Of a stretch of DNA of 64,000 nucleotides, positions 1 through 64,000 are shown piece by piece. The stretch covers positions 2,496,001-2,560,000 of the forward strand of contig CAVUAK010000001.1 in assembly GCA_963739455.1 (NCBI GenBank), given 5' to 3'. Below the pieces are notes generated by a model. It was not told where the DNA came from, made no database searches, and saw only the letters and a list, made by a program, of their open reading frames with translations. How positions within the stretch are numbered: position 1 is the first letter of the stretch; every line of letters begins with the position of its first letter. Source of the stretch: an uncultured Gemmatimonadales bacterium. Its GTDB lineage: Bacteria > Gemmatimonadota > Gemmatimonadetes > Gemmatimonadales > GWC2-71-9. A program made the position numbers and the translations under genes.

Positions 1-2
1 GC

Positions 3-140
3 GATGCGTATGTATCAGCGGGTGCCGGATTCGTCGTGGCACTCGCCGGAGACATCATGACCATGCCAGGTCTGTCCAAGACGCCGTCTGCGGAGAACAT
101 TCGCGTTCTCCCCGATGGCACTATCGAGGGATTGTTCTAA
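3..140 (+). CDS. fhs: formate--tetrahydrofolate ligase, C-terminal end (partial)
   Basis: Manual translation from position 3 gives [45 protein letters not shown], the typical FTHFS C-terminus. Confidence 0.9.
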
Positions 141-523
141 TGCCGAGTCCAGTTCATACCGATGATGCGCCGGCGGCGATCGGGCCGTACAGCCAGGCCG
201 TCGTCTCCGGTGGGTTCGTCTTTACCGCCGGCCAGATCGCGCTCGACCCATCCACCATGCAGATCGTGCCCGGCGGAGTCGCCGAGCAGACCGACCGTGT
301 CATGCACAACCTCGCCGCCGTGCTCGAGGCCGCCGGCTCCGAGTTGTCGCGCGTGGTGAAGACCACCGTCTTCCTCATCGACATGGCCGACTTCGCCGCC
401 ATGAACGAGGTCTACGGTCGCCACTTCGGTGAGCATCGCCCGGCGCGTTCCACCGTCGCCGTCAGCGGCCTGCCGCGAAATGTCCGCGTCGAAATCGAGG
501 TCGTTGCACGTATCGGGGAATAG
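140..523 (+). CDS. ridA: RidA/YjgF family enamine/imine deaminase
   Basis: APAAIGPYSQAV, KTTVFL, PARSTVAV and VEIE motifs; TAATG overlap with fhs. Confidence 0.92.
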   Translation: MPSPVHTDDAPAAIGPYSQAVVSGGFVFTAGQIALDPSTMQIVPGGVAEQTDRVMHNLAAVLEAAGSELSRVVKTTVFLIDMADFAAMNEVYGRHFGEHRPARSTVAVSGLPRNVRVEIEVVARIGE

Positions 524-535
524 CCAGGGGGAACC

Positions 536-1369
536 ATGCGGCCGCGCTGCGGCACTCACACAATTGCGGGTCGTACCGGTCTTGGCGTGCTGCTCGGCAC
601 GCTGCTGCTCCTGGTGGGCGCAACGCCTGCCAACGCGCAAACCATCCTCCTCGTATTGCTCTTCGGCGACAAGGTAGCGAGCGAGAACCTCTTCTTCGCC
701 ATGAAGGTCGGCACCAACACCAGCACGCTGACCGGGATCAACGGCGCCTCGAGCATCTGGGCGTTCAACTACGGCATCCAGCTCAACATCCGGCTCGCAC
801 AGTCGGGGAAATGGTGGCTGATCCCCGAGTTTGCGCCGCTGTCGCCCAAGGGGGCTGAAGGCCCTGGGGCGGTTCCCGCCTACGTCCAGGGCAACCCCGA
901 GCTGGATGACCTGCTCAGCCGCACCACCAGCACCAGGACGCGCTTCCAGTTCCTCGACTTTCCCGTGGTGTTGTCCTACCGCCCGGCGGCGCAGTGGCGC
1001 ATCGGGGCCGGACCGTACCTGGCCTACCGCACGCGGGCGCACAGCGACTTCACCACCACCGCACCGCCGGTATCATCCGACATCGTCATCGACGTGAATT
1101 CGTCCCCCTACTATCAGCGGTGGGACCTGGGCGCCGTCGTGGAAGTGGGATTTTCTCCGTTCGGACCGTTGGTCCGGAACCGGCCCACGATCACCCTGCG
1201 CTACCAGTTTGGGTTTGTTGACCTGCTCAGGAACAACCCGGGGAACGCCATCATGAACCGGACGCTGCAGATCTCTGCTTCGTTCCCGTACACGGAACGC
1301 CCCGACAAGGACAAGGACACGGGTAAGGGCGAGGCTACCGACAGCACGGGCACGGCGACGGCGCCTTAG
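536..1369 (+). CDS. porin-family outer membrane beta-barrel protein
   Basis: Signal peptide; amphipathic strands FLDFPVVLSY, GAGPY, LRYQFG. Confidence 0.6.
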   Translation: MRPRCGTHTIAGRTGLGVLLGTLLLLVGATPANAQTILLVLLFGDKVASENLFFAMKVGTNTSTLTGINGASSIWAFNYGIQLNIRLAQSGKWWLIPEFAPLSPKGAEGPGAVPAYVQGNPELDDLLSRTTSTRTRFQFLDFPVVLSYRPAAQWRIGAGPYLAYRTRAHSDFTTTAPPVSSDIVIDVNSSPYYQRWDLGAVVEVGFSPFGPLVRNRPTITLRYQFGFVDLLRNNPGNAIMNRTLQISASFPYTERPDKDKDTGKGEATDSTGTATAP

Positions 1370-1445
1370 GACGCGCTAAGGGGGCATGCATTATGGATGC
1401 ACGCCCCCTCCTCCTCACGCCGTTGCAGTTCCCTGTTCCCTGCGG

Positions 1446-2267
1446 TTAGTGTCTCGGCCCCCGATGCCCGCCGGGCTCACCCGGTCCCCGCCGAAGGTAG
1501 CAGCCGGACTCGAGCTGCTCCGCCGTCAGCAGTGCACTGATCTGGCCTTGCAGCACCACCCGGGCCGCCCGCAACCTCTCCAGCGCTGGACGCACGCTCT
1601 CCCGGATCGTCCGGATACTGTCTTCCGTTGCCCCGGATGCACGCGCCTCCCGCTCCGCTTCGTGCGCTGCCTTCATCGCAGCAAGGTCCGCGGCATTCGC
1701 TGCCTCGAACGCCTGCACCAGCGAATCGATGCTCGCCTTCTGCTCCGCGGTGAGCGGCGCCACCGTGGAGTCGCATTCGCCGCAGGTGCGCGCCGACAGG
1801 TACGCCTTCTGTGCGTCCGTCAGCACCGCCTTGATGCTCGTTACCAGCGCCTGCTCCGCCGCCCGCAGCCGGTCGCGGATCGCTTCGCCCGACTCCAGGA
1901 TCGCATGAACCGAGTCCCGTGATGCCCCCGCTGCTCGCGCAGCCTCGGCGGCGGTCCGGATCGCGGCGAGTGAGTCCAGGTCGGCCTTGTTGGCGGAGGT
2001 GAAGGCGTCCACTAGCGCCGTGATGCTGGCCTGTTGCTCGGCGGTGAGTGCAAGGCTGTCGGGCAGCTCGTTGAGCCTCCACCCGAGGTGACCGAACCCG
2101 CCAATCCCGTCGGCCCCCACGCCACCCAGCCAGGCGCCGGCGCCGAAGGTGCCGATCACGGCGGCGTCGGCGTCGCTGGTAAGTGGGGCAGGGGACGACG
2201 TGGTGGAATCGTTTGAGCAGGCCGTCAGGGCGGCAGCAGCAGCGGCCGCCAGGAGCAATGTGCGCAT
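1446..2267 (-). CDS. helical lipoprotein with two Spy/CpxP-like repeats
   Basis: Lipobox LTAC; repeated LTAEQ..I motifs; start placed at MRTLL. Confidence 0.6.
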   Translation of the reverse strand: MRTLLLAAAAAAALTACSNDSTTSSPAPLTSDADAAVIGTFGAGAWLGGVGADGIGGFGHLGWRLNELPDSLALTAEQQASITALVDAFTSANKADLDSLAAIRTAAEAARAAGASRDSVHAILESGEAIRDRLRAAEQALVTSIKAVLTDAQKAYLSARTCGECDSTVAPLTAEQKASIDSLVQAFEAANAADLAAMKAAHEAEREARASGATEDSIRTIRESVRPALERLRAARVVLQGQISALLTAEQLESGCYLRRGPGEPGGHRGPRH

Positions 2268-2358
2268 CGGGATGGTGCCTCCGGACGTAGAAAGGTGCGT
2301 TCCTGCCCTATCTACGCCCGGGGCGCCAAATCGTTGGGCTCCTGTTCCCTGTTCCTTG

Positions 2359-3360
2359 TTACCTGTTCCCGCTGTCCTGGTCCCCTCCCGTCTCATCCCT
2401 CACACTCGCATGCCCGCCCGACGTCAGCACGTAACCGTGGATCACGCCGTCCGCGTCGAAGTAGCTCCCCACGATGTCTCGCTGCAGGTTGATCCCGATC
2501 GCCGTGCTGGCCGTCGCACCCGGATAGTCGATGTTCGTCAGTCGGCCGTGGCTCAGCAGGAACCCGTGCGTCGGCGACCCCGGCGCGATGCCGCAATCTT
2601 CTGGGTCATCACAGGAGACACCGACGATGTCCCCTCCCAGGTTGATGCCACCGTTGTCGGATGCCACCGGCTTCCCGTTGGGCAGCGGCACAGCCTTGTA
2701 CCGCCCGCGTGCCCACACGAACACCTGCTCCGTCCCGTCGCTCGTGGTGTAGCTGCCGACCACCTCGCCCAGCGCGTTGACCTTCCACGCATTCGTGGCG
2801 ACGGCGCCCGGGAACGAGAGCGTCGTGAACGTGCCCTGGTGGTACAGGAACCCCTGGAAGTTGTCGCACTCATCGGTGCAGTAGCGGCCGACGATGTCGC
2901 CCCACGCGTTGATCCCCAGCGCATTGGTGAACACCGATCCCGGCGGGTCGACGGTGGTGAACTGGCCGTTGTTCCGCATGTAGCCGTGCCGCGTGCCCGG
3001 GTCATCCGGGGTCGAGTACATCCCCACGATGTCGCCCTTGAGGTTGATCCCCGCCGCCACGGTGAAGGAGGCACCGGGAAAATCGATGGTGCTGAGCCCA
3101 CCCGCCTTCGAGCGCGTGAAGCCATGCGTCCCGTCGTCCGCCCGGTAGCGCCCCACGATCACGCCCAGGATGTTGATGTCGAGCGCAAGCGTGCCGCCGG
3201 TGGCGCCCGGCATGCTGATCGACGTGAACGTGCCTGTGCCTCGACTCTCGGCGACGGCAGCGTCGCTCGGCGCGGTCGGCGTCGTCGACGGGACGTCCGA
3301 GCATCCGAGCAGGGCGCCCGCCACTCCCGCCGCGAGTAGTGCCATCGAGAACCTTTTCAT
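2359..3360 (-). CDS. extracellular repeat (HAF-like beta-propeller) lipoprotein
   Basis: Lipobox LLGC; about 6 repeats of A.GIN..GDIVG.Y...HGF. Confidence 0.75.
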   Translation of the reverse strand: MKRFSMALLAAGVAGALLGCSDVPSTTPTAPSDAAVAESRGTGTFTSISMPGATGGTLALDINILGVIVGRYRADDGTHGFTRSKAGGLSTIDFPGASFTVAAGINLKGDIVGMYSTPDDPGTRHGYMRNNGQFTTVDPPGSVFTNALGINAWGDIVGRYCTDECDNFQGFLYHQGTFTTLSFPGAVATNAWKVNALGEVVGSYTTSDGTEQVFVWARGRYKAVPLPNGKPVASDNGGINLGGDIVGVSCDDPEDCGIAPGSPTHGFLLSHGRLTNIDYPGATASTAIGINLQRDIVGSYFDADGVIHGYVLTSGGHASVRDETGGDQDSGNR

Positions 3361-3505
3361 GGAGCCTCCCCGTATTTGCTCTTTTATCGGCGCTGGGCAT
3401 ATTGACCTGACCCGTGGTCACGGATCGACCCACTTGATAGCACGACAGAACGGGCCCGAACCCGACATCGCCTCCGCCTCACCCGGTGAGGGCGGGGGCT
3501 TGGTC

Positions 3506-4027
3506 GTGTCCAGCTCCGGCACCATGGTGCTCGATCAATTGCTCCCGGGGGTGTACCGCGAGCTCTGTCTCATCGCGCACCGGCACCTCGCGCGCGGCGC
3601 GCCCAGCGCAACGCTCGGCACGACGGAACTCGTGCACGAGGCGTATCTCAGGCTCGTCGATCAGTCCACCGCGCGATGGCACGATCGTGCCCACTTCTTT
3701 GCGCTCGCGTCGGTTGCCATGCGTCACATCCTGGTGGACCGCGCCCGTGCCCGCTCCGCCATGAAGCGTGGGGGGACACGCCGGAGCATCACCCTCGATG
3801 AAGACGTCATTGCGGCCGCCGATCAGGCCGATTCGCTGCTGGAGATCAACGAGGCGCTCGACGGACTGGCCCTCACCGATGCGCGTCTTGCCCGCGTGGT
3901 GGAATGCCGGTTCTTCGGCGGCATGTCTGAGGAGGAGATTGCGGTGGCCCTCGGCGTGACGGTGCGCACCGTCCAGCGCGACTGGGCCAAGGCGCGGATG
4001 CTCCTGCGCCGAATGCTGGGTAGTTGA
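3506..4027 (+). CDS. ECF sigma factor, kinase-associated type (TIGR02999/ECF43-like)
   Basis: TLGTTELVHEAYLRL, HFFALASVAMRHILVD, VVECRFFGG, TVQRDW; start approximate (3506 or 3524). Confidence 0.88.
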   Translation: MSSSGTMVLDQLLPGVYRELCLIAHRHLARGAPSATLGTTELVHEAYLRLVDQSTARWHDRAHFFALASVAMRHILVDRARARSAMKRGGTRRSITLDEDVIAAADQADSLLEINEALDGLALTDARLARVVECRFFGGMSEEEIAVALGVTVRTVQRDWAKARMLLRRMLGS

Positions 4028-4049
4028 CGCGCGACAGCGGACGCCTCCC

Positions 4050-6155
4050 GTGTCCTCGTCCTTCTCCCCCGAGCGATGGCGGCTGATCGAGCCCCTGATC
4101 GACGCCGCGACTGACCTCCCTCCCGCTGAGCGGCCCGCCTTCCTCGACACGGCCTGCCGCGGTGACACCAGGCTCCGCGCGGAACTGGAGCAGCTCCTCC
4201 TCGACTACGATCGCTCCGACACCCTCCTCGATCATCCCGCGGCGGAACGCTTTGCAACGCTGCTGGTGGCACCGGCGCCGCCACTGCCCGAGCTGGTGAA
4301 CGGCAACTTCCAGGTCGAGCGCAAGGTGGGGCAGGGCGGCATGGCGACCGTTTACCTCGCGCGCGATACCCGGCACGACCGCAACGTGGCCTTGAAGGTC
4401 ATGCATCCCGAGCTGGCGGCTGCCTTCCGCGGCGAGCAGTTCCTCGCCGAGATCAGGACCATGGCACAGCTGCATCATCCGCACATCCTGCCGCTCTTCG
4501 ATTCGGGCGAGGTGGACGGCCAGCTCTATTTCGTCATGCCGTTTGTCGAGGGGGAGACACTGCGGCAGCGGATCACGCGTGAGTCGCAGTTGGGACTCGG
4601 GGAGACGGTGCGCATTGCGCGCGAGGTCGCCAGTGCACTCGACCATGCCCACCGCCATGGCGTCGTGCACCGCGACATCAAGCCGGACAACATCCTGCTC
4701 GGCGAGGGTGGCGCCCAGGTGGCGGACTTCGGCATTGCGCTGGCCATCAGTGCGGCGTCGTCACGGAGCACCGAGGAACCCCGGCTGATCGCCGGCACCC
4801 CGCGCTACATGAGCCCGGAGCAGCTGTCGGGCAGCACGACCGTCGACAGCCGGGCCGACATCTATTCGCTCGGCATTCTCTGCTACGAAATGCTCGCGGG
4901 ACGCCCGCCCGTTCCTGCATCGGCGCCGCCTTCATTGCACCAGCAGCGGAGCGCCGTCCCCGCCGCCGCAGATGCAGTAGTCGCCCGGTCGCTGGCCACC
5001 CTGCCCGATGATCGCTACGCCACCGCCGGCGAGCTGGTCGACGCGCTGGACGCGGCGCTCAGCCGCCACGGCAGCCGCAGGACCAGGTGGGCAGGGGCGG
5101 CGCTCGTGGTCGGCGTACTCGCGCTGGCCGCAGTCGTGGGCGCGGGTCGGTTGCGGGGTCCGCGGACTCCCACATTGGCGGCAATTCTCCCCAGTCCCCA
5201 CCAGACGGAGAATGTGGCGGCGTACGACCTCTACCAGCGGGGACGCGACCAGGCCTGGTCCCGGAGCGATGGTGGTGCCCGGCGGGCGATCGAGTACTTC
5301 CAGCAGGCCATTCTCGCGGACTCGACCTACGCCGCGGCGTACGCCGAGCTCGCGCACATGTATGCCGTGGCGGTGCTGGGGAACAGTTCACCCGATCTCA
5401 CGCGCGCGCAGGCGGCGGCACGAGCCCAGGCAACCGCGCTCAAGGCCGTGGCGCTGGATGACAGTCTCGCGGACGCGCATGCCGAGCTCGGGTTCGTGAA
5501 CATGTTCGCCGCGTATGACCTGCGGTCAGTGGAGGACGAGTTGAAGCGCGCGGCAGCGCTCGATCCCGGGAGTGCCCGGCCGGAGCGCTATCTCGCAAAC
5601 TTCTACGAATGGACCGAGCGCCCGGTCGAGGCGCTGCAGGCCGCCCGTCGGGCGCGCGACCTGGACCCGCTCTCGGTGGAGGAGACCGCGGGCCTCGCCA
5701 TCGCGCTCTCCGATGCCCGACACGACGAGGAAGCGCTCGCCCAGTTGGCCAGCCTTCGTCAGGTGGTGCCCCCGGTCCGTCGCGTCTCCCAGCTGACGGG
5801 GCACGTCTATGTCATGATGGAAAGGTGGAACGAGGCACTCGACCAGTATCGTGACTGCTGTGGCGAGCAGAGCGGCTTCTTCGGTCGCACCCTGGCGCTG
5901 GCACGTCGCAGGGCGGAGGCACGGCAGGTCCTCGACAGTCTCCTCGCGCTCTCGGCGCGCGGTGACGGCGATGCCTTCGATGTCGCCATGGTATACGAGG
6001 GCCTCGGTGACTACGACCAGGCCTTTGAGTGGCTTGATCGCTCCTTCGATGACCACTCGGCGGGGCTCTACATCATGTCGCCAACCTTTGCGCGCCTTCG
6101 CGCCGATCCCCGGTTCGAGCGGGTCCGCGACCGCCTCAACGCCAAGGCACGCTGA
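4050..6155 (+). CDS. Ser/Thr protein kinase with TM segment and TPR domain
   Basis: GQGGMATVY, VALK, HRDIKPDN, DFG, GTPRYMSPE; C-terminal TPR-like helices. Confidence 0.92.
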   Translation: MSSSFSPERWRLIEPLIDAATDLPPAERPAFLDTACRGDTRLRAELEQLLLDYDRSDTLLDHPAAERFATLLVAPAPPLPELVNGNFQVERKVGQGGMATVYLARDTRHDRNVALKVMHPELAAAFRGEQFLAEIRTMAQLHHPHILPLFDSGEVDGQLYFVMPFVEGETLRQRITRESQLGLGETVRIAREVASALDHAHRHGVVHRDIKPDNILLGEGGAQVADFGIALAISAASSRSTEEPRLIAGTPRYMSPEQLSGSTTVDSRADIYSLGILCYEMLAGRPPVPASAPPSLHQQRSAVPAAADAVVARSLATLPDDRYATAGELVDALDAALSRHGSRRTRWAGAALVVGVLALAAVVGAGRLRGPRTPTLAAILPSPHQTENVAAYDLYQRGRDQAWSRSDGGARRAIEYFQQAILADSTYAAAYAELAHMYAVAVLGNSSPDLTRAQAAARAQATALKAVALDDSLADAHAELGFVNMFAAYDLRSVEDELKRAAALDPGSARPERYLANFYEWTERPVEALQAARRARDLDPLSVEETAGLAIALSDARHDEEALAQLASLRQVVPPVRRVSQLTGHVYVMMERWNEALDQYRDCCGEQSGFFGRTLALARRRAEARQVLDSLLALSARGDGDAFDVAMVYEGLGDYDQAFEWLDRSFDDHSAGLYIMSPTFARLRADPRFERVRDRLNAKAR

Positions 6156-6172
6156 TTGCCCTTTCAAGGGGC

Positions 6173-6520
6173 ATGAGCACTGTCCGGTATCGCGGATTCG
6201 ACATCATGTCACGGCCCTACGAGCTCGCGGAAACCGGCGAGTGGACCGTGGACCTCATTATTCGCCGAAATGAGCGTTTCAGGACGTTCAGTGTCAACGA
6301 ACGCTACGCCACGGTCGAGGAAGCGGATGCCCAGTGTGTGGGCCTCGGGCGGCGTATCATCGACAACCGGGTGAAGGGATGGTCCGTCGATGCGTTGCGC
6401 CAGGGCAACAGTCTCTGGAGCACCCTGACGCGCCTCCTGATCCACGAATCCCTGGGGCCCCTCATCGTTGTCCTCGCTGCCATCTTCGGGCTCGGCCGCG
6501 CCATCCTCCGCGTGCAGTAG
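6173..6520 (+). CDS. hypothetical protein with C-terminal TM helix
   Basis: ORF with upstream AAGGGG RBS. Confidence 0.55.
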   Translation: MSTVRYRGFDIMSRPYELAETGEWTVDLIIRRNERFRTFSVNERYATVEEADAQCVGLGRRIIDNRVKGWSVDALRQGNSLWSTLTRLLIHESLGPLIVVLAAIFGLGRAILRVQ

Positions 6521-6525
6521 CCCAT

Positions 6526-6567
6526 CGCCTACCGCTTACCGCCTACCGCCTAACGCCTAACGCCTAT
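6526..6567. repeat. heptamer tandem repeat (CGCCTA[A/C]) x6
   Basis: cgcctac cgcttac cgcctac cgcctaa cgcctaa cgcctat. Confidence 0.9.
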
Positions 6568-7037
6568 TGAACCTTCCCGATCGTCACTTGCTTCGCCAGC
6601 AGGTAGTACGTTCCCGACTCCAGCCGTAGCCGTAGCAGCACGTCGATCGGTTGCTCCGTGGGCCACTTGGGCCCGCCCCGCAGCATCAGGTCCAGTCCGT
6701 TCGTCACCTCCGGCCTCTGCTCATCACTTGGCGCCGTCGCCCACATGCCGTCCTTCGATCGCACCCAGGCCGAATCAACCGTCAGTCCCGCTGGCAGCGG
6801 GGTAGAGTTCACGCTCATCACCTGCACGCTCACCATCAACGGACTTCCCGTTCCATCGCCACCCACCTGCGGCATGTAGTCCCGCCACGCCGATGCATGA
6901 ATGCCCGCGCGCTTCCCCTCGATCGACACCACCGAATCAGCGTCGGACCAGCCCGCGTTGGCCGCACGCTTCTGTCCGCATGCGGGTTGTGCGAGGACCA
7001 GGGCGCAGAGGGCGGGGAAGAGCATCGATCTCGTCAT
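6564..7037 (-). CDS. hypothetical exported/lipoprotein
   Basis: Signal peptide with PAC; tightly packed with neighbours. Confidence 0.6.
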   Translation of the reverse strand: MTRSMLFPALCALVLAQPACGQKRAANAGWSDADSVVSIEGKRAGIHASAWRDYMPQVGGDGTGSPLMVSVQVMSVNSTPLPAGLTVDSAWVRSKDGMWATAPSDEQRPEVTNGLDLMLRGGPKWPTEQPIDVLLRLRLESGTYYLLAKQVTIGKVQ

Positions 7038-7043
7038 TGGTCT

Positions 7044-7403
7044 CTACTCCTTTACGATGCCGAGCGGTCGCCCGGTATTGCAGTCGAGCCTGAGCAGCTG
7101 GTGTTCGCCCACCCCATAGTGCCCGTCCGGCACCTTGTAGTCCGCCTGCCCGTTGTCGGCGCGGACCATCTTGATCGAGCTGTTGTCCCGCGGATCCCGC
7201 ATCGGCGTCAGGCACGCCCCGCCCGAAATCGTGTCGGTCGGGCTCAGTCGCCCGAAACCCTCCGGCGGCTCGAACTGCGCCGGCAGGTCGGTCCCCGCGC
7301 GCAGCGGCGCCGTGCTGGGGAAACCGGAGGAGCCGTTCGTCCCGCATCCGCAGATCAGGGTCAGTGACACCGCAAGCGCGAACCGCGATCGTGAAATGAT
7401 CAT
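7044..7403 (-). CDS. hypothetical lipoprotein
   Basis: Signal peptide ending ICGC; ATGA overlap with the upstream gene. Confidence 0.6.
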   Translation of the reverse strand: MIISRSRFALAVSLTLICGCGTNGSSGFPSTAPLRAGTDLPAQFEPPEGFGRLSPTDTISGGACLTPMRDPRDNSSIKMVRADNGQADYKVPDGHYGVGEHQLLRLDCNTGRPLGIVKE

Positions 7404-8017
7404 GCGACCCCCGCCACATGGTTGCGAATGATCTCCCGCACTTCCCCCGCATTCATCAGGAACGTGTGCCCCCGTTCCAGTCGTACCATCTCCGCCTCGG
7501 CGCCGGTCAACACTTCCGTCACCGCCACGATCCCGTCGTTGGGCTCCTCACCGAACGGACCCACGCCTGAAGGGAATCCCCGCGTGCCCACCACAACGGT
7601 GCAGGGCACCCTGGGCGACGGAATCGCCGCCATCCGCTCCGCGCTGCCCAGCATCTGGCCCGCGTCCCCATACAGCAACCGGTAGGGCACCCATGACCCG
7701 AATTGCTGTGCCAGCCGCGCCGCCCCCTGTGGCGATCCCACCAGCACCAGCCGCTCCGGTAACCTCACGCCGGCGCCAAGCTCATTGATCGCGAGACGCA
7801 GCAGCACTCCCCCCAGTGAGTGCCCCACCACCACATACGGCTCCTCCGATATCGCCGTCAACCGCTGCACCAGCCGGCTCACCATCCGCTCCACGCTCTC
7901 GACCGCCGACACGTACCCGAAGAACCTCGGCCGCATGCCGTCCGCCCTCAGGCCAAGTGCCAGCGAGGCCATCGAGAGCGGCGAACGGCCCATCCCGTGA
8001 ACCAGCAGCACCTGCAT
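7400..8017 (-). CDS. alpha/beta hydrolase (lipase/esterase-like)
   Basis: LVHGMG, GHSLGG nucleophile elbow, NDGIV, HTF. Confidence 0.85.
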   Translation of the reverse strand: MQVLLVHGMGRSPLSMASLALGLRADGMRPRFFGYVSAVESVERMVSRLVQRLTAISEEPYVVVGHSLGGVLLRLAINELGAGVRLPERLVLVGSPQGAARLAQQFGSWVPYRLLYGDAGQMLGSAERMAAIPSPRVPCTVVVGTRGFPSGVGPFGEEPNDGIVAVTEVLTGAEAEMVRLERGHTFLMNAGEVREIIRNHVAGVA

Positions 8018-8031
8018 TGAACGTGACGCCA

Positions 8032-8490
8032 CTAGAGGTCCTTCCGGAAACAGCGGATCACTTCCACCTCCTCGAATCCGAGTCCCGCATGTGCCGTGGC
8101 ACTGAGCATGTTGTCCGCGAGAGCATCCGAGCCGAATTCCGTGCACCCCAGCCCGCGCGCCCATTCCTCAGCCGCTTCCACCAGCGCGCGCCCGACGCCC
8201 TGCCGACGCCGCTCCGGCACCACATACCATCCCTCGAGGAAACCCACGGGACTCGTTTCACACCCCGGGGCATAGGCCCGTCGCGACAGCTCCGCGAACC
8301 CAACGATTCCCATCTCACTATCGACCGCTACGAGCACCGCCTCTGGCAGCAGCGCCGTGCCACCCACACCTCCCGTGAAGAACCGGTGCACCTCCGCCGC
8401 GTGCGCGTCGCCATCATCCGGCCACAACGCACCCCGCAGCACAATCCAATTCTCGGCGTCACCCGGTTCAACGACTCGCACCACGATCAT
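8032..8490 (-). CDS. aac(6'): GNAT acetyltransferase, AAC(6')-I-like
   Basis: LRGALWP, GCETSPVGFLEGWYV, EFGSDA..N..S..AH..LGF.E..CFRKDL. Confidence 0.8.
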   Translation of the reverse strand: MIVVRVVEPGDAENWIVLRGALWPDDGDAHAAEVHRFFTGGVGGTALLPEAVLVAVDSEMGIVGFAELSRRAYAPGCETSPVGFLEGWYVVPERRRQGVGRALVEAAEEWARGLGCTEFGSDALADNMLSATAHAGLGFEEVEVIRCFRKDL

Positions 8491-8503
8491 CTCGCTATCC
8501 TCA

Positions 8504-8543
8504 CGCCTAACGCCTAACGCCTAACGCCTCACGCCTCACGCCT
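8504..8543. repeat. heptamer tandem repeat (CGCCT[A/C]A) x5-6
   Basis: cgcctaa x3, cgcctca x2, cgcct. Confidence 0.9.
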
Positions 8544-8656
8544 GCTACTTTGGTTGCATGGCTCCCCAACCCCATGGCGGACATCCTTATCGGGCCGTAG
8601 AATGCTAATTGCACACTCGTAGGCGCAAGGCACTGCCACATACCGAGGAGCGACAC

Positions 8657-10205
8657 ATGGCTGCAAGGAACAACAAGGCCTCGAAGGACACCAAGGACGC
8701 CAAGCCGAGGAAGCCGAATGTCCTGGTCATGTGGGGCGACGACATCGGCCAGTCGAACCTCAGTTGCTACACCATGGGCCTGATGGGCTACAAGACGCCC
8801 AACATCGACCGCATCGCCAAGGAAGGCATGATCTTCACCGACTCCTATGCCGAGCAGAGCTGCACCGCCGGGCGCGCGTCGTTCATCACCGGCCAGTGCG
8901 GCCTGCGCACCGGCCTCACCAAGGTCGGTCTTCCCGGCGCGGAGCTGGGCCTCAAGGCCGAGGACATCACCATCGCCGAGGCGCTCAAGCCGCTCGGCTA
9001 TCGCACCGGCCAGTTCGGCAAGAACCATCTCGGCGACCGCGACGAGCATCTGCCGACGATGCACGGCTTCGACGAGTTCTTCGGCAACCTGTATCACCTG
9101 AACGCCGAGGAAGAGCCCGAGGAAGTCGACTATCCGAACGCGAAGGACTTCCCCGAGTTCAAGAAGAAGTACGGGCCGCGCGGCGTGCTGCACTGCTGGG
9201 CCGACGGCAAGGGCGGCCAGAAGATCGAGAACACCGGCCCGCTGACCAAGAAGCGGATGGAGACCGTGCGACGACGAGTTCCTCGCGGCGGCCAAGAAGT
9301 TCATCAAGGCCGCCCACGACGCCGGCGAGCCGTTCTTCGTCTGGTTCAACACCTCGCACATGCACGCCTGGACGCATGTGAAGCCGGAGAGCCGCGGCCA
9401 GTCCGGCCGCTGGCAGTCCGAGTACCACGACGTGATGATCGATCACGACAAGTGCATCGGCGAGATGCTCGACTTCCTGGACAAGCTCGGCATCGCCGAC
9501 AACACCTTCGTGCAGTACAGCACCGACAACGGGCCGCACATGAACACCTGGCCGGATGCCGGCACGACCCCGTTCCGCAACGAGAAGAACACGAGCTGGG
9601 AGGGCGCCTATCGCGTGCCCGTGCATGGTGCGCTTCCCCGGCAAGATCCGGCCGGCTCGGTATCGAACGAGATCATCAGCCACCAGGACTGGTTCCCCAC
9701 CATCCTGGCGGTCGCCGGCGATCCCGACATCGCGGAGAAGCTGAAGAAGGGCCACAAGATCGGCAAGACGACCTACAAGGTGCATCTCGACGGCTACAAC
9801 CTGCTTCCGCACCTCACCGGCAAGGAAGCCGAAGAGCCCGCGCAAGGGCTTCATCTACTTCACCGACGATGGCGACGTGGCGGCGCTGCGCTACGACAAC
9901 TGGAAGATGATGTTCATGGAGCAGCGTGTCGCCGGGCACGCTCAAGATCTGGCTGGAACCGTTCGTGCCGCTGCGCGCGCCGCTACATCTTCAATCTGCG
10001 GATGGACCCGTACGAGCACGCGCAGATCACGTCGAACACCTACTACGACTGGATGTTCCGGCACATCTACCTGCTGGTGCCGGCGCAGGCCATCGTCGCG
10101 GAGTTCCTGGCGACCTTCAAGGAGTTCCCGCCGCGGCAGAAGGCGGCGAGCTTCAGCCTCGACCAGGTGATCGAGAAGATGACCGCCGGCGCCACCGGCG
10201 GCTGA
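8657..10205 (+). CDS. arylsulfatase (split across frames, probably sequencing indels)
   Basis: [18 protein letters not shown] formylglycine motif, [29 protein letters not shown] across three frames. Confidence 0.88.
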
Positions 10206-10213
10206 GCAGGGAA

Positions 10214-10245
10214 GGGCACGGGGCGCACCACGCGCCCCGTCGCCC
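10214..10245 (+). terminator. GC-rich hairpin after the sulfatase
   Basis: gggcacggggcgc-acca-cgcgccccgtcgccc imperfect inverted repeat; no clear U-tract. Confidence 0.35.
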
Positions 10246-10278
10246 ATGCTGGCTTTCGGGCCGGGGCGGGTGGGGCCT

Positions 10279-10318
10279 TCAAGCCATCAAGTCTTCAAGT
10301 CCTCACGCCCTCAAGTCG
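10279..10318. repeat. octamer tandem repeat TCA(A/C)G(T/C)CN x5
   Basis: tcaagcca tcaagtct tcaagtcc tcacgccc tcaagtcg; related runs at 19220-19247 and 61035-61067. Confidence 0.75.
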
Positions 10319-10323
10319 GAAAG

Positions 10324-10421
10324 GGGAACGTCTCGAGGCTGGTGTCTCGGCCGATCTTCAAAATCGCGACGGACGTCGCTCCGCGAGGTCCGGTAGGTTC
10401 GATTCCTACACGCTCCCGCCA
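10324..10421 (+). tRNA. selC: tRNA-Sec (anticodon TCA)
   Basis: 8-bp acceptor GGGAACGT/ACGCTCCC (one mismatch), anticodon loop CTTCAAA, long variable arm, T-arm GTAGG-TTCGATT-CCTAC, GCCA end. Confidence 0.9.
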
Positions 10422-10550
10422 GCCCCGCCACCCCGCGCGGCTGGCCCCGGCAGGCCCCTTGCACCTTTCTTCACAAGGTCATTGGCCACCCCTATCACCC
10501 CATATCGCCAGCCTATTTGCTCCCGCCACGCCGGGTACCCATCTTCAATC

Positions 10551-11156
10551 ATGGACAGTTCCCTTAACGCGCTGCCGGGTGCAGACATAACCCCACTCGC
10601 GCGCACGCGCCCCGCAGTCCGGTGTGCTAGGCCCCTCCTGGCCTTTGTCGGCACCAGCGGAAGCGGGAAGACCACGCTCATTGAAGCCCTGTTGCCGAAT
10701 CTCGTCGGTTCAGGACTTCGCGTTGCCGTCGTCAAGCATGCGCACTGCGGTTTCGACATCGACAAGCCCGGCAAGGACACGCACCGCGCCGCATCTGCCG
10801 GTGCCGCCCAGGTCGTCGTTGGGTCGCGCGAACAGTGGGCGGTCATGGGACGCATCGACCACGCGCGCACCGAGCCGTCGCTCGAGTGGCTCATCACGCG
10901 CCTCGATCTCGACAGCATCGACCTGGTGCTCGCAGAGGGATTCCACTTCGAGCGCTGTCTGAAGCTCGAGGTCTATCGCCCAGCGCATGGTCGCGCGCCG
11001 CTGTGCCTGAACGACCCCAACCTCGTCGCCATGGCGACCGATGCCACCGTCCCCGGCGGCAGTGTTCCGGTGCTCGACCTGAACGACACCGCTCGCATCG
11101 CCGACTTCGTTCGCACCCGTATCGTGGGCGCACCCAGCCTGGCCGCCGCCGTATGA
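10551..11156 (+). CDS. mobB: molybdopterin-guanine dinucleotide biosynthesis protein B
   Basis: GTSGSGKTTL, VKHAHCGFDIDKPGKDT, DLVLAEGF. Confidence 0.9.
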   Translation: MDSSLNALPGADITPLARTRPAVRCARPLLAFVGTSGSGKTTLIEALLPNLVGSGLRVAVVKHAHCGFDIDKPGKDTHRAASAGAAQVVVGSREQWAVMGRIDHARTEPSLEWLITRLDLDSIDLVLAEGFHFERCLKLEVYRPAHGRAPLCLNDPNLVAMATDATVPGGSVPVLDLNDTARIADFVRTRIVGAPSLAAAV

Positions 11157-11626
11157 CCGCCATCGACTGGGAACCCGCCGTCGCCATCGCCGTCGAGGAG
11201 AATCGCCATCGTCCTGGCGCGCTGCTCCCCATCCTGCACGCCGTCCAGCACCAGCTCGGTCACGTGCCGCCCGACTCCATTCCCGCCATTGCATCCGCGC
11301 TCAACCTGAGCCGCGCCGAGGTCCATGGCGTCGTGAGTTTCTATCACGACTTTCGGAGCGAGGCCCCCGGCCGGCACCTGGTGCACATCTGTCGCGCCGA
11401 GGCCTGCCAGTCGATGGGTGCCGATGGCCTCGCCGACTACGCCCGGCAGCGGCTCGGCGTCGACTTCCATGGCACCACTCTGAATGGAGCCGTCTCCCTC
11501 GAGCCGATCTACTGCCTCGGCAATTGCGCCCTGTCGCCGGCCATGATGGTCGACGGTGAGGTCTACGGTCGCGTCACGCCCAAGCGGTTCGCCGCCGTCA
11601 TGGACGACCTCGAGGCGAAGCCATGA
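11153..11626 (+). CDS. fdsG: NAD-dependent formate dehydrogenase gamma subunit (NuoE-like)
   Basis: LSRAEVHGVVSFYHDF, CRAEACQSMG, YCLGNCALSP. Confidence 0.92.
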   Translation: MTAIDWEPAVAIAVEENRHRPGALLPILHAVQHQLGHVPPDSIPAIASALNLSRAEVHGVVSFYHDFRSEAPGRHLVHICRAEACQSMGADGLADYARQRLGVDFHGTTLNGAVSLEPIYCLGNCALSPAMMVDGEVYGRVTPKRFAAVMDDLEAKP

Positions 11627-13183
11627 TCCGCGTCTACGTGCCTCGCGACTCTGCCGCCCTCTCGGTGGGCGCCGAGCAGGTGGCTCGCGCCATCGCCACC
11701 GAGGCCGCCGTGCGCGGGCTCGATGTGCACCTCGTGCGCAATGGCTCTCGTGGCCTGCTCTGGCTCGAGCCGATGGTGGAGGTGGAGACGCCCGCGGGAC
11801 GTGTGGCCTACGGTCCCGTAGACGCCTCCGATGTCTCCGGCCTGTTCGATGCCGGCTTCCTCCAGGGTAAGCCGCACGAGCTCTCCCTTGGCCTCACTGA
11901 GCAGCACCCGTACTTCGCCAGGCAGGAGCGGCTCACCTTCGCGCGCGTCGGCATCACCGATCCCGTCTCGCTCGACGACTACGTCGCGTATGGCGGATAT
12001 CGCGGTCTCACGAACGCACTCGCTATGGCCCCGGCGGCGATCGTGGATGCGGTGACCACCTCCGGCCTTCGCGGTCGTGGTGGCGCTGCATTCCCCACTG
12101 GCATCAAGTGGAAGACGGTGCTCGGTACCACGTCCGACCAGAAGTACATCGTCTGCAACGCCGACGAGGGCGACTCCGGCACCTTCTCCGATCGCATGAT
12201 CATGGAAGGCGACCCGTACGTCCTGATCGAGGGGATGACCATCGCCGGCATCGCCGTCGGTGCCACCATGGGATACATCTACCTTCGCTCCGAGTATCCC
12301 CACTCCGCCCGCGCGCTCAACGAGGCCATTCGCACTGCCCGCGCCCGCGGCTACCTGGGACAGTCGATGCAGGGCAGCGGCAAGGCGTTCGAGCTCGAGG
12401 TGCGCATCGGGGCGGGGGCCTACATCTGCGGTGAGGAGACGTCACTGCTGGAGAGCCTCGAGGGAAAGCGCGGCATGGTGCGCTACAAGCCGCCGCTCCC
12501 CGCCATCGAGGGACTCTTCGGCAAGCCGACCGTCATCAACAACGTCATCTCGCTCGCCAGCGTGCCGATCATCCTGGACAAGGGCGCGGAGCACTATCGC
12601 GACTTACGGCATGGGACGCTCGCGCGGCACCCTGCCATTCCAGCTTGCAGGCAACATCAAGCACGGCGGACTCGTCGAGAAGGCCTTCGGCCTCACCCTG
12701 CGCGAGCTGCTCTACGATTTCGGCGGAGGCTCCGCCTCGGGCCGCCCCATTCGCGCCGTGCAGGTCGGCGGTCCGCTCGGCGCATACGTCCCCGAGTCGC
12801 AGTTCGACACGCCGCTCGACTACGAGGCCTTCATCGGCATCAGCGCCATGCTCGGCCACGGCGGCCTCGTGGTGTTTGACGACACCGTGGACATGGCGAA
12901 GATGGCCCGCTACGCCATGGAGTTCTGCGCCATCGAGTCCTGCGGCAAGTGCACTCCCTGCCGCATCGGTTCCGTTCGCGGCGTCGAGGTCATCGACAGG
13001 ATCATCGAGGCGAAGGCGCGGAACGAGAACGTCACGCTGCTCCGCGACCTCTGCGACACCATGCTCGACGGTTCGCTCTGCGCCCTGGGCGGCATGGCGC
13101 CGTTCCCGGTGCTGAGCGCGCTCAATCATTTTCCGGAAGACTTTGGCCTGCCCGCCGCGGAACTCGCGACGGCGGGATCCTAG
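11623..13183 (+). CDS. fdsB: formate dehydrogenase beta subunit (NuoF-like), frameshift near 12605
   Basis: GLRGRGGAAFP, CNADEGDSG, GAYICGEET, ESCGKCTPCRIG in two frames. Confidence 0.9.
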
Positions 13184-13202
13184 AGGCATCAGGAGACACA
13201 CC

Positions 13203-16064
13203 ATGTCGCTGCTGACCCAGGAACTCGACTACGGCACCCCCGAGGCGCTGAGCGCCACGATGGTGACGCTCTCCATCGACGGCGTGGACGTGACGGTGCC
13301 GGCGGGAACATCCGTCATGCGCGCCGCGGTCATGGCCGGTGTCAGGGTGCCCAAGCTCTGCGCCACCGACAACCTCGAGGCCTTCGGCTCCTGTCGCCTC
13401 TGTCTCGTGGAAATCGAGGGTCGCCGCGGCTATCCCGCGTCATGCACCACGCCGGTCGACGCGAACATGAAGGTGAAGACCCAGTCGCCCAAGCTGGCCG
13501 ACCTGCGCCGCGGCGTCATGGAGCTCTACATCTCCGATCACCCGCTCGACTGCCTCACCTGTTCCGCCAATGGTGACTGCGAGCTGCAGGACATGGCCGG
13601 CGCCGTCGGCCTGCGCGAGGTGCGCTACGGCTACGAGGGCGAGAACCACCTGAAGGCGGTGAAGGACCAGTCCAACCCCTACTTCACCTTCGACCCCAGC
13701 AAGTGCATCGTCTGCTCCCGCTGTGTCCGGGCCTGCGAGGAGGTGCAGGGCACCTTCGCGCTCACCATCGACGGTCGCGGGTTCGACTCCAAGGTCTCCC
13801 CCGGGCAAATGGAGTCCTTCATGGACTCCGAGTGCGTCTCCTGCGGCGCCTGCGTGCAGGCCTGTCCCACGGCGACCCTCATGGATAAGTCGGTCATCGC
13901 CGCCGGCACCCCCGATCGCAGCGTCACCACCACCTGCGCCTACTGCGGCGTCGGCTGCTCCTTCAACGCCGAGCTCAAGGGCGCGCAGGTGGTGCGCATG
14001 ACGCCCAACAAGGATGGCCACGCCAATCACGGTCACTCCTGCGTGAAGGGCCGCTTCGCCTGGGGCTATGCGACGCACCCCGATCGCATCCAGAAGCCGA
14101 TGATCCGGAAGAGCTTCAACGATCCGTGGCAGGAAGTGAGCTGGGACGAGGCAATCAACTACGCTGCTTCCGAGTTCCGTCGCATCCAGGCGAAGTACGG
14201 CCGCGATTCCGTGGGTGGCATCTCCTCCTCGCGCTGCACCAATGAGGAGACCTACCTCGTGCAGAAGCTGGTGCGCGCGGCGTTCGGCAACAACAACATC
14301 GACACCTGCGCCCGCGTCTGTCACTCGCCCACCGGCTTCGGGCTCAAGGCGACGCTCGGCGAGTCCGCCGGCACGCAGGACTTCGACTCGATCCGCCACA
14401 CCGATGTCGTCCTCATCATCGGCGCCAACCCGACCGACGGGCACCCCGTCTTCGCGTCGCACATGAAGCGTCGGCTGCGCGAGGGGGCGAAGCTCATCAT
14501 CGCCGACCCGCGTCGCATCGACCTCGTCCGGTCACCGCACGTCGAGGCCGACTACCACCTCAAGCTCCGCCCCGGCACCAACGTGGCGCTCATCACCGCG
14601 CTGGCGCATGTCGTTGTCACCGAAGGCCTGGTGGATGAGAAGTTCGTCCGCGAGCGCTGCGAGTGGGAGAGCTTTGTCGAGTGGAAGGAGTTCGTCGCTC
14701 GGCCGGAGCACTCACCCGAGGCCACCGCCGAGATCACCGGCGTCCCCGCCGAGGAAATGCGCGCGGCCGCTCGGCTCTACGCCACTGGCGGCAACGGGGC
14801 CATCTACTACGGCCTGGGCGTCACCGAGCACAGCCAGGGCTCGACCATGGTCATGGGTATCGCCAACCTCGCCATGGCCACCGGCAACATGGGGCGCGAG
14901 GGCGTCGGCGTGAACCCGCTCCGCGGCCAGAACAACGTGCAGGGCGCCTGCGACATGGGCTCATTCCCGCACGAGCTTCCGGGCTATCGCCACGTGCTCG
15001 ACGACGATACGCGGGCACTCTTCGAGGCCGACTGGGGCGTCCCGCTCGAGCGTGAGCCCGGCCTCCGCATTCCCAACATGTTCGACGCCGCGCTCGCGGG
15101 CAGCTTCAAGGCGCTCTACTGCGAGGGCGAGGACATCGCCCAGTCCGATCCTGACACCCAGCATGTCACCGCGGCACTCCAGTCGATGGAGTGCATCGTG
15201 GTGCAGGACATCTTCCTCAACGAGACGGCGAAGTTCGCCCACGTCTTCCTGCCGGGGTCATCCTTCCTGGAGAAGAACGGCACCTTCACCAACGCCGAGC
15301 GCCGTATCTCGCCGGTGCGGAAGGTCATGCCGCCGCTCGCCGGCAAGGAAGACTGGGAGATCACCTGCATGCTCTCGAACGCGCTGGGTTATCCGATGAC
15401 GTACAAGCACCCGTCCGAGATCATGGACGAGATCGCGCGCCTCACGCCGACCTTCACCGGCGTCAGCTACGAGAAGATCGATCGCCTGGGCAGCATCCAG
15501 TGGCCCTGCAACGACGAGGCGCCCGAGGGCACTCCCGTCATGCACGAGGTCGAGTTCACTCGTGGCAAGGGCAAGTTCTTCCCCACCGAGTACGTCCCGA
15601 CCGACGAGAAGGTGAACGGGAAGTATCCCCTCATCCTCACCACCGGTCGCATCCTGTCGCAGTACAACGTCGGCGCCCAGACTCGGCGCACCGACAACGT
15701 CGACTGGCACGAGGAAGACCGCCTCGAAATCCATCCGCACGACGCCGAGGAGCGTGGTGTCATCGATGGCGAGTGGGTGGGAATTGTCAGCCGGGCAGGG
15801 GAGACCACGCTGCGCGCGAAGATCACCGAGCGGGTGCAGCCGGGCGTGGTCTACACCACGTTCCATCACCCCGAGTCGGGCGCGAACGTCATCACCACGG
15901 ACAACTCCGACTGGGCCACCAACTGCCCTGAGTACAAGGTCACCGCGGTGCAGGTCATGCCGGTGTTCCACTCGTCCAAGTGGCAGCAGCGCTTCAAGCA
16001 GTTCTCCGAGCTGCAGCAGGAGCTGCTCGACGGCCGCGAGCCCAGTGCCGCACCGGCCCGATGA
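13203..16064 (+). CDS. fdsA: formate dehydrogenase alpha subunit (Mo-bisPGD, Cys ligand)
   Basis: Fe-S motifs, TCAYCGVGC, CARVCHSPT, LRGQNNVQG. Confidence 0.95.
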   Translation: MSLLTQELDYGTPEALSATMVTLSIDGVDVTVPAGTSVMRAAVMAGVRVPKLCATDNLEAFGSCRLCLVEIEGRRGYPASCTTPVDANMKVKTQSPKLADLRRGVMELYISDHPLDCLTCSANGDCELQDMAGAVGLREVRYGYEGENHLKAVKDQSNPYFTFDPSKCIVCSRCVRACEEVQGTFALTIDGRGFDSKVSPGQMESFMDSECVSCGACVQACPTATLMDKSVIAAGTPDRSVTTTCAYCGVGCSFNAELKGAQVVRMTPNKDGHANHGHSCVKGRFAWGYATHPDRIQKPMIRKSFNDPWQEVSWDEAINYAASEFRRIQAKYGRDSVGGISSSRCTNEETYLVQKLVRAAFGNNNIDTCARVCHSPTGFGLKATLGESAGTQDFDSIRHTDVVLIIGANPTDGHPVFASHMKRRLREGAKLIIADPRRIDLVRSPHVEADYHLKLRPGTNVALITALAHVVVTEGLVDEKFVRERCEWESFVEWKEFVARPEHSPEATAEITGVPAEEMRAAARLYATGGNGAIYYGLGVTEHSQGSTMVMGIANLAMATGNMGREGVGVNPLRGQNNVQGACDMGSFPHELPGYRHVLDDDTRALFEADWGVPLEREPGLRIPNMFDAALAGSFKALYCEGEDIAQSDPDTQHVTAALQSMECIVVQDIFLNETAKFAHVFLPGSSFLEKNGTFTNAERRISPVRKVMPPLAGKEDWEITCMLSNALGYPMTYKHPSEIMDEIARLTPTFTGVSYEKIDRLGSIQWPCNDEAPEGTPVMHEVEFTRGKGKFFPTEYVPTDEKVNGKYPLILTTGRILSQYNVGAQTRRTDNVDWHEEDRLEIHPHDAEERGVIDGEWVGIVSRAGETTLRAKITERVQPGVVYTTFHHPESGANVITTDNSDWATNCPEYKVTAVQVMPVFHSSKWQQRFKQFSELQQELLDGREPSAAPAR

Positions 16065-16330
16065 GCCACGATCCCGACCAGAACCTGGTGCACATGGCCA
16101 ACCAGATTGGCCAGTTCTACGAGGCCCTCCCCAACCGGGCCGAGGGCCTTTCCGGGATCGCCGGGCACATCCGGCGCTCCTGGGACCCGCGGATGCGGGC
16201 ATCGCTCCTCAAGTACATCGACGAGCGCGGTGGGGAGGGGCTACGCCCCGTTGTGCGGGAAGCGATCGAGTTGGAACGGAAGGAACTGACGCCTGATCCA
16301 ATCCAGGCGACCTACGTGAAGCAGGGATAG
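16061..16330 (+). CDS. fdsD: formate dehydrogenase delta subunit
   Basis: LVHMANQIGQFY, HIRRSWDPRMR. Confidence 0.9.
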   Translation: MSHDPDQNLVHMANQIGQFYEALPNRAEGLSGIAGHIRRSWDPRMRASLLKYIDERGGEGLRPVVREAIELERKELTPDPIQATYVKQG

Positions 16331-17012
16331 ACTCCGCAGGCAGTATCACGACGGCACCACCACTCTTAAGCACCTTCCTCCTGCCAAAAAGGAGGCCTCC
16401 TCGGCCTCCACAGGCATGCTGTAGCCTCGACCTCCCATAGTGCTCGCGCTCTGGGCTTCGCCAGGTGAGCAGTTATATGTCGTTGTCTGGTGGGGAGGTA
16501 GCCGGCTCAGAAAGAGGGTGTTCATGAATATGTTTGTCAGGTGAGACTTGAGGAATCCAGGAATGTGTGAACCAACTGCCAGCCCTTTCTTACTCTACGA
16601 GTAGTCCGCATCCCAACCTCGGATCTCTATACCCGGTGACGTTACCCCCGACCTCTGGCAGTGCATCAAAGGTGTAGGACGTAATCCGGGGGTTGATCAA
16701 AACGAACGCCTGCGTCGGTGCGTAGGGAGGCACTACGGCAATAATCTGGCGGTCCGCCGTATCGACGGGCTGCCCGGCCGCCGAATCAAGATCTATGTCC
16801 CAAGGCACTTGAGTTCCCCTTAGCCGAGGTTGTCGTTGCTCTGGCCGTAGAGTGTACCCCTGGCTAGAGAGATCCTGCACCAGGCGATTGCTGACTGCGG
16901 CCGCCCCTCCCTGCTGGCGTCTCCGTTTAGCGTTGTGTGACGCGCTGTACGTGTGACGCAGCGGGGGCGGAAGCCGCCAGCCACAGAAGCTTGCTCGGCG
17001 AGAGCTTGTGTC

Positions 17013-17030
17013 TATGTCAGGACTGACATA
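17013..17030. promoter_or_regulatory. palindromic operator upstream of TA pair
   Basis: TATGTCAG-GA-CTGACATA perfect inverted repeat. Confidence 0.6.
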
Positions 17031-17205
17031 CATTGCCGAGCTGCGGATTGTAGACGAAACCGCCACGTGGCGCATCATGTATCGGATCGACGCGGACGCC
17101 ATTGTGATCGCTGGGGTTTTCAGCAAGAAGACGCCCCAGACGCCTAGGCACGTGATTGAGGACTGCCAGCGCCGGCTCCGGCGCTACGACCAGGAGGCGA
17201 CATGA
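17031..17205 (+). pseudogene. RelE/HigB (Gp49-like) toxin, N-terminal half missing
   Basis: Only ELRIVD..WRIMYRID.DAIVI..VFSKKT..TP is present. Confidence 0.7.
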
Positions 17206-17537
17206 ACAAGACCAAGCGAGCGAAGCTCGAGGCCCGGGGATGGGCGATCGGTGACGCCAAGGACTTCCTGCGGCTCTCTCCTGAAGAGGCCGCTTTTGTG
17301 GAATTCAAGCTCTCGCTGAGCGAGGCGCTTCGCACCCGACGGGAAGGGCTCCACCTCTCCCAGGTGGCCCTCGCCAAGCGACTGGGCTCCAGCCAGTCGC
17401 GCGTTGCGAAGATGGAAGCGGCCGACCCGACCGTATCCGTGGATCTGCTTCTGCGGTCGCTCTTCGCGCTCGGTGCTACTCCCCGGGAAATTGCCGCCAG
17501 GCTTCACCGGCCTCGGAAGCGACGGATTGCCGCCTGA
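17202..17537 (+). CDS. XRE-family HTH antitoxin (HigA-like)
   Basis: LSQVALAKRLGSSQSRVAKMEAAD; ATGA overlap with the toxin remnant. Confidence 0.85.
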   Translation: MNKTKRAKLEARGWAIGDAKDFLRLSPEEAAFVEFKLSLSEALRTRREGLHLSQVALAKRLGSSQSRVAKMEAADPTVSVDLLLRSLFALGATPREIAARLHRPRKRRIAA

Positions 17538-17569
17538 CTGGAGCCACGCTCCGGCGGAGATCGCCCATC

Positions 17570-17884
17570 TCAGCTCCCCATCGTGAGGGTATCGGGCGCC
17601 AGCCATCGCCTGAACTTCCGCAGTACCCACACCAGGACCACGAACGCCGGGGCGATGAAAAGCAGGCGCACCAGTAGCGCGAACAGGGCGCCTGCCGCGA
17701 ATACGATCAGGACCCCGAACGATCGCAGTATCGCTGCATTGAAGAGTGCCCACGCGGTTGCGGTACCAAACACGGTGATGAGCCCGAGGAACACGCCCGC
17801 GAGCAGCACATCGTCGTCACGATAGAAGGTCACCACGGCGACCAGGGCTGACAGGGCACAGAGACCCAGCGCCGCGGCCACCAC
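17570..17884 (-). CDS. hypothetical membrane protein (possibly a fragment)
   Basis: Three hydrophobic segments. Confidence 0.4.
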   Translation of the reverse strand: MVAAALGLCALSALVAVVTFYRDDDVLLAGVFLGLITVFGTATAWALFNAAILRSFGVLIVFAAGALFALLVRLLFIAPAFVVLVWVLRKFRRWLAPDTLTMGS

Positions 17885-18025
17885 TTTGAGCCACTCGAGG
17901 CCCGGCTGTACCGTGGCGAGTTCGCCAAGGAAGGTGGCGGGCAGGATACCGATCGGGTAGAACAGCGCGAGCTTGGCCTCAGAAAGCTATTCAGGGCCGA
18001 CTATGTGTGATGGATATGCCTCTGC

Positions 18026-18385
18026 TTAGCCCTCGATCGGTTCCCCGAACGTGATCCAGAACCGGTTCAGGTCCCGGATGATCAGCTCCCGCATTCCGTA
18101 GTGCGTATCATGCGGTAGCTCTACGACATCCACCCGGTCCTTGAGCCGCTCGTGCAAGGCGTCCACGCCTTCGATTCGCACGTACAGGTCCATTTCCCGG
18201 CGCCACTCGCGGCTCACTGTCCCGGGACTGGAGAACATCACCTCGCCCGCCCCAAGGCGCACCAGCGCCCAGTCCATCACGTCATCGTGCGTGTGTGTCC
18301 GCACCACCATAAACCCGATGCCATGGTACCATGTCACGGTGGCCGCGACATCGGGCACATGCACCATCGGAACCACATTCGTCAT
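18026..18385 (-). CDS. VOC/glyoxalase family protein
   Basis: PMVHVPDV...YGMRELIIRDLN. Confidence 0.8.
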   Translation of the reverse strand: MTNVVPMVHVPDVAATVTWYHGIGFMVVRTHTHDDVMDWALVRLGAGEVMFSSPGTVSREWRREMDLYVRIEGVDALHERLKDRVDVVELPHDTHYGMRELIIRDLNRFWITFGEPIEG

Positions 18386-18762
18386 CGCGCTGCGATCGCC
18401 TCGATGGAGAACAACAGCCCGCGCGGCAACTGGACAATCGGCGTCGAGCGTACCGGCGCATCGGCAGGGAAGTACTCCCCGTACAGCTTGTTCAACTGGT
18501 CGAACGCCTCCGGGTCAGCCAGGAAGCACGTCGTCTTCACCACCCGGTCCAGCCCGCTCCCCGCATCATCCAGGATCAGTCGCAGGTTCTCGAACGCTCG
18601 GCGCGCCTGCACCTCGAAGCCGCCCGCCACCGGCGCGCCCGTCGCAGGATCGATTCCGCCCTGTCCCGCCACGAAGATGAGATCGCCGAGCCGCACAGCC
18701 TGCGAGTATGGCCCCCGCCGCGGGACGTGGGGCGTTGCAACAACCTGATGCCGATCGCTCAT
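18382..18762 (-). CDS. RidA family protein (second copy)
   Basis: GPYSQAV, VVKTTCFL, PVRST, SIEAIA. Confidence 0.85.
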   Translation of the reverse strand: MSDRHQVVATPHVPRRGPYSQAVRLGDLIFVAGQGGIDPATGAPVAGGFEVQARRAFENLRLILDDAGSGLDRVVKTTCFLADPEAFDQLNKLYGEYFPADAPVRSTPIVQLPRGLLFSIEAIAAR

Positions 18763-18770
18763 CGTTCCTC

Positions 18771-19181
18771 TCAAAGCGTATAGTCGAACACGTAGGAGTG
18801 CTTCTTCCCCTCGATGATAATCTGCATCGTTCCCGCCAGCCCCGTCAGTTCCTCCGTCCCCGAGTCCGGCACCACCGTCACGATGATCGTCGACGTGCCA
18901 CCCTTCATGCTCCCGCTGTGCTGCAGGATGAAGCTCCCCTTCTTGCCGTTCAGCGTCCCCGTCACCCGCTCGAGCGCCACGTAACCCGCCGATCCCTCCA
19001 CCGCCGTGAACGCCCCCACCATCTGCCCCTTGCTCGTTCCCGCCAGCGCGCCGCTGAACTCCTTGTCGAGTGACAGCCGCCCGAACCCGCCCGTGTCCAC
19101 GCTGTCATCGGCCGGCAGCGGTACCACCTTCACCGTAAACGTTCCTGTGGCCTGCATCTTTGCAGCCTCCTGTTGGGACAA
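18771..19181 (-). CDS. DUF3224 family protein
   Basis: SAGYVALERVTGTL.GK.GSFILQH, VVPDSGT.EL.GL.G. Confidence 0.85.
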   Translation of the reverse strand: MSQQEAAKMQATGTFTVKVVPLPADDSVDTGGFGRLSLDKEFSGALAGTSKGQMVGAFTAVEGSAGYVALERVTGTLNGKKGSFILQHSGSMKGGTSTIIVTVVPDSGTEELTGLAGTMQIIIEGKKHSYVFDYTL

Positions 19182-19306
19182 CCAACCATAGCCTGTTGTC
19201 AGGCTATTCCCCCGGTCTTCCTCACGTCCTCACGTCTTCACGTCCTCCGTGACGGTTTACACCCCCTTCCTGCGCACTGTAGGGAAATCCCTCGTTCGGA
19301 GGCCCC

Positions 19307-20294
19307 ATGCAGAAGCGCTGGACTACCGCCCTCCTGGCGGTCGCACTCGGTTTGACCCTCGCCTGTGGTAGCGACAGCAACGACGACGGCGATGGTGGTG
19401 GCGGTGGAGGTGGCGGTGGCGGCGGGGGTGGGGGTGGGGGCGGTGGCGGCGGCTCCGGCTTCACCGCCGTCGTCGACGGCGCCGCCTGGGCGGCCACCAC
19501 GACCTCTCAGAAGGCGACGCTCGGGTCGTTCGGCCACATCACGATCCAGGGCAACAACGGCAATGCGGGCATCCAGCTTGACCTGTACAACATCGACCAG
19601 CCCGGCACCTATGCGCTCGGGGTTGGTGCAGGCGCCGTCGGTGGCCTGGGCACCTACTCGACCGCGACGCCGGCGCAGGGCTGGTCCACCCCCGCCTCCG
19701 GGGCTGCCGGCACCGTGACCATCACCACGCTCACGACCAGCCTGATCGTCGGCACCTTCTCCTTCAACGCCACGCCGCTCATCGGCGGGGTCACCGGAAC
19801 CAAGGTCGTCACCACCGGCGTCTTCAACCTGCTGCTCGGCACCACCAGCCAGACCACCTGGCCGCTCCCCGATCAATACGGCAGCACCACCGTCGGAACC
19901 ATTGGCGGCGTAGCCTGGAACGCAGCCGGTGGCGCGATCCAGTTCGGGAGCGTCGGGAGCAGCGGCACCTCCATGGCCCTGGCGGTCAACAACACCAGCT
20001 ACACCCTCGGCGTCATCGACGACCGCCTTTGTTGGTGAGGGCACGTATGGTGTCGCTGATCCGACGGCTGGAGATGCCACCGTCACGTTGATCGGCCCCA
20101 CGACCTCCGGGTGCACCGGGAATACCTGCTGGAACTCGCTGCTCACCGGGGTCGGGACCTTCACGGTCACGAGCAAGACGGCGACACGCATGAAGGGGAA
20201 CCTCACCGTCACCATGCAGCCGACCGCTGGTAGCACGGCGACCGCTCCAATCGACGTCAACGTCAACTTCGATATCGGAATACCCATTCCCTGA
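19307..20294 (+). CDS. lipoprotein with poly-Gly linker and two beta-rich domains; frameshift near 20015
   Basis: Lipobox LAC, about 20 consecutive Gly; continues in ORF 19929-20294. Confidence 0.65.
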
Positions 20295-21411
20295 CTAGGG
20301 CGCAGGACTCCCGCCGAGGAACTGCCGCATCGCGGCAGTCACCTCGACCGGGTTGGAATCGAAGACGTAGTGATTGGCTCCGTGCAGCGCGAGCAGCCGC
20401 ATCCCGCGGAGTTCGCGCTGCGCTCGTGCGGTGCGCTCCGCCGCCCACTCCTGCAGCGTTGCCGTGAACTTGATCGCCAGGGCCTGGTCCTCCGGGCTCA
20501 TCGCCTGCCACGTGGGAAAGACGTTCGGCATCGAGTCTACTACGCGAGTTGATCGCCAGCGCTGGCGCCTGCACCGCGCCGTAGTCCGGGTGCCCGACGC
20601 CGACGAGCATCAGCGAGTCGATGACCGACGGCGTCACGTCGCGCCGTGAGCCGTGCCCGCAGCATCGTAGCGCCCGATGGCGCGGAGCTGCGCCTCCGGG
20701 ATCCGCATGCCGAACGAACGCTTCAGGTACTCCTGCACGGCGACGGGAGACGCCGAGTCGGCCGCGAGCATCGGGGGCGGGGGAGGACTGCCGCCCAGCA
20801 GCGCCGCGATGTCACTGTGGTCGTAGACGGCGTCGAGGTAGATGAGGTGACTCACCCGCTCCGGGTGCGCCGCCGCAATCCCCGTCAGCTCGTCGCCCGC
20901 AATCGAGTGACCCGCCAGCGCCACCCGCCCGAGGCCGAGCGTGTCGAGCACGGCGATCACGTCCGCCACTCGCGTCGCCACGTCGTATCCCGTGCTCGGT
21001 TGCGACGACGCACCATAGCCTCGGCGCGTTATCCCGATCACGTGATACTGGTCGGTGAACTGGGGCGCGAAATCGTCGAACCCGTGCGCCACGTCCTGTA
21101 GCCCCGACAGGAATACCAGCGGCGGCCCCGATCCGCCCCAGTCCAGCACCTCGAGTGACACATCCGGGTGCCACGGTGACGAATCGCACCGTGTGATGTG
21201 ATGGATCGACCCACGCATTCGTGGGTGGTGCCGCCCGCACGATCGCCTTGCCCAGGTGTGGCAGCCCCATGATCCACGCGACGCCCAGCGCCATCAGGAC
21301 CGCACCACCGGCAATGGCAAGCGCATGTGAATGCCGGTAGGCACCGACGAGCATAAGGCCCAGGCCGATCAGGAACAGCGCGATGAAGGCCCACACGACT
21401 ATGCTACCCAC
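20295..21411 (-). CDS. alpha/beta hydrolase (several frameshifts)
   Basis: LDWGGSGPPLVFLSG, RRGYGASS, GHSIAG, ANHYVF spread over four ORFs. Confidence 0.7.
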
Positions 21412-22054
21412 GGAGGGGCCCCATCAGCTTTGCAGAGACCGCCGAGAGCCACACCCACGACAGCACCACCACCGCCGTGAACACCGGAACGATCCACGGC
21501 TCCTTCGACCCCGATGCAATGTTGCCGAAGCCCGCGAGGAACAGGACACCGGTGGCCACTGAGAAGATCGCCCAGCCGTATTGCCGGAGGCCGACAAACC
21601 GTCGCGCGAACACCAGCGTGGCTCCGATCAACCCGATGAATCCGATGCCGCCCGCCATGAAGTGAAGCGGCCCGTGCCAGGTCATTACGGCCGGTGGCCC
21701 CGGCGGCGTCCCCGGCGGGAATCCATCCATCGGGTCGGCCACGAAGATCCCCGCCGCAATGAGCCCGAGGCCGTATAGGCCCAGCAGGATCGGCGCCCAC
21801 GTTCCCGCTCGCCCCGGGTGCAGCGCCCGCCGTATCCCCACCGCGCCCGCGATCACCAGCAACCCCGTCACGATGAAGCTGGTGATCTGGATCCAGCCGA
21901 GGTCGCCGTTGCTCATGAGGCTCAGCGCATGGCGCCGGATGTCGAATCCCTCGCGCAGGAGTACCTGCATCAGGCCCACGACCACGTAGACCGGACCGGC
22001 GAGCACGCCACACTTGAGGAGGCGTAGCGTCAGCGCATTGTCTGTCTGGCTCAT
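21404..22054 (-). CDS. DUF998 membrane protein
   Basis: GFDIRRHALSLMSNG, ADPMDGFPPG, WHGPLH. Confidence 0.8.
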   Translation of the reverse strand: MSQTDNALTLRLLKCGVLAGPVYVVVGLMQVLLREGFDIRRHALSLMSNGDLGWIQITSFIVTGLLVIAGAVGIRRALHPGRAGTWAPILLGLYGLGLIAAGIFVADPMDGFPPGTPPGPPAVMTWHGPLHFMAGGIGFIGLIGATLVFARRFVGLRQYGWAIFSVATGVLFLAGFGNIASGSKEPWIVPVFTAVVVLSWVWLSAVSAKLMGPLRG

Positions 22055-22434
22055 CGGCTCACCTTCGCAACATGCTGGTCGATCAGGACCGGGTTCCCAT
22101 CGGGATCGATCACCATCATGCTCGCCGGGCCCGTCGACGAATCATCGGCCTCGGCCGCCAGCGCGATGCCTGCGTCCTTGAGCCTTCGCTGTATCTCCCG
22201 GACGTCGTCAAAGTCCGCCAGGGCGTTGCCCGATCGGTCCCAGCCAGGATTGAACGTCAGCGTGTTCTTGGGGAACATCCCCTGGAAGAGGCCGATTGTG
22301 GACGAGTCGTTCTGCAGGATGAGCCAGTGCTTCTGGTCTCCCAGGATCACGCGGAAGCCCAGCGTCTCATAGAACTCGCGCGACTTGGCGATGTCCTTGA
22401 CCGCAAGGCTCACTGAAAAGTTCCCCAGTCGCAT
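22051..22434 (-). CDS. VOC family protein
   Basis: FSVSLAVKDIAKSREFYE, DPDGNPVLIDQH. Confidence 0.85.
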   Translation of the reverse strand: MRLGNFSVSLAVKDIAKSREFYETLGFRVILGDQKHWLILQNDSSTIGLFQGMFPKNTLTFNPGWDRSGNALADFDDVREIQRRLKDAGIALAAEADDSSTGPASMMVIDPDGNPVLIDQHVAKVSR

Positions 22435-22472
22435 GGAATCATCTCCTGTTCCGGAAGGACACTGCGGCCGTG

Positions 22473-23030
22473 TCAGGCCGCGATGGTCGATTGATGCCAG
22501 GCAGCGACGCCCATGGTGACGAGCCCCGCGTTCCGGATGGTAGTCCCCAGGGTCTGCAGGAGATCCGGTACTGGAAGCAGCCCGACGAGCAGGTTCAGCG
22601 CTAGTCCCCCGAGGAAGAGCCAGCCCGTCCAGGCGGGAAATATCCGTGCGCGGATGGTGGCCCACCCGAACGCCGCACCCCCGACGAGCATTGCCACACC
22701 ATGGACGGTATAGACCTTCCCGAGCTGGTCCCAGAGCTGGTCATAGTTGGCGACGTGCCCCGCGATGGCCGTCAGTGTGGTATGGGCGAAGTAGATGAAG
22801 GCGAAGCCGTAGAGCAGGGCACCGGCGAGACCAACCCTGGAAATCTGCGGGCGCTGAACGCAGTACAGCCCCAGGAGTACCGCCGGTATTGGAAGGAACG
22901 CGAGGTAGTTGAGCCAGAGCTGGGGAGCCGTGAACCCGCCATTGAGCCACTCCATGGCGTCCGTCACGGTGTGGGCCGCGGGTGCCAGCATCGCACCGAC
23001 CGCTATCACGCGTTGCGTAGCTCGATCCAT
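22473..23030 (-). CDS. hypothetical membrane protein
   Basis: Multiple TM segments. Confidence 0.6.
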   Translation of the reverse strand: MDRATQRVIAVGAMLAPAAHTVTDAMEWLNGGFTAPQLWLNYLAFLPIPAVLLGLYCVQRPQISRVGLAGALLYGFAFIYFAHTTLTAIAGHVANYDQLWDQLGKVYTVHGVAMLVGGAAFGWATIRARIFPAWTGWLFLGGLALNLLVGLLPVPDLLQTLGTTIRNAGLVTMGVAAWHQSTIAA

Positions 23031-23042
23031 GGGATGGAGCGC

Positions 23043-23414
23043 CTAGTCCTTACCGAACAGCCAGGGCCACACCAGCAGGCTCACTATTGCGCCCGTGGCC
23101 GCTCCCGCCACCAGCGCAGTGATCTCGGCGCTCTTGAACCCCTCCTCATCCCCAGTGGCACTGGTGATGGCGGCCGCCAGGATGCCACCGGTGGCAGCAA
23201 AGATCGCTGTCCGCCATCCCGTACTGGAAATCACCGATCGGCGGGCGTCTTGCTCGTTGCCGCCGGGCATCGGTGTCTCGTAGCTCAGGCTCGACCATGC
23301 GGCGGACTGCACGACGATCGACCTTGGTGCCGCGGGCGCTTGCGCCGCGCCAACCTTCGGAGCCGTGATTGTGAGTATCGCGAGCACTGTGCTCAGGTGT
23401 GAGAGGTTGATCAA
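23043..23414 (-). CDS. hypothetical exported/membrane protein
   Basis: Signal peptide plus two hydrophobic helices. Confidence 0.45.
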   Translation of the reverse strand: MINLSHLSTVLAILTITAPKVGAAQAPAAPRSIVVQSAAWSSLSYETPMPGGNEQDARRSVISSTGWRTAIFAATGGILAAAITSATGDEEGFKSAEITALVAGAATGAIVSLLVWPWLFGKD

Positions 23415-23512
23415 CTTGTGCCCGTTACTGAAGAGTGACTTGCGGCTGGACCTTCGCGCCCTGGGGAGAAGTCTAGGCTTTCCCGACGCTGTCCTCTTGG
23501 ACAGCAGGGCAA

Positions 23513-24331
23513 CTAAGAGTCCAGGTGGCGAAGTTGGTGTCCCACTATCAGGCCGAAGACGACTGTCATCAAGCCGTAGACCATGAGATCCGAACGTGCA
23601 GGCGCGTTGACCGCTCCTTTTGACAGGGCCTGTAGGCCTGCCATGACAAGAAGGCCGCCGGCAACGCTGAAGACTCCCGCCGCGTAGGGGCCGGCACGCC
23701 CCAGCTGATGGGTCGGGCGTCGGATAGCGGCGTAGGTGAGACCGCCACCGAATCCAATGAGAAATCCCATCGCGAGTAAGCGGCCAGCTGCAAAGAGGAG
23801 TGCCCCCAAGGAGTGACCTCTACCCCTTATGAGAAGCCCGAGCACGCGCAGCAAGGCGAAGAGCGTCATGCCGATGGCCCCGTACAGCGCCGATTGGAGC
23901 CAGCGAGGCACCCGCGACAGCACCTTGTGAAGGCTGACGGCAATTTGTGCTAGAGCAGGCAACGGGGGCGCCGGCATCACCCCAAGGTGCTCGACCGCTT
24001 TCAGCCGGGCCTGACATAGGGTACACGTCGGCATATGCGCTTCGAGAGCCGTGACCGCATGCTTCGCCTGCGTGGTCGACTTTGCTTGCTCCGCAGCTTC
24101 AAGCAGGGTGACGGCCTGCGTGCACTCTGGAAGCTGTAGTCGCTCCAGCAGGACGCGTCGTTCCTCGTGCGCGAGAACCCACAGCGCTTGTCGACTGACC
24201 GAGGCTGGCAGGCCGCTGGTAATCGTTTCCAGCGTGGAAATCTCATCGACGTGCCTGCCCAGCAGCTCGGCTAACCGTTCCGGGCTCGTGCCGATGGCCG
24301 TGCGGCGTTGCTTCAGCTCAAGGCCTGTCAG
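23513..24331 (-). CDS. putative XRE-like HTH + HxxxCxxC + multi-TM protein (old cassette gene)
   Basis: Frame of ORF 23513-24034 stays open to a CTG at 24331 preceded by AAGGAG; LKQRRTAIGTSPERLAELLG..., HMPTCTLCQ. Confidence 0.5.
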   Translation of the reverse strand: MTGLELKQRRTAIGTSPERLAELLGRHVDEISTLETITSGLPASVSRQALWVLAHEERRVLLERLQLPECTQAVTLLEAAEQAKSTTQAKHAVTALEAHMPTCTLCQARLKAVEHLGVMPAPPLPALAQIAVSLHKVLSRVPRWLQSALYGAIGMTLFALLRVLGLLIRGRGHSLGALLFAAGRLLAMGFLIGFGGGLTYAAIRRPTHQLGRAGPYAAGVFSVAGGLLVMAGLQALSKGAVNAPARSDLMVYGLMTVVFGLIVGHQLRHLDS

Positions 24332-24350
24332 GTCGGGACTCCTTCATGCG

Positions 24351-24378
24351 GTGTACGACGCATTGCACATGTGCTGGG
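24351..24378 (-). repeat. degenerate attC remnant (L'-R' half)
   Basis: gtacgacgcattgcacatgtgctg vs consensus gtataacgcgttgcacatgtgctg. Confidence 0.6.
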
Positions 24379-24611
24379 TCTGCGATCGTCACCAACTCGC
24401 AATGTCATGATGGGTGACCGGGCACCGGGCCCGCTGGTACCCCATTCAAGCACCTGCTTCACGGAGTCGACCGTGAAGGGCAGCGCGATCCAGGCTCCCG
24501 CCACGAACCTAGGTACCGGTTTCGGGTCACTAGCTCACTCAATTCAAGGTCTCAAAATGCGCACGGTCGGATTTTAGCAGCTCTATTCTCGTCGCCGATC
24601 CTGTGCCTGCG

Positions 24612-24739
24612 GCATAACGCGTGGCACATATGCTGCGGCCGCGGTCCGCGGCGCCAGCGACGCGACTGAACGAGCCCCTGGCACAGGCGGCGATCGCGCC
24701 GCAGATCCACCCGCGGCCGACAGCCACCATGTGTTATGC
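24612..24739 (-). repeat. attC site
   Basis: GCATAAC...GTTATGC; small deletion in the R''-L'' spacer. Confidence 0.88.
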
Positions 24740-24760
24740 AGCAGGTCGCGCTGCAGTGCG

Positions 24761-25372
24761 CTACTCTAGCAGGCGCCACATCAGACGATCCAGCCAGCCT
24801 GGTACCCGCGGCAGTGCTTCGTGGTCCTTACTGTAATCCTGCTCTACCGTCAAGAGACGCGCGCTAGCAGCCGAAGCGAGCTGACTTGCCTCCGGAAGCC
24901 GTGTGGCGAAGACGATCTCCGCCTCAAGGCAAGCTCGCTCGACGCTTAGCGCAGCGCCGGGATCGGTCCGGTATGAGATATCCGGACGTGAGGCGTGCAA
25001 GGCGTCGTGCACGAGCTGCTGGGCAATCCGGGCTGGCTCCGAACCTCGGAGGAACCTGATGTCCAGATCACACGAGCGCGAAACTCGACGGTAGCGGCCT
25101 CGCATCTCTCCGGCTAGCAGATGCACGACCACGTAGTCAGTGCTATCGCGCAGCTTTTGCCATTCCTCGGGAGCGTGGTCTCGGATGACCACGAAGGCGG
25201 ATGCGGTGCGCTCGAACAGTGCTTCGTCGGATGGCTCAACAATGAGGCCGATCCCATGCACAACAGGCGCTCGTGATCGGATCTGGCGCGCCACGACGCT
25301 ATCTGCGGCGGTCAGCGCGGACATTATCCCCGACAGCGCCTGACGCGTGAAGCCGCGCCCGATATTGGCCAC
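24761..25372 (-). CDS. cassette hypothetical protein
   Basis: Single ORF between attC sites. Confidence 0.6.
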   Translation of the reverse strand: MANIGRGFTRQALSGIMSALTAADSVVARQIRSRAPVVHGIGLIVEPSDEALFERTASAFVVIRDHAPEEWQKLRDSTDYVVVHLLAGEMRGRYRRVSRSCDLDIRFLRGSEPARIAQQLVHDALHASRPDISYRTDPGAALSVERACLEAEIVFATRLPEASQLASAASARLLTVEQDYSKDHEALPRVPGWLDRLMWRLLE

Positions 25373-25402
25373 AGATCTCCTACCGTTCAGGGGCTTGCTG
25401 CT

Positions 25403-25474
25403 GCATAACGCGTTGCACGTGTGCTGCGGCCGCAGGATTACCCGCGGCCTGCAGCCACTATGTGCTTGTTAGGC
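25403..25474 (-). repeat. short attC (72 bp, centre deleted)
   Basis: Both R/L arms kept; about 60 bp of the centre missing. Confidence 0.85.
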
Positions 25475-25491
25475 GACACTGGGATGAGGAG

Positions 25492-26256
25492 CTACGGCAA
25501 TGGCAGCGCGCCAAGCGACTCATACTGCGCCCACAGAGGCGTTTCTTCGAGCGGCCGACGCTCAAAGTTCTGCCCTCCCCGCCTCATATCTACCAATGCC
25601 CCGGTGGGCGCGACGAGCCACCAATCTTTCGAGCCATCCGGATCCGTGAGCTCATACAGCTTACCCTTACCGCGCGCAGACGCGGTAACCGTGACAAGGT
25701 CCCATTTTGCCGCAAACGGCCTGTAGATCAGGACCCGCCACGGCTGTGGCGCCCCGTTGAGTGACGCCAATACGGGCACCAGGAGATCCTCCATGCCGTA
25801 GTCGGCGACTCCCCACGGTTCTTTCGGAATGGGATATGCAGCGCGGGTTGTTCCCGTAATGCGGATAGAGTCGGCGGATGCTGTGATGACCACTTGGGTT
25901 TCCACGCTGTCGCCCGATGTCCAGAGCGCCTGCGCTTGGGTTGGGCGGCCGCCATCTAGGCGCACTGCCGAGGTGCCCAGGTAGGCTTCCCCGCGAACCA
26001 TTGCCGCCGACACTTGATTCTGGGACCGCTGTACGAGATGAAGCAGGATCGGACGCCCATCGTACCACGACACAAGGGTATCACCGGAGGCGAGCTGCCT
26101 GGACGCGTGAGCCGCGATAAAGGCCGCGAGTAGGTCGTGCGTTTGGTGAGCCGTGGGGGCCTGTGCCGCCGTGGGCCCGGGGAGCAATAGGCTGCCGGCA
26201 CCGACACAGGCGAGCACGCGGCAAATGATGAGTTGAAGCAAAAGCAGATTCCCCAT
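25492..26256 (-). CDS. cassette hypothetical exported protein
   Basis: Signal-peptide-like N-terminus; between attC sites. Confidence 0.6.
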   Translation of the reverse strand: MGNLLLLQLIICRVLACVGAGSLLLPGPTAAQAPTAHQTHDLLAAFIAAHASRQLASGDTLVSWYDGRPILLHLVQRSQNQVSAAMVRGEAYLGTSAVRLDGGRPTQAQALWTSGDSVETQVVITASADSIRITGTTRAAYPIPKEPWGVADYGMEDLLVPVLASLNGAPQPWRVLIYRPFAAKWDLVTVTASARGKGKLYELTDPDGSKDWWLVAPTGALVDMRRGGQNFERRPLEETPLWAQYESLGALPLP

Positions 26257-26265
26257 TGTGGTGCC

Positions 26266-26396
26266 GCCCAACGCGTTGCACATGTGCTGCGGCCGCGGTG
26301 GCGGCGCGAGCGCGGCGGCTGAACAGGCTCCTAGCACAGGCCGCGCTCGTGCCGCACGAACTACCAGCGGCCGGCGGCACCATGCGCGTGTTAGGT
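26266..26396 (-). repeat. attC site
   Basis: GCCCAAC...GTTAGGT, family consensus. Confidence 0.92.
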
Positions 26397-26444
26397 GGCT
26401 CCCGAACCCGTTTCGGGGTCGGTGCCCCTTACCCCCGGATCGTA

Positions 26445-26996
26445 TTACTGGTGCTCAGACCAGTGGCCGTCGCTGCGACGAACCCTAAGCACAGCCTGGG
26501 CGCGCGGGTCGTGCTCCAGTGCCCCGATGTTCCACCCGACTTGGACGGCGAATAGCTGTGTCCAGAGACGCGTGCCGGCGTGTGAGAGCAGGTGAGATTC
26601 CTCGTTAACCTTCAGCAATATCATCGACGTGGCCGTTAGGCCAAGCGTGTTGCTCAACTCGTCGAAGATCACAGTGGCGTTACTGAGAATCTTCTCTGCG
26701 CCCCGCCGACGGTCACCACTTAGCTCATGCACGAGCGTGAGCGCGATGATGCCGCGGGTGGTGGTTGGAGACAGGAGCGCCGGCGATGGAAGCCTTGCTA
26801 GGAACGCCTCAACCTCCGCTGGAGCCACCCTGCGCAGCGACGGTGTGAATAGGTAGGGATCGACGCCAATGGCATGCACACCGGATGCGGGGGGCGGCCC
26901 AAGGGGCGCAACCTGCTCCTCAAAGCGAATGAGTGCGAACGCTATGCGCGCCGCCTCCAGTCTGAGATCATCAGGCATCGATGCAATCGCCGTCAT
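26445..26996 (-). CDS. cassette hypothetical protein
   Basis: GGAGGA RBS then ATG; cassette ends GTTAGGTGGCT / AGCCACCTAAC are complementary. Confidence 0.6.
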   Translation of the reverse strand: MTAIASMPDDLRLEAARIAFALIRFEEQVAPLGPPPASGVHAIGVDPYLFTPSLRRVAPAEVEAFLARLPSPALLSPTTTRGIIALTLVHELSGDRRRGAEKILSNATVIFDELSNTLGLTATSMILLKVNEESHLLSHAGTRLWTQLFAVQVGWNIGALEHDPRAQAVLRVRRSDGHWSEHQ

Positions 26997-27017
26997 ATCG
27001 TGTCCTCCGCTGTAGCC

Positions 27018-27148
27018 ACCTAACGCGTTGCACATGCGCTGCGGCCGCGGTGGCGGCGCGAGCGCGGCGGCTCAACAGGCTCCCAGCACTGGCCGCGCTC
27101 GTGCCGCATCAAGGCCCGCGGCCGACGGCCACCATGTGCTTGTTAGGC
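27018..27148 (-). repeat. attC site
   Basis: ACCTAAC...GTTAGGC. Confidence 0.92.
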
Positions 27149-27160
27149 GGCAACGGACAC

Positions 27161-27724
27161 TTAGTTGCCCGCAACGACCCCACGCTCATTGAATTGCACC
27201 TTGCCGACCCGCCGAGAGCCCAGATCAATCTCGGCACCGAAGTACGACGCACCGCCATCACAAGTCCGTACTGCGCGATCAGCGAAGCTCTGTAGCAGGC
27301 CCCCGAGGCCGTGCGTACTGTGACCGCCGGCGGGTGCGAGCTGCTGGCGTAGCGTGTCCTGCTGCGCCGGCGTCAGATAGGCGCCATTTGCATACAGGAC
27401 GCGCTTGCCATTGATAACAAGGCCGCCGTACTGTCGTGCATAGTTGCCTACGAGTAGCGACATACCTGGCTCCTTTGGCGCGCGTGGTAACGCCGCCGCG
27501 AGTGCCTGCGCCAACAGCGAATCAGCCAGCGCCATCTCTGCCGTGCTCGGCCGCCAAAAGGACTCGGCCTTCAAAGGACCGACTCTCGTGCACGGGTCTA
27601 GGAGACCTGGCATTGCGGAGTCGGGAAGCGCGACGGCCAAGGCGGGATCAAAGACCTGTGATCCCTGGGTATGGGCTAGGGCGGCCACTCCCAATGCTAT
27701 CGTGACGACATGGGCTAGTTGCAA
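27161..27724 (-). CDS. cassette hypothetical exported protein
   Basis: Signal peptide; YARQYGG and CDGGASYFG motifs. Confidence 0.65.
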   Translation of the reverse strand: MQLAHVVTIALGVAALAHTQGSQVFDPALAVALPDSAMPGLLDPCTRVGPLKAESFWRPSTAEMALADSLLAQALAAALPRAPKEPGMSLLVGNYARQYGGLVINGKRVLYANGAYLTPAQQDTLRQQLAPAGGHSTHGLGGLLQSFADRAVRTCDGGASYFGAEIDLGSRRVGKVQFNERGVVAGN

Positions 27725-27744
27725 AGCATGCGCTCCTCATTGGC

Positions 27745-27875
27745 GCCTAACGCGTTGCACATGTGCTGCGGCCGCGGTCGCGGCGCGAGCGCGGCGACTC
27801 AACAGGCTCTCAGCACTGGCCGCGCTCGTGCCGCACCAATACCCGCGGCTGACAGCCACCATGTGCTTGTTAGGC
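27745..27875 (-). repeat. attC site (matches 58450-58580 from the crossover on)
   Basis: GCCTAAC...GTTAGGC. Confidence 0.93.
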
Positions 27876-28124
27876 CGCCGTCCCAGCCAAGCGGTTGCGG
27901 TGGTACCGCCAGGCCATGACCAGTACTGATAGCGTCAGCACGATGCTGACGGCGTCGACCAGTCGACTATCGCCGAGTCGACTCACCTGTGCGGTGGCAA
28001 CTGCGGCGGCCAAAAGCAGAAGCACCCGCGCGCGGTCCTTCAGGCCGCGCCGATAATAGATGCCGGCGACCACCGCAAACGTGATCGGAACGATTGCGAA
28101 GGCGGCGATACCGATTAGCTGCAT
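27870..28124 (-). CDS. cassette 3-TM small membrane protein (copy 2)
   Basis: Identical 84-aa ORF at 58575-58829. Confidence 0.75.
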   Translation of the reverse strand: MQLIGIAAFAIVPITFAVVAGIYYRRGLKDRARVLLLLAAAVATAQVSRLGDSRLVDAVSIVLTLSVLVMAWRYHRNRLAGTAA

Positions 28125-28146
28125 GGCGCCTCCAAGGTCGTATGCG

Positions 28147-28171
28147 GCCTAACTCTGACATCTGCTGCGGG
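28147..28171 (-). other. second attI-like site
   Basis: Minus strand CGCAGCAGATGTCAGAG/TTAGGC vs array 1 attI CGCAGTACATGTGATAG/TTAGGC; no attC arm upstream. Confidence 0.7.
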
Positions 28172-28352
28172 GGCCAGCTTGCCGCCATCGCATTGACCTG
28201 AGTAAGCCTAGCCGTCGGTACGTCAGTGGGCAGGATGGGACGATCGTCCCATGCCTCCCCCCCCCGTTCCCTGCGCTTGCGACGCTGGTGCCCAGACGGT
28301 ACTTTATGATGCAAAGTCGTTTGCGACGGTCGTGAAGCTTCTGGAGGGTCTC

Positions 28353-28937
28353 ATGACTGACGACAAGTCCCGCCGGCTGCGGGCCACTTTCTGGAACGCC
28401 GCGGCATGGAGTGCCGCCTGGGCCATCGCCGGCGGCGCAATCGTCACCCTCGCCGCCCTGTTCAATCCCGATCCCGCCATCGAGTCCCTCGCTGAGCGCG
28501 TCGGCATGGCGCTCTTTGCCGGGGTCACCTTTGGCTTCAGGTTCGCCATTGCGGGCGCTGTCATTGGAACCCTCTTCTCGGCCATCATCCGCTGGGGCTA
28601 CCGCGGCAAGCGCCTGGCTGACATCAGTCCCGTGAGGTTCGGGATCCTTGGCGCCGTCGTCGGCGGGGTAGGAGTGCCGCTGTTCCTGCAGCTCATGAAC
28701 GTGCTGTCCGGCGACGGGCCGATCGCTTGGGGCCTGGTCCTGGATGACGGTCCCTGGGCCGCCGTCTTTGGCGCTGCCGTTGCCGCTGGTTCCATTCTGG
28801 TCGCGCGCCGTGCCACCGCACTGTCGCACGAGTCACCCGCGCAGCAGCTCGAACGTGGAGACGACTACGGCGACCAGCTAGGTGACGATGCGGTCAGGAG
28901 CACGAAGGTGAAAACCCACCGCACGGATAATACTTGA
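28353..28937 (+). CDS. hypothetical membrane protein
   Basis: GGAGG RBS, 4 TM segments. Confidence 0.6.
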   Translation: MTDDKSRRLRATFWNAAAWSAAWAIAGGAIVTLAALFNPDPAIESLAERVGMALFAGVTFGFRFAIAGAVIGTLFSAIIRWGYRGKRLADISPVRFGILGAVVGGVGVPLFLQLMNVLSGDGPIAWGLVLDDGPWAAVFGAAVAAGSILVARRATALSHESPAQQLERGDDYGDQLGDDAVRSTKVKTHRTDNT

Positions 28938-28996
28938 GGCATGGCATCATCCTTTTCTCAGGCGCACCTGCAGCGCGGCAACCCGGAGCCAACGAC

Positions 28997-29404
28997 ATGA
29001 CGCTTTTCCGCGATCTTCTCGCGAAACCCGCCAGCTTGTCCGCTGCATCGAAATACTCAGTCATGAATGGGTTTGTCTACCTTGCGCTCGGCGCCCTGTT
29101 CATTGTCTGGCCCGGCTCGGTACAAGCCATCTTCATGGATGCGCCATTCGTCGGCCACGAGAGTGCACTGTTCCGGGTTGTTGGCTTGACGATAGCCGTG
29201 ATTGGCTGGCTCTACCTGTTCGGCGGGCGTTCTGGCGCGCGGCAATTCGGTCCCGCATCCGTGCTCGATCGCGTGGTGCTCGTTCCCGCAGTGCTCGTAC
29301 CCCTGGTGTTGGCCGGCGTCTTCCCTCATACGCTGGGAGCATTTGCGATTCTCGACCCGGCACTCGGCGTGGGTGCCTGGGTACTCCATCACCGCGCGAA
29401 GTGA
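28997..29404 (+). CDS. hypothetical membrane protein
   Basis: GGAG RBS, 4 TM segments. Confidence 0.65.
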   Translation: MTLFRDLLAKPASLSAASKYSVMNGFVYLALGALFIVWPGSVQAIFMDAPFVGHESALFRVVGLTIAVIGWLYLFGGRSGARQFGPASVLDRVVLVPAVLVPLVLAGVFPHTLGAFAILDPALGVGAWVLHHRAK

Positions 29405-29461
29405 AAGATCTCGACATCGCGCCCATTGTTCTCGTCATCACTGGGAGGCGAAGGTGAAGTT

Positions 29462-30295
29462 CTAGGCGGCGCGCCCGATGACCCGAGCCGTCCCCATCAG
29501 CACCACCAGGCCAATGATCGCGACGACGACGACCATGACGACCACGTTCGGGTCGCTGAAGGCCTGTCCCGCAACCACCAGCGCCGCAGCGATGTTGCGT
29601 TGGGCAGTCCCCAGTGCAAGCACTTGCCGCGTACCGCGCGCTGGACCGCCGAGCACCCAACCGGTGCCGAGGCCGGCGACGAGGAAGAGCAGGCCGGCAA
29701 GGATTCCGCCGGTTCCGAGCACGGCGAGGACGCTCGTGAAGTTCACCACGAGCAGCAAGATGAAGAGGAGCGCCAGGCTCAGGCTCGAGATGCGATTGAG
29801 CACGGCCCTGCCACGCTCGGCCGCAGCCGGAAACCGGGCATTCACGACCAGCGCAAGGCCCAGCGGAAGCAGCATCAGGAGGAGCAGGGAGCGGGCGATG
29901 GCCCATGAGTTGACCGAGACACCGGGCAGCATGAGCGGTAGCACCAGCGGGAGGTAGCCGATGGTGATGACCATCAGCAGCACCATCAATCCGACGGCGA
30001 ACCCGATGTCGGCCTTGGCAAGCTGGGCGAGCTTTGGCAGGAACGGGGCGCCGGCCGATGTGCCCAGCAGGAGCAGCCCGACTGCCAGCGGTTCATCCAG
30101 GTGCAGCAGGCGGCCGAGCCCCATCGCGACCAATGGAATCACCACGAAGTTCGCGAGCAGGGCGCGGGCCACGAGCGAGTAGTTTCGAAGCGGTGTGACG
30201 ATCTGGCGAACCGTGAGACCCAGGCCCATCGCCAGCATGCTGGAGATGACGAACGCCAGCATGGCAAAGGGGACCGCCTTCTTCAGCAGCTCCAT
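29462..30295 (-). CDS. bile acid:sodium symporter (BASS) family transporter
   Basis: SMLAMGLGL, ALLANFV, GAPFLPKLA, GTAQRNIAAAL. Confidence 0.85.
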   Translation of the reverse strand: MELLKKAVPFAMLAFVISSMLAMGLGLTVRQIVTPLRNYSLVARALLANFVVIPLVAMGLGRLLHLDEPLAVGLLLLGTSAGAPFLPKLAQLAKADIGFAVGLMVLLMVITIGYLPLVLPLMLPGVSVNSWAIARSLLLLMLLPLGLALVVNARFPAAAERGRAVLNRISSLSLALLFILLLVVNFTSVLAVLGTGGILAGLLFLVAGLGTGWVLGGPARGTRQVLALGTAQRNIAAALVVAGQAFSDPNVVVMVVVVAIIGLVVLMGTARVIGRAA

Positions 30296-30323
30296 AGTGG
30301 CGCCTCCTCGGCGCGAACGCATG

Positions 30324-31343
30324 CTACATCGCGGCGAGGTTCCGCCAGAAGTGAGTCAGGCTGTCGGTTCCCCCGAACAACGTCGTGAAGATCGTCGAGT
30401 CCGCCAGGACAACCTGGCCGCCACGCGACGTCGTCGGCGGCATCCAGAGACACGAATTGAACTCCCGCTCACCGGCATTGGTGAATGGATGCGGACGGGA
30501 AAGGTCGATCGGCTGGCGGGCCAGGACATGGATGAGCTTCTCGTCCGCTGTCGTAACCGCGTAGTGGGGCAGGTGCATGTGGAAGTTGAAGGTGGTCACG
30601 CCCTTGAGAAGGCCGTGCGTGTCGAGGTCCCGGTTGATGGACAGCGGCGTAATCTGGTCCGGGTGTCCCTCGACCGTCGCCGGGCGCAGGCCGAACTGGT
30701 TCATCACCGGGACGTCGAGGCCCTTCATGAGGGACCGGGTGTACTGGCCGAAGCGCTGCTGCCGGGGAACCAGCTCGTCACCGTGGTGCTTGTACTCCAT
30801 TTGTCGCTGCTTGAAGTCTGAGGTCAGTCCCACGTCGTGATGCGGCGCCAGGATCAGGCAGGTGCCCTCGCGCTGCAGCCATGCGCGGATGGCATCGATC
30901 TCCTCCTGCGTCGCCTCCTGTTCCGACACCAGGTGATCCAGGCCGAACACCATCAGGGTATCGGTATCGTCCAGGATCCGCTCATCGATCGGCAGCTTGA
31001 ATCCCGCCTGGTCGATGCGCTGGTAGACCGCAACCGGCTGGCCTGTCGCCTCACCCACGATCTCCTGGAAGCTGAGGATGCTCCGGTGGAACAGCTCCAG
31101 TGTTCCCGCGATCCCCTGGAGGAAATTCATCTTGTCCCACTCAGTTGCCTCGAACCCCGGCCATCCGACCCTGCGCACTTCGGTCATGGTGGAGAACCGG
31201 TTGTCCAGCTCGACCGTGTCCCGGTTGGCTTCCCAGGGATAGCTCCAGGTCCAGTAGACGCTGAAGCGACGCTGCCCCGCTCGGTGAGGCCGCGGGACGT
31301 GATCCTGGTTGTAGGTCCGGCCAGTGCGCTTTCGGCTAGCCAT
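30324..31343 (-). CDS. hypothetical protein of the DyP operon
   Basis: Long ORF with host-like codon use, overlapping the DyP stop; His-rich motifs APHHDVG, HHGD, HMHLPH. Confidence 0.75.
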   Translation of the reverse strand: MASRKRTGRTYNQDHVPRPHRAGQRRFSVYWTWSYPWEANRDTVELDNRFSTMTEVRRVGWPGFEATEWDKMNFLQGIAGTLELFHRSILSFQEIVGEATGQPVAVYQRIDQAGFKLPIDERILDDTDTLMVFGLDHLVSEQEATQEEIDAIRAWLQREGTCLILAPHHDVGLTSDFKQRQMEYKHHGDELVPRQQRFGQYTRSLMKGLDVPVMNQFGLRPATVEGHPDQITPLSINRDLDTHGLLKGVTTFNFHMHLPHYAVTTADEKLIHVLARQPIDLSRPHPFTNAGEREFNSCLWMPPTTSRGGQVVLADSTIFTTLFGGTDSLTHFWRNLAAM

Positions 31344-32708
31344 GTCGATCGTCCTTTCCGTCGCCTTCCAGTGCCGCCAGATATCGAAGTGCCTTGAGCC
31401 CCGGGCAGGAAGAAGTAGGCGCCGCCGCGCACCGTCGTGAACGCCGGCAGGCCGGTGATCTTCCTTCGAATGGGCCGTTTCGGGATCTTGAACTCGAGGG
31501 TCCCGTCCTGGTTGCCGATGATCGGGTCCCGTTCGTTCCCGAGCTCGTGAAAATTCTTGTCGTTGACCCACACGTTCTGCGCGAATTCGAACTGGCGTAC
31601 GAGGCTGGCACAGATCACGAATGCAGCGATGCCGCGCTCGACGCCGTCATCGGGCGAGCCCTCCGGCAGCGCTGGCCCGTAGGTGGCGCCCCGCCGAATC
31701 ATCCTGCGGCGGTTCATGTTGGCCCCCGTATCCCGGGGATTCATTCGCCGGATGTGTGAGCCGAGCGGCACGGCGTACCCGTGCGGGTCGGCCTTGGCGT
31801 AGTTGAAGTCGTTGTTGCGCTGCTGTGTCCGCGGCGAGGGCAGGATCGTCCTTGTCCGGTGCCAGCACCAGCGGCGCTCCACTGCGCCAGCGTCCCATCA
31901 GCTTCGCCGCCACCAGTTCCTGTTCCTCGGGCGTCGCACCGTTCTGGCGCAGGAACTCGCGGAAGGCACCGACGTGTTCCTCCAGGCGCCGGTAGGCCAG
32001 GAAGCTGCCGTTCCGCGACAGCACCGTCGGGCTGCGGCAACCGCTGCGGCGGGCCCTCCTCGTCAGGATATCCCAGGATGAACTCGCCGGCCTTGAGCGG
32101 CGCACCGGTGCCGGGCGTCGGTGTCTCGCCCGATCCCTCCATCGCCGGCTGCGACATGCGGTCGCGGTAGCCGAAGTGATCGTGCGCGTAGTCGAACGGT
32201 GGCGTCGCCTCGAGGTCCAGCGTGGACAGCACCTCGACGCCCTCACAGCCGGCGACGACATCCTCGTGCATGGCCCGGCACCGTTCCCGTTCGGCCGCAT
32301 CACGGGCGAACAGGATGACGATCGCGTGCAGCTCCGGGCTCGCCAAGCCCTCCCACCCAGTGCTCCGGATGATTGGCGCCGGTATCGCCGAGCATCTCGG
32401 CCCGGGCCGCCATGCCCTGCCTGAACTCCTCGGGAAAAGTGGCCAGCGACGCCTCGTCCACGCCGAGCGCCCGGAGCCCGTTCCAGGTGAACGCGACACT
32501 CACCCAGCGCTTGTTGCTGTCGAGCGTCTCGCGGGCGGCCTGGGCCGACTGCACCGTGTCCAGCATGCGCGCCAGCCACTCCCGCCCGCGCGGCGGCGTT
32601 CGAAAGCGAGAGGAACTCGTACCGCCCGGTGAGCGCCGGCGCGCGCGTCAGCAGGATGTGCTGGATATCGTCGAATTCGAGCGCCGCAGGCTGGTCCGTC
32701 GGGCTCAT
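31336..32708 (-). CDS. DyP-type peroxidase (frameshifted in this assembly)
   Basis: DDIQ, DHFGYRDRMSQP, NGSFLAYRRLEE, GRWRSGAPL, SHIRRMNPR, IRRGATYG, GGAYFFLP. Confidence 0.85.
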
Positions 32709-33271
32709 TGCATCTGGTCGAGCATGTCGGAAAACGCCGCCTTGAGCCGAAGCGCCTTCTTGATCTCCTCGGCGCTCACAAACGGGTATTCGCCATACTC
32801 CAGGAAGCTCGGCCGCTGGTGGTCGCGCACAAACTTGATGAACGCGGGCGCGTTGGTCTTCCAGTCCTCCGGAAAGCCCTCGAGGTTCTCGAAGACGGTG
32901 TTGACCCCCAGCGAGTTGAACAGGCCGACGGCGTCCTCGGTGTACTTGTCGAAGTCGGTATCGAAGATCCCCTGGTACATGAAGTACGTGTCCTTGCCGA
33001 TATCGAAGAGCACCCAGCGCAGGTAGTGGAGCTTGAGCACGGCGAGGGCGTCCGGCAACGCGCCCACGGCGGTCTCGATCGTCTTGCCGTACTCGCGGAT
33101 CACGGCCTCACGACCCGGCTTGATCTTCGCGATGATCGTGAACCCGTAGTTGGCCGGGGTCTTCGGGAAGACCGGACCGTAGCGGCCCTGCTGCGGCTCG
33201 AAGTAGCCCTCCTTCGGGATGGCCATGGCGGAGGGCTTGGACCAGTCGGCTGGCTTGGCGGTGTCTGTCAT
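32705..33271 (-). CDS. hypothetical protein, possibly dimeric alpha-beta barrel-like
   Basis: LHYLRWVLFD, IFDTDFDKY, FENLEGFP; ATGA-coupled to DyP. Confidence 0.7.
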   Translation of the reverse strand: MTDTAKPADWSKPSAMAIPKEGYFEPQQGRYGPVFPKTPANYGFTIIAKIKPGREAVIREYGKTIETAVGALPDALAVLKLHYLRWVLFDIGKDTYFMYQGIFDTDFDKYTEDAVGLFNSLGVNTVFENLEGFPEDWKTNAPAFIKFVRDHQRPSFLEYGEYPFVSAEEIKKALRLKAAFSDMLDQMQ

Positions 33272-33305
33272 ACGTTCCTCGTACAGGTGAGGGTCCGGAG
33301 CGGAC

Positions 33306-34238
33306 CTAGAAGTGAATGGCGACGGAAATCTGGAGTGAAACTCCTTCGTAGGTCGATCGGCCCCCGAACTCATCGACAACCTTGATCCCCGTGCTTACCT
33401 GACGTGCCGGGAGGAACAGGTTGCACGCGAGACCGAGCCCGTAGACCCGGTAACGTGCCGCGATCTCCTCGGGTGTCAAGTCGGGCCCGGTCCTGGCGGT
33501 GGTTTGCCAGAGAGCGTATCCGACCGGCCCCACCTGGAGTTGGAGATCGTTCCCAAGCTGAAACCGCTGCGTCACTGAATAGTCGAGATTGAGGTTCTGG
33601 CCCGGGTGAATCCCGGTGCCCTCCTGGGTGCCATGGACCTCGTACATCAGGAATGCCGAGACGGCCGTCGCGCGGCTGCGGTTCAGGTATACCGTCTGCC
33701 CAGTCGACGCGACCCAGGTCCAGTATCCGGAACCGACGTTGTCGTTCCGGCCAGCGGTGTAGCGGCCAGTGGGTGCCAGGAAGCCCAGGGCGACGCGACT
33801 ATCGAGACGTGTCAACCGCCAGGCCAGAATGAGCGGCTGAAAAAACGAGTCGCCGAAGCCACTGCCCCCACTCACCGCTCCCAGGTCATCCGACGTGAGC
33901 GAATTGGCGGCGATCGGCAGCGTGGCCGTGGCCGAGACGTACGCTCCGCCGAGAAAGTGTGTCTGCCGGCTTACCCAAGCCACCGTGTTCATGTCCAGGA
34001 GGACCGCCTGCTGTCCGGTGGCGAGAACCTCGCCGTCTGGGCCCTTCGACTTGTCCCGCGAGTAGTAGAGGAACTGGTTGATGTAGCTCCATCCCGACGG
34101 CGGAGTCACGCCGGCGTTGACGGCGTTCATGCCGAGCGGATAGACGCCCCGTACCTGGGCGAGCAGCTGTCGGGGCCCAACGAACCATCCCAGCACTGCC
34201 AACAGGCCCGCTGGCCCCCAGCGCCTAGTCCAGTTCAT
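33306..34238 (-). CDS. SphA/phenol-MetA-pathway family outer membrane transporter
   Basis: Signal peptide, GFGD..PL.L.W, APTGRY, GPVGY..WQTT, C-terminal Phe. Confidence 0.75.
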   Translation of the reverse strand: MNWTRRWGPAGLLAVLGWFVGPRQLLAQVRGVYPLGMNAVNAGVTPPSGWSYINQFLYYSRDKSKGPDGEVLATGQQAVLLDMNTVAWVSRQTHFLGGAYVSATATLPIAANSLTSDDLGAVSGGSGFGDSFFQPLILAWRLTRLDSRVALGFLAPTGRYTAGRNDNVGSGYWTWVASTGQTVYLNRSRATAVSAFLMYEVHGTQEGTGIHPGQNLNLDYSVTQRFQLGNDLQLQVGPVGYALWQTTARTGPDLTPEEIAARYRVYGLGLACNLFLPARQVSTGIKVVDEFGGRSTYEGVSLQISVAIHF

Positions 34239-34266
34239 TGTCGGCTCTTGGCATGTGCAGCAGGGA

Positions 34267-34752
34267 CTACAGGCGGAGGAACCGCTTCAACCAGGCGGTC
34301 CACGGTTCCCTGACGCTGGGAAGCTGGTGCTCCGGATACCCTGTTCCCGTCACGTGAACTTGGTAGAGGACGGAGGCCTCGCCTGCAGGAACAGGGAATG
34401 CGACGGGCTGATGAAGCAGAAGGCCGCGGATCAGGAAGTCGAGCAGTGCGACCTCGTCCTGGTCTGTGCCCCGGCGGTAGTGAAACGAACCAGCCGTTAC
34501 GACTGCGCGGGTCACTTCGAGCTGGTTCCCGGCTCGGCGGAAATCTACCTGATAAACACCTTGCCCCGTCCAGCTGCGGTGAAAGAACAAGGAATCGCTT
34601 TCCCAGAAGATGAACCACTTGTCTTCCATCTCTCCGGGGACGAGCCCTTTGCGGAGGAGGTCGGCCTCGTCGGCCGAAAACGTGGCGGCGTAGGTGAGCG
34701 GAACCGTCGAGCCGAGGGGCACGCTTTTCCAGGAGTCGCGGGTTGCGGTCAT
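34267..34752 (-). CDS. hypothetical protein
   Basis: GLVP.EMEDKWFIFWE...FHRSWTG; GAGGA RBS. Confidence 0.65.
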   Translation of the reverse strand: MTATRDSWKSVPLGSTVPLTYAATFSADEADLLRKGLVPGEMEDKWFIFWESDSLFFHRSWTGQGVYQVDFRRAGNQLEVTRAVVTAGSFHYRRGTDQDEVALLDFLIRGLLLHQPVAFPVPAGEASVLYQVHVTGTGYPEHQLPSVREPWTAWLKRFLRL

Positions 34753-34787
34753 TGAGTCCTCGAGCTCGCTCCTCCGGGGTGACCGAT

Positions 34788-35384
34788 TTAAGAATGCAGT
34801 CTGACGCGCCGTCGCTCCGCAAGGGACGCCAGGACAGGGTGAAATGCGGCCTCGCCTTGTGGGCTGAGGTCGCGCTCTGACGGAGGCGACCGAAGGACGT
34901 CTTCCAACTCGGCAATCGAGGCCGGCCAGCGGCCCAGTGCCGCCCGGCGCTCCTCTATGGCGCGATTCCATCCCCACATTTCGTAAGCCAGCAAGAACCG
35001 CGATCGCAGCGAGTTCTCGATTGTCGCATGGTCGCCTCGTGAGGCGCGCTCGCCCGAAGGGAGGTTTCTCAGGAGCTCCACCATGTCGGCGCGCTCACAC
35101 ATCCAGGACTCAAACCTGTTCTGGGCGTCGAAACGATCTTCCAGCACCGCCATGCCGCCCCCTGCGAAATCTGTCCAGCCCCGCTGGCGCTGCGCGGCGC
35201 TGTCCACGACAAATACCGGGTTGTACAGCCATCCCAATGAGCTGCCCTCAATCGAACCGAGGAGCGCGAGTGTCGCCTGGAGAGGCGCGCCATCCGCAAG
35301 GACACACCTGCGCTTGTGGGCGTCGCAAAGCATCCGCGGCTCAGGGCCGGTCGGAGCCTCTGGCAGGCACGCAAAGCAATACAT
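34788..35384 (-). CDS. hypothetical protein
   Basis: ORF only. Confidence 0.35.
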   Translation of the reverse strand: MYCFACLPEAPTGPEPRMLCDAHKRRCVLADGAPLQATLALLGSIEGSSLGWLYNPVFVVDSAAQRQRGWTDFAGGGMAVLEDRFDAQNRFESWMCERADMVELLRNLPSGERASRGDHATIENSLRSRFLLAYEMWGWNRAIEERRAALGRWPASIAELEDVLRSPPSERDLSPQGEAAFHPVLASLAERRRVRLHS

Positions 35385-35388
35385 CTCG

Positions 35389-35766
35389 TTAATCCTGACT
35401 CGCACCCTCGCGCCGCTGTGCGATATGCCAAAGTACCCCGGAGGGATCCACCACGTACGAGACCTGCAGGCCCCACGGTTGCATCGCTGGAGCGCGTGGA
35501 GCAGGCACTCCAAACTGTCCACGCAAATCAAGACCCTCGATGTGCGCCCACCACGCGGTCAGGTCATCCACCATCAGCTGCATCATGATCTTCCCGTCCA
35601 GGTCGTCGTGATAGGAGTCTGTGAGGAGGAAGCCGCCAGAGCCACCGGCGAAGATCGTGACGTCGTCACCGTCCACGAGCTTTCTGAAGCCAAGTGCTTC
35701 ATAGAACCGGGCTGAGAGCACACGGTCCTTGCAGGGAAGAAAGGGACGAATGAGCTCTGATCCCAT
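35389..35766 (-). CDS. glyoxalase/VOC family protein
   Basis: RPFLPCKD...RFYEALGF, QPWGL...DPSGVLWHIAQ. Confidence 0.8.
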   Translation of the reverse strand: MGSELIRPFLPCKDRVLSARFYEALGFRKLVDGDDVTIFAGGSGGFLLTDSYHDDLDGKIMMQLMVDDLTAWWAHIEGLDLRGQFGVPAPRAPAMQPWGLQVSYVVDPSGVLWHIAQRREGASQD

Positions 35767-35826
35767 ACGGTGCTCCGTGGTGTGGTCAACAACTGACTGC
35801 GATCACATCGACTTCGATCAGGTAGC

Positions 35827-38609
35827 CTACTGCTTCAGCTTCGCCCGCACCTCCGTCGAACAACCCTTGCACGACCACGAGTGTCGGGGTGCCGGCCATC
35901 TCCTTCCACATGTAGTTGCGCACCATGAGAAACTGCCGGTCGTCAGGCGTGATCGCAAAAGTGCCCCCGATCGCCGATCCCGCGCGGATTCCGTCTGGGA
36001 TCGTGAACAAGACCCGCGGTGGTTCAGCCGTGAAGCGCGGACCCGGATGGATCGTCACCACATTCATTTTTCCGTTCGCTACGTAGAACAACTCGCGCCC
36101 ATTGTGCGCCCACAGTGGAGCGCTGCCTCCGCCGCTCGAGACTTGCCACTTGCCACCGCTCACATCCGGAAACGGGCGGACGAACACCTCGTTCGCACCC
36201 TGTTCGTTCGAGACGTAGGCGATCCAGCGGGAATCCGGCGACAGCGCCGCGCCCGACGCATCGGATCCCGCCGGCACGATCCTGCGCGCCAGGCTGTCCA
36301 CACCCGGTTGTGCCGCGAGAAGTTCCCTCTGTGCCGGGGCCTCTTTCTGCCTGGTTGCGCCGAGCAGGAGCCAGTGCCCGTCAGGACTCAAGGACGCGTC
36401 GGTCGGGTTGTCCTTTCCCCAGAGGAGCCGGGGTTCGCCGGCGCCGTCAATCGCCTGCTCCCAGACGTTGAACGTGTTCACCTTCCCAGTCGATTCGCTC
36501 GAGATGGGCCGGTCGGACAGAAACGTGACCGCACGGCCGTCGGGCGTCCACGCGGGCGATCGGTCCGCGCCGGCATACAGTGTGAGCCGCGACAGCGGTC
36601 CCGCGGGGACCTGCTTGATCCAGATATCGGTACCACGATCCGTCAACAGGGTGAGCGCGATGCGACGTCCGTCCGGCGACAGTGCCAGTCCCCACTCAGT
36701 CTCCATATCCATGGGCCCGTAGCTGCCGCCCGTATTCACCTGCCACGTGGAATCCACCGGCTCGACGTGCCCGGTGCGATCCACCCACACGACAACCGCA
36801 TTGGGCAGTGGGCCCGGCGCGAATTCCGGGCGCCCGAGGAGGTAGTACGCGGTTCCTTCGTGAGAGACGAGGAACCCCGGAGCCTGAATCCCGTCCAGGA
36901 TGGGCACCGGTCGCCCCGCGGGGGCGAGCGCCGAGTTGTCCCATGGCGCGGCCATGAGAGTGCCAGCGCTGGTCAGGTAGAGCAGGTGTCCGGTGGGGAT
37001 GTACCAGGCGCCGACGGCGTCCTCTACGATCAAGCGAACAGTATCCTGCCGCGCGTCGTACACGTACGCGCGGCTCGGACGACAGCTGACCGCTCCCACG
37101 CACTGCGTGAGATGGGCCGTGAACAGGACGCCGCGGGAGGAAGGAAGCGGCGAGGGTAACCACGGGAATCGCCCGTCAAGCGTCGCGGGTGACGCGATGA
37201 CCTTCGATGTGACGTCTCCGGCCCCGAGGCGGCGAAGCGCGTGGATCGAGATGTCGTAGTAGACGATCGAACCGTCTTCCAGCCATGCCCCGCGGTTGAA
37301 AAATGCGTTGACGGAATCGGCCAGCTTGAGGGAGGTGCCGCCCGTGCTTGGGATGCGCCGCAGTTGTCCGTTTGCAACGAATCCGATCCATGCTCCGTCG
37401 GGGGAGAAGAAAGGTCCCGAGCCACCTTCCGTGCCGGCCAGCGGTCGCGCGACGACCTCGTCACGGCGCTTGACGTAGAGTTGGCCAGGCCCCGTCAGCG
37501 GGCTGCGGAACACCAGGGACGCTCCGTCGGGTGAGAGCGCCGCCTCGACTGCCAGCGTAAGTCCATCGAGGGCACCGGACGCGCCAAGCGTCGTCGGATA
37601 GCGAGCGACGGACGTCGTGCGACCCGGGCGAAGCCAGCCCCAGGCGGCCAGCACGACGGTCAGCAGGGTGACGGCCAGCAGGGCAGGCAAGGCGACCCGT
37701 CGGGACGCCCCGCCGGCAGTACCCATGGCGGTGGCCGTCGCGGGCCAGGTGAAGGCCGGATTGCGAAGCGCTTCGGCAAGCGCCTTCGCGCTGTCAAAGC
37801 GGTCGGCCGGGATCTTCTCCAATGCCCTGGCGACCGCTGCCGCGACATGCGGCGGCACCGCCTTGCGCAACTCCCTGATCGGTCGGGCCACGTCCGACAC
37901 GATCTTCAGGATGATCGCCTGCACCGACGGACCGGTGTGCGGAGGGTCACCCATCAGCATTTCGTACAGGACAGCGCCGAGCGAGTAGATGTCGGAGCGG
38001 TTGGTGATATGCGTGTCCGCCGTCGCCTGCTCGGGTGACATGTAGTGCGGCGTGCCCAGCGACAACCCCGTCTCCGTCATCCGGCCGCCGGCCGCGGCGC
38101 TCACCGCCAGCGCAATGCCGAAGTCCGCGACGATACGCGCGACCGTTGCGCAGGAGGATGTTCTCGGGCTTGATGTCCCGGTGGATGACACCCTGGTCGT
38201 GCGCGTACTGCAATGCGTCCGCGACCTCGGTGGCAATGTTCACCGCCTCGTCGACGCCGAGCTGCTGCTCGCGATCGAGCTTCTCCCTGAGCGTCTCCCC
38301 TTCCACGTACGGCATGACGTAGTACAGGAGTCCCGCACCGCCGCGTCTGCCGCGGCCGTGCTGCCGCTGTCGTACAACGGCAGAATGTGCGGGTGCTGGA
38401 GTCGCGCGGTGGTCTTGATCTCCTGCAGGAACCGGTCGGCGCCGATCACGGACCCCGAGTTCGGGCCGCAGCACCTTCAGCGCCACCTTGCGGTCGTGCT
38501 TCAGGTCCTCGGCGAGGTAGACGGTGGCCATGCCGCCTTCGCCAAGGCGGCGCTCGATGCGGTAACGGTCGACGAGGGCAGCGGAGAGGCGGTCGGTGAT
38601 GTCAGCCAT
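35827..38609 (-). CDS. Ser/Thr kinase with TM and TolB/PD40 beta-propellers (frameshifted)
   Basis: GEGGMATVY, HRDIKPEN, DFG, GTPHYMSPE, repeated SPDG. Confidence 0.88.
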
Positions 38610-38653
38610 CGTTGACCAAATATTCAGCTCGCCTACCCATGCAGATCCATCTT

Positions 38654-39445
38654 CTATTCGGCTCCGAGAAAGCGCTCGACGATCTCCGGCAGCATCGGAT
38701 CGACCGCGAGCGTGTAGTGGGTGGTACCCGGCACGATGGCGAGCTGGCTTGCCGGCCTGAGTGAGCCATCGAGCCCGGCATCGCGCTGGCCACCGCCCAA
38801 CGCCTTCCAGAACTCGACCATGTGTTCCGGCCGCATGGCGTCAGCGTCCGCAAAGACCAGCAGTGTGCGAGCCTGAACCTTGGCGACGTCGGCGCTCCAA
38901 TCATAGGGGCGGCTGGTCATTTCACCGACCTTGCTGAAAAGGTTCGTCCAATCGACATCGGGATAGGCCTGGCCCAGCGGCGATGCCTTGACGCCCGGCC
39001 CGTACGTGGCGGCGTTGGCCTGCAGCTGATCGAAGGCCGCCTGCCCCTCGGGATAGAAGCCCCCCTTGCTCATCGCCCCGGACACGAGCACCAGCCGGTC
39101 CACCACGTCCGGATGGCGGATGGCCGTCTGCAGCGCGACACCGGAGCCCAGCGAGAAGCCCATGACATCGGCCTTGCCGAGGTTGAGATGGCCGATCAAA
39201 ATGGCCACATCGTCACCCAGCGTTTCAGAACGTAGTGGCCTGTCGGTATCTGGCGTCCGCCCGTGCGCCTGGAGATGGACGGCGATCACCTGCCGGCCCC
39301 TGGCCAGTGCGTCCCGGTTGTCCCCGAAGCTGTCCGGGGTGATGCCCCCGTGAAGGAGAATCAGCGGCTTGCCGGCGCCGTGCACGCTGTAGAAGATGTG
39401 CTGGCCATTGACGTCGGCAAAAGTCGCATTCGATATCGCGCTCAC
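38654..39445 (-). CDS. alpha/beta hydrolase
   Basis: LLHGG, GFSLGS, PGTTHY. Confidence 0.85.
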   Translation of the reverse strand: MSAISNATFADVNGQHIFYSVHGAGKPLILLHGGITPDSFGDNRDALARGRQVIAVHLQAHGRTPDTDRPLRSETLGDDVAILIGHLNLGKADVMGFSLGSGVALQTAIRHPDVVDRLVLVSGAMSKGGFYPEGQAAFDQLQANAATYGPGVKASPLGQAYPDVDWTNLFSKVGEMTSRPYDWSADVAKVQARTLLVFADADAMRPEHMVEFWKALGGGQRDAGLDGSLRPASQLAIVPGTTHYTLAVDPMLPEIVERFLGAE

Positions 39446-39942
39446 GTCGCGCCCAGGGTGGCGAGAAGCTCGTCCAGTTGCTCGTACGTCTGTGCCATCG
39501 CATCCGACGCCCCGTCGCCGGCGTCGAGCGCTTCCTTCGAGGGATACATCTGGCGCATGACCAGCAGCGTCTTGCCGCCCGTTTCCGCGAAGGTCACGGT
39601 CGTGATGGGGCCCTCGTCACTTTCCGCATTGGTCCAGACGAGGCGCGAGTGCGGCACTACCTCCGTGTACGTGCCGAAGAACGCCATCGTTGAGTCCCCG
39701 TGTGCGAACACCAGGCGGTATGTGCCCCCCACACGAACATCCAGTTCGCATGAAAGCAGGGACATTCCCATCCACTTCGGCACCCACCACTGCCGGAACA
39801 GCTCGGCCTTGGTCCACGCCTCCCACACGAGGCGCGCCGGCCCGTTGACAGTCCGCGTCACCACGACTTCACGCTCGGACGTCCGCTCCACCGTCGTGCG
39901 ATTCTTCATCGGGGCAACCTCAGTCTCTCTTCTTGCGTCCAT
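39442..39942 (-). CDS. SRPBCC/AHA1 family protein
   Basis: PARLVWEAWT, DVRVGGTYR. Confidence 0.85.
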   Translation of the reverse strand: MDARRETEVAPMKNRTTVERTSEREVVVTRTVNGPARLVWEAWTKAELFRQWWVPKWMGMSLLSCELDVRVGGTYRLVFAHGDSTMAFFGTYTEVVPHSRLVWTNAESDEGPITTVTFAETGGKTLLVMRQMYPSKEALDAGDGASDAMAQTYEQLDELLATLGAT

Positions 39943-40285
39943 GGACCTTCTCCTTCCGTTTTAGCTCCTCAACCACCTTGTCCAGCTCGTCGAAGCGCGC
40001 GTCCCAGAGCCGGCGGTATCTCTCGAGCCATGCAGCTTCCTCCTCCAGTCGCCGCGGGCCGAGCCGGCAGGTCCGGACGCGCCCGACCTTCTCCGTGCTG
40101 ACCAGCCCCGCCTGCTCCAGGACGCCGACATGCTTCTTCATGCCCGTGAGGGTCATGCGGAATTTGTCGGCAAGGTCCGTGATTGAGGCGTCTGAACGCC
40201 CGAGCTGCTCCAGGACCCCACGACGGGTGGCATCGGAGAGCGCGGCGAACGAGCCATCGAAGCGGGTCTGTGTATACTGAACCAT
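39920..40285 (-). CDS. ArsR/SmtB family regulator
   Basis: FAALSDATRRGVL, KHVGVLEQAGLV. Confidence 0.88.
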   Translation of the reverse strand: MVQYTQTRFDGSFAALSDATRRGVLEQLGRSDASITDLADKFRMTLTGMKKHVGVLEQAGLVSTEKVGRVRTCRLGPRRLEEEAAWLERYRRLWDARFDELDKVVEELKRKEKVHGRKKRD

Positions 40286-40301
40286 ATGGTTCAGTATACA
40301 C
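40270..40301. promoter_or_regulatory. 32-bp perfect palindrome over the ArsR start (likely autoregulatory operator)
   Basis: GTGTATACTGAACCAT/ATGGTTCAGTATACAC. Confidence 0.75.
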
Positions 40302-40347
40302 GCGCCGAAGTAGCACGCAAGGGGGAAGGGGGGCGCTGGCGGAAACG

Positions 40348-40995
40348 CTAAAGCCTGGTATTACCCGCCTGCCACTTCACGGACAGTTCTATCCCGTTGC
40401 CGATGGGCAGCAGGGACGTCTGCATCCCGGGCAACTCCCGGACGGCGGCGCGATAACGCCTGATCTCATCGCGCCACACCGCAGGCTCGATCATGTTGTC
40501 GGCGACGAGGATGCCTTCATCTGCCAGCTTCGGATAGACAGCTTTCAGGCAAGGCACATACAGATCCTTCCAGATGTCCAGCAGCACCACGTCAAAGGAG
40601 CCGGGGTCGGCAGGGATCATTTCGACCGCATCGCCCAATCGAAAGTCAACAACGCTCGACAGTCCCGCCCGCTCGATCGCCTTCCTGGCGTAGGCTTGCT
40701 TGTAGTCGGCCAGTTCCATCGTGACGAGCGACGCGCCCACCTGCCTGGCCGCATCAGCAAGAAATAGCGTTGAGTACCCGTAGCTCGTACCGAGCTCGAG
40801 GATCCGGCGTGGGCGCTTGGCAGCGACCAGGCTGTGCAGGAAGGCTCCAACTTCCGGGCCGACCGCCAGCAGGAATTCGTCGATCCGCCCGAAGAAGGCA
40901 TCTCCAAGGGCTTTCGCTTTCTCCTCCTCCTCCGCCATGCGACGTTCGTAGTCAGCAAAGACCTGGGCAACAACGGAATCGGAGAAGACGGTCAC
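40348..40995 (-). CDS. class I SAM-dependent O-methyltransferase
   Basis: ILELGTSYGYSTL, FDVVLLD, GILVADN. Confidence 0.85.
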   Translation of the reverse strand: MTVFSDSVVAQVFADYERRMAEEEEKAKALGDAFFGRIDEFLLAVGPEVGAFLHSLVAAKRPRRILELGTSYGYSTLFLADAARQVGASLVTMELADYKQAYARKAIERAGLSSVVDFRLGDAVEMIPADPGSFDVVLLDIWKDLYVPCLKAVYPKLADEGILVADNMIEPAVWRDEIRRYRAAVRELPGMQTSLLPIGNGIELSVKWQAGNTRL

Positions 40996-41657
40996 GTGGG
41001 AATCCTTTCGTGGAGAGCGATCGCTGGATTCTCGATGAGGTTCAACCCGGGCCTGTCCTCCGCGGCGGCGGCCACGAGTGCCGCTGCCACGTCCCGCGCG
41101 TGCACCGGCCGATACTTGCGCGGGAAGGCCCAGGACAACCGCTTGGCCAATTCCTCCGTCAACCGAAATTCCTTCCGGTCACCCAGCAGCAGCGACGGAC
41201 GCACGACGGTGACGGAGCGGAAGCCGAGGCCCTCGATGGCGACCTCGAGTTCGCCCTTCACCCGCAGGTAGAAACTGCGCGACGCAGGGTTGGCGTCGAC
41301 GCTGCTGACCAGGAGGAAGTGGCGTACGCCGGCGGCCAGGGCGAGTTCCGCCGCGCGCAAGGGGTACTCAAAGTCGACCTGGCGGAAGCGGTCCTGGCTG
41401 CCGGCCTGCTTGATGGTGGTGCCCAGGGCGCAGAACAGGTGGGTGGCCTGGAAGACGTCCGGCCGGGCATCAAGCCGGTCGAAGTCGACCAGCTCCGTCT
41501 TCACCTTCGCGGCCACAAGGTCGGAGGGGAGCGCTCGGCGGGCCAGCGCGGTGACGCGCTCAAACCCTGGATGTGCCGCGAGCTGCCGGATACACTCGCC
41601 GCCCACCAACCCGGTAGCACCGATGACGATGGCGGAGCTTCCTCCTGGCACGACCAT
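40992..41657 (-). CDS. NAD(P)-binding oxidoreductase (YraR/HTATIP2-like)
   Basis: GATGLVG, CALGTT, FYLRVKGE, RPSLLLG. Confidence 0.85.
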   Translation of the reverse strand: MVVPGGSSAIVIGATGLVGGECIRQLAAHPGFERVTALARRALPSDLVAAKVKTELVDFDRLDARPDVFQATHLFCALGTTIKQAGSQDRFRQVDFEYPLRAAELALAAGVRHFLLVSSVDANPASRSFYLRVKGELEVAIEGLGFRSVTVVRPSLLLGDRKEFRLTEELAKRLSWAFPRKYRPVHARDVAAALVAAAAEDRPGLNLIENPAIALHERIPT

Positions 41658-41738
41658 GTGTATTCCTCTGCGCTCCATCGAGGTTGAACTCCGCGGTATC
41701 GGGAACGTAACTTAGACACTCACATCTTCCCGGCGCCC

Positions 41739-43622
41739 ATGGTCTCCCGACGCGACTTGCTCCGCGTCCTCGCCGCTGTGCCGCTGCTTCGGCTGCCGGC
41801 CTGGCGTCCTGGCGCTCCCCCCGCCGCGCTCAGCGCATCGCCCTTTCCGCTCGGACAGGTGCGACTCGGCGCCGGTGAATGGGCCGATGCGCTCGACGTC
41901 AACCGCCGCTATCTCCTCTCACTCGACCCCGACCGCCTGCTCTACAGCTTCCGCACCACCGCGGGCCTGAGTACCAGCGCAATACCCTACGGCGGTTGGG
42001 AGGCCCCCGACAATGAGCTCCGCGGCCACTTCGTCGGGCACTATCTCTCGGCCTGTGCCCTCCTGGGGTCGCGCACCGGCGAGCAGGACGTTGCCGCGCG
42101 CGGGGCGCTCATGGTGTCCGGACTGGCCACCTGCCAGCAGGCCAACGGCGACGGCTACCTCAGCGCCTTTCCCGTGGCGTTCTTCGACCGCCTCCGTAAC
42201 TCCGGCCGTGTGTGGGCGCCGTTTTACACCTGGCACAAGCTGATGGCCGGCATGCTCGACTCCTACACCCTCACGGGTAACCGCACGGCGCTCGGCGTGG
42301 CGGAGGGGATGGCGGGGTGGACCAGTCGCTGGATGGCGACCCTGGATGCCACGGCGCAGCAGAAGATGCTCAACGTTGAGCACGGCGGCATGGTGGCCAC
42401 GCTCTACGACCTGGGCGACGCCACCGGCAAGACGGAGTACTACGCGCTGGGCGACCAGTTCCGGCACCAGCGCATCCTGGCGCCGATGGCGGCAGGGCGC
42501 GACGAACTGGCGGGCGTCCACGGCAACACGACGATCCCCAAGGTCATCGGCGAGGGTTGTCGCTACGATGCGATCGGCGACGCCGAGTCGCGGCGAATCT
42601 GCGAGTACTTCTGGGAGGATGTAGCGCAGCACCGGTCGTACGCCACCGGCGGAACGACCTCGGGCGAGGGATGGGTGGGCAAGCCGGACGAGCTGGCGGC
42701 CTCGCTCAGCCAGGAGACCGAGGAGACCTGCGTGAGCTACAACATGCTCAAGCTCACGCGGCAGCTCTTCGGCTGGTCGCCCGATGCGCGCTACGCCGAT
42801 TTCTACGAGCGACTGCTGCTCAACGGCATCCTGGGTACCCAGCACCCGGCGGACGGCCAGAAGCTCTATTACCTGCCCCTGGCCTCGGGCTACTGGAAGC
42901 TCTTCGGCACGCCGGGCCAGGACTTCTGGTGTTGCCACGGCACCGGGGTGGAGAACTTCGCCAAGGCGGGCGACAGCATCTACTTCCACGACGACGCGGG
43001 CCTCTGGGTCAATCTCTACATCCCCTCGGAGCTGCGCTGGCCCGAGCGCGGACTCACGCTCACGCAAACGACCGGCTTCCCGGAGCTCGACCACATCACG
43101 CTCACCGTGCAGGCGCCGACCCCGGTGCGGCTCGCGCTGCGGCTCCGGATCCCGTATTGGGCCGCCGGAGCGACGGTGGAACTGAACGGCCGGCCAGTGC
43201 CGGGTCCGCACCAGCCGGCGAGCTACACCGTGATCGACCGCACCTGGCGCACCGGCGACCGGGTGGAGTTGCGGCTCCCCATGGCGCTCCACTCGGCGCC
43301 GATGCCGGACGATCCCTCGCTGCTCGCGATCATGTACGGCCCGCTGGTGCTCGCCGGCCGGCTGGGGACCGCCGGGATCACCGAGGCCAATCGCCGCGCC
43401 GGCCCGACGGCGCCGTATACCGTGCCCGAGTTCCGCGATCCCGACCTCCCGCCGGCGCCGGTGCTGCGCGGCGATGCCGGGAACCTCGCGCGCTGGATCC
43501 GGCCGACCGGCCGGCCGCTCGAATTCCAGGTCACGGGACAGGAGACCGACTACACCCTTGTCCCGTTCTCCCGTCTGTTCGATGAGCGCTACGCCGTGTA
43601 CTGGACTGTCCGCCCCGCCTGA
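41739..43622 (+). CDS. GH127/GH146 beta-L-arabinofuranosidase-like protein, Tat-exported
   Basis: SRRDLL Tat signal; GGWE, GHYLSA, EHGGM, ETCVSYNMLKL, WCCHGTG. Confidence 0.88.
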   Translation: MVSRRDLLRVLAAVPLLRLPAWRPGAPPAALSASPFPLGQVRLGAGEWADALDVNRRYLLSLDPDRLLYSFRTTAGLSTSAIPYGGWEAPDNELRGHFVGHYLSACALLGSRTGEQDVAARGALMVSGLATCQQANGDGYLSAFPVAFFDRLRNSGRVWAPFYTWHKLMAGMLDSYTLTGNRTALGVAEGMAGWTSRWMATLDATAQQKMLNVEHGGMVATLYDLGDATGKTEYYALGDQFRHQRILAPMAAGRDELAGVHGNTTIPKVIGEGCRYDAIGDAESRRICEYFWEDVAQHRSYATGGTTSGEGWVGKPDELAASLSQETEETCVSYNMLKLTRQLFGWSPDARYADFYERLLLNGILGTQHPADGQKLYYLPLASGYWKLFGTPGQDFWCCHGTGVENFAKAGDSIYFHDDAGLWVNLYIPSELRWPERGLTLTQTTGFPELDHITLTVQAPTPVRLALRLRIPYWAAGATVELNGRPVPGPHQPASYTVIDRTWRTGDRVELRLPMALHSAPMPDDPSLLAIMYGPLVLAGRLGTAGITEANRRAGPTAPYTVPEFRDPDLPPAPVLRGDAGNLARWIRPTGRPLEFQVTGQETDYTLVPFSRLFDERYAVYWTVRPA

Positions 43623-43647
43623 TCTTCCCGCATCACCGGAGTGCACC

Positions 43648-45312
43648 GTGGCCGACGGAACCATCACACCGCTCCGCTCGACCGATGACGTCTTCCTGCC
43701 GCCCCGCGGCAACGAGTTCATGAAGTTCAGCTTCGGCTTCCCGGAGCCATCGGTGGAGTTTGCCGGCTATCGCTTCGGGTTCCTCGTCTTCAGCGACGAG
43801 AACACCTACGGCCTCCAAGCCGACGCGATGACCGTGACTCCGGTGGCCGGCGGGCTGCAGCTGCACTGCAGCCGCTTCGTCTGGGCCGGCGGCCAGGAAA
43901 CGGCGCCCGGCAGCCTCACGGTGACGTTCCACCGCGAGGGAAACGCCATCGAGTGGGACATCGTTGCCATGATGGACCGCCCGGTGAAGACGGTCACGAC
44001 GGTCATCCGCGGCATCCCCCGCGGGCTGGTCTCGCTCGGCGCGGGTGACGCCCGGGACCGGAAGGACGACGAGATCCTCGCCGGGTATCCCTTTGCCGCC
44101 GGTGACCTGCACGGTCCCGGAGCTGCCGAGGTGATCAGCACCCCGGTCATGGCGGTGCAGGGGGAGAATGGAAGCGTTGTCGCGGTATCGTCGCTCGACT
44201 CGCGCGTGCGGCCCAAGCGATTCTATCTGCAGCCGGGGGCGGAGGGCTACCGGGTCGAGGCGATCTACGAGCACGACGCCTGGCGCAACGATCACCAGGT
44301 GCCGGTGCCCCGCTGGCGGCTGGTCCGCGCCCCGACCATGGACGATGCGCTCGCACCGCATTTCACCTTCCTGCAACAGGCCTTCCAGCTCGTTCCGTGG
44401 AGCGAGCGCGCCGACCTGCCGGCCTGGGCCCGGGACATCGCCCTGGTCGTCACGCTCCACGGCATGCACTACACCGGCTACATGTTCAACGACTACGCCG
44501 GCATGTTGGAAATCCTGCGGTGGATGGCGACGCTGATCGCGCCGTCACGCGTGCTGGTCTTTCTTCCCGCCTGGGACGGCCGGTACTACTACGACTATCC
44601 CACCTATCACACCGCCGAGCGGATGGGTGGGGAAGCGGGCTTCCGCCAGCTCGTCACCGAGGCGCGGCGCCTCGGCTATCACGTGGCACCGATGTTCGGG
44701 CTCAACGCGGCCAACCGGCGGCTCCCCAGCTGGCCCGCCATTCAGGGCGGGGCGGTGACCAAGGTCGACGGCGACGTATACAATCTCAATTGGGTGGACT
44801 GGAACAACGACCGGCACCAGGATGGATGGCTCGCGTACATGAACGTGGGTGAGGTCAGTTGGCGCGAGTATCTCCTTGCCCGGATCGATGAGGTGATCGT
44901 CCGCTATGGCGTCGACGCCTACTTCCTCGACATTTCCGCCGGGCACGTGAATGCGCGCAACGGCGACATGCACCTCGGTACACGCCAGCTGGTGCAGGAG
45001 CTCCGCCTCCGCCATCCCGATGTGCTCTGCATCGGCGAATTTCCCTACGACGCCCTCCACGGTTTCATCCCGATGTTCCAGGTGGGGCTCGGCCCGCGCT
45101 GGCAGGTGTACTCCCGCAACTTCCAGCATCTCAGCAGCCCTGCGCCCGGCCTCGGCTCCAGCGGCGTGCACGAGCAGGGGTTCGGTCATTTCGATCCGGC
45201 GACGTACAATCTTTCGCCGGGCACGATCCCGACGCTGCAGGTGGTGGACGACACGTTCGGGACGCAGCGGGAGGCGATGGAGAGCATCATTCGAGCGGCG
45301 GCGCGGCGGTGA
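43648..45312 (+). CDS. hypothetical protein, probable glycoside-hydrolase-like TIM barrel
   Basis: WDGRYY, MGGEAGFRQL, YGVDAYFLD, GE; follows the GH127 gene. Confidence 0.6.
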   Translation: MADGTITPLRSTDDVFLPPRGNEFMKFSFGFPEPSVEFAGYRFGFLVFSDENTYGLQADAMTVTPVAGGLQLHCSRFVWAGGQETAPGSLTVTFHREGNAIEWDIVAMMDRPVKTVTTVIRGIPRGLVSLGAGDARDRKDDEILAGYPFAAGDLHGPGAAEVISTPVMAVQGENGSVVAVSSLDSRVRPKRFYLQPGAEGYRVEAIYEHDAWRNDHQVPVPRWRLVRAPTMDDALAPHFTFLQQAFQLVPWSERADLPAWARDIALVVTLHGMHYTGYMFNDYAGMLEILRWMATLIAPSRVLVFLPAWDGRYYYDYPTYHTAERMGGEAGFRQLVTEARRLGYHVAPMFGLNAANRRLPSWPAIQGGAVTKVDGDVYNLNWVDWNNDRHQDGWLAYMNVGEVSWREYLLARIDEVIVRYGVDAYFLDISAGHVNARNGDMHLGTRQLVQELRLRHPDVLCIGEFPYDALHGFIPMFQVGLGPRWQVYSRNFQHLSSPAPGLGSSGVHEQGFGHFDPATYNLSPGTIPTLQVVDDTFGTQREAMESIIRAAARR

Positions 45313-45343
45313 GTCGATTCAGGAGCGCACAATATACGGACGT

Positions 45344-45757
45344 CTAGTCTTCAATTATTGGAGCGCCGTTCTTCAAGGCCAGGTCGATTTGTTCTCTAGC
45401 CGCTTTGATCTCGTCAGGAGGATGTCCCTCCCAATCCTTTACTTCAGCCACCACCTTGAAACCCTTCTGTGCTCGAAAGGAGTTCGTCGGATTGCCGGGA
45501 AACTTCTTGTCGGTAAGGTTCGGATCGTTCTCAATCGTACCCATGGGCTCAACGACGTAGATCCTGCCGGGCCCATCGCCTACAGCCAGTTCCGCTCCCC
45601 AAATTGCCACATTCAAGTTCGACGACGCATAAACAAACTTTGCCTTCCGTTCGCCGTAATTGGCATCATTTCCGGGGACGATAAGATCTCCGATGCCGAG
45701 ATGGCATTTGGTGCCGTGAAAATAGCTTTGAATGAAATTGGGATGTTGGTCTGTCAC
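45344..45757 (-). CDS. arr: NAD+--rifampin ADP-ribosyltransferase
   Basis: FHGTK..L..GDL, WGAELA, GRIYVVEP.G..E.DPNLTDKKFPGNPT, WEGH. Confidence 0.9.
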   Translation of the reverse strand: MTDQHPNFIQSYFHGTKCHLGIGDLIVPGNDANYGERKAKFVYASSNLNVAIWGAELAVGDGPGRIYVVEPMGTIENDPNLTDKKFPGNPTNSFRAQKGFKVVAEVKDWEGHPPDEIKAAREQIDLALKNGAPIIED

Positions 45758-45769
45758 GTTGTCACCCTG

Positions 45770-45850
45770 AAGACAAAATTGGGCCAGCCCGGGCGCGCGA
45801 GGGTCCGGTGGGACCCCGATTCGCGCTTGATGCTCCAGCCGAGCCGCAAC
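45770..45850 (-). pseudogene. hicA fragment
   Basis: About 70 nt nearly identical to 48401-48473, encoding RLGWSIKRESGSHRTLA. Confidence 0.75.
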
Positions 45851-46058
45851 CGCCAAGAGCGCCGCCATCTCTCCCGGACCCGACTGGCGTGCCAACGAAA
45901 CGTCAATGATCCAGGTGGGCGGCTCGGTGTGTGCCGCGATGGCCACATCAGCCCACTCCACCGCGCGGCTCACGGGTATCCAGCCCCATCGAATGCCGAG
46001 GTGTAGCTGAGCTGGCTCGGACTTGAGCGAGTCTGCTGCACTGCCAGGTGAGTCGACC

Positions 46059-46850
46059 TCAGCGTTGTGCCGGTGGCGAAACCAGTAGTGTGTCCGGGTG
46101 CCGGAGATCAACGACGCCGTTGAATATCACTAGTGCTTCGGCAACGCCGCGAGGGTCACTGACCTGGCGCACATTGAGTGTATAGATCCCGGGCTGCAGG
46201 CTCGGCATCTGAGCCTCCCATTCGACACAGGCGGTGATCATTACGACGATGTCCTGCTGCTGGGGAATGACATCCAACACGATCCCCGAGCCATCTCGAT
46301 AGGCACGGGCATGGAGGTCCAGTGGCGCATTCGCGCTGCCCGTGAACCCCGTGACCCGAATTGACGTTGCCGTCGTCTCGACTAGGTACACGCCGCTACA
46401 AAGACCGGTGTGTGATTCGGGCATCGTGCGAAAGCGCAGCTTCAGTGCTGACGCATCGCGCTCTCCTGGTGCCCGACCAACCTCCTGCAGCACGAGCGGA
46501 GCTGACCGCAGCGTCACTGCGATAGTCTCGGTACGGCCTTCGCGCACGACGATCGTGTCGGTGCGGCGACTGTTCCCGATCAGCGCGACCGCGACGGCGT
46601 ATGTGCCGGCCGGAAGTGAGTCCGCGCGGAATGCGCCCACACTGTTGGTCACAAGGGTCTGAAGGGGCAGTTCCGGGCCGGGCACAGCATAGATCTGAAC
46701 TAGCGCAGTGGCCAGGGCCACTCCTGTGGAATCGCGGACAATTCCTACAATGCCCCCAGGACCTGTGCCGGGGCCTGCACTTTGTGCCGCGGCAGCGTGG
46801 CCGACGGCAAGCGCGACGGCGACCGAAGCGGACATGACAAAGGTGACCAT
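46059..46850 (-). CDS. cassette: exported carboxypeptidase-regulatory-like domain protein
   Basis: GIVGIVRDSTG...G.F...LPAGTY.V; its own attC is lost. Confidence 0.65.
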   Translation of the reverse strand: MVTFVMSASVAVALAVGHAAAAQSAGPGTGPGGIVGIVRDSTGVALATALVQIYAVPGPELPLQTLVTNSVGAFRADSLPAGTYAVAVALIGNSRRTDTIVVREGRTETIAVTLRSAPLVLQEVGRAPGERDASALKLRFRTMPESHTGLCSGVYLVETTATSIRVTGFTGSANAPLDLHARAYRDGSGIVLDVIPQQQDIVVMITACVEWEAQMPSLQPGIYTLNVRQVSDPRGVAEALVIFNGVVDLRHPDTLLVSPPAQR

Positions 46851-46869
46851 ACGACGAACCTCGCTTGCA

Positions 46870-47002
46870 GCATAACGCGTTGCACATGTGCTGCGGCCGC
46901 GGTCGCGGCGCGAGCGCGGCGGCTCAACAAGCTGCTGGCACGGGCCGCGCTCGTGCCGCACAAGCCGCCCGCGGCCGAGAGCTCACCATGTGCGTGTTAT
47001 GC
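46870..47002 (-). repeat. attC site
   Basis: GCATAAC...GTTATGC. Confidence 0.92.
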
Positions 47003-47296
47003 CTCACGTCGTCGGATCCAGCGGCGCGGATGGCGCCGGGAATGCGCCACCGCCACGAGGCGGACCCGATCTGAGTCCACGTGGAAGTAGATGCCGAACG
47101 GGTAGCTCGGAAGCAGGGCGCGCCGGAGTGTGTCATGGACGCGGACAATGAACTCCGGTCGCTCGCGAATCGCCGTGAGCGTGACTTCAACCGTATCAAG
47201 AAAACGCGCCGCAGCTTGGGGAGAGCGTGCGGCGTACCAGGCGTGTGCTTCGTCGATGTCCGCCTCGGCGATGGGGCGGATCACGAGGCGCCGCAC
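46997..47296 (-). CDS. cassette: RelE/ParE toxin
   Basis: AEADIDEAHAWY, RRALL..YPFGIYF, AHSRRHP. Confidence 0.85.
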   Translation of the reverse strand: MRRLVIRPIAEADIDEAHAWYAARSPQAAARFLDTVEVTLTAIRERPEFIVRVHDTLRRALLPSYPFGIYFHVDSDRVRLVAVAHSRRHPRRWIRRREA

Positions 47297-47517
47297 TAGC
47301 GCCTGCGCTGCTCGATGCGCGCCCGGACGTCTTCCCAAGGTGACCCGGCATCCGGATCCCGCTCCATTTCGGCAAGTCGACGATCAAGCTCCGCGGCTAG
47401 TGCAGGCGAGATCGGAGCAGCCGCGCCTTCGGAAGCGAGGCTGTCCCAAAGCTCCTCGAGCAACGCGAGCCGCTCGGATACACTCAGGCGGGACAGGTCC
47501 ACGGGCGAAGAGGCCAT
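47296..47517 (-). CDS. cassette: addiction module antitoxin (TIGR02574-like)
   Basis: LSVSERLALLEELWDSL, ELDRR, WEDVR. Confidence 0.85.
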   Translation of the reverse strand: MASSPVDLSRLSVSERLALLEELWDSLASEGAAAPISPALAAELDRRLAEMERDPDAGSPWEDVRARIEQRRR

Positions 47518-47563
47518 GGCTGAATCCTAGGATCTCAAAGGTGAACGGGCAACTGTCCGTGAG

Positions 47564-47604
47564 GCATAACGCGTTGCCGACAGCTCACCATGTGCTTGTT
47601 ATGC
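47564..47604 (-). repeat. deleted attC (41 bp, L' and centre missing)
   Basis: gcataacgcgttg joined to ccgacagctcaccatgtgcttgttatgc. Confidence 0.85.
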
Positions 47605-47898
47605 CTCACTCCGACGGATCCAGCGGCGTGGATGCCGACGGCCGTGGACCACGCCGAGAATGCTGATGACCTTCGGAAAGATCCGGTAGTAGACGCCGTA
47701 CGGAAAGTGCATCACGGCAGCCCGACGCAGCTCACCCCGGACGAGCGGCCACGCCTCAGGATTCTCCTCAATGCGGACCATGGTCGCGTCGAGCTCATCA
47801 AGAAAACGCGCGGCCACATCCGGTGACCGCGCTGCATACCACTCGAAGGCTTGTGCGAGCTCAGCGCTCGCCACCGACCGAACCGCCAGGCGACGCAC
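47599..47898 (-). CDS. cassette: RelE/ParE toxin
   Basis: AFEWY, RRAAVMHFPYGVYY, VHGRRHP. Confidence 0.85.
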   Translation of the reverse strand: MRRLAVRSVASAELAQAFEWYAARSPDVAARFLDELDATMVRIEENPEAWPLVRGELRRAAVMHFPYGVYYRIFPKVISILGVVHGRRHPRRWIRRSEA

Positions 47899-48114
47899 CT
47901 ACAGGCGGCGGCGCAACTCGTCCCGAACTTCAGCCCAAGAGCGGCCAGCGTCCGGGTCCTGCTCCGCTTCCGCCGAACGCCGGTCAAGCTCCGCCGCAAC
48001 GTCGGGCGTCAGTTCGTGGGTCCGCGTCGGGTCCAAGCTATCCCAGAGCTCGCCAATAAGCTCCAGGCGCTGATCCGGCGTCAGATGCGAAAAGTCCACG
48101 AGTGGTGCCGACAT
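47899..48114 (-). CDS. cassette: addiction module antitoxin (TIGR02574-like)
   Basis: QRLELIGELWDSL, ELDRR, WAEVR. Confidence 0.85.
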   Translation of the reverse strand: MSAPLVDFSHLTPDQRLELIGELWDSLDPTRTHELTPDVAAELDRRSAEAEQDPDAGRSWAEVRDELRRRL

Positions 48115-48165
48115 GTTTGCAATCTGCTAAAGGAGCCCTGCGCAGGCAAGGAAGACCGTGGTGAG

Positions 48166-48298
48166 GCATAACGCGTTGCACATGTGCTTCGGCCGCGGTA
48201 CGCGGCGCCAGCGACGCGACTGACCAGGCTCCTAGGACAGGCGGCGCTGGCGCCGCATCAACGCCCGCGGCCGACAGCTCACCATGTGCGTGTTATAC
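48166..48298 (-). repeat. attC site
   Basis: GCATAAC...GTTATAC. Confidence 0.92.
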
Positions 48299-48308
48299 AG
48301 CACGGACG

Positions 48309-48522
48309 CTAGAGGTCGCTTGGGGTCAGGCCGGTATGCATTGGCGATGCGCGCCAGCATGCGCGGGCCAATCTCATCAGTGTCGTGAAAGGCGAATACG
48401 AAATCGGGCCAGTCTGGGTGTGCGAGGGTCCGGTGGGACCCTGATTCGCGCTTGATGCTCCAGCCGAGCCGCACCAACGCGGCGAAGACGCGGCGCGCCT
48501 TGGCGGCGCCCCACGTGCTCAT
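48309..48522 (-). CDS. hicA: cassette: HicA toxin (1-nt insertion near 48341)
   Basis: GWSIKRESGSH; removing one base restores AKHTGLTPSDL*. Confidence 0.8.
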
Positions 48523-48725
48523 GCGGCCAGGAAGGACACCGTGAGGAGTTCGGGCACGGCTTCGCCGGCTTCCATGCGTTCAGCCAAGGCGTGCAGCGCC
48601 AGGGCCTGAACCTTGGCCACAGCATCCGTACGGGTCACGCCGTAAGTCATAACCCCCGGCATCTCGGGCACTTCGGCGATCCAGCGACCGTCGGCTTCCT
48701 GGTCGATTTCGATATTGAACGTCAT
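48519..48725 (-). CDS. hicB: cassette: HicB antitoxin
   Basis: EADGRWIAEVPEMPGVMTYG. Confidence 0.85.
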   Translation of the reverse strand: MTFNIEIDQEADGRWIAEVPEMPGVMTYGVTRTDAVAKVQALALHALAERMEAGEAVPELLTVSFLAA

Positions 48726-48783
48726 GGGGCCCTCTGGGAGAGTGGCAGACCCTAGGAATCTAGCCCCGCCACCCCGTCGTGCT

Positions 48784-48915
48784 GTATAACGCGTTGCACA
48801 TGCGCTGCGGCCGCGGTGGCGGCGCGAGCGCGGCGGCTCAACAGGCTCTCAGCACAGGCCGCGCTCGTGCCGCACCAAGACCCGCGGCCGACAGCTCACC
48901 ATGTGCTTGTTATGC
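48784..48915 (-). repeat. attC site
   Basis: GTATAAC...GTTATGC. Confidence 0.92.
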
Positions 48916-48930
48916 TGCAGGGCCGCGGGA

Positions 48931-49266
48931 CTAGCCCAGCAACTGTATAAGGCGTGCGCGAACGTCGTCGCGGAATAAGGCCTCGACTGCTACAATGCGG
49001 CCTCCGGCGACATCGACATTGAGCATGCCGGAGGCTACTTCGTCCAACGCAAGGGTCTCGTGATCCGGGCCCCACGCACCATCCGATCGCGCTTTCGCGT
49101 AGAAAGTCGCGCAAAAGTCGTCCCCGCACCTGCAGCGATCTACGATTCGAAGAGACGAGAGCTGATCCGCAAGCTCGGGGCGATTCTCTGCGCGAAGGAG
49201 CCTATCCAACTCGCCTGAGAGCTGAGGCAGTGCTTCCGAAAGCAGGAGCGGTGAGCTCGATTTCAT
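48931..49266 (-). CDS. cassette hypothetical protein (CxCxxxxC)
   Basis: DRCRCGDDFCATFY. Confidence 0.7.
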   Translation of the reverse strand: MKSSSPLLLSEALPQLSGELDRLLRAENRPELADQLSSLRIVDRCRCGDDFCATFYAKARSDGAWGPDHETLALDEVASGMLNVDVAGGRIVAVEALFRDDVRARLIQLLG

Positions 49267-49282
49267 TGAGATCCTAGTTGCA

Positions 49283-49414
49283 GCATAACGCGTTGCCCAT
49301 GTGCTGCGGCCGCGGTGGCGGCGCGAGCGCGGCGGCTCAATAGGCTTCTAGCACAGGCCGCGCTCGTGCCGCACCAGAATCCGCGGCCGACAGCTCACCA
49401 TGTGCGTGTTATGC
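49283..49414 (-). repeat. attC site
   Basis: GCATAAC...GTTATGC. Confidence 0.92.
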
Positions 49415-49951
49415 AGCAACAGTTTCAGGTGTGTCGAGTAGCTCAACCTGACCCACATGCCTCCTTACGAGCGCTCGCAACGGGGCAAGATCGACATCCG
49501 GAACCATTCGCCGCGGTATGAAATACGCGCACTTTGCAGTATAGAAGAACAAGAAGAACTCTTCGGTCTCAACGACGCGCTCGATGGCCCGCCATTCGAA
49601 CTTCGCTGACGTCCCATCATCGCGGCATTCTAAGCCTTGCGCAGTTACTTCGCGCGTGATCTGGCCACGTAACCGATGATTCTGCTTCATGGCCCGTTTG
49701 ATCGACCAGCGCGTGATCCACGGAATGCCGAAGTACGTGAACAGCGGAAAGAAGAACCAAGGCCAGATGAGAACACGATCCCATCGGACATGCCCTTGCA
49801 GGAGGCCGCCGAGGAACAAGGAGAAGAGCGTCAAGCCAAGCGGAAACCCGAACGCAAGCAGGAGCGTGAGCTTATTGCCTCCGCAAACGCGCTGAACGGC
49901 CCGGTGTGCCCGGAGGTACTCAGCTTCGTCAAACGGCGCCTGAAATTGCAT
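49409..49951 (-). CDS. cassette: YcxB family membrane protein
   Basis: 2 TM then W..IERVVET.E.F.F......Y.IPRR; stop inside R''. Confidence 0.8.
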   Translation of the reverse strand: MQFQAPFDEAEYLRAHRAVQRVCGGNKLTLLLAFGFPLGLTLFSLFLGGLLQGHVRWDRVLIWPWFFFPLFTYFGIPWITRWSIKRAMKQNHRLRGQITREVTAQGLECRDDGTSAKFEWRAIERVVETEEFFLFFYTAKCAYFIPRRMVPDVDLAPLRALVRRHVGQVELLDTPETVAA

Positions 49952-49983
49952 TTACTCCGCTTTCGAGAATGTTTGGCATTGCT

Positions 49984-50115
49984 GCATAACGCGTTGCACA
50001 TGTGCTGCGGCCGCGGTGGCGGCGCGAGCGCGGCGACTGAACAGGCTCTTGGCACGGGCCGCGCTCGTGCCGCATCAACAACCCGCGGCCGACAGCCACC
50101 ATGTGCGTGTTATGC
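49984..50115 (-). repeat. attC site
   Basis: GCATAAC...GTTATGC. Confidence 0.92.
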
Positions 50116-50161
50116 GTCAGGCCCGCACCAGCATAGATTCCACTGGTCCTAAGGAGGCCAT

Positions 50162-50383
50162 ATGCAAATTCAGTTCACGGCAGTCTTCCGCAAAGTCCCG
50201 GAAGGGTATGTCGGCTTCGTTGAGGAGCTGCCCGGCGCCAATACGCAGGGAGCTACCCTGGATGAGGCACGCGTGAACCTGCAGGAAGCCGTCGAGCTGG
50301 TGCTCGAAGCGAACCGCGCCCTGGCCGAGCTGGAGCTTGGCACGGCGGATGTGATTCGCGAGCCGCTCCGCCTCACGGCGTGA
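50162..50383 (+). CDS. hicB: cassette (inverted ORFs): HicB antitoxin
   Basis: GYVGFVEELPGANTQGATLDEA; TAAGGAGG RBS. Confidence 0.88.
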   Translation: MQIQFTAVFRKVPEGYVGFVEELPGANTQGATLDEARVNLQEAVELVLEANRALAELELGTADVIREPLRLTA

Positions 50384-50565
50384 AGCGCGTTGATCTCGTG
50401 CGCCACCTGCTGGCGCACGGCTGTGAACTTCTTCGAGAAGGTGGCAACCACTCGGTTTTCTTGAACCGGGCAGCGCGTAGAGTGACCACCGTACCCCGCC
50501 ATCGCGAGATCAATGAATTGCTCGCGCGCAAGATCTGCAAGGATCTCGACGTACCCCCGTCCTGA
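50380..50565 (+). CDS. hicA: cassette (inverted ORFs): HicA toxin
   Basis: GC.LLREGGNH...VPRHREI...ICK. Confidence 0.88.
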   Translation: MKRVDLVRHLLAHGCELLREGGNHSVFLNRAARRVTTVPRHREINELLARKICKDLDVPPS

Positions 50566-50566
50566 C

Positions 50567-50698
50567 GCATAACGCGTTGCACATGTGCTGCGGCCGCGGT
50601 GCGCGGCGCCGGCGACGCGACTGAACGAGCTCCTAGCACGGGTGGCGCCGGCGCCGCAGAATCACCCGCGGCCGAAAGCCACCATGTGCTTGTTAGGC
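50567..50698 (-). repeat. attC site
   Basis: GCATAAC...GTTAGGC. Confidence 0.92.
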
Positions 50699-50733
50699 CG
50701 CAACTGCACAAAGAGCTCGCAGGTCCGCAGGCG

Positions 50734-51294
50734 CTATGGCTGATCTATTGGAGCCTGGACAAGTACCCAGTCCTGAGGACCGTCCTTCACTAGACGCCAG
50801 CCATCGAAGCCACCTGGCCGCAAGAGCATTGCTTGTTCTTCCATGAACATTGTGCGGAAGTTGCTCGCCCACGCAATGTCCCGAATGGCGCTTGAGCGGG
50901 AGGCAAGTGCTGCGGTGACGCCGATGCCAATAGCTATGAGGAAGAACATTGCGACCGAGCCCACGCTAATGTCGCTGCCATCACGCCAGATCGTGGAGCC
51001 AACGACGTGCCAGCCAACAACTAGTACGGCGGCCCAAGCCGCAATGTTCTTGAGGCCGTACGTCCACATGAAATGCCAGAAGCGTGTTGGTTGGTAGCGC
51101 TGCATCTGCTCAGCCCGCCGCATGCGGCGCGCCTGCCAACGATAGGAGCGCACAGCGCGCCCGTCGTCACCGATGGACCCGCCGTCCTCGGCATGCTGCG
51201 CGAGGTCGTGGGCAAGTTCTGAGAAGCTTGGCGGGCCATTGAGATAGACCCGACCAAAGAAGCCAAGCTGCTGTGCCGGAGCGCTGCGCATCAT
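50734..51294 (-). CDS. cassette hypothetical 2-TM protein
   Basis: Single ORF between attC sites. Confidence 0.55.
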   Translation of the reverse strand: MMRSAPAQQLGFFGRVYLNGPPSFSELAHDLAQHAEDGGSIGDDGRAVRSYRWQARRMRRAEQMQRYQPTRFWHFMWTYGLKNIAAWAAVLVVGWHVVGSTIWRDGSDISVGSVAMFFLIAIGIGVTAALASRSSAIRDIAWASNFRTMFMEEQAMLLRPGGFDGWRLVKDGPQDWVLVQAPIDQP

Positions 51295-51376
51295 CTATGA
51301 AAGGCAATTCCCGTCATGGAAGACTGCAGCAGGGCTGCGCCTATCTCCGTCTTGTCTTCGCAAGCGGTTGCCTGCG

Positions 51377-51508
51377 GCCTAACGCGTTGCACATGTGCTG
51401 CCGCCGCGGTCGCGGCGCGAGCGCGGCGGCTCAACAGGCTCCTAGCACGGGCCGCGCTCGTGCCGCATCAATACCCGCGGCCGACAGCTCACCATGTGCT
51501 TGTTAGGC
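51377..51508 (-). repeat. attC site
   Basis: GCCTAAC...GTTAGGC. Confidence 0.92.
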
Positions 51509-51742
51509 TGCGCCGGACCGGACGGGGCGCCAGTGCATGGCCAGCTTCCGCCCCTGCGCGGCGCAATCCCGCAGGTACAGGTTAATGAGCGTCTGGTACG
51601 GGATCTCGGTGTCCGTGGCCAAGGCCTTGAAGTAGGCAATGGTGGCCTCATCGAGCCGGATCGTCACCGACCGCTTGAGGCGCTTGGCGTAGACGTTCCG
51701 CCCGCCCTTCGAGAAATCGTATTCCTTCCTCATGATTCCCAC
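51503..51742 (-). CDS. cassette: BrnA-like (CopG/RHH) antitoxin
   Basis: MRKEYDFS, VTIRLD...YFK...IPYQTLINLYL. Confidence 0.85.
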   Translation of the reverse strand: MGIMRKEYDFSKGGRNVYAKRLKRSVTIRLDEATIAYFKALATDTEIPYQTLINLYLRDCAAQGRKLAMHWRPVRSGAA

Positions 51743-52038
51743 CGTGCGCCGTATTGCGTGAGCTCTGAACGGGTTGCTTTACGTGCCGAGATGAGCCGAA
51801 TCGTGTCGTCGCGCTCCCGGTAGACATGGACCACGACCAGGAGCCGGGTCAGTGCACTCAGGCCGAGGAGGATGAACCGCTCCTCGCGAGCCGAGTGATC
51901 TGGATCCTCGATCAGGATCGCCGCCTCGTTGAACCGCTGCGCCATCCACTCGCCGTACTGCGCGGAGTCGCGTGCGATGTACTCGCGAATGGCTTGAACG
52001 TCGTCGAGCGCCTGAGGGGTCCACTCAACCGGGGTCAT
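51730..52038 (-). CDS. chimeric toxin: ParE N-terminus fused in frame to BrnT C-terminus
   Basis: WTPQALDDVQAIREYIARDS (ParE) + DPDHS..EERFILLG....LLVVVH...IRLISARKAT (BrnT). Confidence 0.75.
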   Translation of the reverse strand: MTPVEWTPQALDDVQAIREYIARDSAQYGEWMAQRFNEAAILIEDPDHSAREERFILLGLSALTRLLVVVHVYRERDDTIRLISARKATRSELTQYGARWES

Positions 52039-52218
52039 CCCAGGAGCCGGCGCTTCGCTTCCTCATGGGGAATCAGTCTGGCCGGCGTCGGCCTGGGCCA
52101 AGCCGCGCTCGACTTTGGCAAGGAATAGGAGGCGCTCGATGGCATCCTCGACGGTCGCGTCCGGCGGCAGCTGCCGCACGGCATCGAGGATCTTGTCAGG
52201 GGTGGTCGAAGCTGCCAT
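52035..52218 (-). CDS. ParD-like antitoxin (1-nt insertion near 52077)
   Basis: QLPPDATVEDAIERLLFLAKVERGLAQADAG, then LIPHEEAKRRLLG* in the shifted frame; ATGA overlap with the toxin. Confidence 0.7.
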
Positions 52219-52284
52219 GAACCCTCTCTTGGGGCAGGTTCCAGAATCTATGAGACGCCGCGTGGATCACAAATGCCGGCCGCC

Positions 52285-52327
52285 GCAGATAGAGCGGGGC
52301 CTCGTCAGCTGCATGCGCTAGTTAAGC
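52285..52327 (-). repeat. foreign-family attC half-site (R''-L'' only)
   Basis: Minus strand GCTTAAC TAGCG CATGCAGCTGACG at the ORF stop; no matching L'/R' seen. Confidence 0.6.
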
Positions 52328-52876
52328 CGCAGGGCGGTGGAACCCAGGCGCGCGCGAGCCTGCAAGGCGTTTTAGCACCCAGGCCGCGGTCAGCCAGAGG
52401 ACGACCGCTGCTCCAGCACTGACGAGGGTGATGCGCGCGTCCAAGTCGATGATGCCCAAGCCGACGAGCCCCAGTCCCATGAGGGCAGCGGCAGTGGCGT
52501 AGTATGCCGGTGCCAGTAGCCCACGCGCGAGTGGCACGAAGTGGGCTCCGACGATGAGGGCAACCGCCGACACTGTAAGGTCTCGGTGTCCGGTGCTCGG
52601 GAGCAGCACGCCAGCAACGAAGAAGAGTGCGAGGCCCTCCAACGCGCTCGCCCACGCGACTAGCTTGTCTCGTCGCGCGTGTTCGTTTGCGTCGACGGTA
52701 GCCTCCGGCGTCGCTTGCTGGCGGTGCACCAGGCGCCAGGCGACACCAGCGAGCGCGACTGCGGCAAGAAGCGGCAGGGGGTACACCAGCGCTGGGCTGT
52801 GGTCAGCGATCTGCAGGCCGACGATCCACCAGATGGTGGCGAAGAATCCTAGGATCAACGCGCCAGTGATGCTCAC
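52322..52876 (-). CDS. cassette membrane protein
   Basis: 5-6 TM; ALIVGAHFVPLAR; stop inside R''. Confidence 0.7.
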   Translation of the reverse strand: MSITGALILGFFATIWWIVGLQIADHSPALVYPLPLLAAVALAGVAWRLVHRQQATPEATVDANEHARRDKLVAWASALEGLALFFVAGVLLPSTGHRDLTVSAVALIVGAHFVPLARGLLAPAYYATAAALMGLGLVGLGIIDLDARITLVSAGAAVVLWLTAAWVLKRLAGSRAPGFHRPAA

Positions 52877-52912
52877 GCAATCTCCGACCGTGCAAAGTGA
52901 AGCATGGTTGCG

Positions 52913-53045
52913 GCCTAACGCGTTGCACATGTGCTGCGGCCGCGGTGCGCGGCGCCAGTGACGCGACTGAAAGAGCACCTAGCACAGGCGGCGCTGGCGC
53001 CGCACCAAGGTCCGCGGCCGACAGCTCACCATGTGCTTGTTATGT
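52913..53045 (-). repeat. attC site
   Basis: GCCTAAC...GTTATGT. Confidence 0.92.
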
Positions 53046-53049
53046 GGCG

Positions 53050-53319
53050 CTAAAGTCGCCTCAACAGCTGATCGTACTCCGCATGCGAGCCGATCCAAAA
53101 CCACACCAGGTCCTCGCCCTCACGCACGGCGAGCGCCCGATACCCGAGGCCGACGCGCGCCGAGTAGATCGGACGCTGCGCGTGGACCTGCTTGAACCGC
53201 AAGGCGGGATGACTGGGATCGCGGGCGAATGTTTGATAGGCGAGGCGCGCCTGAGCCCGGACGTGAATAGGCAACGCCGCCAGCGCCTCGCGGAACCGAC
53301 GGGTGGTGCGCGAGGTCAA
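53050..53319 (-). CDS. cassette: RelE/ParE-like toxin
   Basis: DPSHPALRFK, YSARVGLGYRALA, WFWIGSHAEYD. Confidence 0.8.
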   Translation of the reverse strand: MTSRTTRRFREALAALPIHVRAQARLAYQTFARDPSHPALRFKQVHAQRPIYSARVGLGYRALAVREGEDLVWFWIGSHAEYDQLLRRL

Positions 53320-53534
53320 AGCCGGTCGGGATCGAGCGGCTGGGTCTGTCCGCCACGCAATTCTCCGAGGGCTTCATCCGCGAGCTTTGCCAAGGCATCC
53401 GGACGACGACGGAAACTGTCATCCCAGAGCGGCTCGGTGGCGACCTCATCGAGGATCGCGGCCGCGAGCGCATCCTGGGCCTCGGCAGGGAGTTTGGCCG
53501 CTTCGGCGAATGCCTTCTCGAGCAGTTTGGTCAT
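53316..53534 (-). CDS. cassette: antitoxin
   Basis: MTKLLEKAFAEAAKLP..QDALA, WDDSF; overlaps the toxin. Confidence 0.8.
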   Translation of the reverse strand: MTKLLEKAFAEAAKLPAEAQDALAAAILDEVATEPLWDDSFRRRPDALAKLADEALGELRGGQTQPLDPDRL

Positions 53535-53592
53535 GGTAGCCTCCTAGCCCAAATCTAGCCCAGCCCCCACCCGCGACGGAAACCCGATTGCC

Positions 53593-53724
53593 ACATAACG
53601 CGTTGCACATGTGCTGCGGCCGCGGTGCGCGGCGCCAGCGACGCGACTCAACAGGCTGTCAGCACTGGCGGCGCTGGCGCCGCAGAACCGCCCGCGGCCG
53701 CCAGCCACCATGTGCGTGTTATAC
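53593..53724 (-). repeat. attC site
   Basis: ACATAAC...GTTATAC. Confidence 0.92.
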
Positions 53725-53730
53725 CGCACA

Positions 53731-54192
53731 CTAGTCGCAGCCAGCTTGCACCGGAGTGCTACCCAGCACCGTTAGGCTGCCTGGAGCACCGAGCGCCACA
53801 CGCCACCGGTCGATGCCCACAGGATCACAATGCGTGTTGACCGCCTCGATGGTGAGGATCCACCGCTTGTCTTCCCGCACGAGAACCGGGTTGACGAGAT
53901 GGACGCCTCCACCGGTGGTCTCCGTGAGCGGCGCGGTTGCTAGAAGGCGCGACGGTGTATCGGACTCCGTTGGCTCCGCCACCCATTCCACACGGGCCTC
54001 CGAAATAAGGTGCTCAAAGCCACCGGTTTCGATGATGACTCGAAACGAGCCATGCGCTGAATCGTCAACCTGCCAGTAGCCGCCCGAGATGACTGTCTCG
54101 ACATCTAGCGGCACCTGGCCGTCCGTTTGAGCGGCAGCGGTCGATGCGACACACAGCACAGAGGCGACGCTCAACGGAATCCTGCCACGCAA
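53731..54192 (-). CDS. cassette exported hypothetical protein
   Basis: GGAGG RBS, signal peptide AAA-Q. Confidence 0.65.
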   Translation of the reverse strand: MRGRIPLSVASVLCVASTAAAQTDGQVPLDVETVISGGYWQVDDSAHGSFRVIIETGGFEHLISEARVEWVAEPTESDTPSRLLATAPLTETTGGGVHLVNPVLVREDKRWILTIEAVNTHCDPVGIDRWRVALGAPGSLTVLGSTPVQAGCD

Positions 54193-54211
54193 ATGGACCT
54201 CCGTCTGTGCG

Positions 54212-54342
54212 GTATAACGCGTTGCACATGTGCTGCGGCCGCGGTGGCGGCGCGAGCGCGGCGACTGAACAGGCTTCTAGCACAGGCCGCGCTCGTGCCG
54301 CAAGAGTACCCGCGGCCGCCAGCCACCATGTGCTTGTTATGC
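54212..54342 (-). repeat. attC site
   Basis: GTATAAC...GTTATGC. Confidence 0.92.
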
Positions 54343-54359
54343 CGCCCCCATGACCGATC

Positions 54360-54848
54360 CTAGTATATGGCGCCATCGAGGGACGCGCTCTGCGTCCAGC
54401 CCTCCGGGCCACGCACAAACAAATCGAGGGAACTCTGACCGCACTTCGGGCCACAGAGCACCGAGACTTCAATCAGGGCGGAGTCCTGGGCGCCATTGAA
54501 GGCGGCGCGAGACAAGTAGATGCGATTCTGCCCTGCCGCCTTCGGTAGTGCAGCCTCGGTGAGACGCACCTGCTTGCCGGAAACAGCGAATTCAACGGGG
54601 AAACGGGCTCGCTGCTGATTGGAAGCCCAGAAGCTGCCGAGCAGCTCGGCGCTCACGCCATTGTTGCTATGATCGCGACACCATGTCACCGAGTCCGCGC
54701 CGAGGGCGGGGAGACGAGTGAGAGCCGCGACTTCAAGTGACTCCGCGGGCTGCGCGCTGAGCACGTCGCGGGCAAGCGTGAGCTCGGCCGTATCGGGCGC
54801 CGCAGTGCAGGCGGTAACGAACCAGACTAGGACCCATGGTCGCTTCAT
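54360..54848 (-). CDS. cassette lipoprotein
   Basis: Lipobox VTAC; C-terminal CGPKCG. Confidence 0.65.
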   Translation of the reverse strand: MKRPWVLVWFVTACTAAPDTAELTLARDVLSAQPAESLEVAALTRLPALGADSVTWCRDHSNNGVSAELLGSFWASNQQRARFPVEFAVSGKQVRLTEAALPKAAGQNRIYLSRAAFNGAQDSALIEVSVLCGPKCGQSSLDLFVRGPEGWTQSASLDGAIY

Positions 54849-54864
54849 TCGATCTCACTTGGCG

Positions 54865-54994
54865 GCATAACGCGTTGCACATGTGTTGCGGCCGCGGTGG
54901 CGGCGCCAGCGACGCGGCTGAAAGAGCTGGTAGCACGGGCGGCGCTGGCGCCGCAAAACCACCCGCGGCCGACAACACCATGTGCGTGTTATGT
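54865..54994 (-). repeat. attC site
   Basis: GCATAAC...GTTATGT. Confidence 0.92.
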
Positions 54995-55320
54995 TCGCGG
55001 CGCGATCGACCGTGAGATAGCTACGGAACCTGACCGCTCATGCTGCTTGGCTCGCATTTCTGATAGTGACGCTGGAGATGCCAGGAACGGCACCAACGCG
55101 CCGCTACCTACGTCCCGATGCTTGAGCTCTTGCGAGGAACCAGGCAACCAATCATGCCAGCTACCAATGGTGCCAGTGCTCGAGCTCGTTGATGCCTGCG
55201 TTGTCGTGATGGTTGATGGTACTGTGCCGGACGGGACTCCCGCCACTAGAGCCAGACACATAGGACGTTTGTCCTAGGGGTCAGACGTTCAACAGCTGTT
55301 CGCCTTCACGGCCGGCCGCG
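54995..55320 (-). other. cassette without a convincing gene (weak 90-aa ORF 54989-55261)
   Basis: Bounded by attC sites; contains palindromes and direct repeats. Confidence 0.55.
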
Positions 55321-55450
55321 ACATAACGCGTTGCACATGTGCTGCGGCCGCGGTGGCGGCGCGAGCGCGGCGACTCAACAGGCTCTTAGCACAGGCCGCG
55401 CTCGTGCCGCACGAGTACCCGCGGCCGGCAGCACCATGTGCGTGTTATAC
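55321..55450 (-). repeat. attC site
   Basis: ACATAAC...GTTATAC. Confidence 0.92.
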
Positions 55451-55996
55451 GGCACGCCCATCGATCTCCGAGGGCAGAGCCGCGCTGGTACCATCAACGG
55501 CGGACAGTTCCCGATCGATACGCGCGACCAGTCGCTGACGATCGTATTGACTCAACCCGCTCTGCTCCAGCTCCGCGCGCAGTCGACGCAGGTACGGTAC
55601 CCGGCGCCGTTTGTCCTGCACGGTGATGCTGCGGAGTTCAGGGGCGACTTCCTCGCCTGGCTTTCCCCACAGGCCGAAGCGATCAAAGAGCATCCGATCA
55701 ATAGTCGCTGCACTTGTAGTCCTGATGCCCGGACTAACGTTACACTTGCGGCAAGCGGGGAGCGGCGCCACGTACTCCCAGAAGTTCTGAGTAAACCGCG
55801 TCCCGCAGAGCCGGCAGCGCATCCAGCTGGCGTACGAGAGAAGCCATGAACCGCCGAATATCACTCCCCAGCGTGCCACCCCAGCGAGGAATGCACCTTC
55901 CACACCGGGTGCGAGCTGTCGCACTCCTAGGCCACTCGTCACGCCCACGACGAGTGTGAGGCCATAGGTGAGGGCAGAGCGCGCACGGATCGTCAA
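55445..55996 (-). CDS. cassette 2-TM protein with a CxxC pair
   Basis: CRLC...CRKC; stop inside R''. Confidence 0.55.
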   Translation of the reverse strand: MTIRARSALTYGLTLVVGVTSGLGVRQLAPGVEGAFLAGVARWGVIFGGSWLLSYASWMRCRLCGTRFTQNFWEYVAPLPACRKCNVSPGIRTTSAATIDRMLFDRFGLWGKPGEEVAPELRSITVQDKRRRVPYLRRLRAELEQSGLSQYDRQRLVARIDRELSAVDGTSAALPSEIDGRAV

Positions 55997-56030
55997 AGGA
56001 CGCGTAACATCACTCCGGTCTCGTTGTGCC

Positions 56031-56161
56031 GAATAACGCGTTGCACATGTGCTGCGGTCGCGGTGGCGGCGCGAGCGCGGCGGCTCAACAGGCTTCTAGC
56101 ACAGGCCGCGCTCGTGCCGCATCAGTACCCGCGGCCGACAGCCACCATGTGCGTGTTATAC
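56031..56161 (-). repeat. attC site
   Basis: GAATAAC...GTTATAC. Confidence 0.9.
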
Positions 56162-56761
56162 CGCAGCGGCCATCGACGCGAGATGCTGCACTTCTGCGCC
56201 TTCGATAAGCTCTGGTCGCAGCGCGGATACCAGACGCCGCGGGACGTAGGTTGCCGCCCAGAAGGCGGGCAGAGCGACAGGCAAGACACGCAGCGCTTCT
56301 GGCCAGCGCCAAGCGCTCGTCACTTCCGACACCCCTGCGAATGATGCCACTACTGCCAGGGTACCGGGCAAAGCGAGCGCCAATGCCAAGCCCGCCAGCC
56401 ATGTGCGGCTGGGGCGAACCGGCGCGAAGCGTGGCGCGTACTTAACGTAGAGGCAGTAGGCCAGGATGTAGCCTGGAGCTAGTAGCAGGATGACAAAGCC
56501 CGCGAAGTATGCCGAGGTCAGCAGGCATGCGCCGAGAAATCTCAGCTCGAGCAATCCCTGGCCCTGGAGTAGCACTCCGACAGTGCACGCCAGGACGGTC
56601 CACACCAGAAGGCCGGTCAGCGCGGAAAGCGTAGACCACACCAGTGCCGCTCGGATTCGGGGCTCGTGCACCAGGGCCGCCGCGCCCGGTGCCAGACTTC
56701 TAAGCAGCAGCGCGCTCGCTCCGAGTGTCGACGTTACATAGACCCAGAACCAAGCGCCCAT
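56156..56761 (-). CDS. cassette membrane protein
   Basis: TAAGGAG RBS, 5 TM; stop inside R''. Confidence 0.65.
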   Translation of the reverse strand: MGAWFWVYVTSTLGASALLLRSLAPGAAALVHEPRIRAALVWSTLSALTGLLVWTVLACTVGVLLQGQGLLELRFLGACLLTSAYFAGFVILLLAPGYILAYCLYVKYAPRFAPVRPSRTWLAGLALALALPGTLAVVASFAGVSEVTSAWRWPEALRVLPVALPAFWAATYVPRRLVSALRPELIEGAEVQHLASMAAAV

Positions 56762-56778
56762 CGATTCTCCTTACTGCG

Positions 56779-56909
56779 GTATAACGCGTTGCACATGTGC
56801 TGCGGCCGCGGTCGCGGCGCGAGCGCGGCGACTGAACAGGCTTTTAGCACAGGCCGTGCTCGTGCCGCAAGAGTACCCGCGGCTGACAGCCACCATGTGC
56901 TTGTTAGGC
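56779..56909 (-). repeat. attC site
   Basis: GTATAAC...GTTAGGC. Confidence 0.92.
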
Positions 56910-56915
56910 AGCGCC

Positions 56916-57305
56916 CTAGTGGGGCTTTGGTGCCCCATCCATACTCACAGTGAACTCGATACGCTGCTGGACCAGGACGCGCACTGGTGCTCCATCATAG
57001 CTGCTGCGAGAGAAGACAGCCTTCCGCACCAGGTCGCTGGCCGCCCGCGCGTAGCCGGTGTCAGTGGCGGAGATAATTCGCACGGAGCTCGGTTCGACCG
57101 CACCTGACGTATCAATGATATAGGTCAGTACCACCTCAGCCGGCCCACCGCGCCGATAGTTCATTTGAGGCTTGTTCAAGCGAGTCGGTTGCACCGCTAG
57201 TGCTGCGAGCGGAACAACCCGAACGCTGTCTGACTGCGCGCGAAGTGGCATGGCCGCTCCGGCGAGAACCAGAAGCCCGCTCAGGAGACATGGAGTTCTG
57301 ATCAC
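56916..57305 (-). CDS. cassette: TonB C-terminal domain protein
   Basis: V.L.YIIDTSG.VEPSSVRII, F......G.PVRVLVQQRIEF. Confidence 0.75.
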   Translation of the reverse strand: MIRTPCLLSGLLVLAGAAMPLRAQSDSVRVVPLAALAVQPTRLNKPQMNYRRGGPAEVVLTYIIDTSGAVEPSSVRIISATDTGYARAASDLVRKAVFSRSSYDGAPVRVLVQQRIEFTVSMDGAPKPH

Positions 57306-57341
57306 AGTCCTCCCTTAGACAAGTCGCGCCCCTTGCGCGCT

Positions 57342-57472
57342 GCCTAACGCGTTGCACATGTGCTGCGGCCGCGGTGGCGGCGCGAGCGCGGCGACTCAAC
57401 AGGCTTCTAGCACAGGCCGCGCTCGTGCCGCACCAAGGTCCGCGGCCGGCAGCCACCATGTGCTTGTTATGC
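57342..57472 (-). repeat. attC site
   Basis: GCCTAAC...GTTATGC. Confidence 0.92.
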
Positions 57473-57504
57473 GGCAGAGAGCCTGGAGCTCTGAGCACGA
57501 CAAC

Positions 57505-57786
57505 TTAGCGAAACCGATACCCAGAGAGGCGTGCTAGGACGGCCGGGTCCGATCCGCCGTACCGCACGGCGTCGCAGCACGCAACGGCCACCGCCGCGAT
57601 CGCATGCGATAGCTCCTCCTCCGTGGCCGGCTGCCGGTGGAAATAGCAGGTGCCCGCGTGATCGTCGAACGCCATCAGTTCCGGGGCCTCAGCCTCAGGA
57701 GCTAGGCAAGCAATGCACTGATCCTTGAGGACGAAGAACGGGCCTGGGGCGTTGAGTGGCGTGCGCTCGGCTCGATCTTGCTCCAT
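57505..57786 (-). CDS. cassette: ferredoxin-like protein
   Basis: NAPGPFFV..QCIAC.AP..EAP, CYFHRQP, ACCDAVRYGG; GGAGGAG RBS. Confidence 0.75.
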   Translation of the reverse strand: MEQDRAERTPLNAPGPFFVLKDQCIACLAPEAEAPELMAFDDHAGTCYFHRQPATEEELSHAIAAVAVACCDAVRYGGSDPAVLARLSGYRFR

Positions 57787-57803
57787 GTCTCCTCCGTGTT
57801 GCC

Positions 57804-57934
57804 GCATAACGCGTGGCACATGTGCTGCGGCCGCGGTGGCGGCGCGAGCGCGGCGGCTGAAAGAGCGGTCAGCACAGGCCGCGCTCGTGCCGCACCTATA
57901 CCCGCGGCCGCCAGCCACCATGTGCGTGTTATGC
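57804..57934 (-). repeat. attC site
   Basis: GCATAAC...GTTATGC. Confidence 0.92.
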
Positions 57935-57982
57935 AGCAAGTGGACGGCGCTCAGTCGTTTTTGCAACATACAGAGGATGCCG

Positions 57983-58429
57983 TTACGGATCTCTGAGTGC
58001 CCTCTCTACGTACGCGACGATCTCGGCCACCGGAATGGTGAACACCCCCCCTCGCGCCCTCACCCACTCTTGATAGCCGGCCTCGTAGTCCGGTAGACGA
58101 ACGGAAACGGTCGCTAGAGTTGTCAGGCTGGCAAGGAGGGCTGTTCTGGAGATCGGGGCATGAGGCAACTCCGTACTCTCCCCGTCCGGGCGCCGAGGAT
58201 TGTTGATGTGAAGACCATGAACCGCAATATGAACGACCGCGCCAAGGGAGGAGTCAGCCTCTATCCGCAGTATGACGAGCGTTGAAGAGTCTTCGCCAGG
58301 CCGCGTGTGATAGTGCCATTCCTGCCCGGCTGCGAGTGGGGGCGTTAGCGGCTTAATCCCAGCTGACTGAGAGAGCGCCTCCCGAGGGAGCGTCGAGGCC
58401 ATCGCCAACCACAGCACTAGGCTCCGCAA
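57983..58429 (-). CDS. cassette exported hypothetical protein
   Basis: GQEW.Y.TRPGE..S.L.I, H.P, GY.EW...GGVFTI; start approximate. Confidence 0.65.
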   Translation of the reverse strand: MRSLVLWLAMASTLPREALSQSAGIKPLTPPLAAGQEWHYHTRPGEDSSTLVILRIEADSSLGAVVHIAVHGLHINNPRRPDGESTELPHAPISRTALLASLTTLATVSVRLPDYEAGYQEWVRARGGVFTIPVAEIVAYVERALRDP

Positions 58430-58449
58430 TGAGCAGACCTCCGGATGCT

Positions 58450-58580
58450 GCATAACGCGTTGCACATGTGCTGCGGCCGCGGTCGCGGCGCGAGCGCGGC
58501 GACTCAACAGGCTCTCAGCACTGGCCGCGCTCGTGCCGCACCAATACCCGCGGCTGACAGCCACCATGTGCTTGTTAGGC
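58450..58580 (-). repeat. attC site of the first cassette
   Basis: GCATAAC...GTTAGGC. Confidence 0.93.
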
Positions 58581-58829
58581 CGCCGTCCCAGCCAAGCGGT
58601 TGCGGTGGTACCGCCAGGCCATGACCAGTACTGATAGCGTCAGCACGATGCTGACGGCGTCGACCAGTCGACTATCGCCGAGTCGACTCACCTGTGCGGT
58701 GGCAACTGCGGCGGCCAAAAGCAGAAGCACCCGCGCGCGGTCCTTCAGGCCGCGCCGATAATAGATGCCGGCGACCACCGCAAACGTGATCGGAACGATT
58801 GCGAAGGCGGCGATACCGATTAGCTGCAT
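58575..58829 (-). CDS. first cassette: 3-TM small membrane protein (copy 1)
   Basis: GGAGG RBS; identical to 27870-28124. Confidence 0.75.
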   Translation of the reverse strand: MQLIGIAAFAIVPITFAVVAGIYYRRGLKDRARVLLLLAAAVATAQVSRLGDSRLVDAVSIVLTLSVLVMAWRYHRNRLAGTAA

Positions 58830-58851
58830 GGCGCCTCCAAGGTCGTATGCG

Positions 58852-58876
58852 GCCTAACTATCACATGTACTGCGTT
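58852..58876 (-). other. attI site of array 1
   Basis: Minus strand CGCAGTACATGTGATAG/TTAGGC between the intI stop and the first cassette; no attC arm. Confidence 0.75.
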
Positions 58877-58958
58877 TGTTTGTGCCGCACTCAACAGCAG
58901 AAGCGTCTTCGTTACATATCGCTCCCGAACAACGCGAAGCATCTCCCCACCCACATTG

Positions 58959-58987
58959 ATGTTACGCACCGGTACTACGATCTGCCA
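58959..58987 (-). promoter_or_regulatory. candidate cassette promoter Pc
   Basis: TGGCAG-N17-TAACAT about 100 bp upstream of the attI crossover; weak match found by eye. Confidence 0.25.
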
Positions 58988-59030
58988 GAACGGCGCTGCA
59001 TCGGCAGTGCTGTAGTATGGGTCGATTGAC

Positions 59031-59874
59031 CTATCTCCGATCCAGCGGACTACGCACCCCCAACCCACCCCGATTGAGCACGTGAGTGTAGATCATCGTG
59101 GTCGTCACACTCCGATGTCCAAGCAGTTCCTGCACCGTCCTGATGTCCTAACCATCCTCCAGGAGGTGCGTCGCGAATGAGTGCCGGAAGGTATGACACG
59201 TCACCCGGTGCGGCAGGCCCGACACTTGCCCTGCCTGGGTCACTGCGCGCTGGATGACGGTCGGGTGCAGGTACATGCGCCACTGCCTGGCGTGAGCTCT
59301 TCCCCCAGGCACGTATCGGCGCCCCGCCGGAAGCACCCACCACCAGGGCCACGCCGTCGCCGCACCCTTTCCCTTCCGCTCCATCGCCTCCGGCAACGGG
59401 ACCGCGACCCCACGCGCAACATCGGCCAGGTGCTGCTCCTTCACGACCGCGAGATGCTCCCGCAGCGCCGGCTGCATCACCCTCGGCAGCATCGTCACCC
59501 GGTCCTTCGCTCCCTTCCCCCTGCGGCGTGAGCTGGCCCCTCTCGAAGTCAACGTCCTTCACGCGGAGAGTAAGGCATTCCATGAGCCGAAGGCCACTGC
59601 CATAGAGCAGCTCCGCCGCCAGCCGGCTGGCGCCGTTCATGGCGTCGAGCACGACGCCCACCTCATCGCGCGTGAGGACGACGGGCAACCGCTCCGGTGC
59701 CTTGGCCCTGACAAGACCATCGAGCCACCCGACGTCGCGGCGGAGTACCGCGCGGTAGAGGAAGAGGATCCCGCTCAGCGCCTGGGTCTGGGTGGACTCG
59801 CTGACCCGACCACGTTCAGCGAGGTCAGTCAAGAATGCAGTGATCTCCTGGGGGCCAAGCTCTCCGTCATCCAA
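59031..59874 (-). pseudogene. intI: integron integrase (tyrosine recombinase)
   Basis: STQTQALS..LFLY, LPVVLT, LLYGSGLR, KG.KDR, IntI patch LPEAMERK...[47 protein letters not shown]; 5' truncated, frameshift near 59525, TAG at 59148-59150. Confidence 0.92.
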
Positions 59875-59894
59875 TCGCCGCAGGGCCGAACGAC

Positions 59895-60359
59895 TTATTG
59901 CGACCGGCCCCGCAACAACCGCGTCAACGCACGATCCAGCGCCCCCGCAAATGCCTGCTTGTCCCCCGCACCGAACGGCGCCGGACCACCCGTCACCATT
60001 CCCGCGATCCGCGCCTGCTCCATGAAGTCCCGCACCGACAACCGCTCACCGATCGTCTCACTCGTGTGCTCCTCCCCCCGCGGGTCCAGCACCGTCACTC
60101 CCTTCGGCACCAGCAGCGCCGCAAGCGGCACATCCTGCGTCACCACCAGGTCGCCCGGCACCGCTTCCGCCACGATATGCTGGTCCGCTACGTCCGCCCC
60201 GCCATCGACCCACACCGCCGTCACCAGCGGATTGTTCGCCGGCGGCCGCAGCTGCTGGTTCGCCACCAGTACCGTCGGTACCCCAAGTCGCTTTGCCGCC
60301 CGGAACACGATCTCCTTCACGTCCCGCGGCGTCGCGTCTGCATCGATCCAGATTTTCAG
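59895..60359 (-). CDS. YaiI/YqxD family protein
   Basis: [26 protein letters not shown]; apparent CTG start. Confidence 0.85.
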
Positions 60360-60769
60360 GATGTCTCCTCGAGGACGTTACCGGGTCTTTGGCGCCCCTG
60401 CACAAACTCCTGCTGGCCAATCGTCTCATAGTAGTAGGACTCCGCATCCGAGCCTCGGCGAATCACCGCCACCGTATACGCCGTGCCCGGTACCAGCGGT
60501 TGCGCTGCGCTCCCGGTTGCACCCGGCGGCAGCTCGCCGTACCGCACGCCGGAAGACACTGAACCCTCGGTCCACCAGGTCACAGTTTCGCTGCCAGTGG
60601 GATATACCTCCAGCCGATATGCAATGCAGTTGGGCGACCAGGTGAACCGCGGAGCCACGTCGGGGCTCGCCACCACCTCCACCCGCTCGCCCGGGGCGCA
60701 GGAAGCCGTCGGCTCGCTCGCCGACGAACACGCAGTAGCCGCGAGCAGGAACAGGGCATTCACTCGCAT
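60356..60769 (-). CDS. hypothetical lipoprotein
   Basis: GGAGG RBS, lipobox ATAC. Confidence 0.6.
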
Positions 60770-60878
60770 CGTAACCTCCGGGGTGTGGGTGATGACACAC
60801 CCCATTCTCCGGCCCGCCCCTCAAGCACCAGTCAAGCAGCGCTGGGCTTCACGCGCCCCCTCATATAGACTCCGCGCC

Positions 60879-61475
60879 ATGCCGCGCGCCCTCCTCGCCC
60901 CCATCGCCCTCCTCACCTGGGCGCTGCTGTCGACCCAACCGGCGCCACTCGCGGCACAGGATTCCGTCACCGTCGCCCCGGCCACCGATTCCATCGCCGC
61001 CGACACCGTGGCTGCCATCTCCCCCTCCGACACCTCAAGTCCTCACGTCATCACGTCCTCACGTCCTGAGGCGCCCTCGAGCCTCACTGACTCACTCGCG
61101 ACGCTCCCAAAGAAGGCGCCGATAGGCCCGAGCGGTGCCCTCTGGCGCTCCCTCCTCGTGCCCGGATGGGGTCAGGCCAAGCTCGGCCGCGGCGTCGCCG
61201 CCGGCATCTTCATCGCCGTCGAGGGCGTTTCCCTCGGCATGGTCCTCAAGACCAACAGCGAGCTCCAGTACACTCGCGCCACCGATACCACCGCCGTGCA
61301 CGACAAGTCCCAGGAACGCGAGGATTGGATCGTCATCCTCGCGCTCAATCACCTGCTCGCCGGGCTCGAGGCCTACGTCTCCGCCCACCTCTGGGATTTC
61401 CCCGGCGATCTCGCCCTCAAGCCCACGCACGGCGGCGTCGCCGCCAGCGTCTCTTTCCCCGTGCGGGTACCGTGA
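60879..61475 (+). CDS. DUF5683-like membrane protein
   Basis: ALWRSLLVPGWGQ, AYVSAHL. Confidence 0.65.
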   Translation: MPRALLAPIALLTWALLSTQPAPLAAQDSVTVAPATDSIAADTVAAISPSDTSSPHVITSSRPEAPSSLTDSLATLPKKAPIGPSGALWRSLLVPGWGQAKLGRGVAAGIFIAVEGVSLGMVLKTNSELQYTRATDTTAVHDKSQEREDWIVILALNHLLAGLEAYVSAHLWDFPGDLALKPTHGGVAASVSFPVRVP

Positions 61476-62275
61476 ACGATCTCCCCATCGGCGTCTTCGA
61501 CTCCGGCCTCGGCGGCCTCACCGTCGTGCACGCCATCTACCAGCGCCTGCCCGCCGAGTCCACCATCTACTTCGGTGACACCGCGCGCGTCCCCTACGGT
61601 CCCAAGTCGCCCGAGACCGTGCAGCGCTACAGCCTCGAGATCCTCCACTGGCTTCTCGCGCAGGACGTGAAGGCCGTCGTGATCGCCTGCAACACCAGCA
61701 CCGCGCACGCCCTCGACGCGCTGCGCGCCGAGTCACCGGTGCCGGTCATAGGCGTCATCGAGCCCGGTGCCCGCGCCGCCGTGCGCGCAGCAGCAGGGCG
61801 GGGCATTGGCGTCATCGGCACCGCCGGCACCGTTGCGAGCGGTGCCTACGTGCGCGCCATCCACGCGCTGGCGCCCGCCACGCAGGTCATTCAGCGTGCC
61901 TGCCCGCTGTTTGTGCCATTGGTCGAGGAGGGCTGGTTCGATCATCGTGCGACGGAACTGATTGCGGAGGAATACCTGGCACCAGTGCGTGACGCCGGCG
62001 TCGGGGCACTCGTGCTCGGCTGTACTCACTATCCGCTGCTCGCCCCCATGCTGCAGCGGGTGATGGGTCCGGACGTGACGCTTATCGACAGCGCCGCCGA
62101 GACGGCGCGTGCCCTTGCTGACGCGTTGACAGGGCAGGGAATTGAGGCGCCCGCGGCAGGGAAACCCACTCACCGGTTTGCCGTGAGTGACGACGCGCCC
62201 CGCTTCCTCGCTGTGGGTGGGCGCTTCCTCGGTGACCGCCTCGGCGCCGCCGAGGTGGTGGACCTCACCCCGTGA
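61472..62275 (+). CDS. murI: glutamate racemase
   Basis: IGVFDSGLGG, PYGPK, ACNT, LGCTHYP. Confidence 0.95.
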   Translation: MNDLPIGVFDSGLGGLTVVHAIYQRLPAESTIYFGDTARVPYGPKSPETVQRYSLEILHWLLAQDVKAVVIACNTSTAHALDALRAESPVPVIGVIEPGARAAVRAAAGRGIGVIGTAGTVASGAYVRAIHALAPATQVIQRACPLFVPLVEEGWFDHRATELIAEEYLAPVRDAGVGALVLGCTHYPLLAPMLQRVMGPDVTLIDSAAETARALADALTGQGIEAPAAGKPTHRFAVSDDAPRFLAVGGRFLGDRLGAAEVVDLTP

Positions 62276-62996
62276 AGCTCTTGAGCTCCGCAGTGTTCTC
62301 CGTCGCCACCGCATAGCGGAAGCCGTCGAACCACGCACCGGGGTTGAGGTACTGCTGGGTGGGTGACAACTGCGCGACGGCGGCGTGGTGCGTGTGCGCC
62401 ATGATCAGGAGACCGATCTCCGCCCCGCGCCCCAGCCGGCCCCGCGCCCACGCCTCCTGCTGCGCGAACGCCTTTGCCCGCGCCGATGCGCCCCGGTCAT
62501 TCTCGCCCATCATTGGCTGCATGCCGAGTACCAGCCGGTGCGCCAGGTCGGGATGCAGCAGCCGGAAGAGCTTGAGCGCCGCGTCGCTTCCCAGGATCGT
62601 GTTGAGCACCCGCGCCGAGCGGCGCGTGTCGGTCAGGCCATCGCCGTGGATCGCCAGCGTCTCGCGCGATCCGATCTTGAAGCGGAGTTCCCGCGGATGG
62701 TACAGTGCCCCCAGGTCGCGCTCCCAGAAGTCGTCGCCCCAGCGATCGTGGTTGCCACCCACAATCGCGATCGGCACTCGCTTCCTCAGCTCGGACAGGG
62801 CGGCCGCCACCCGGAAGCCATGCCTCGGCATGACGTGCCGGTAGCAGAACCAGAAGTCGAACAGGTCGCCGTTGATCAGCAGCGCATCCCCCAGCGACGG
62901 CACCGCCTCGAGGAACCGGAGGAAGGCGTCGGTTACCTCGGGCGGGGCCGCACCCAGGTGCGCGTCGGCGACGGTGACTACAGTGGTCCCCAGCAC
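62265..62996 (-). CDS. lpxH: UDP-2,3-diacylglucosamine diphosphatase-like metallophosphoesterase
   Basis: DAHLG, GDLFDFW, GNHD, HGD, AHTH, NPGAW. Confidence 0.8.
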   Translation of the reverse strand: MLGTTVVTVADAHLGAAPPEVTDAFLRFLEAVPSLGDALLINGDLFDFWFCYRHVMPRHGFRVAAALSELRKRVPIAIVGGNHDRWGDDFWERDLGALYHPRELRFKIGSRETLAIHGDGLTDTRRSARVLNTILGSDAALKLFRLLHPDLAHRLVLGMQPMMGENDRGASARAKAFAQQEAWARGRLGRGAEIGLLIMAHTHHAAVAQLSPTQQYLNPGAWFDGFRYAVATENTAELKSFTG

Positions 62997-63017
62997 GCGA
63001 CAAAGATAGTGTTAGGT

Positions 63018-63059
63018 CACCCAACTCCTAACGCCCAACGCCTAACGCCTAACGCCTTG
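63018..63059. repeat. heptamer tandem repeat (CGCCTAA)-like x6
   Basis: cacccaa ctcctaa cgcccaa cgcctaa cgcctaa cgccttg. Confidence 0.85.
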
Positions 63060-63482
63060 CCCCCCATCTCCGAGACCCTGCATCGAGTGAATTACAGCGA
63101 AATCGACCAGATGGGCGTGGTCTACCATGCCCGCTATCTCGTCTGGCTCGACGTCGCGCGCACTGAGCACCTGCGCCTGGCCGGCATGAGCTATCGGGAG
63201 CTGGAGGAGCGTGGATTCCGCATGGTCGTGGCCGAGCTGGGCGTGCGCTACCTCCGCGGCGCCCGCTATGATGACGAGGTCCGGGTGCGCTGCTGGGTGC
63301 GCGAGATCGCCTCCCGCAAGGTCGTCTTTGGCTACGCCCTGGATCGGGTGGCGGACGGCGAGTTGCTGGTAACCGCCACCACCACCATGTTCGTCCTCGA
63401 CGCCTCCATGCGCCCAGCCCGGTTGCCCAACGATGTGGCCTCCTGGCTGGCAGTCACCCCCGACCCGGTCCGGATATCCTGA
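63057..63482 (+). CDS. YbgC/FadM family acyl-CoA thioesterase
   Basis: RVNYSEIDQMGVVYHARYL..ARTE. Confidence 0.88.
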   Translation: MPPISETLHRVNYSEIDQMGVVYHARYLVWLDVARTEHLRLAGMSYRELEERGFRMVVAELGVRYLRGARYDDEVRVRCWVREIASRKVVFGYALDRVADGELLVTATTTMFVLDASMRPARLPNDVASWLAVTPDPVRIS

Positions 63483-64000
63483 TGCACCCGTCCTCCCCGC
63501 CATCCCCGCCCTCCCCGCCGCACCATCCGCGCGCGAAGGGCCGCCGGCGCCTGCTCGGGCTCATTGCTATCACTACAGGCGTTTTCGCGCCGGCGGGACT
63601 GAGCGCGCAGGATGGTGCAAGCGTCGAAGCCCTCGCTCCCGTCCTTGCCGCCCAGGACGCTCGCCAGTGGAATGACGCCGTGCTCCGTCGCGGCATCACC
63701 TTCGCCGACACCGTCGTCCGCTCCCGGACCGCGCTCGCCATCGGTCGTATCGGGGACCCGCAGGGACTTCCGCTCCTGGTCGACCTGCTCGACGATCCCG
63801 AGGCCAACGTCCGCCCCTCCGCCGCGTTTGCCATGGGCCTGATGCGCGACACCAATGCCGTCGCCCCGCTCATCACGGCGCTGACGACGGCACCCGGTCA
63901 GGACCTCGTCACTACTCGTGAGATCATCACCGCGCTCACGCGTATCGGTGGCCGCGATGCCGCTGAGTTCATTGCCGATATCCTGGCTGGTCGCGCCGCG
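63482..64000 (+). CDS. exported HEAT-repeat protein (partial)
   Basis: Manual translation: VRSRTALAIGRIG...LLDDPEANVRPSAAFAMG; runs off the window. Confidence 0.7.
   Translation, partial: MHPSSPPSPPSPPHHPRAKGRRRLLGLIAITTGVFAPAGLSAQDGASVEALAPVLAAQDARQWNDAVLRRGITFADTVVRSRTALAIGRIGDPQGLPLLVDLLDDPEANVRPSAAFAMGLMRDTNAVAPLITALTTAPGQDLVTTREIITALTRIGGRDAAEFIADILAGRAA

Follow-up and report, generated by a model that had tools for sequence, protein, structure and literature searches.

Array 2 lies on the minus strand of the window (the whole 64,000-nucleotide stretch of DNA that was analysed). From the head outwards its features are:

28353..28937, plus strand, divergent membrane-protein gene, flanking the platform and outside it
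28235..28252, 18-bp palindrome ATGGGACGATCGTCCCAT, 82 bp upstream of the attI2 crossover
28205..28210, minus strand, possible -10-like hexamer TAGGCT of a predicted cassette promoter, read by eye only
28146..28169, minus strand, attI2, an attI-like simple site with L box, spacer and R box, crossover at G 28153/T 28152
27751..28152, minus strand, cassette 1 (cassette X), 402 bp, ORF 27870-28124, attC 27745-27875
27024..27750, minus strand, cassette 2, 727 bp, ORF 27161-27724, attC 27018-27148
26272..27023, minus strand, cassette 3, 752 bp, ORF 26445 to about 26996, attC 26266-26396
25409..26271, minus strand, cassette 4, 863 bp, ORF 25492-26256, attC 25403-25474 (72 bp, internally deleted)
24618..25408, minus strand, cassette 5, 791 bp, ORF 24761-25372, attC 24612-24739 (128 bp)
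23513..24617, minus strand, eroded tail, attC right-arm remnant 24353-24377 (profile score 14.8), ORF 23513-24034

The five attC sites, called by a custom attC profile search plus hairpin scans, measure 131, 131, 131, 72 and 128 bp; the initial annotation had the number right, and its family length of ~131 bp applies to four of them, the 72-bp site being the exception. All five form bottom-strand hairpins (z -3.2 to -6.7; 0 of 200 shuffles equal at each site), and profile scores drop moving away from attI2 (135, 126, 113, 55, 100 and 15, the 55 of the 72-bp site being the sum of two half hits). The cassette 3 attC has the right core GTTGGGC and the left arm of the cassette 5 attC is 3 bp short. 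Cassette X encodes a hydrophobic 84-aa product of no family, and none of the six array 2 ORFs has a match in Pfam, PADLOC or NCBIfam. With five hairpin-forming attC sites and no neighbouring intI, array 2 is a CALIN; having no adjacent intact intI, it is not a complete integron. The nearest piece of an intI is about 30.9 kb away, in agreement with the first estimate of about 30 kb from the only intI, and lies at the head of array 1:

59031..59894, minus strand, broken intI, co-oriented with the cassettes, TIGR02249 in two pieces
59017..59034, palindrome copy at the 3' end of intI
58851..58874, minus strand, attI1, array 1 head, crossover at G 58858
58456..58857, minus strand, second copy of cassette X, first in array 1, identical to 27751..28152
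46870..58857, minus strand, array 1, 17 full attC sites and one partial left arm near 47566-47604

Aligned to the intact intI of three relatives, this gene lacks its 5' part where it abuts a DUF188 gene, and its frame is disrupted by two frameshifts plus one in-frame TAG. The 84%-complete assembly yielded no other IntI, and a search for a second recombinase turned up nothing beyond XerC/D-like genes, one phage-type integrase and the broken intI. Given this sole, broken intI, the integrase that fed the array acted in the past or came from outside, and the earlier picture of one integrase feeding two platforms is not supported on either count, since there are three platforms in the assembly. The 17 array 1 ORFs have no PADLOC match. 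Neither the breakage and co-orientation of intI nor the identity of the first cassettes was remarked on in the initial annotation.

The first cassettes of both arrays share an unbroken 406-bp identity (27748-28153 = 58453-58858). The identity of cassette X (402 bp) begins and ends at crossover cores, and the flanks of the two copies differ on both sides. Such crossover-to-crossover identity implies, on sequence grounds, IntI recombination at attI2 as well as at attI1, whichever way the cassette moved. The resident enzyme fits poorly as the author of the last copy, intI having four lesions against 0 differences between the copies.

The array 2 head, CGCAGCAGATGTCAGAG/TT (28151-28169), was compared with the array 1 attI, CGCAGTACATGTGATAG/TT (58856-58874), and the reported 15 of 19 identical bases at equal spacing were reproduced. 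That the head is not an attC was likewise borne out by the lack of an attC-like fold in this region (z 0.07; 101 of 200 shuffles as good). A two-site pattern allowing <=3 mismatches has two matches in the window, both of them heads (chance mean 0.11; 1 of 100 shuffles gave 2), the pattern having been derived from the same two sites that it then matched. A held-out attI weight matrix was trained on six integrase-adjacent attI sites, all from other genomes and picked by eye, one of which (L067) has no attC within 1.3 kb downstream. Among 61,984 GTT sites this matrix ranked attI1 1st, attI2 4th and attI3, a third, solo platform 91 kb before the window, 12th, with 2 unoccupied GTT sites scoring above attI2 and 9 above attI3. 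The core motif by itself is within reach of chance. By the same matrix, the L box and spacing of attI2 match the integrase-adjacent attI sites of the lineage, and its R box GTTAGGC at 28153 pairs with the R'' box GCCTAAC of the first cassette at 27875. An eroded intI or attC arm upstream of 28153, named at the outset as evidence that would speak against a platform, was not found: tblastn with an intact relative's IntI as query gave no remnant near 28.2 kb, its matches being limited to two Xer-like genes and the intI at 59.0-59.9 kb, and the hairpin scan detected no attC-like hairpins from 27875 to 46870.

The palindrome upstream of attI2 is likely a protein-binding site. It sits between intI and attI at four loci of relatives (G006, G008, G010, L100) and is also present upstream of solo heads. 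Among the 20 best-scoring GTT sites, only attI1, attI2 and attI3 have it 34-200 bp upstream, against a background rate of 138 of 61,974 GTT sites. It is nevertheless a genome-wide motif and not integron-specific: the genome holds 34 copies at <=2 mismatches (3-8 expected from shuffles), 24 of them on contig 1 and 10 of these within its last 0.2 Mb, and in the relative G009 it is also located after the DUF188 gene. Two roles were rejected for it, that of a LexA box (0 of 34 copies near lexA; one ~650 bp ahead of recA with another gene in between) and that of a promoter element of the divergent gene, since it is missing upstream of 4 of 4 homologues. Apart from core motif and palindrome, alignment between the platforms is poor (mean column identity 53%). 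Several have TANNNT hexamers 23-28 bp past the palindrome, as read by eye, and a consensus promoter scan at the array 2 head returned 0 promoters. The combination of palindrome and attI pattern was found at four loci in genome contigs, all of them G009 or G010 sites already seen, and had 0 matches in metagenome contigs. A stricter form occurs in 2 of 401 family genomes, both within this genus, so that the motif pair is genus-specific as searched; downstream of intI in other genera, the palindrome was present at <=3 mismatches in 0 of 30 family loci, several of which have short flanks.

A search of the genome and its relatives for the motif at array heads, as proposed in the initial annotation, brought up attI3 and solo attI-like heads in 5 of 12 genus genomes. 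Genus-wide there are 13 motif matches, two of which head no cassette, and the loose attI pattern gives 0-3 control matches per genome. An orthologue of attI3 lies in the metagenome contig L090, which came up in a search for attC only; its flank is the same ABC permease, its head agrees at 25 of 30 bases, it has no intI, and it shares no cassette body with this genome. The two solo platforms of G009, separated by 2 kb, are 123/133 identical and carry different cassettes. In G010, a solo platform is 86.6% identical over 201 bp to the intI-linked platform of the same genome and retains only the last ~25 bp of intI. No attI2 orthologue was found in other genomes. Homologues of the divergent gene, present in 4 of 11 other genus genomes, have kept their own upstream region, with palindrome and attI absent; flanks in relatives carry the platform at 0 of 4 of these homologues and 0 of 5 permease orthologues, nor does any of these flanks show an empty orthologous site, no close strain being among them. 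Nine integrase-less attC loci have no attI-like head, and most of these show no recognisable cassette start. The attC motif had 0 matches in viral contigs.

Because the first cassette of array 2 is an exact copy of that of array 1, the array 2 head is likely a real second docking point loaded by a recombinase from elsewhere. Together with the held-out rank of 4 among 61,984 and the shared upstream palindrome, this supports the second attI platform of the initial annotation, and we consider that the head at 28153 is probably a genuine integron docking platform without intI, filled one cassette at a time by an IntI not encoded at this site.

An unlikely alternative is that attI2 arose by chance as a secondary site of attG type, a hotspot in a promoter region that IntI chose as one of the chromosome's best attI mimics and whose insertions selection retained for the promoter upstream; it would then behave like attI without descending from one. 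The scores of attI2 and attI3 do overlap those of chance sites, control matches to the loose pattern occur, the palindrome is genome-wide and enriched in this region, and hotspots are used at near-attI frequency according to the available text of Loot et al. (bioRxiv 10.1101/2022.09.11.507474). Yet the palindrome marks 3 of 3 heads and 0 of the 17 unoccupied sites of the top 20, and the same text sets attG apart from attI by both sequence and structure, while the heads here match the left half of attI. Ancestry is also indicated by the G010 solo platform, derived from an intI-linked one, by the duplicated platform of G009 and by the orthologous flanks of relatives that lack a platform.

It is rather improbable that an 18.6-kb insertion cut one long array in two and left array 2 as its tail, or that array 2 is a rearranged piece, its head being inert and the X duplicate a product of assembly, polishing or gene conversion. 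The 43 kb from ~16.5 to 59.9 kb are variable, with genes found beside or inside integrons of relatives; frameshifts are many in the assembly, and 0 differences over 406 bp are surprising next to a decayed intI. The one public read run contains 5% of the words, only in short pieces of relatives, and its reads span neither the junction nor either head, so that it speaks for neither side. A split array would be expected to leave an attC arm at the head, which is absent, and the same architecture recurs at attI3, L090, G009 and G010. As the X copies differ in both flanks and their identity is bounded by crossover cores, a collapse cannot have created them and a mis-join could only have swapped tails. 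Least credible, and very improbable, is an eroded attC right arm, with 3 bp gone from the spacer and both left arm and gene deleted. Here 12 of 13 bases (CCGCAGCA-ATGT) are in common with the attC right arm, a similarity of L boxes that would be expected if one enzyme binds both attI and attC. Against an attC origin stand the absence of both left arm and hairpin, a spacing equal to that of attI1 and the integrase-adjacent sites of relatives, and an upstream palindrome foreign to attC; on the attI matrix attI2 scores +14.8 and true attC right ends -19 or lower (-19 to -24 on the variant that includes attI1).

A docking platform of this kind may owe its survival to integron orientation. In the loci G000, G006, G008, G010 and L100 intI is co-oriented with the cassettes and has attI behind its 3' end, which makes these reverse (inverted-integrase) integrons. 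Since intI in the genus is transcribed towards attI, palindrome and attI follow the 3' end of the gene, and loss or trimming of intI would leave the promoter region and attI intact and the platform working. Relatives suggest a graded series, with a full intI beside DUF4112, a 5'-truncated one here, the last ~25 bp in G010 and none at attI2, attI3 and G009. The platform at attI2 then comprises about 110 bp, with upstream palindrome, predicted promoter and attI core. By established integron chemistry, IntI would join the folded bottom-strand attC of a circular cassette to the double-stranded attI at G/TT; each insertion would rebuild attI, older cassettes would move outward and their attC sites would erode. 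Cassette X may have been copied between attI1 and attI2, or have entered both, by replicative copy-and-paste recombination. The enzyme could have come from the resident intI while that gene was still whole; alternatively, it could have been an intact IntI that the 84%-complete assembly lacks or that was only passing through. An inversion as the cause of the displaced intI was rejected, because genes downstream of the G003 integron are still beside DUF4112 here, and IntI-mediated platform excision from a GTT inside intI found no support, because the G010 junction has no GTT.

More tentatively, and with considerable doubt over the idea as a whole, a module of 100-150 bp, made up of palindrome, promoter and attI, might in this genus be a minimal integron that is copied, moved and selected without intI, with several modules serving one cell as separate regulated slots for cassette expression that outside integrases keep filling once the resident intI is dead. 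On that view, many CALINs would be live receivers and not relics. Integron counts based on intI would miss some active capture sites, and integrons of reverse orientation would tend to leave working solo platforms behind. Both the origin of CALINs and whether they are dead are questions left open in the available text of Cury et al. 2016 (PMC4889954), largely because attI is unrecognisable in most lineages. In the present case relatives allow attI to be defined, and the three natural sites, together with matched unoccupied decoys and intact IntI genes, make the choice between relic and live trans receiver directly testable.

All parts of the arrangement are known and one such array is in print, so that it extends a known system. 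The view that integrase-less arrays have no recognised attI, from which the initial annotation started, has a published exception in Shewanella prophage M16-3, an integrase-less cassette array with its own attI (2023, PMC9892861). Both cases have an integrase-less array headed by its own attI on the same replicon as an integron. M16-3 is reported to have the same attI sequence at both heads, with an intact intI and a prophage locus, whereas here there are three diverged chromosomal platforms (15/19 between attI1 and attI2), the only intI is broken and its orientation is reversed; loading in trans is also indicated here by the first cassette common to both arrays and by an orthologue that carries other cargo. 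Cury et al., as far as their available text goes, propose secondary-site insertion and intI loss, among others, as origins of CALINs, describe attI as not searchable in most lineages and discuss the arrays mainly as cassette donors. Array 2 differs in keeping an attI-like head and signs of having received cassettes. The attG sites and SALINs of Loot et al. likewise involve IntI acting on a double-stranded site away from intI; in the text cited above GWT plus flanking motifs suffices and attG is unlike attI, whereas the heads here match the left half of the lineage's attI and share the upstream palindrome. Co-orientation of intI with the cassettes is also seen in the reverse (inverted-integrase) integrons of Treponema (Wu et al. 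2013, PMC3607928), where the accessible text assumes one attI per integron, reports loss of intI with attC kept and mentions no solo attI. Lastly, delta-attI-type cassettes of class 1 and 2 integrons carry short attI pieces off the intI-proximal position that IntI1 can recombine, the truncated attI taking the place of attC right behind the cassette gene in the accessible part of PMC12901181. attI2 follows the promoter region of a divergent gene, whose start is about 200 bp away, and keeps about 110 bp of platform, and so falls outside that type. One site in the relative G001, located immediately after a stop codon and without the palindrome, does resemble it.

Array 2, the cassette row without an integrase gene, is a real feature and by definition a CALIN. 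The five attC sites of the initial annotation are present on the minus strand (131, 131, 131, 72 and 128 bp), together with an eroded sixth attC arm, and the hairpin folds of all five beat 200 of 200 shuffles. Its cassettes measure 402, 727, 752, 863 and 791 bp, and the start core of each pairs with its own R'' box, perfectly in four of five. The head of the array, attI2 (crossover at 28153, minus strand), matches the attI of array 1 at 15 of 19 positions, as claimed, and its description as a non-attC site agrees with a fold z of 0.07 and an empty hairpin scan of 27875-46870. Neither an intI remnant nor an attC arm was found at this head, which clears two of the three refuting checks proposed in the initial annotation. 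The assembly (G000; 3.6 Mb, 4 contigs, 84% complete; window at C1:2496001-2560000) has several frameshifts in conserved genes, which suggests long-read errors. The one sequencing run listed for it contains 5% of the sequence words, and no read in it spans either array head.

Arrays 1 and 2 share an unbroken identity of 406 bp (27748-28153 and 58453-58858), made up of the 402-bp first cassette, X, and core bases at both crossovers; no other cassette body is common to the two. Whether X went from array 1 to array 2, from array 2 to array 1 or arrived from outside, the sequences imply a past recombination between attI2 and an attC, and copy-and-paste outcomes are documented for integron recombination (PMC8024014). 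Along array 2 the attC scores fall away from attI2 (rho -0.94, n = 6, one value being the sum of two half matches), which suggests outward drift and erosion; for array 1 the corresponding rho is -0.53 (n = 18). A trans-acting IntI would insert cassettes at G/TT and older cassettes would be pushed outward, their attC eroding.

A whole-genome attC scan revealed a third attC cluster at C1:2.4045-2.4057 Mb. Its head, attI3, reads CGCAACTCATGAGTTAG/TT and directly follows an ABC-permease gene. Relatives from the genus carry an 18-bp palindrome in the interval separating intI from attI; its copies in G000 are listed with this third platform.

G000:C1:2404463-2406700 (L126; the window begins 91 kb further on): third platform, lacking an integrase gene; palindrome and attI-like head, then two attC that can still be recognised and, behind them, collapsed ones
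Window 28235-28252, 55260-55277 and 59017-59034, plus 31 other places in the genome: 18-bp palindrome ATRGGnCGAWCGnCCYAT

An attI matrix built from six integrase-adjacent sites in other genomes ranked attI1 (the array 1 head) 1st, attI2 4th and attI3 12th among 61,984 GTT sites, a strong but not decisive result because chance sites score equally high. Among the top 20 matrix sites, just these three heads have the palindrome 34-200 bp upstream, against a background of 138 of 61,974 GTT sites. The palindrome, a putative protein-binding site, is found throughout the genome: allowing up to 2 mismatches there are 34 copies, with an excess in the window's part of contig 1. Most contexts inspected are intergenic, and none is near lexA. 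It is present downstream of intI in genus relatives and absent there from 30 loci of other genera. Palindrome plus attI was carried by none of four homologues of the divergent gene beside attI2 and by none of five orthologous permease loci, so the palindrome does not belong to the neighbouring genes.

The first attC core at attI3 is mutated, and this platform therefore looks older. A metagenomic locus, L090, is its orthologue: the permease matches at 87% over its 3' end, 25 of 30 head bases agree, the palindrome is degenerate, intI is missing, and none of the cassette bodies recurs in G000. Downstream of the permease, both attI3 and L090 have GGACGTGA repeats, which are similar to short 7-bp tandem intergenic repeats (CGCCTAA-like) at window 6513-6581, 8484-8552 and 63012-63066.

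Across 12 genus genomes the pattern GCARNWSAWKWNNNAGTTR had 13 matches, 11 of them cassette heads and two not, a largely circular count, since ten of the heads had served to define the pattern. Four of the 11 heads adjoin intI, including the broken one of G000, and seven are solo, in five of the 12 genomes (two each in G000 and G009, one each in G001, G003 and G010). The pattern played no part in three cases: L090, which came from the attC search alone, G009 and G010. The two solo platforms of G009 are separated by 2 kb, agree at 123 of 133 positions and hold differing cargo; no intI was found in this 64% complete genome. The solo platform of G010 is 86.6% identical to its intI-linked one over 201 bp and keeps just the last codons of intI. 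On the opposing side, the G003 solo head is weak on the matrix (242 sites as good) and that of G001 lacks the palindrome. About ten further integrase-less attC loci showed no such attI-like head, and no attI2 orthologue was found in relatives. In G001, an attI-like core without the palindrome, a few bases past a gene stop codon (L020:6335-6360), precedes a cassette of a different attC family and resembles a delta-attI-type cassette (PMC12901181).

In G000, G006, G008, G010 and the metagenomic locus L100, intI is co-oriented with the cassettes and attI lies behind its 3' end. Because palindrome and attI sit downstream of intI, a platform would survive intI loss. The G000 intI is missing its 5' part and adjoins the stop codon of a DUF188 gene; it carries two frameshifts and one TAG. 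At 76-78% identity to intact relatives it is no more diverged than these are among themselves (76% for G006 against G008 and L100), which suggests recent damage. In G003, G006, G008 and L100, intI adjoins a DUF4112 gene. The DUF4112 gene of G000 is 1.6 Mb distant, at C1:927200-934000, where only small co-oriented genes follow one another and intI is absent; attC and attI were absent from the stretches retrieved around the DUF188 locus of G003, G006, G008 and G009. Together these suggest that platform 1, too, has changed its place, leaving the start of intI behind. An intI remnant, heavily deleted and in three short pieces, precedes a cassette in G008 (C34, L027:7200-7510).

The array 2 head probably works like a second attI platform, and that it receives cassettes, either so or as a secondary IntI site (attG, defined by Loot et al., bioRxiv 10.1101/2022.09.11.507474), is very likely. 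The contrast between four intI lesions and X copies without a single difference favours an IntI from outside, or one left out of the assembly, as maker of the last copy, unless several lesions are sequencing errors; a second IntI was not found in the 84%-complete assembly. Cury et al. name secondary-site insertion and intI loss among the possible origins of CALINs (PMC4889954), and a report on Xanthomonas describes conserved loci of this kind (bioRxiv 10.1101/2025.06.18.660453). For Shewanella prophage M16-3 a CALIN headed by its own attI has been published (PMC9892861), which array 2 resembles in having an attI-like head. The co-orientation of the G000 intI recalls the reverse orientation of Treponema integrons (PMC3607928), and attI downstream of intI is known in Archaea (PMC9668308). 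Gemmatimonadota are among the phyla with integrons (PMC8618304); our search of largely open-access literature returned no paper describing more than one solo attI platform in the phylum, nor one on a test of their loading.

The stretch at 16.5-46.8 kb seems to be where domesticated cassettes have accumulated, a kind of graveyard. Genes in three segments without attC are cassettes or integron neighbours in relatives: 34267-34977 (minus strand) as the first cassette of the G009 array, 17038-17539 inside that of G006, and 39443-40324 as an ArsR-type/AHSA1 pair beside the truncated intI of G003. A rifampin ADP-ribosyltransferase (Arr) gene at 45344-46111 (minus strand), above the NCBIfam cut-off and just past the array 1 tail, is possibly a former cassette. 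Diverged direct repeats in this tail (45769-45848/48394-48473, 90%; 46974-47050/47576-47652, 83%) are perhaps remnants of duplicated cassettes. Every relative searched contains dozens of paralogues of a frameshifted Ser/Thr kinase gene with PD40 repeats (35786-38609, minus strand).
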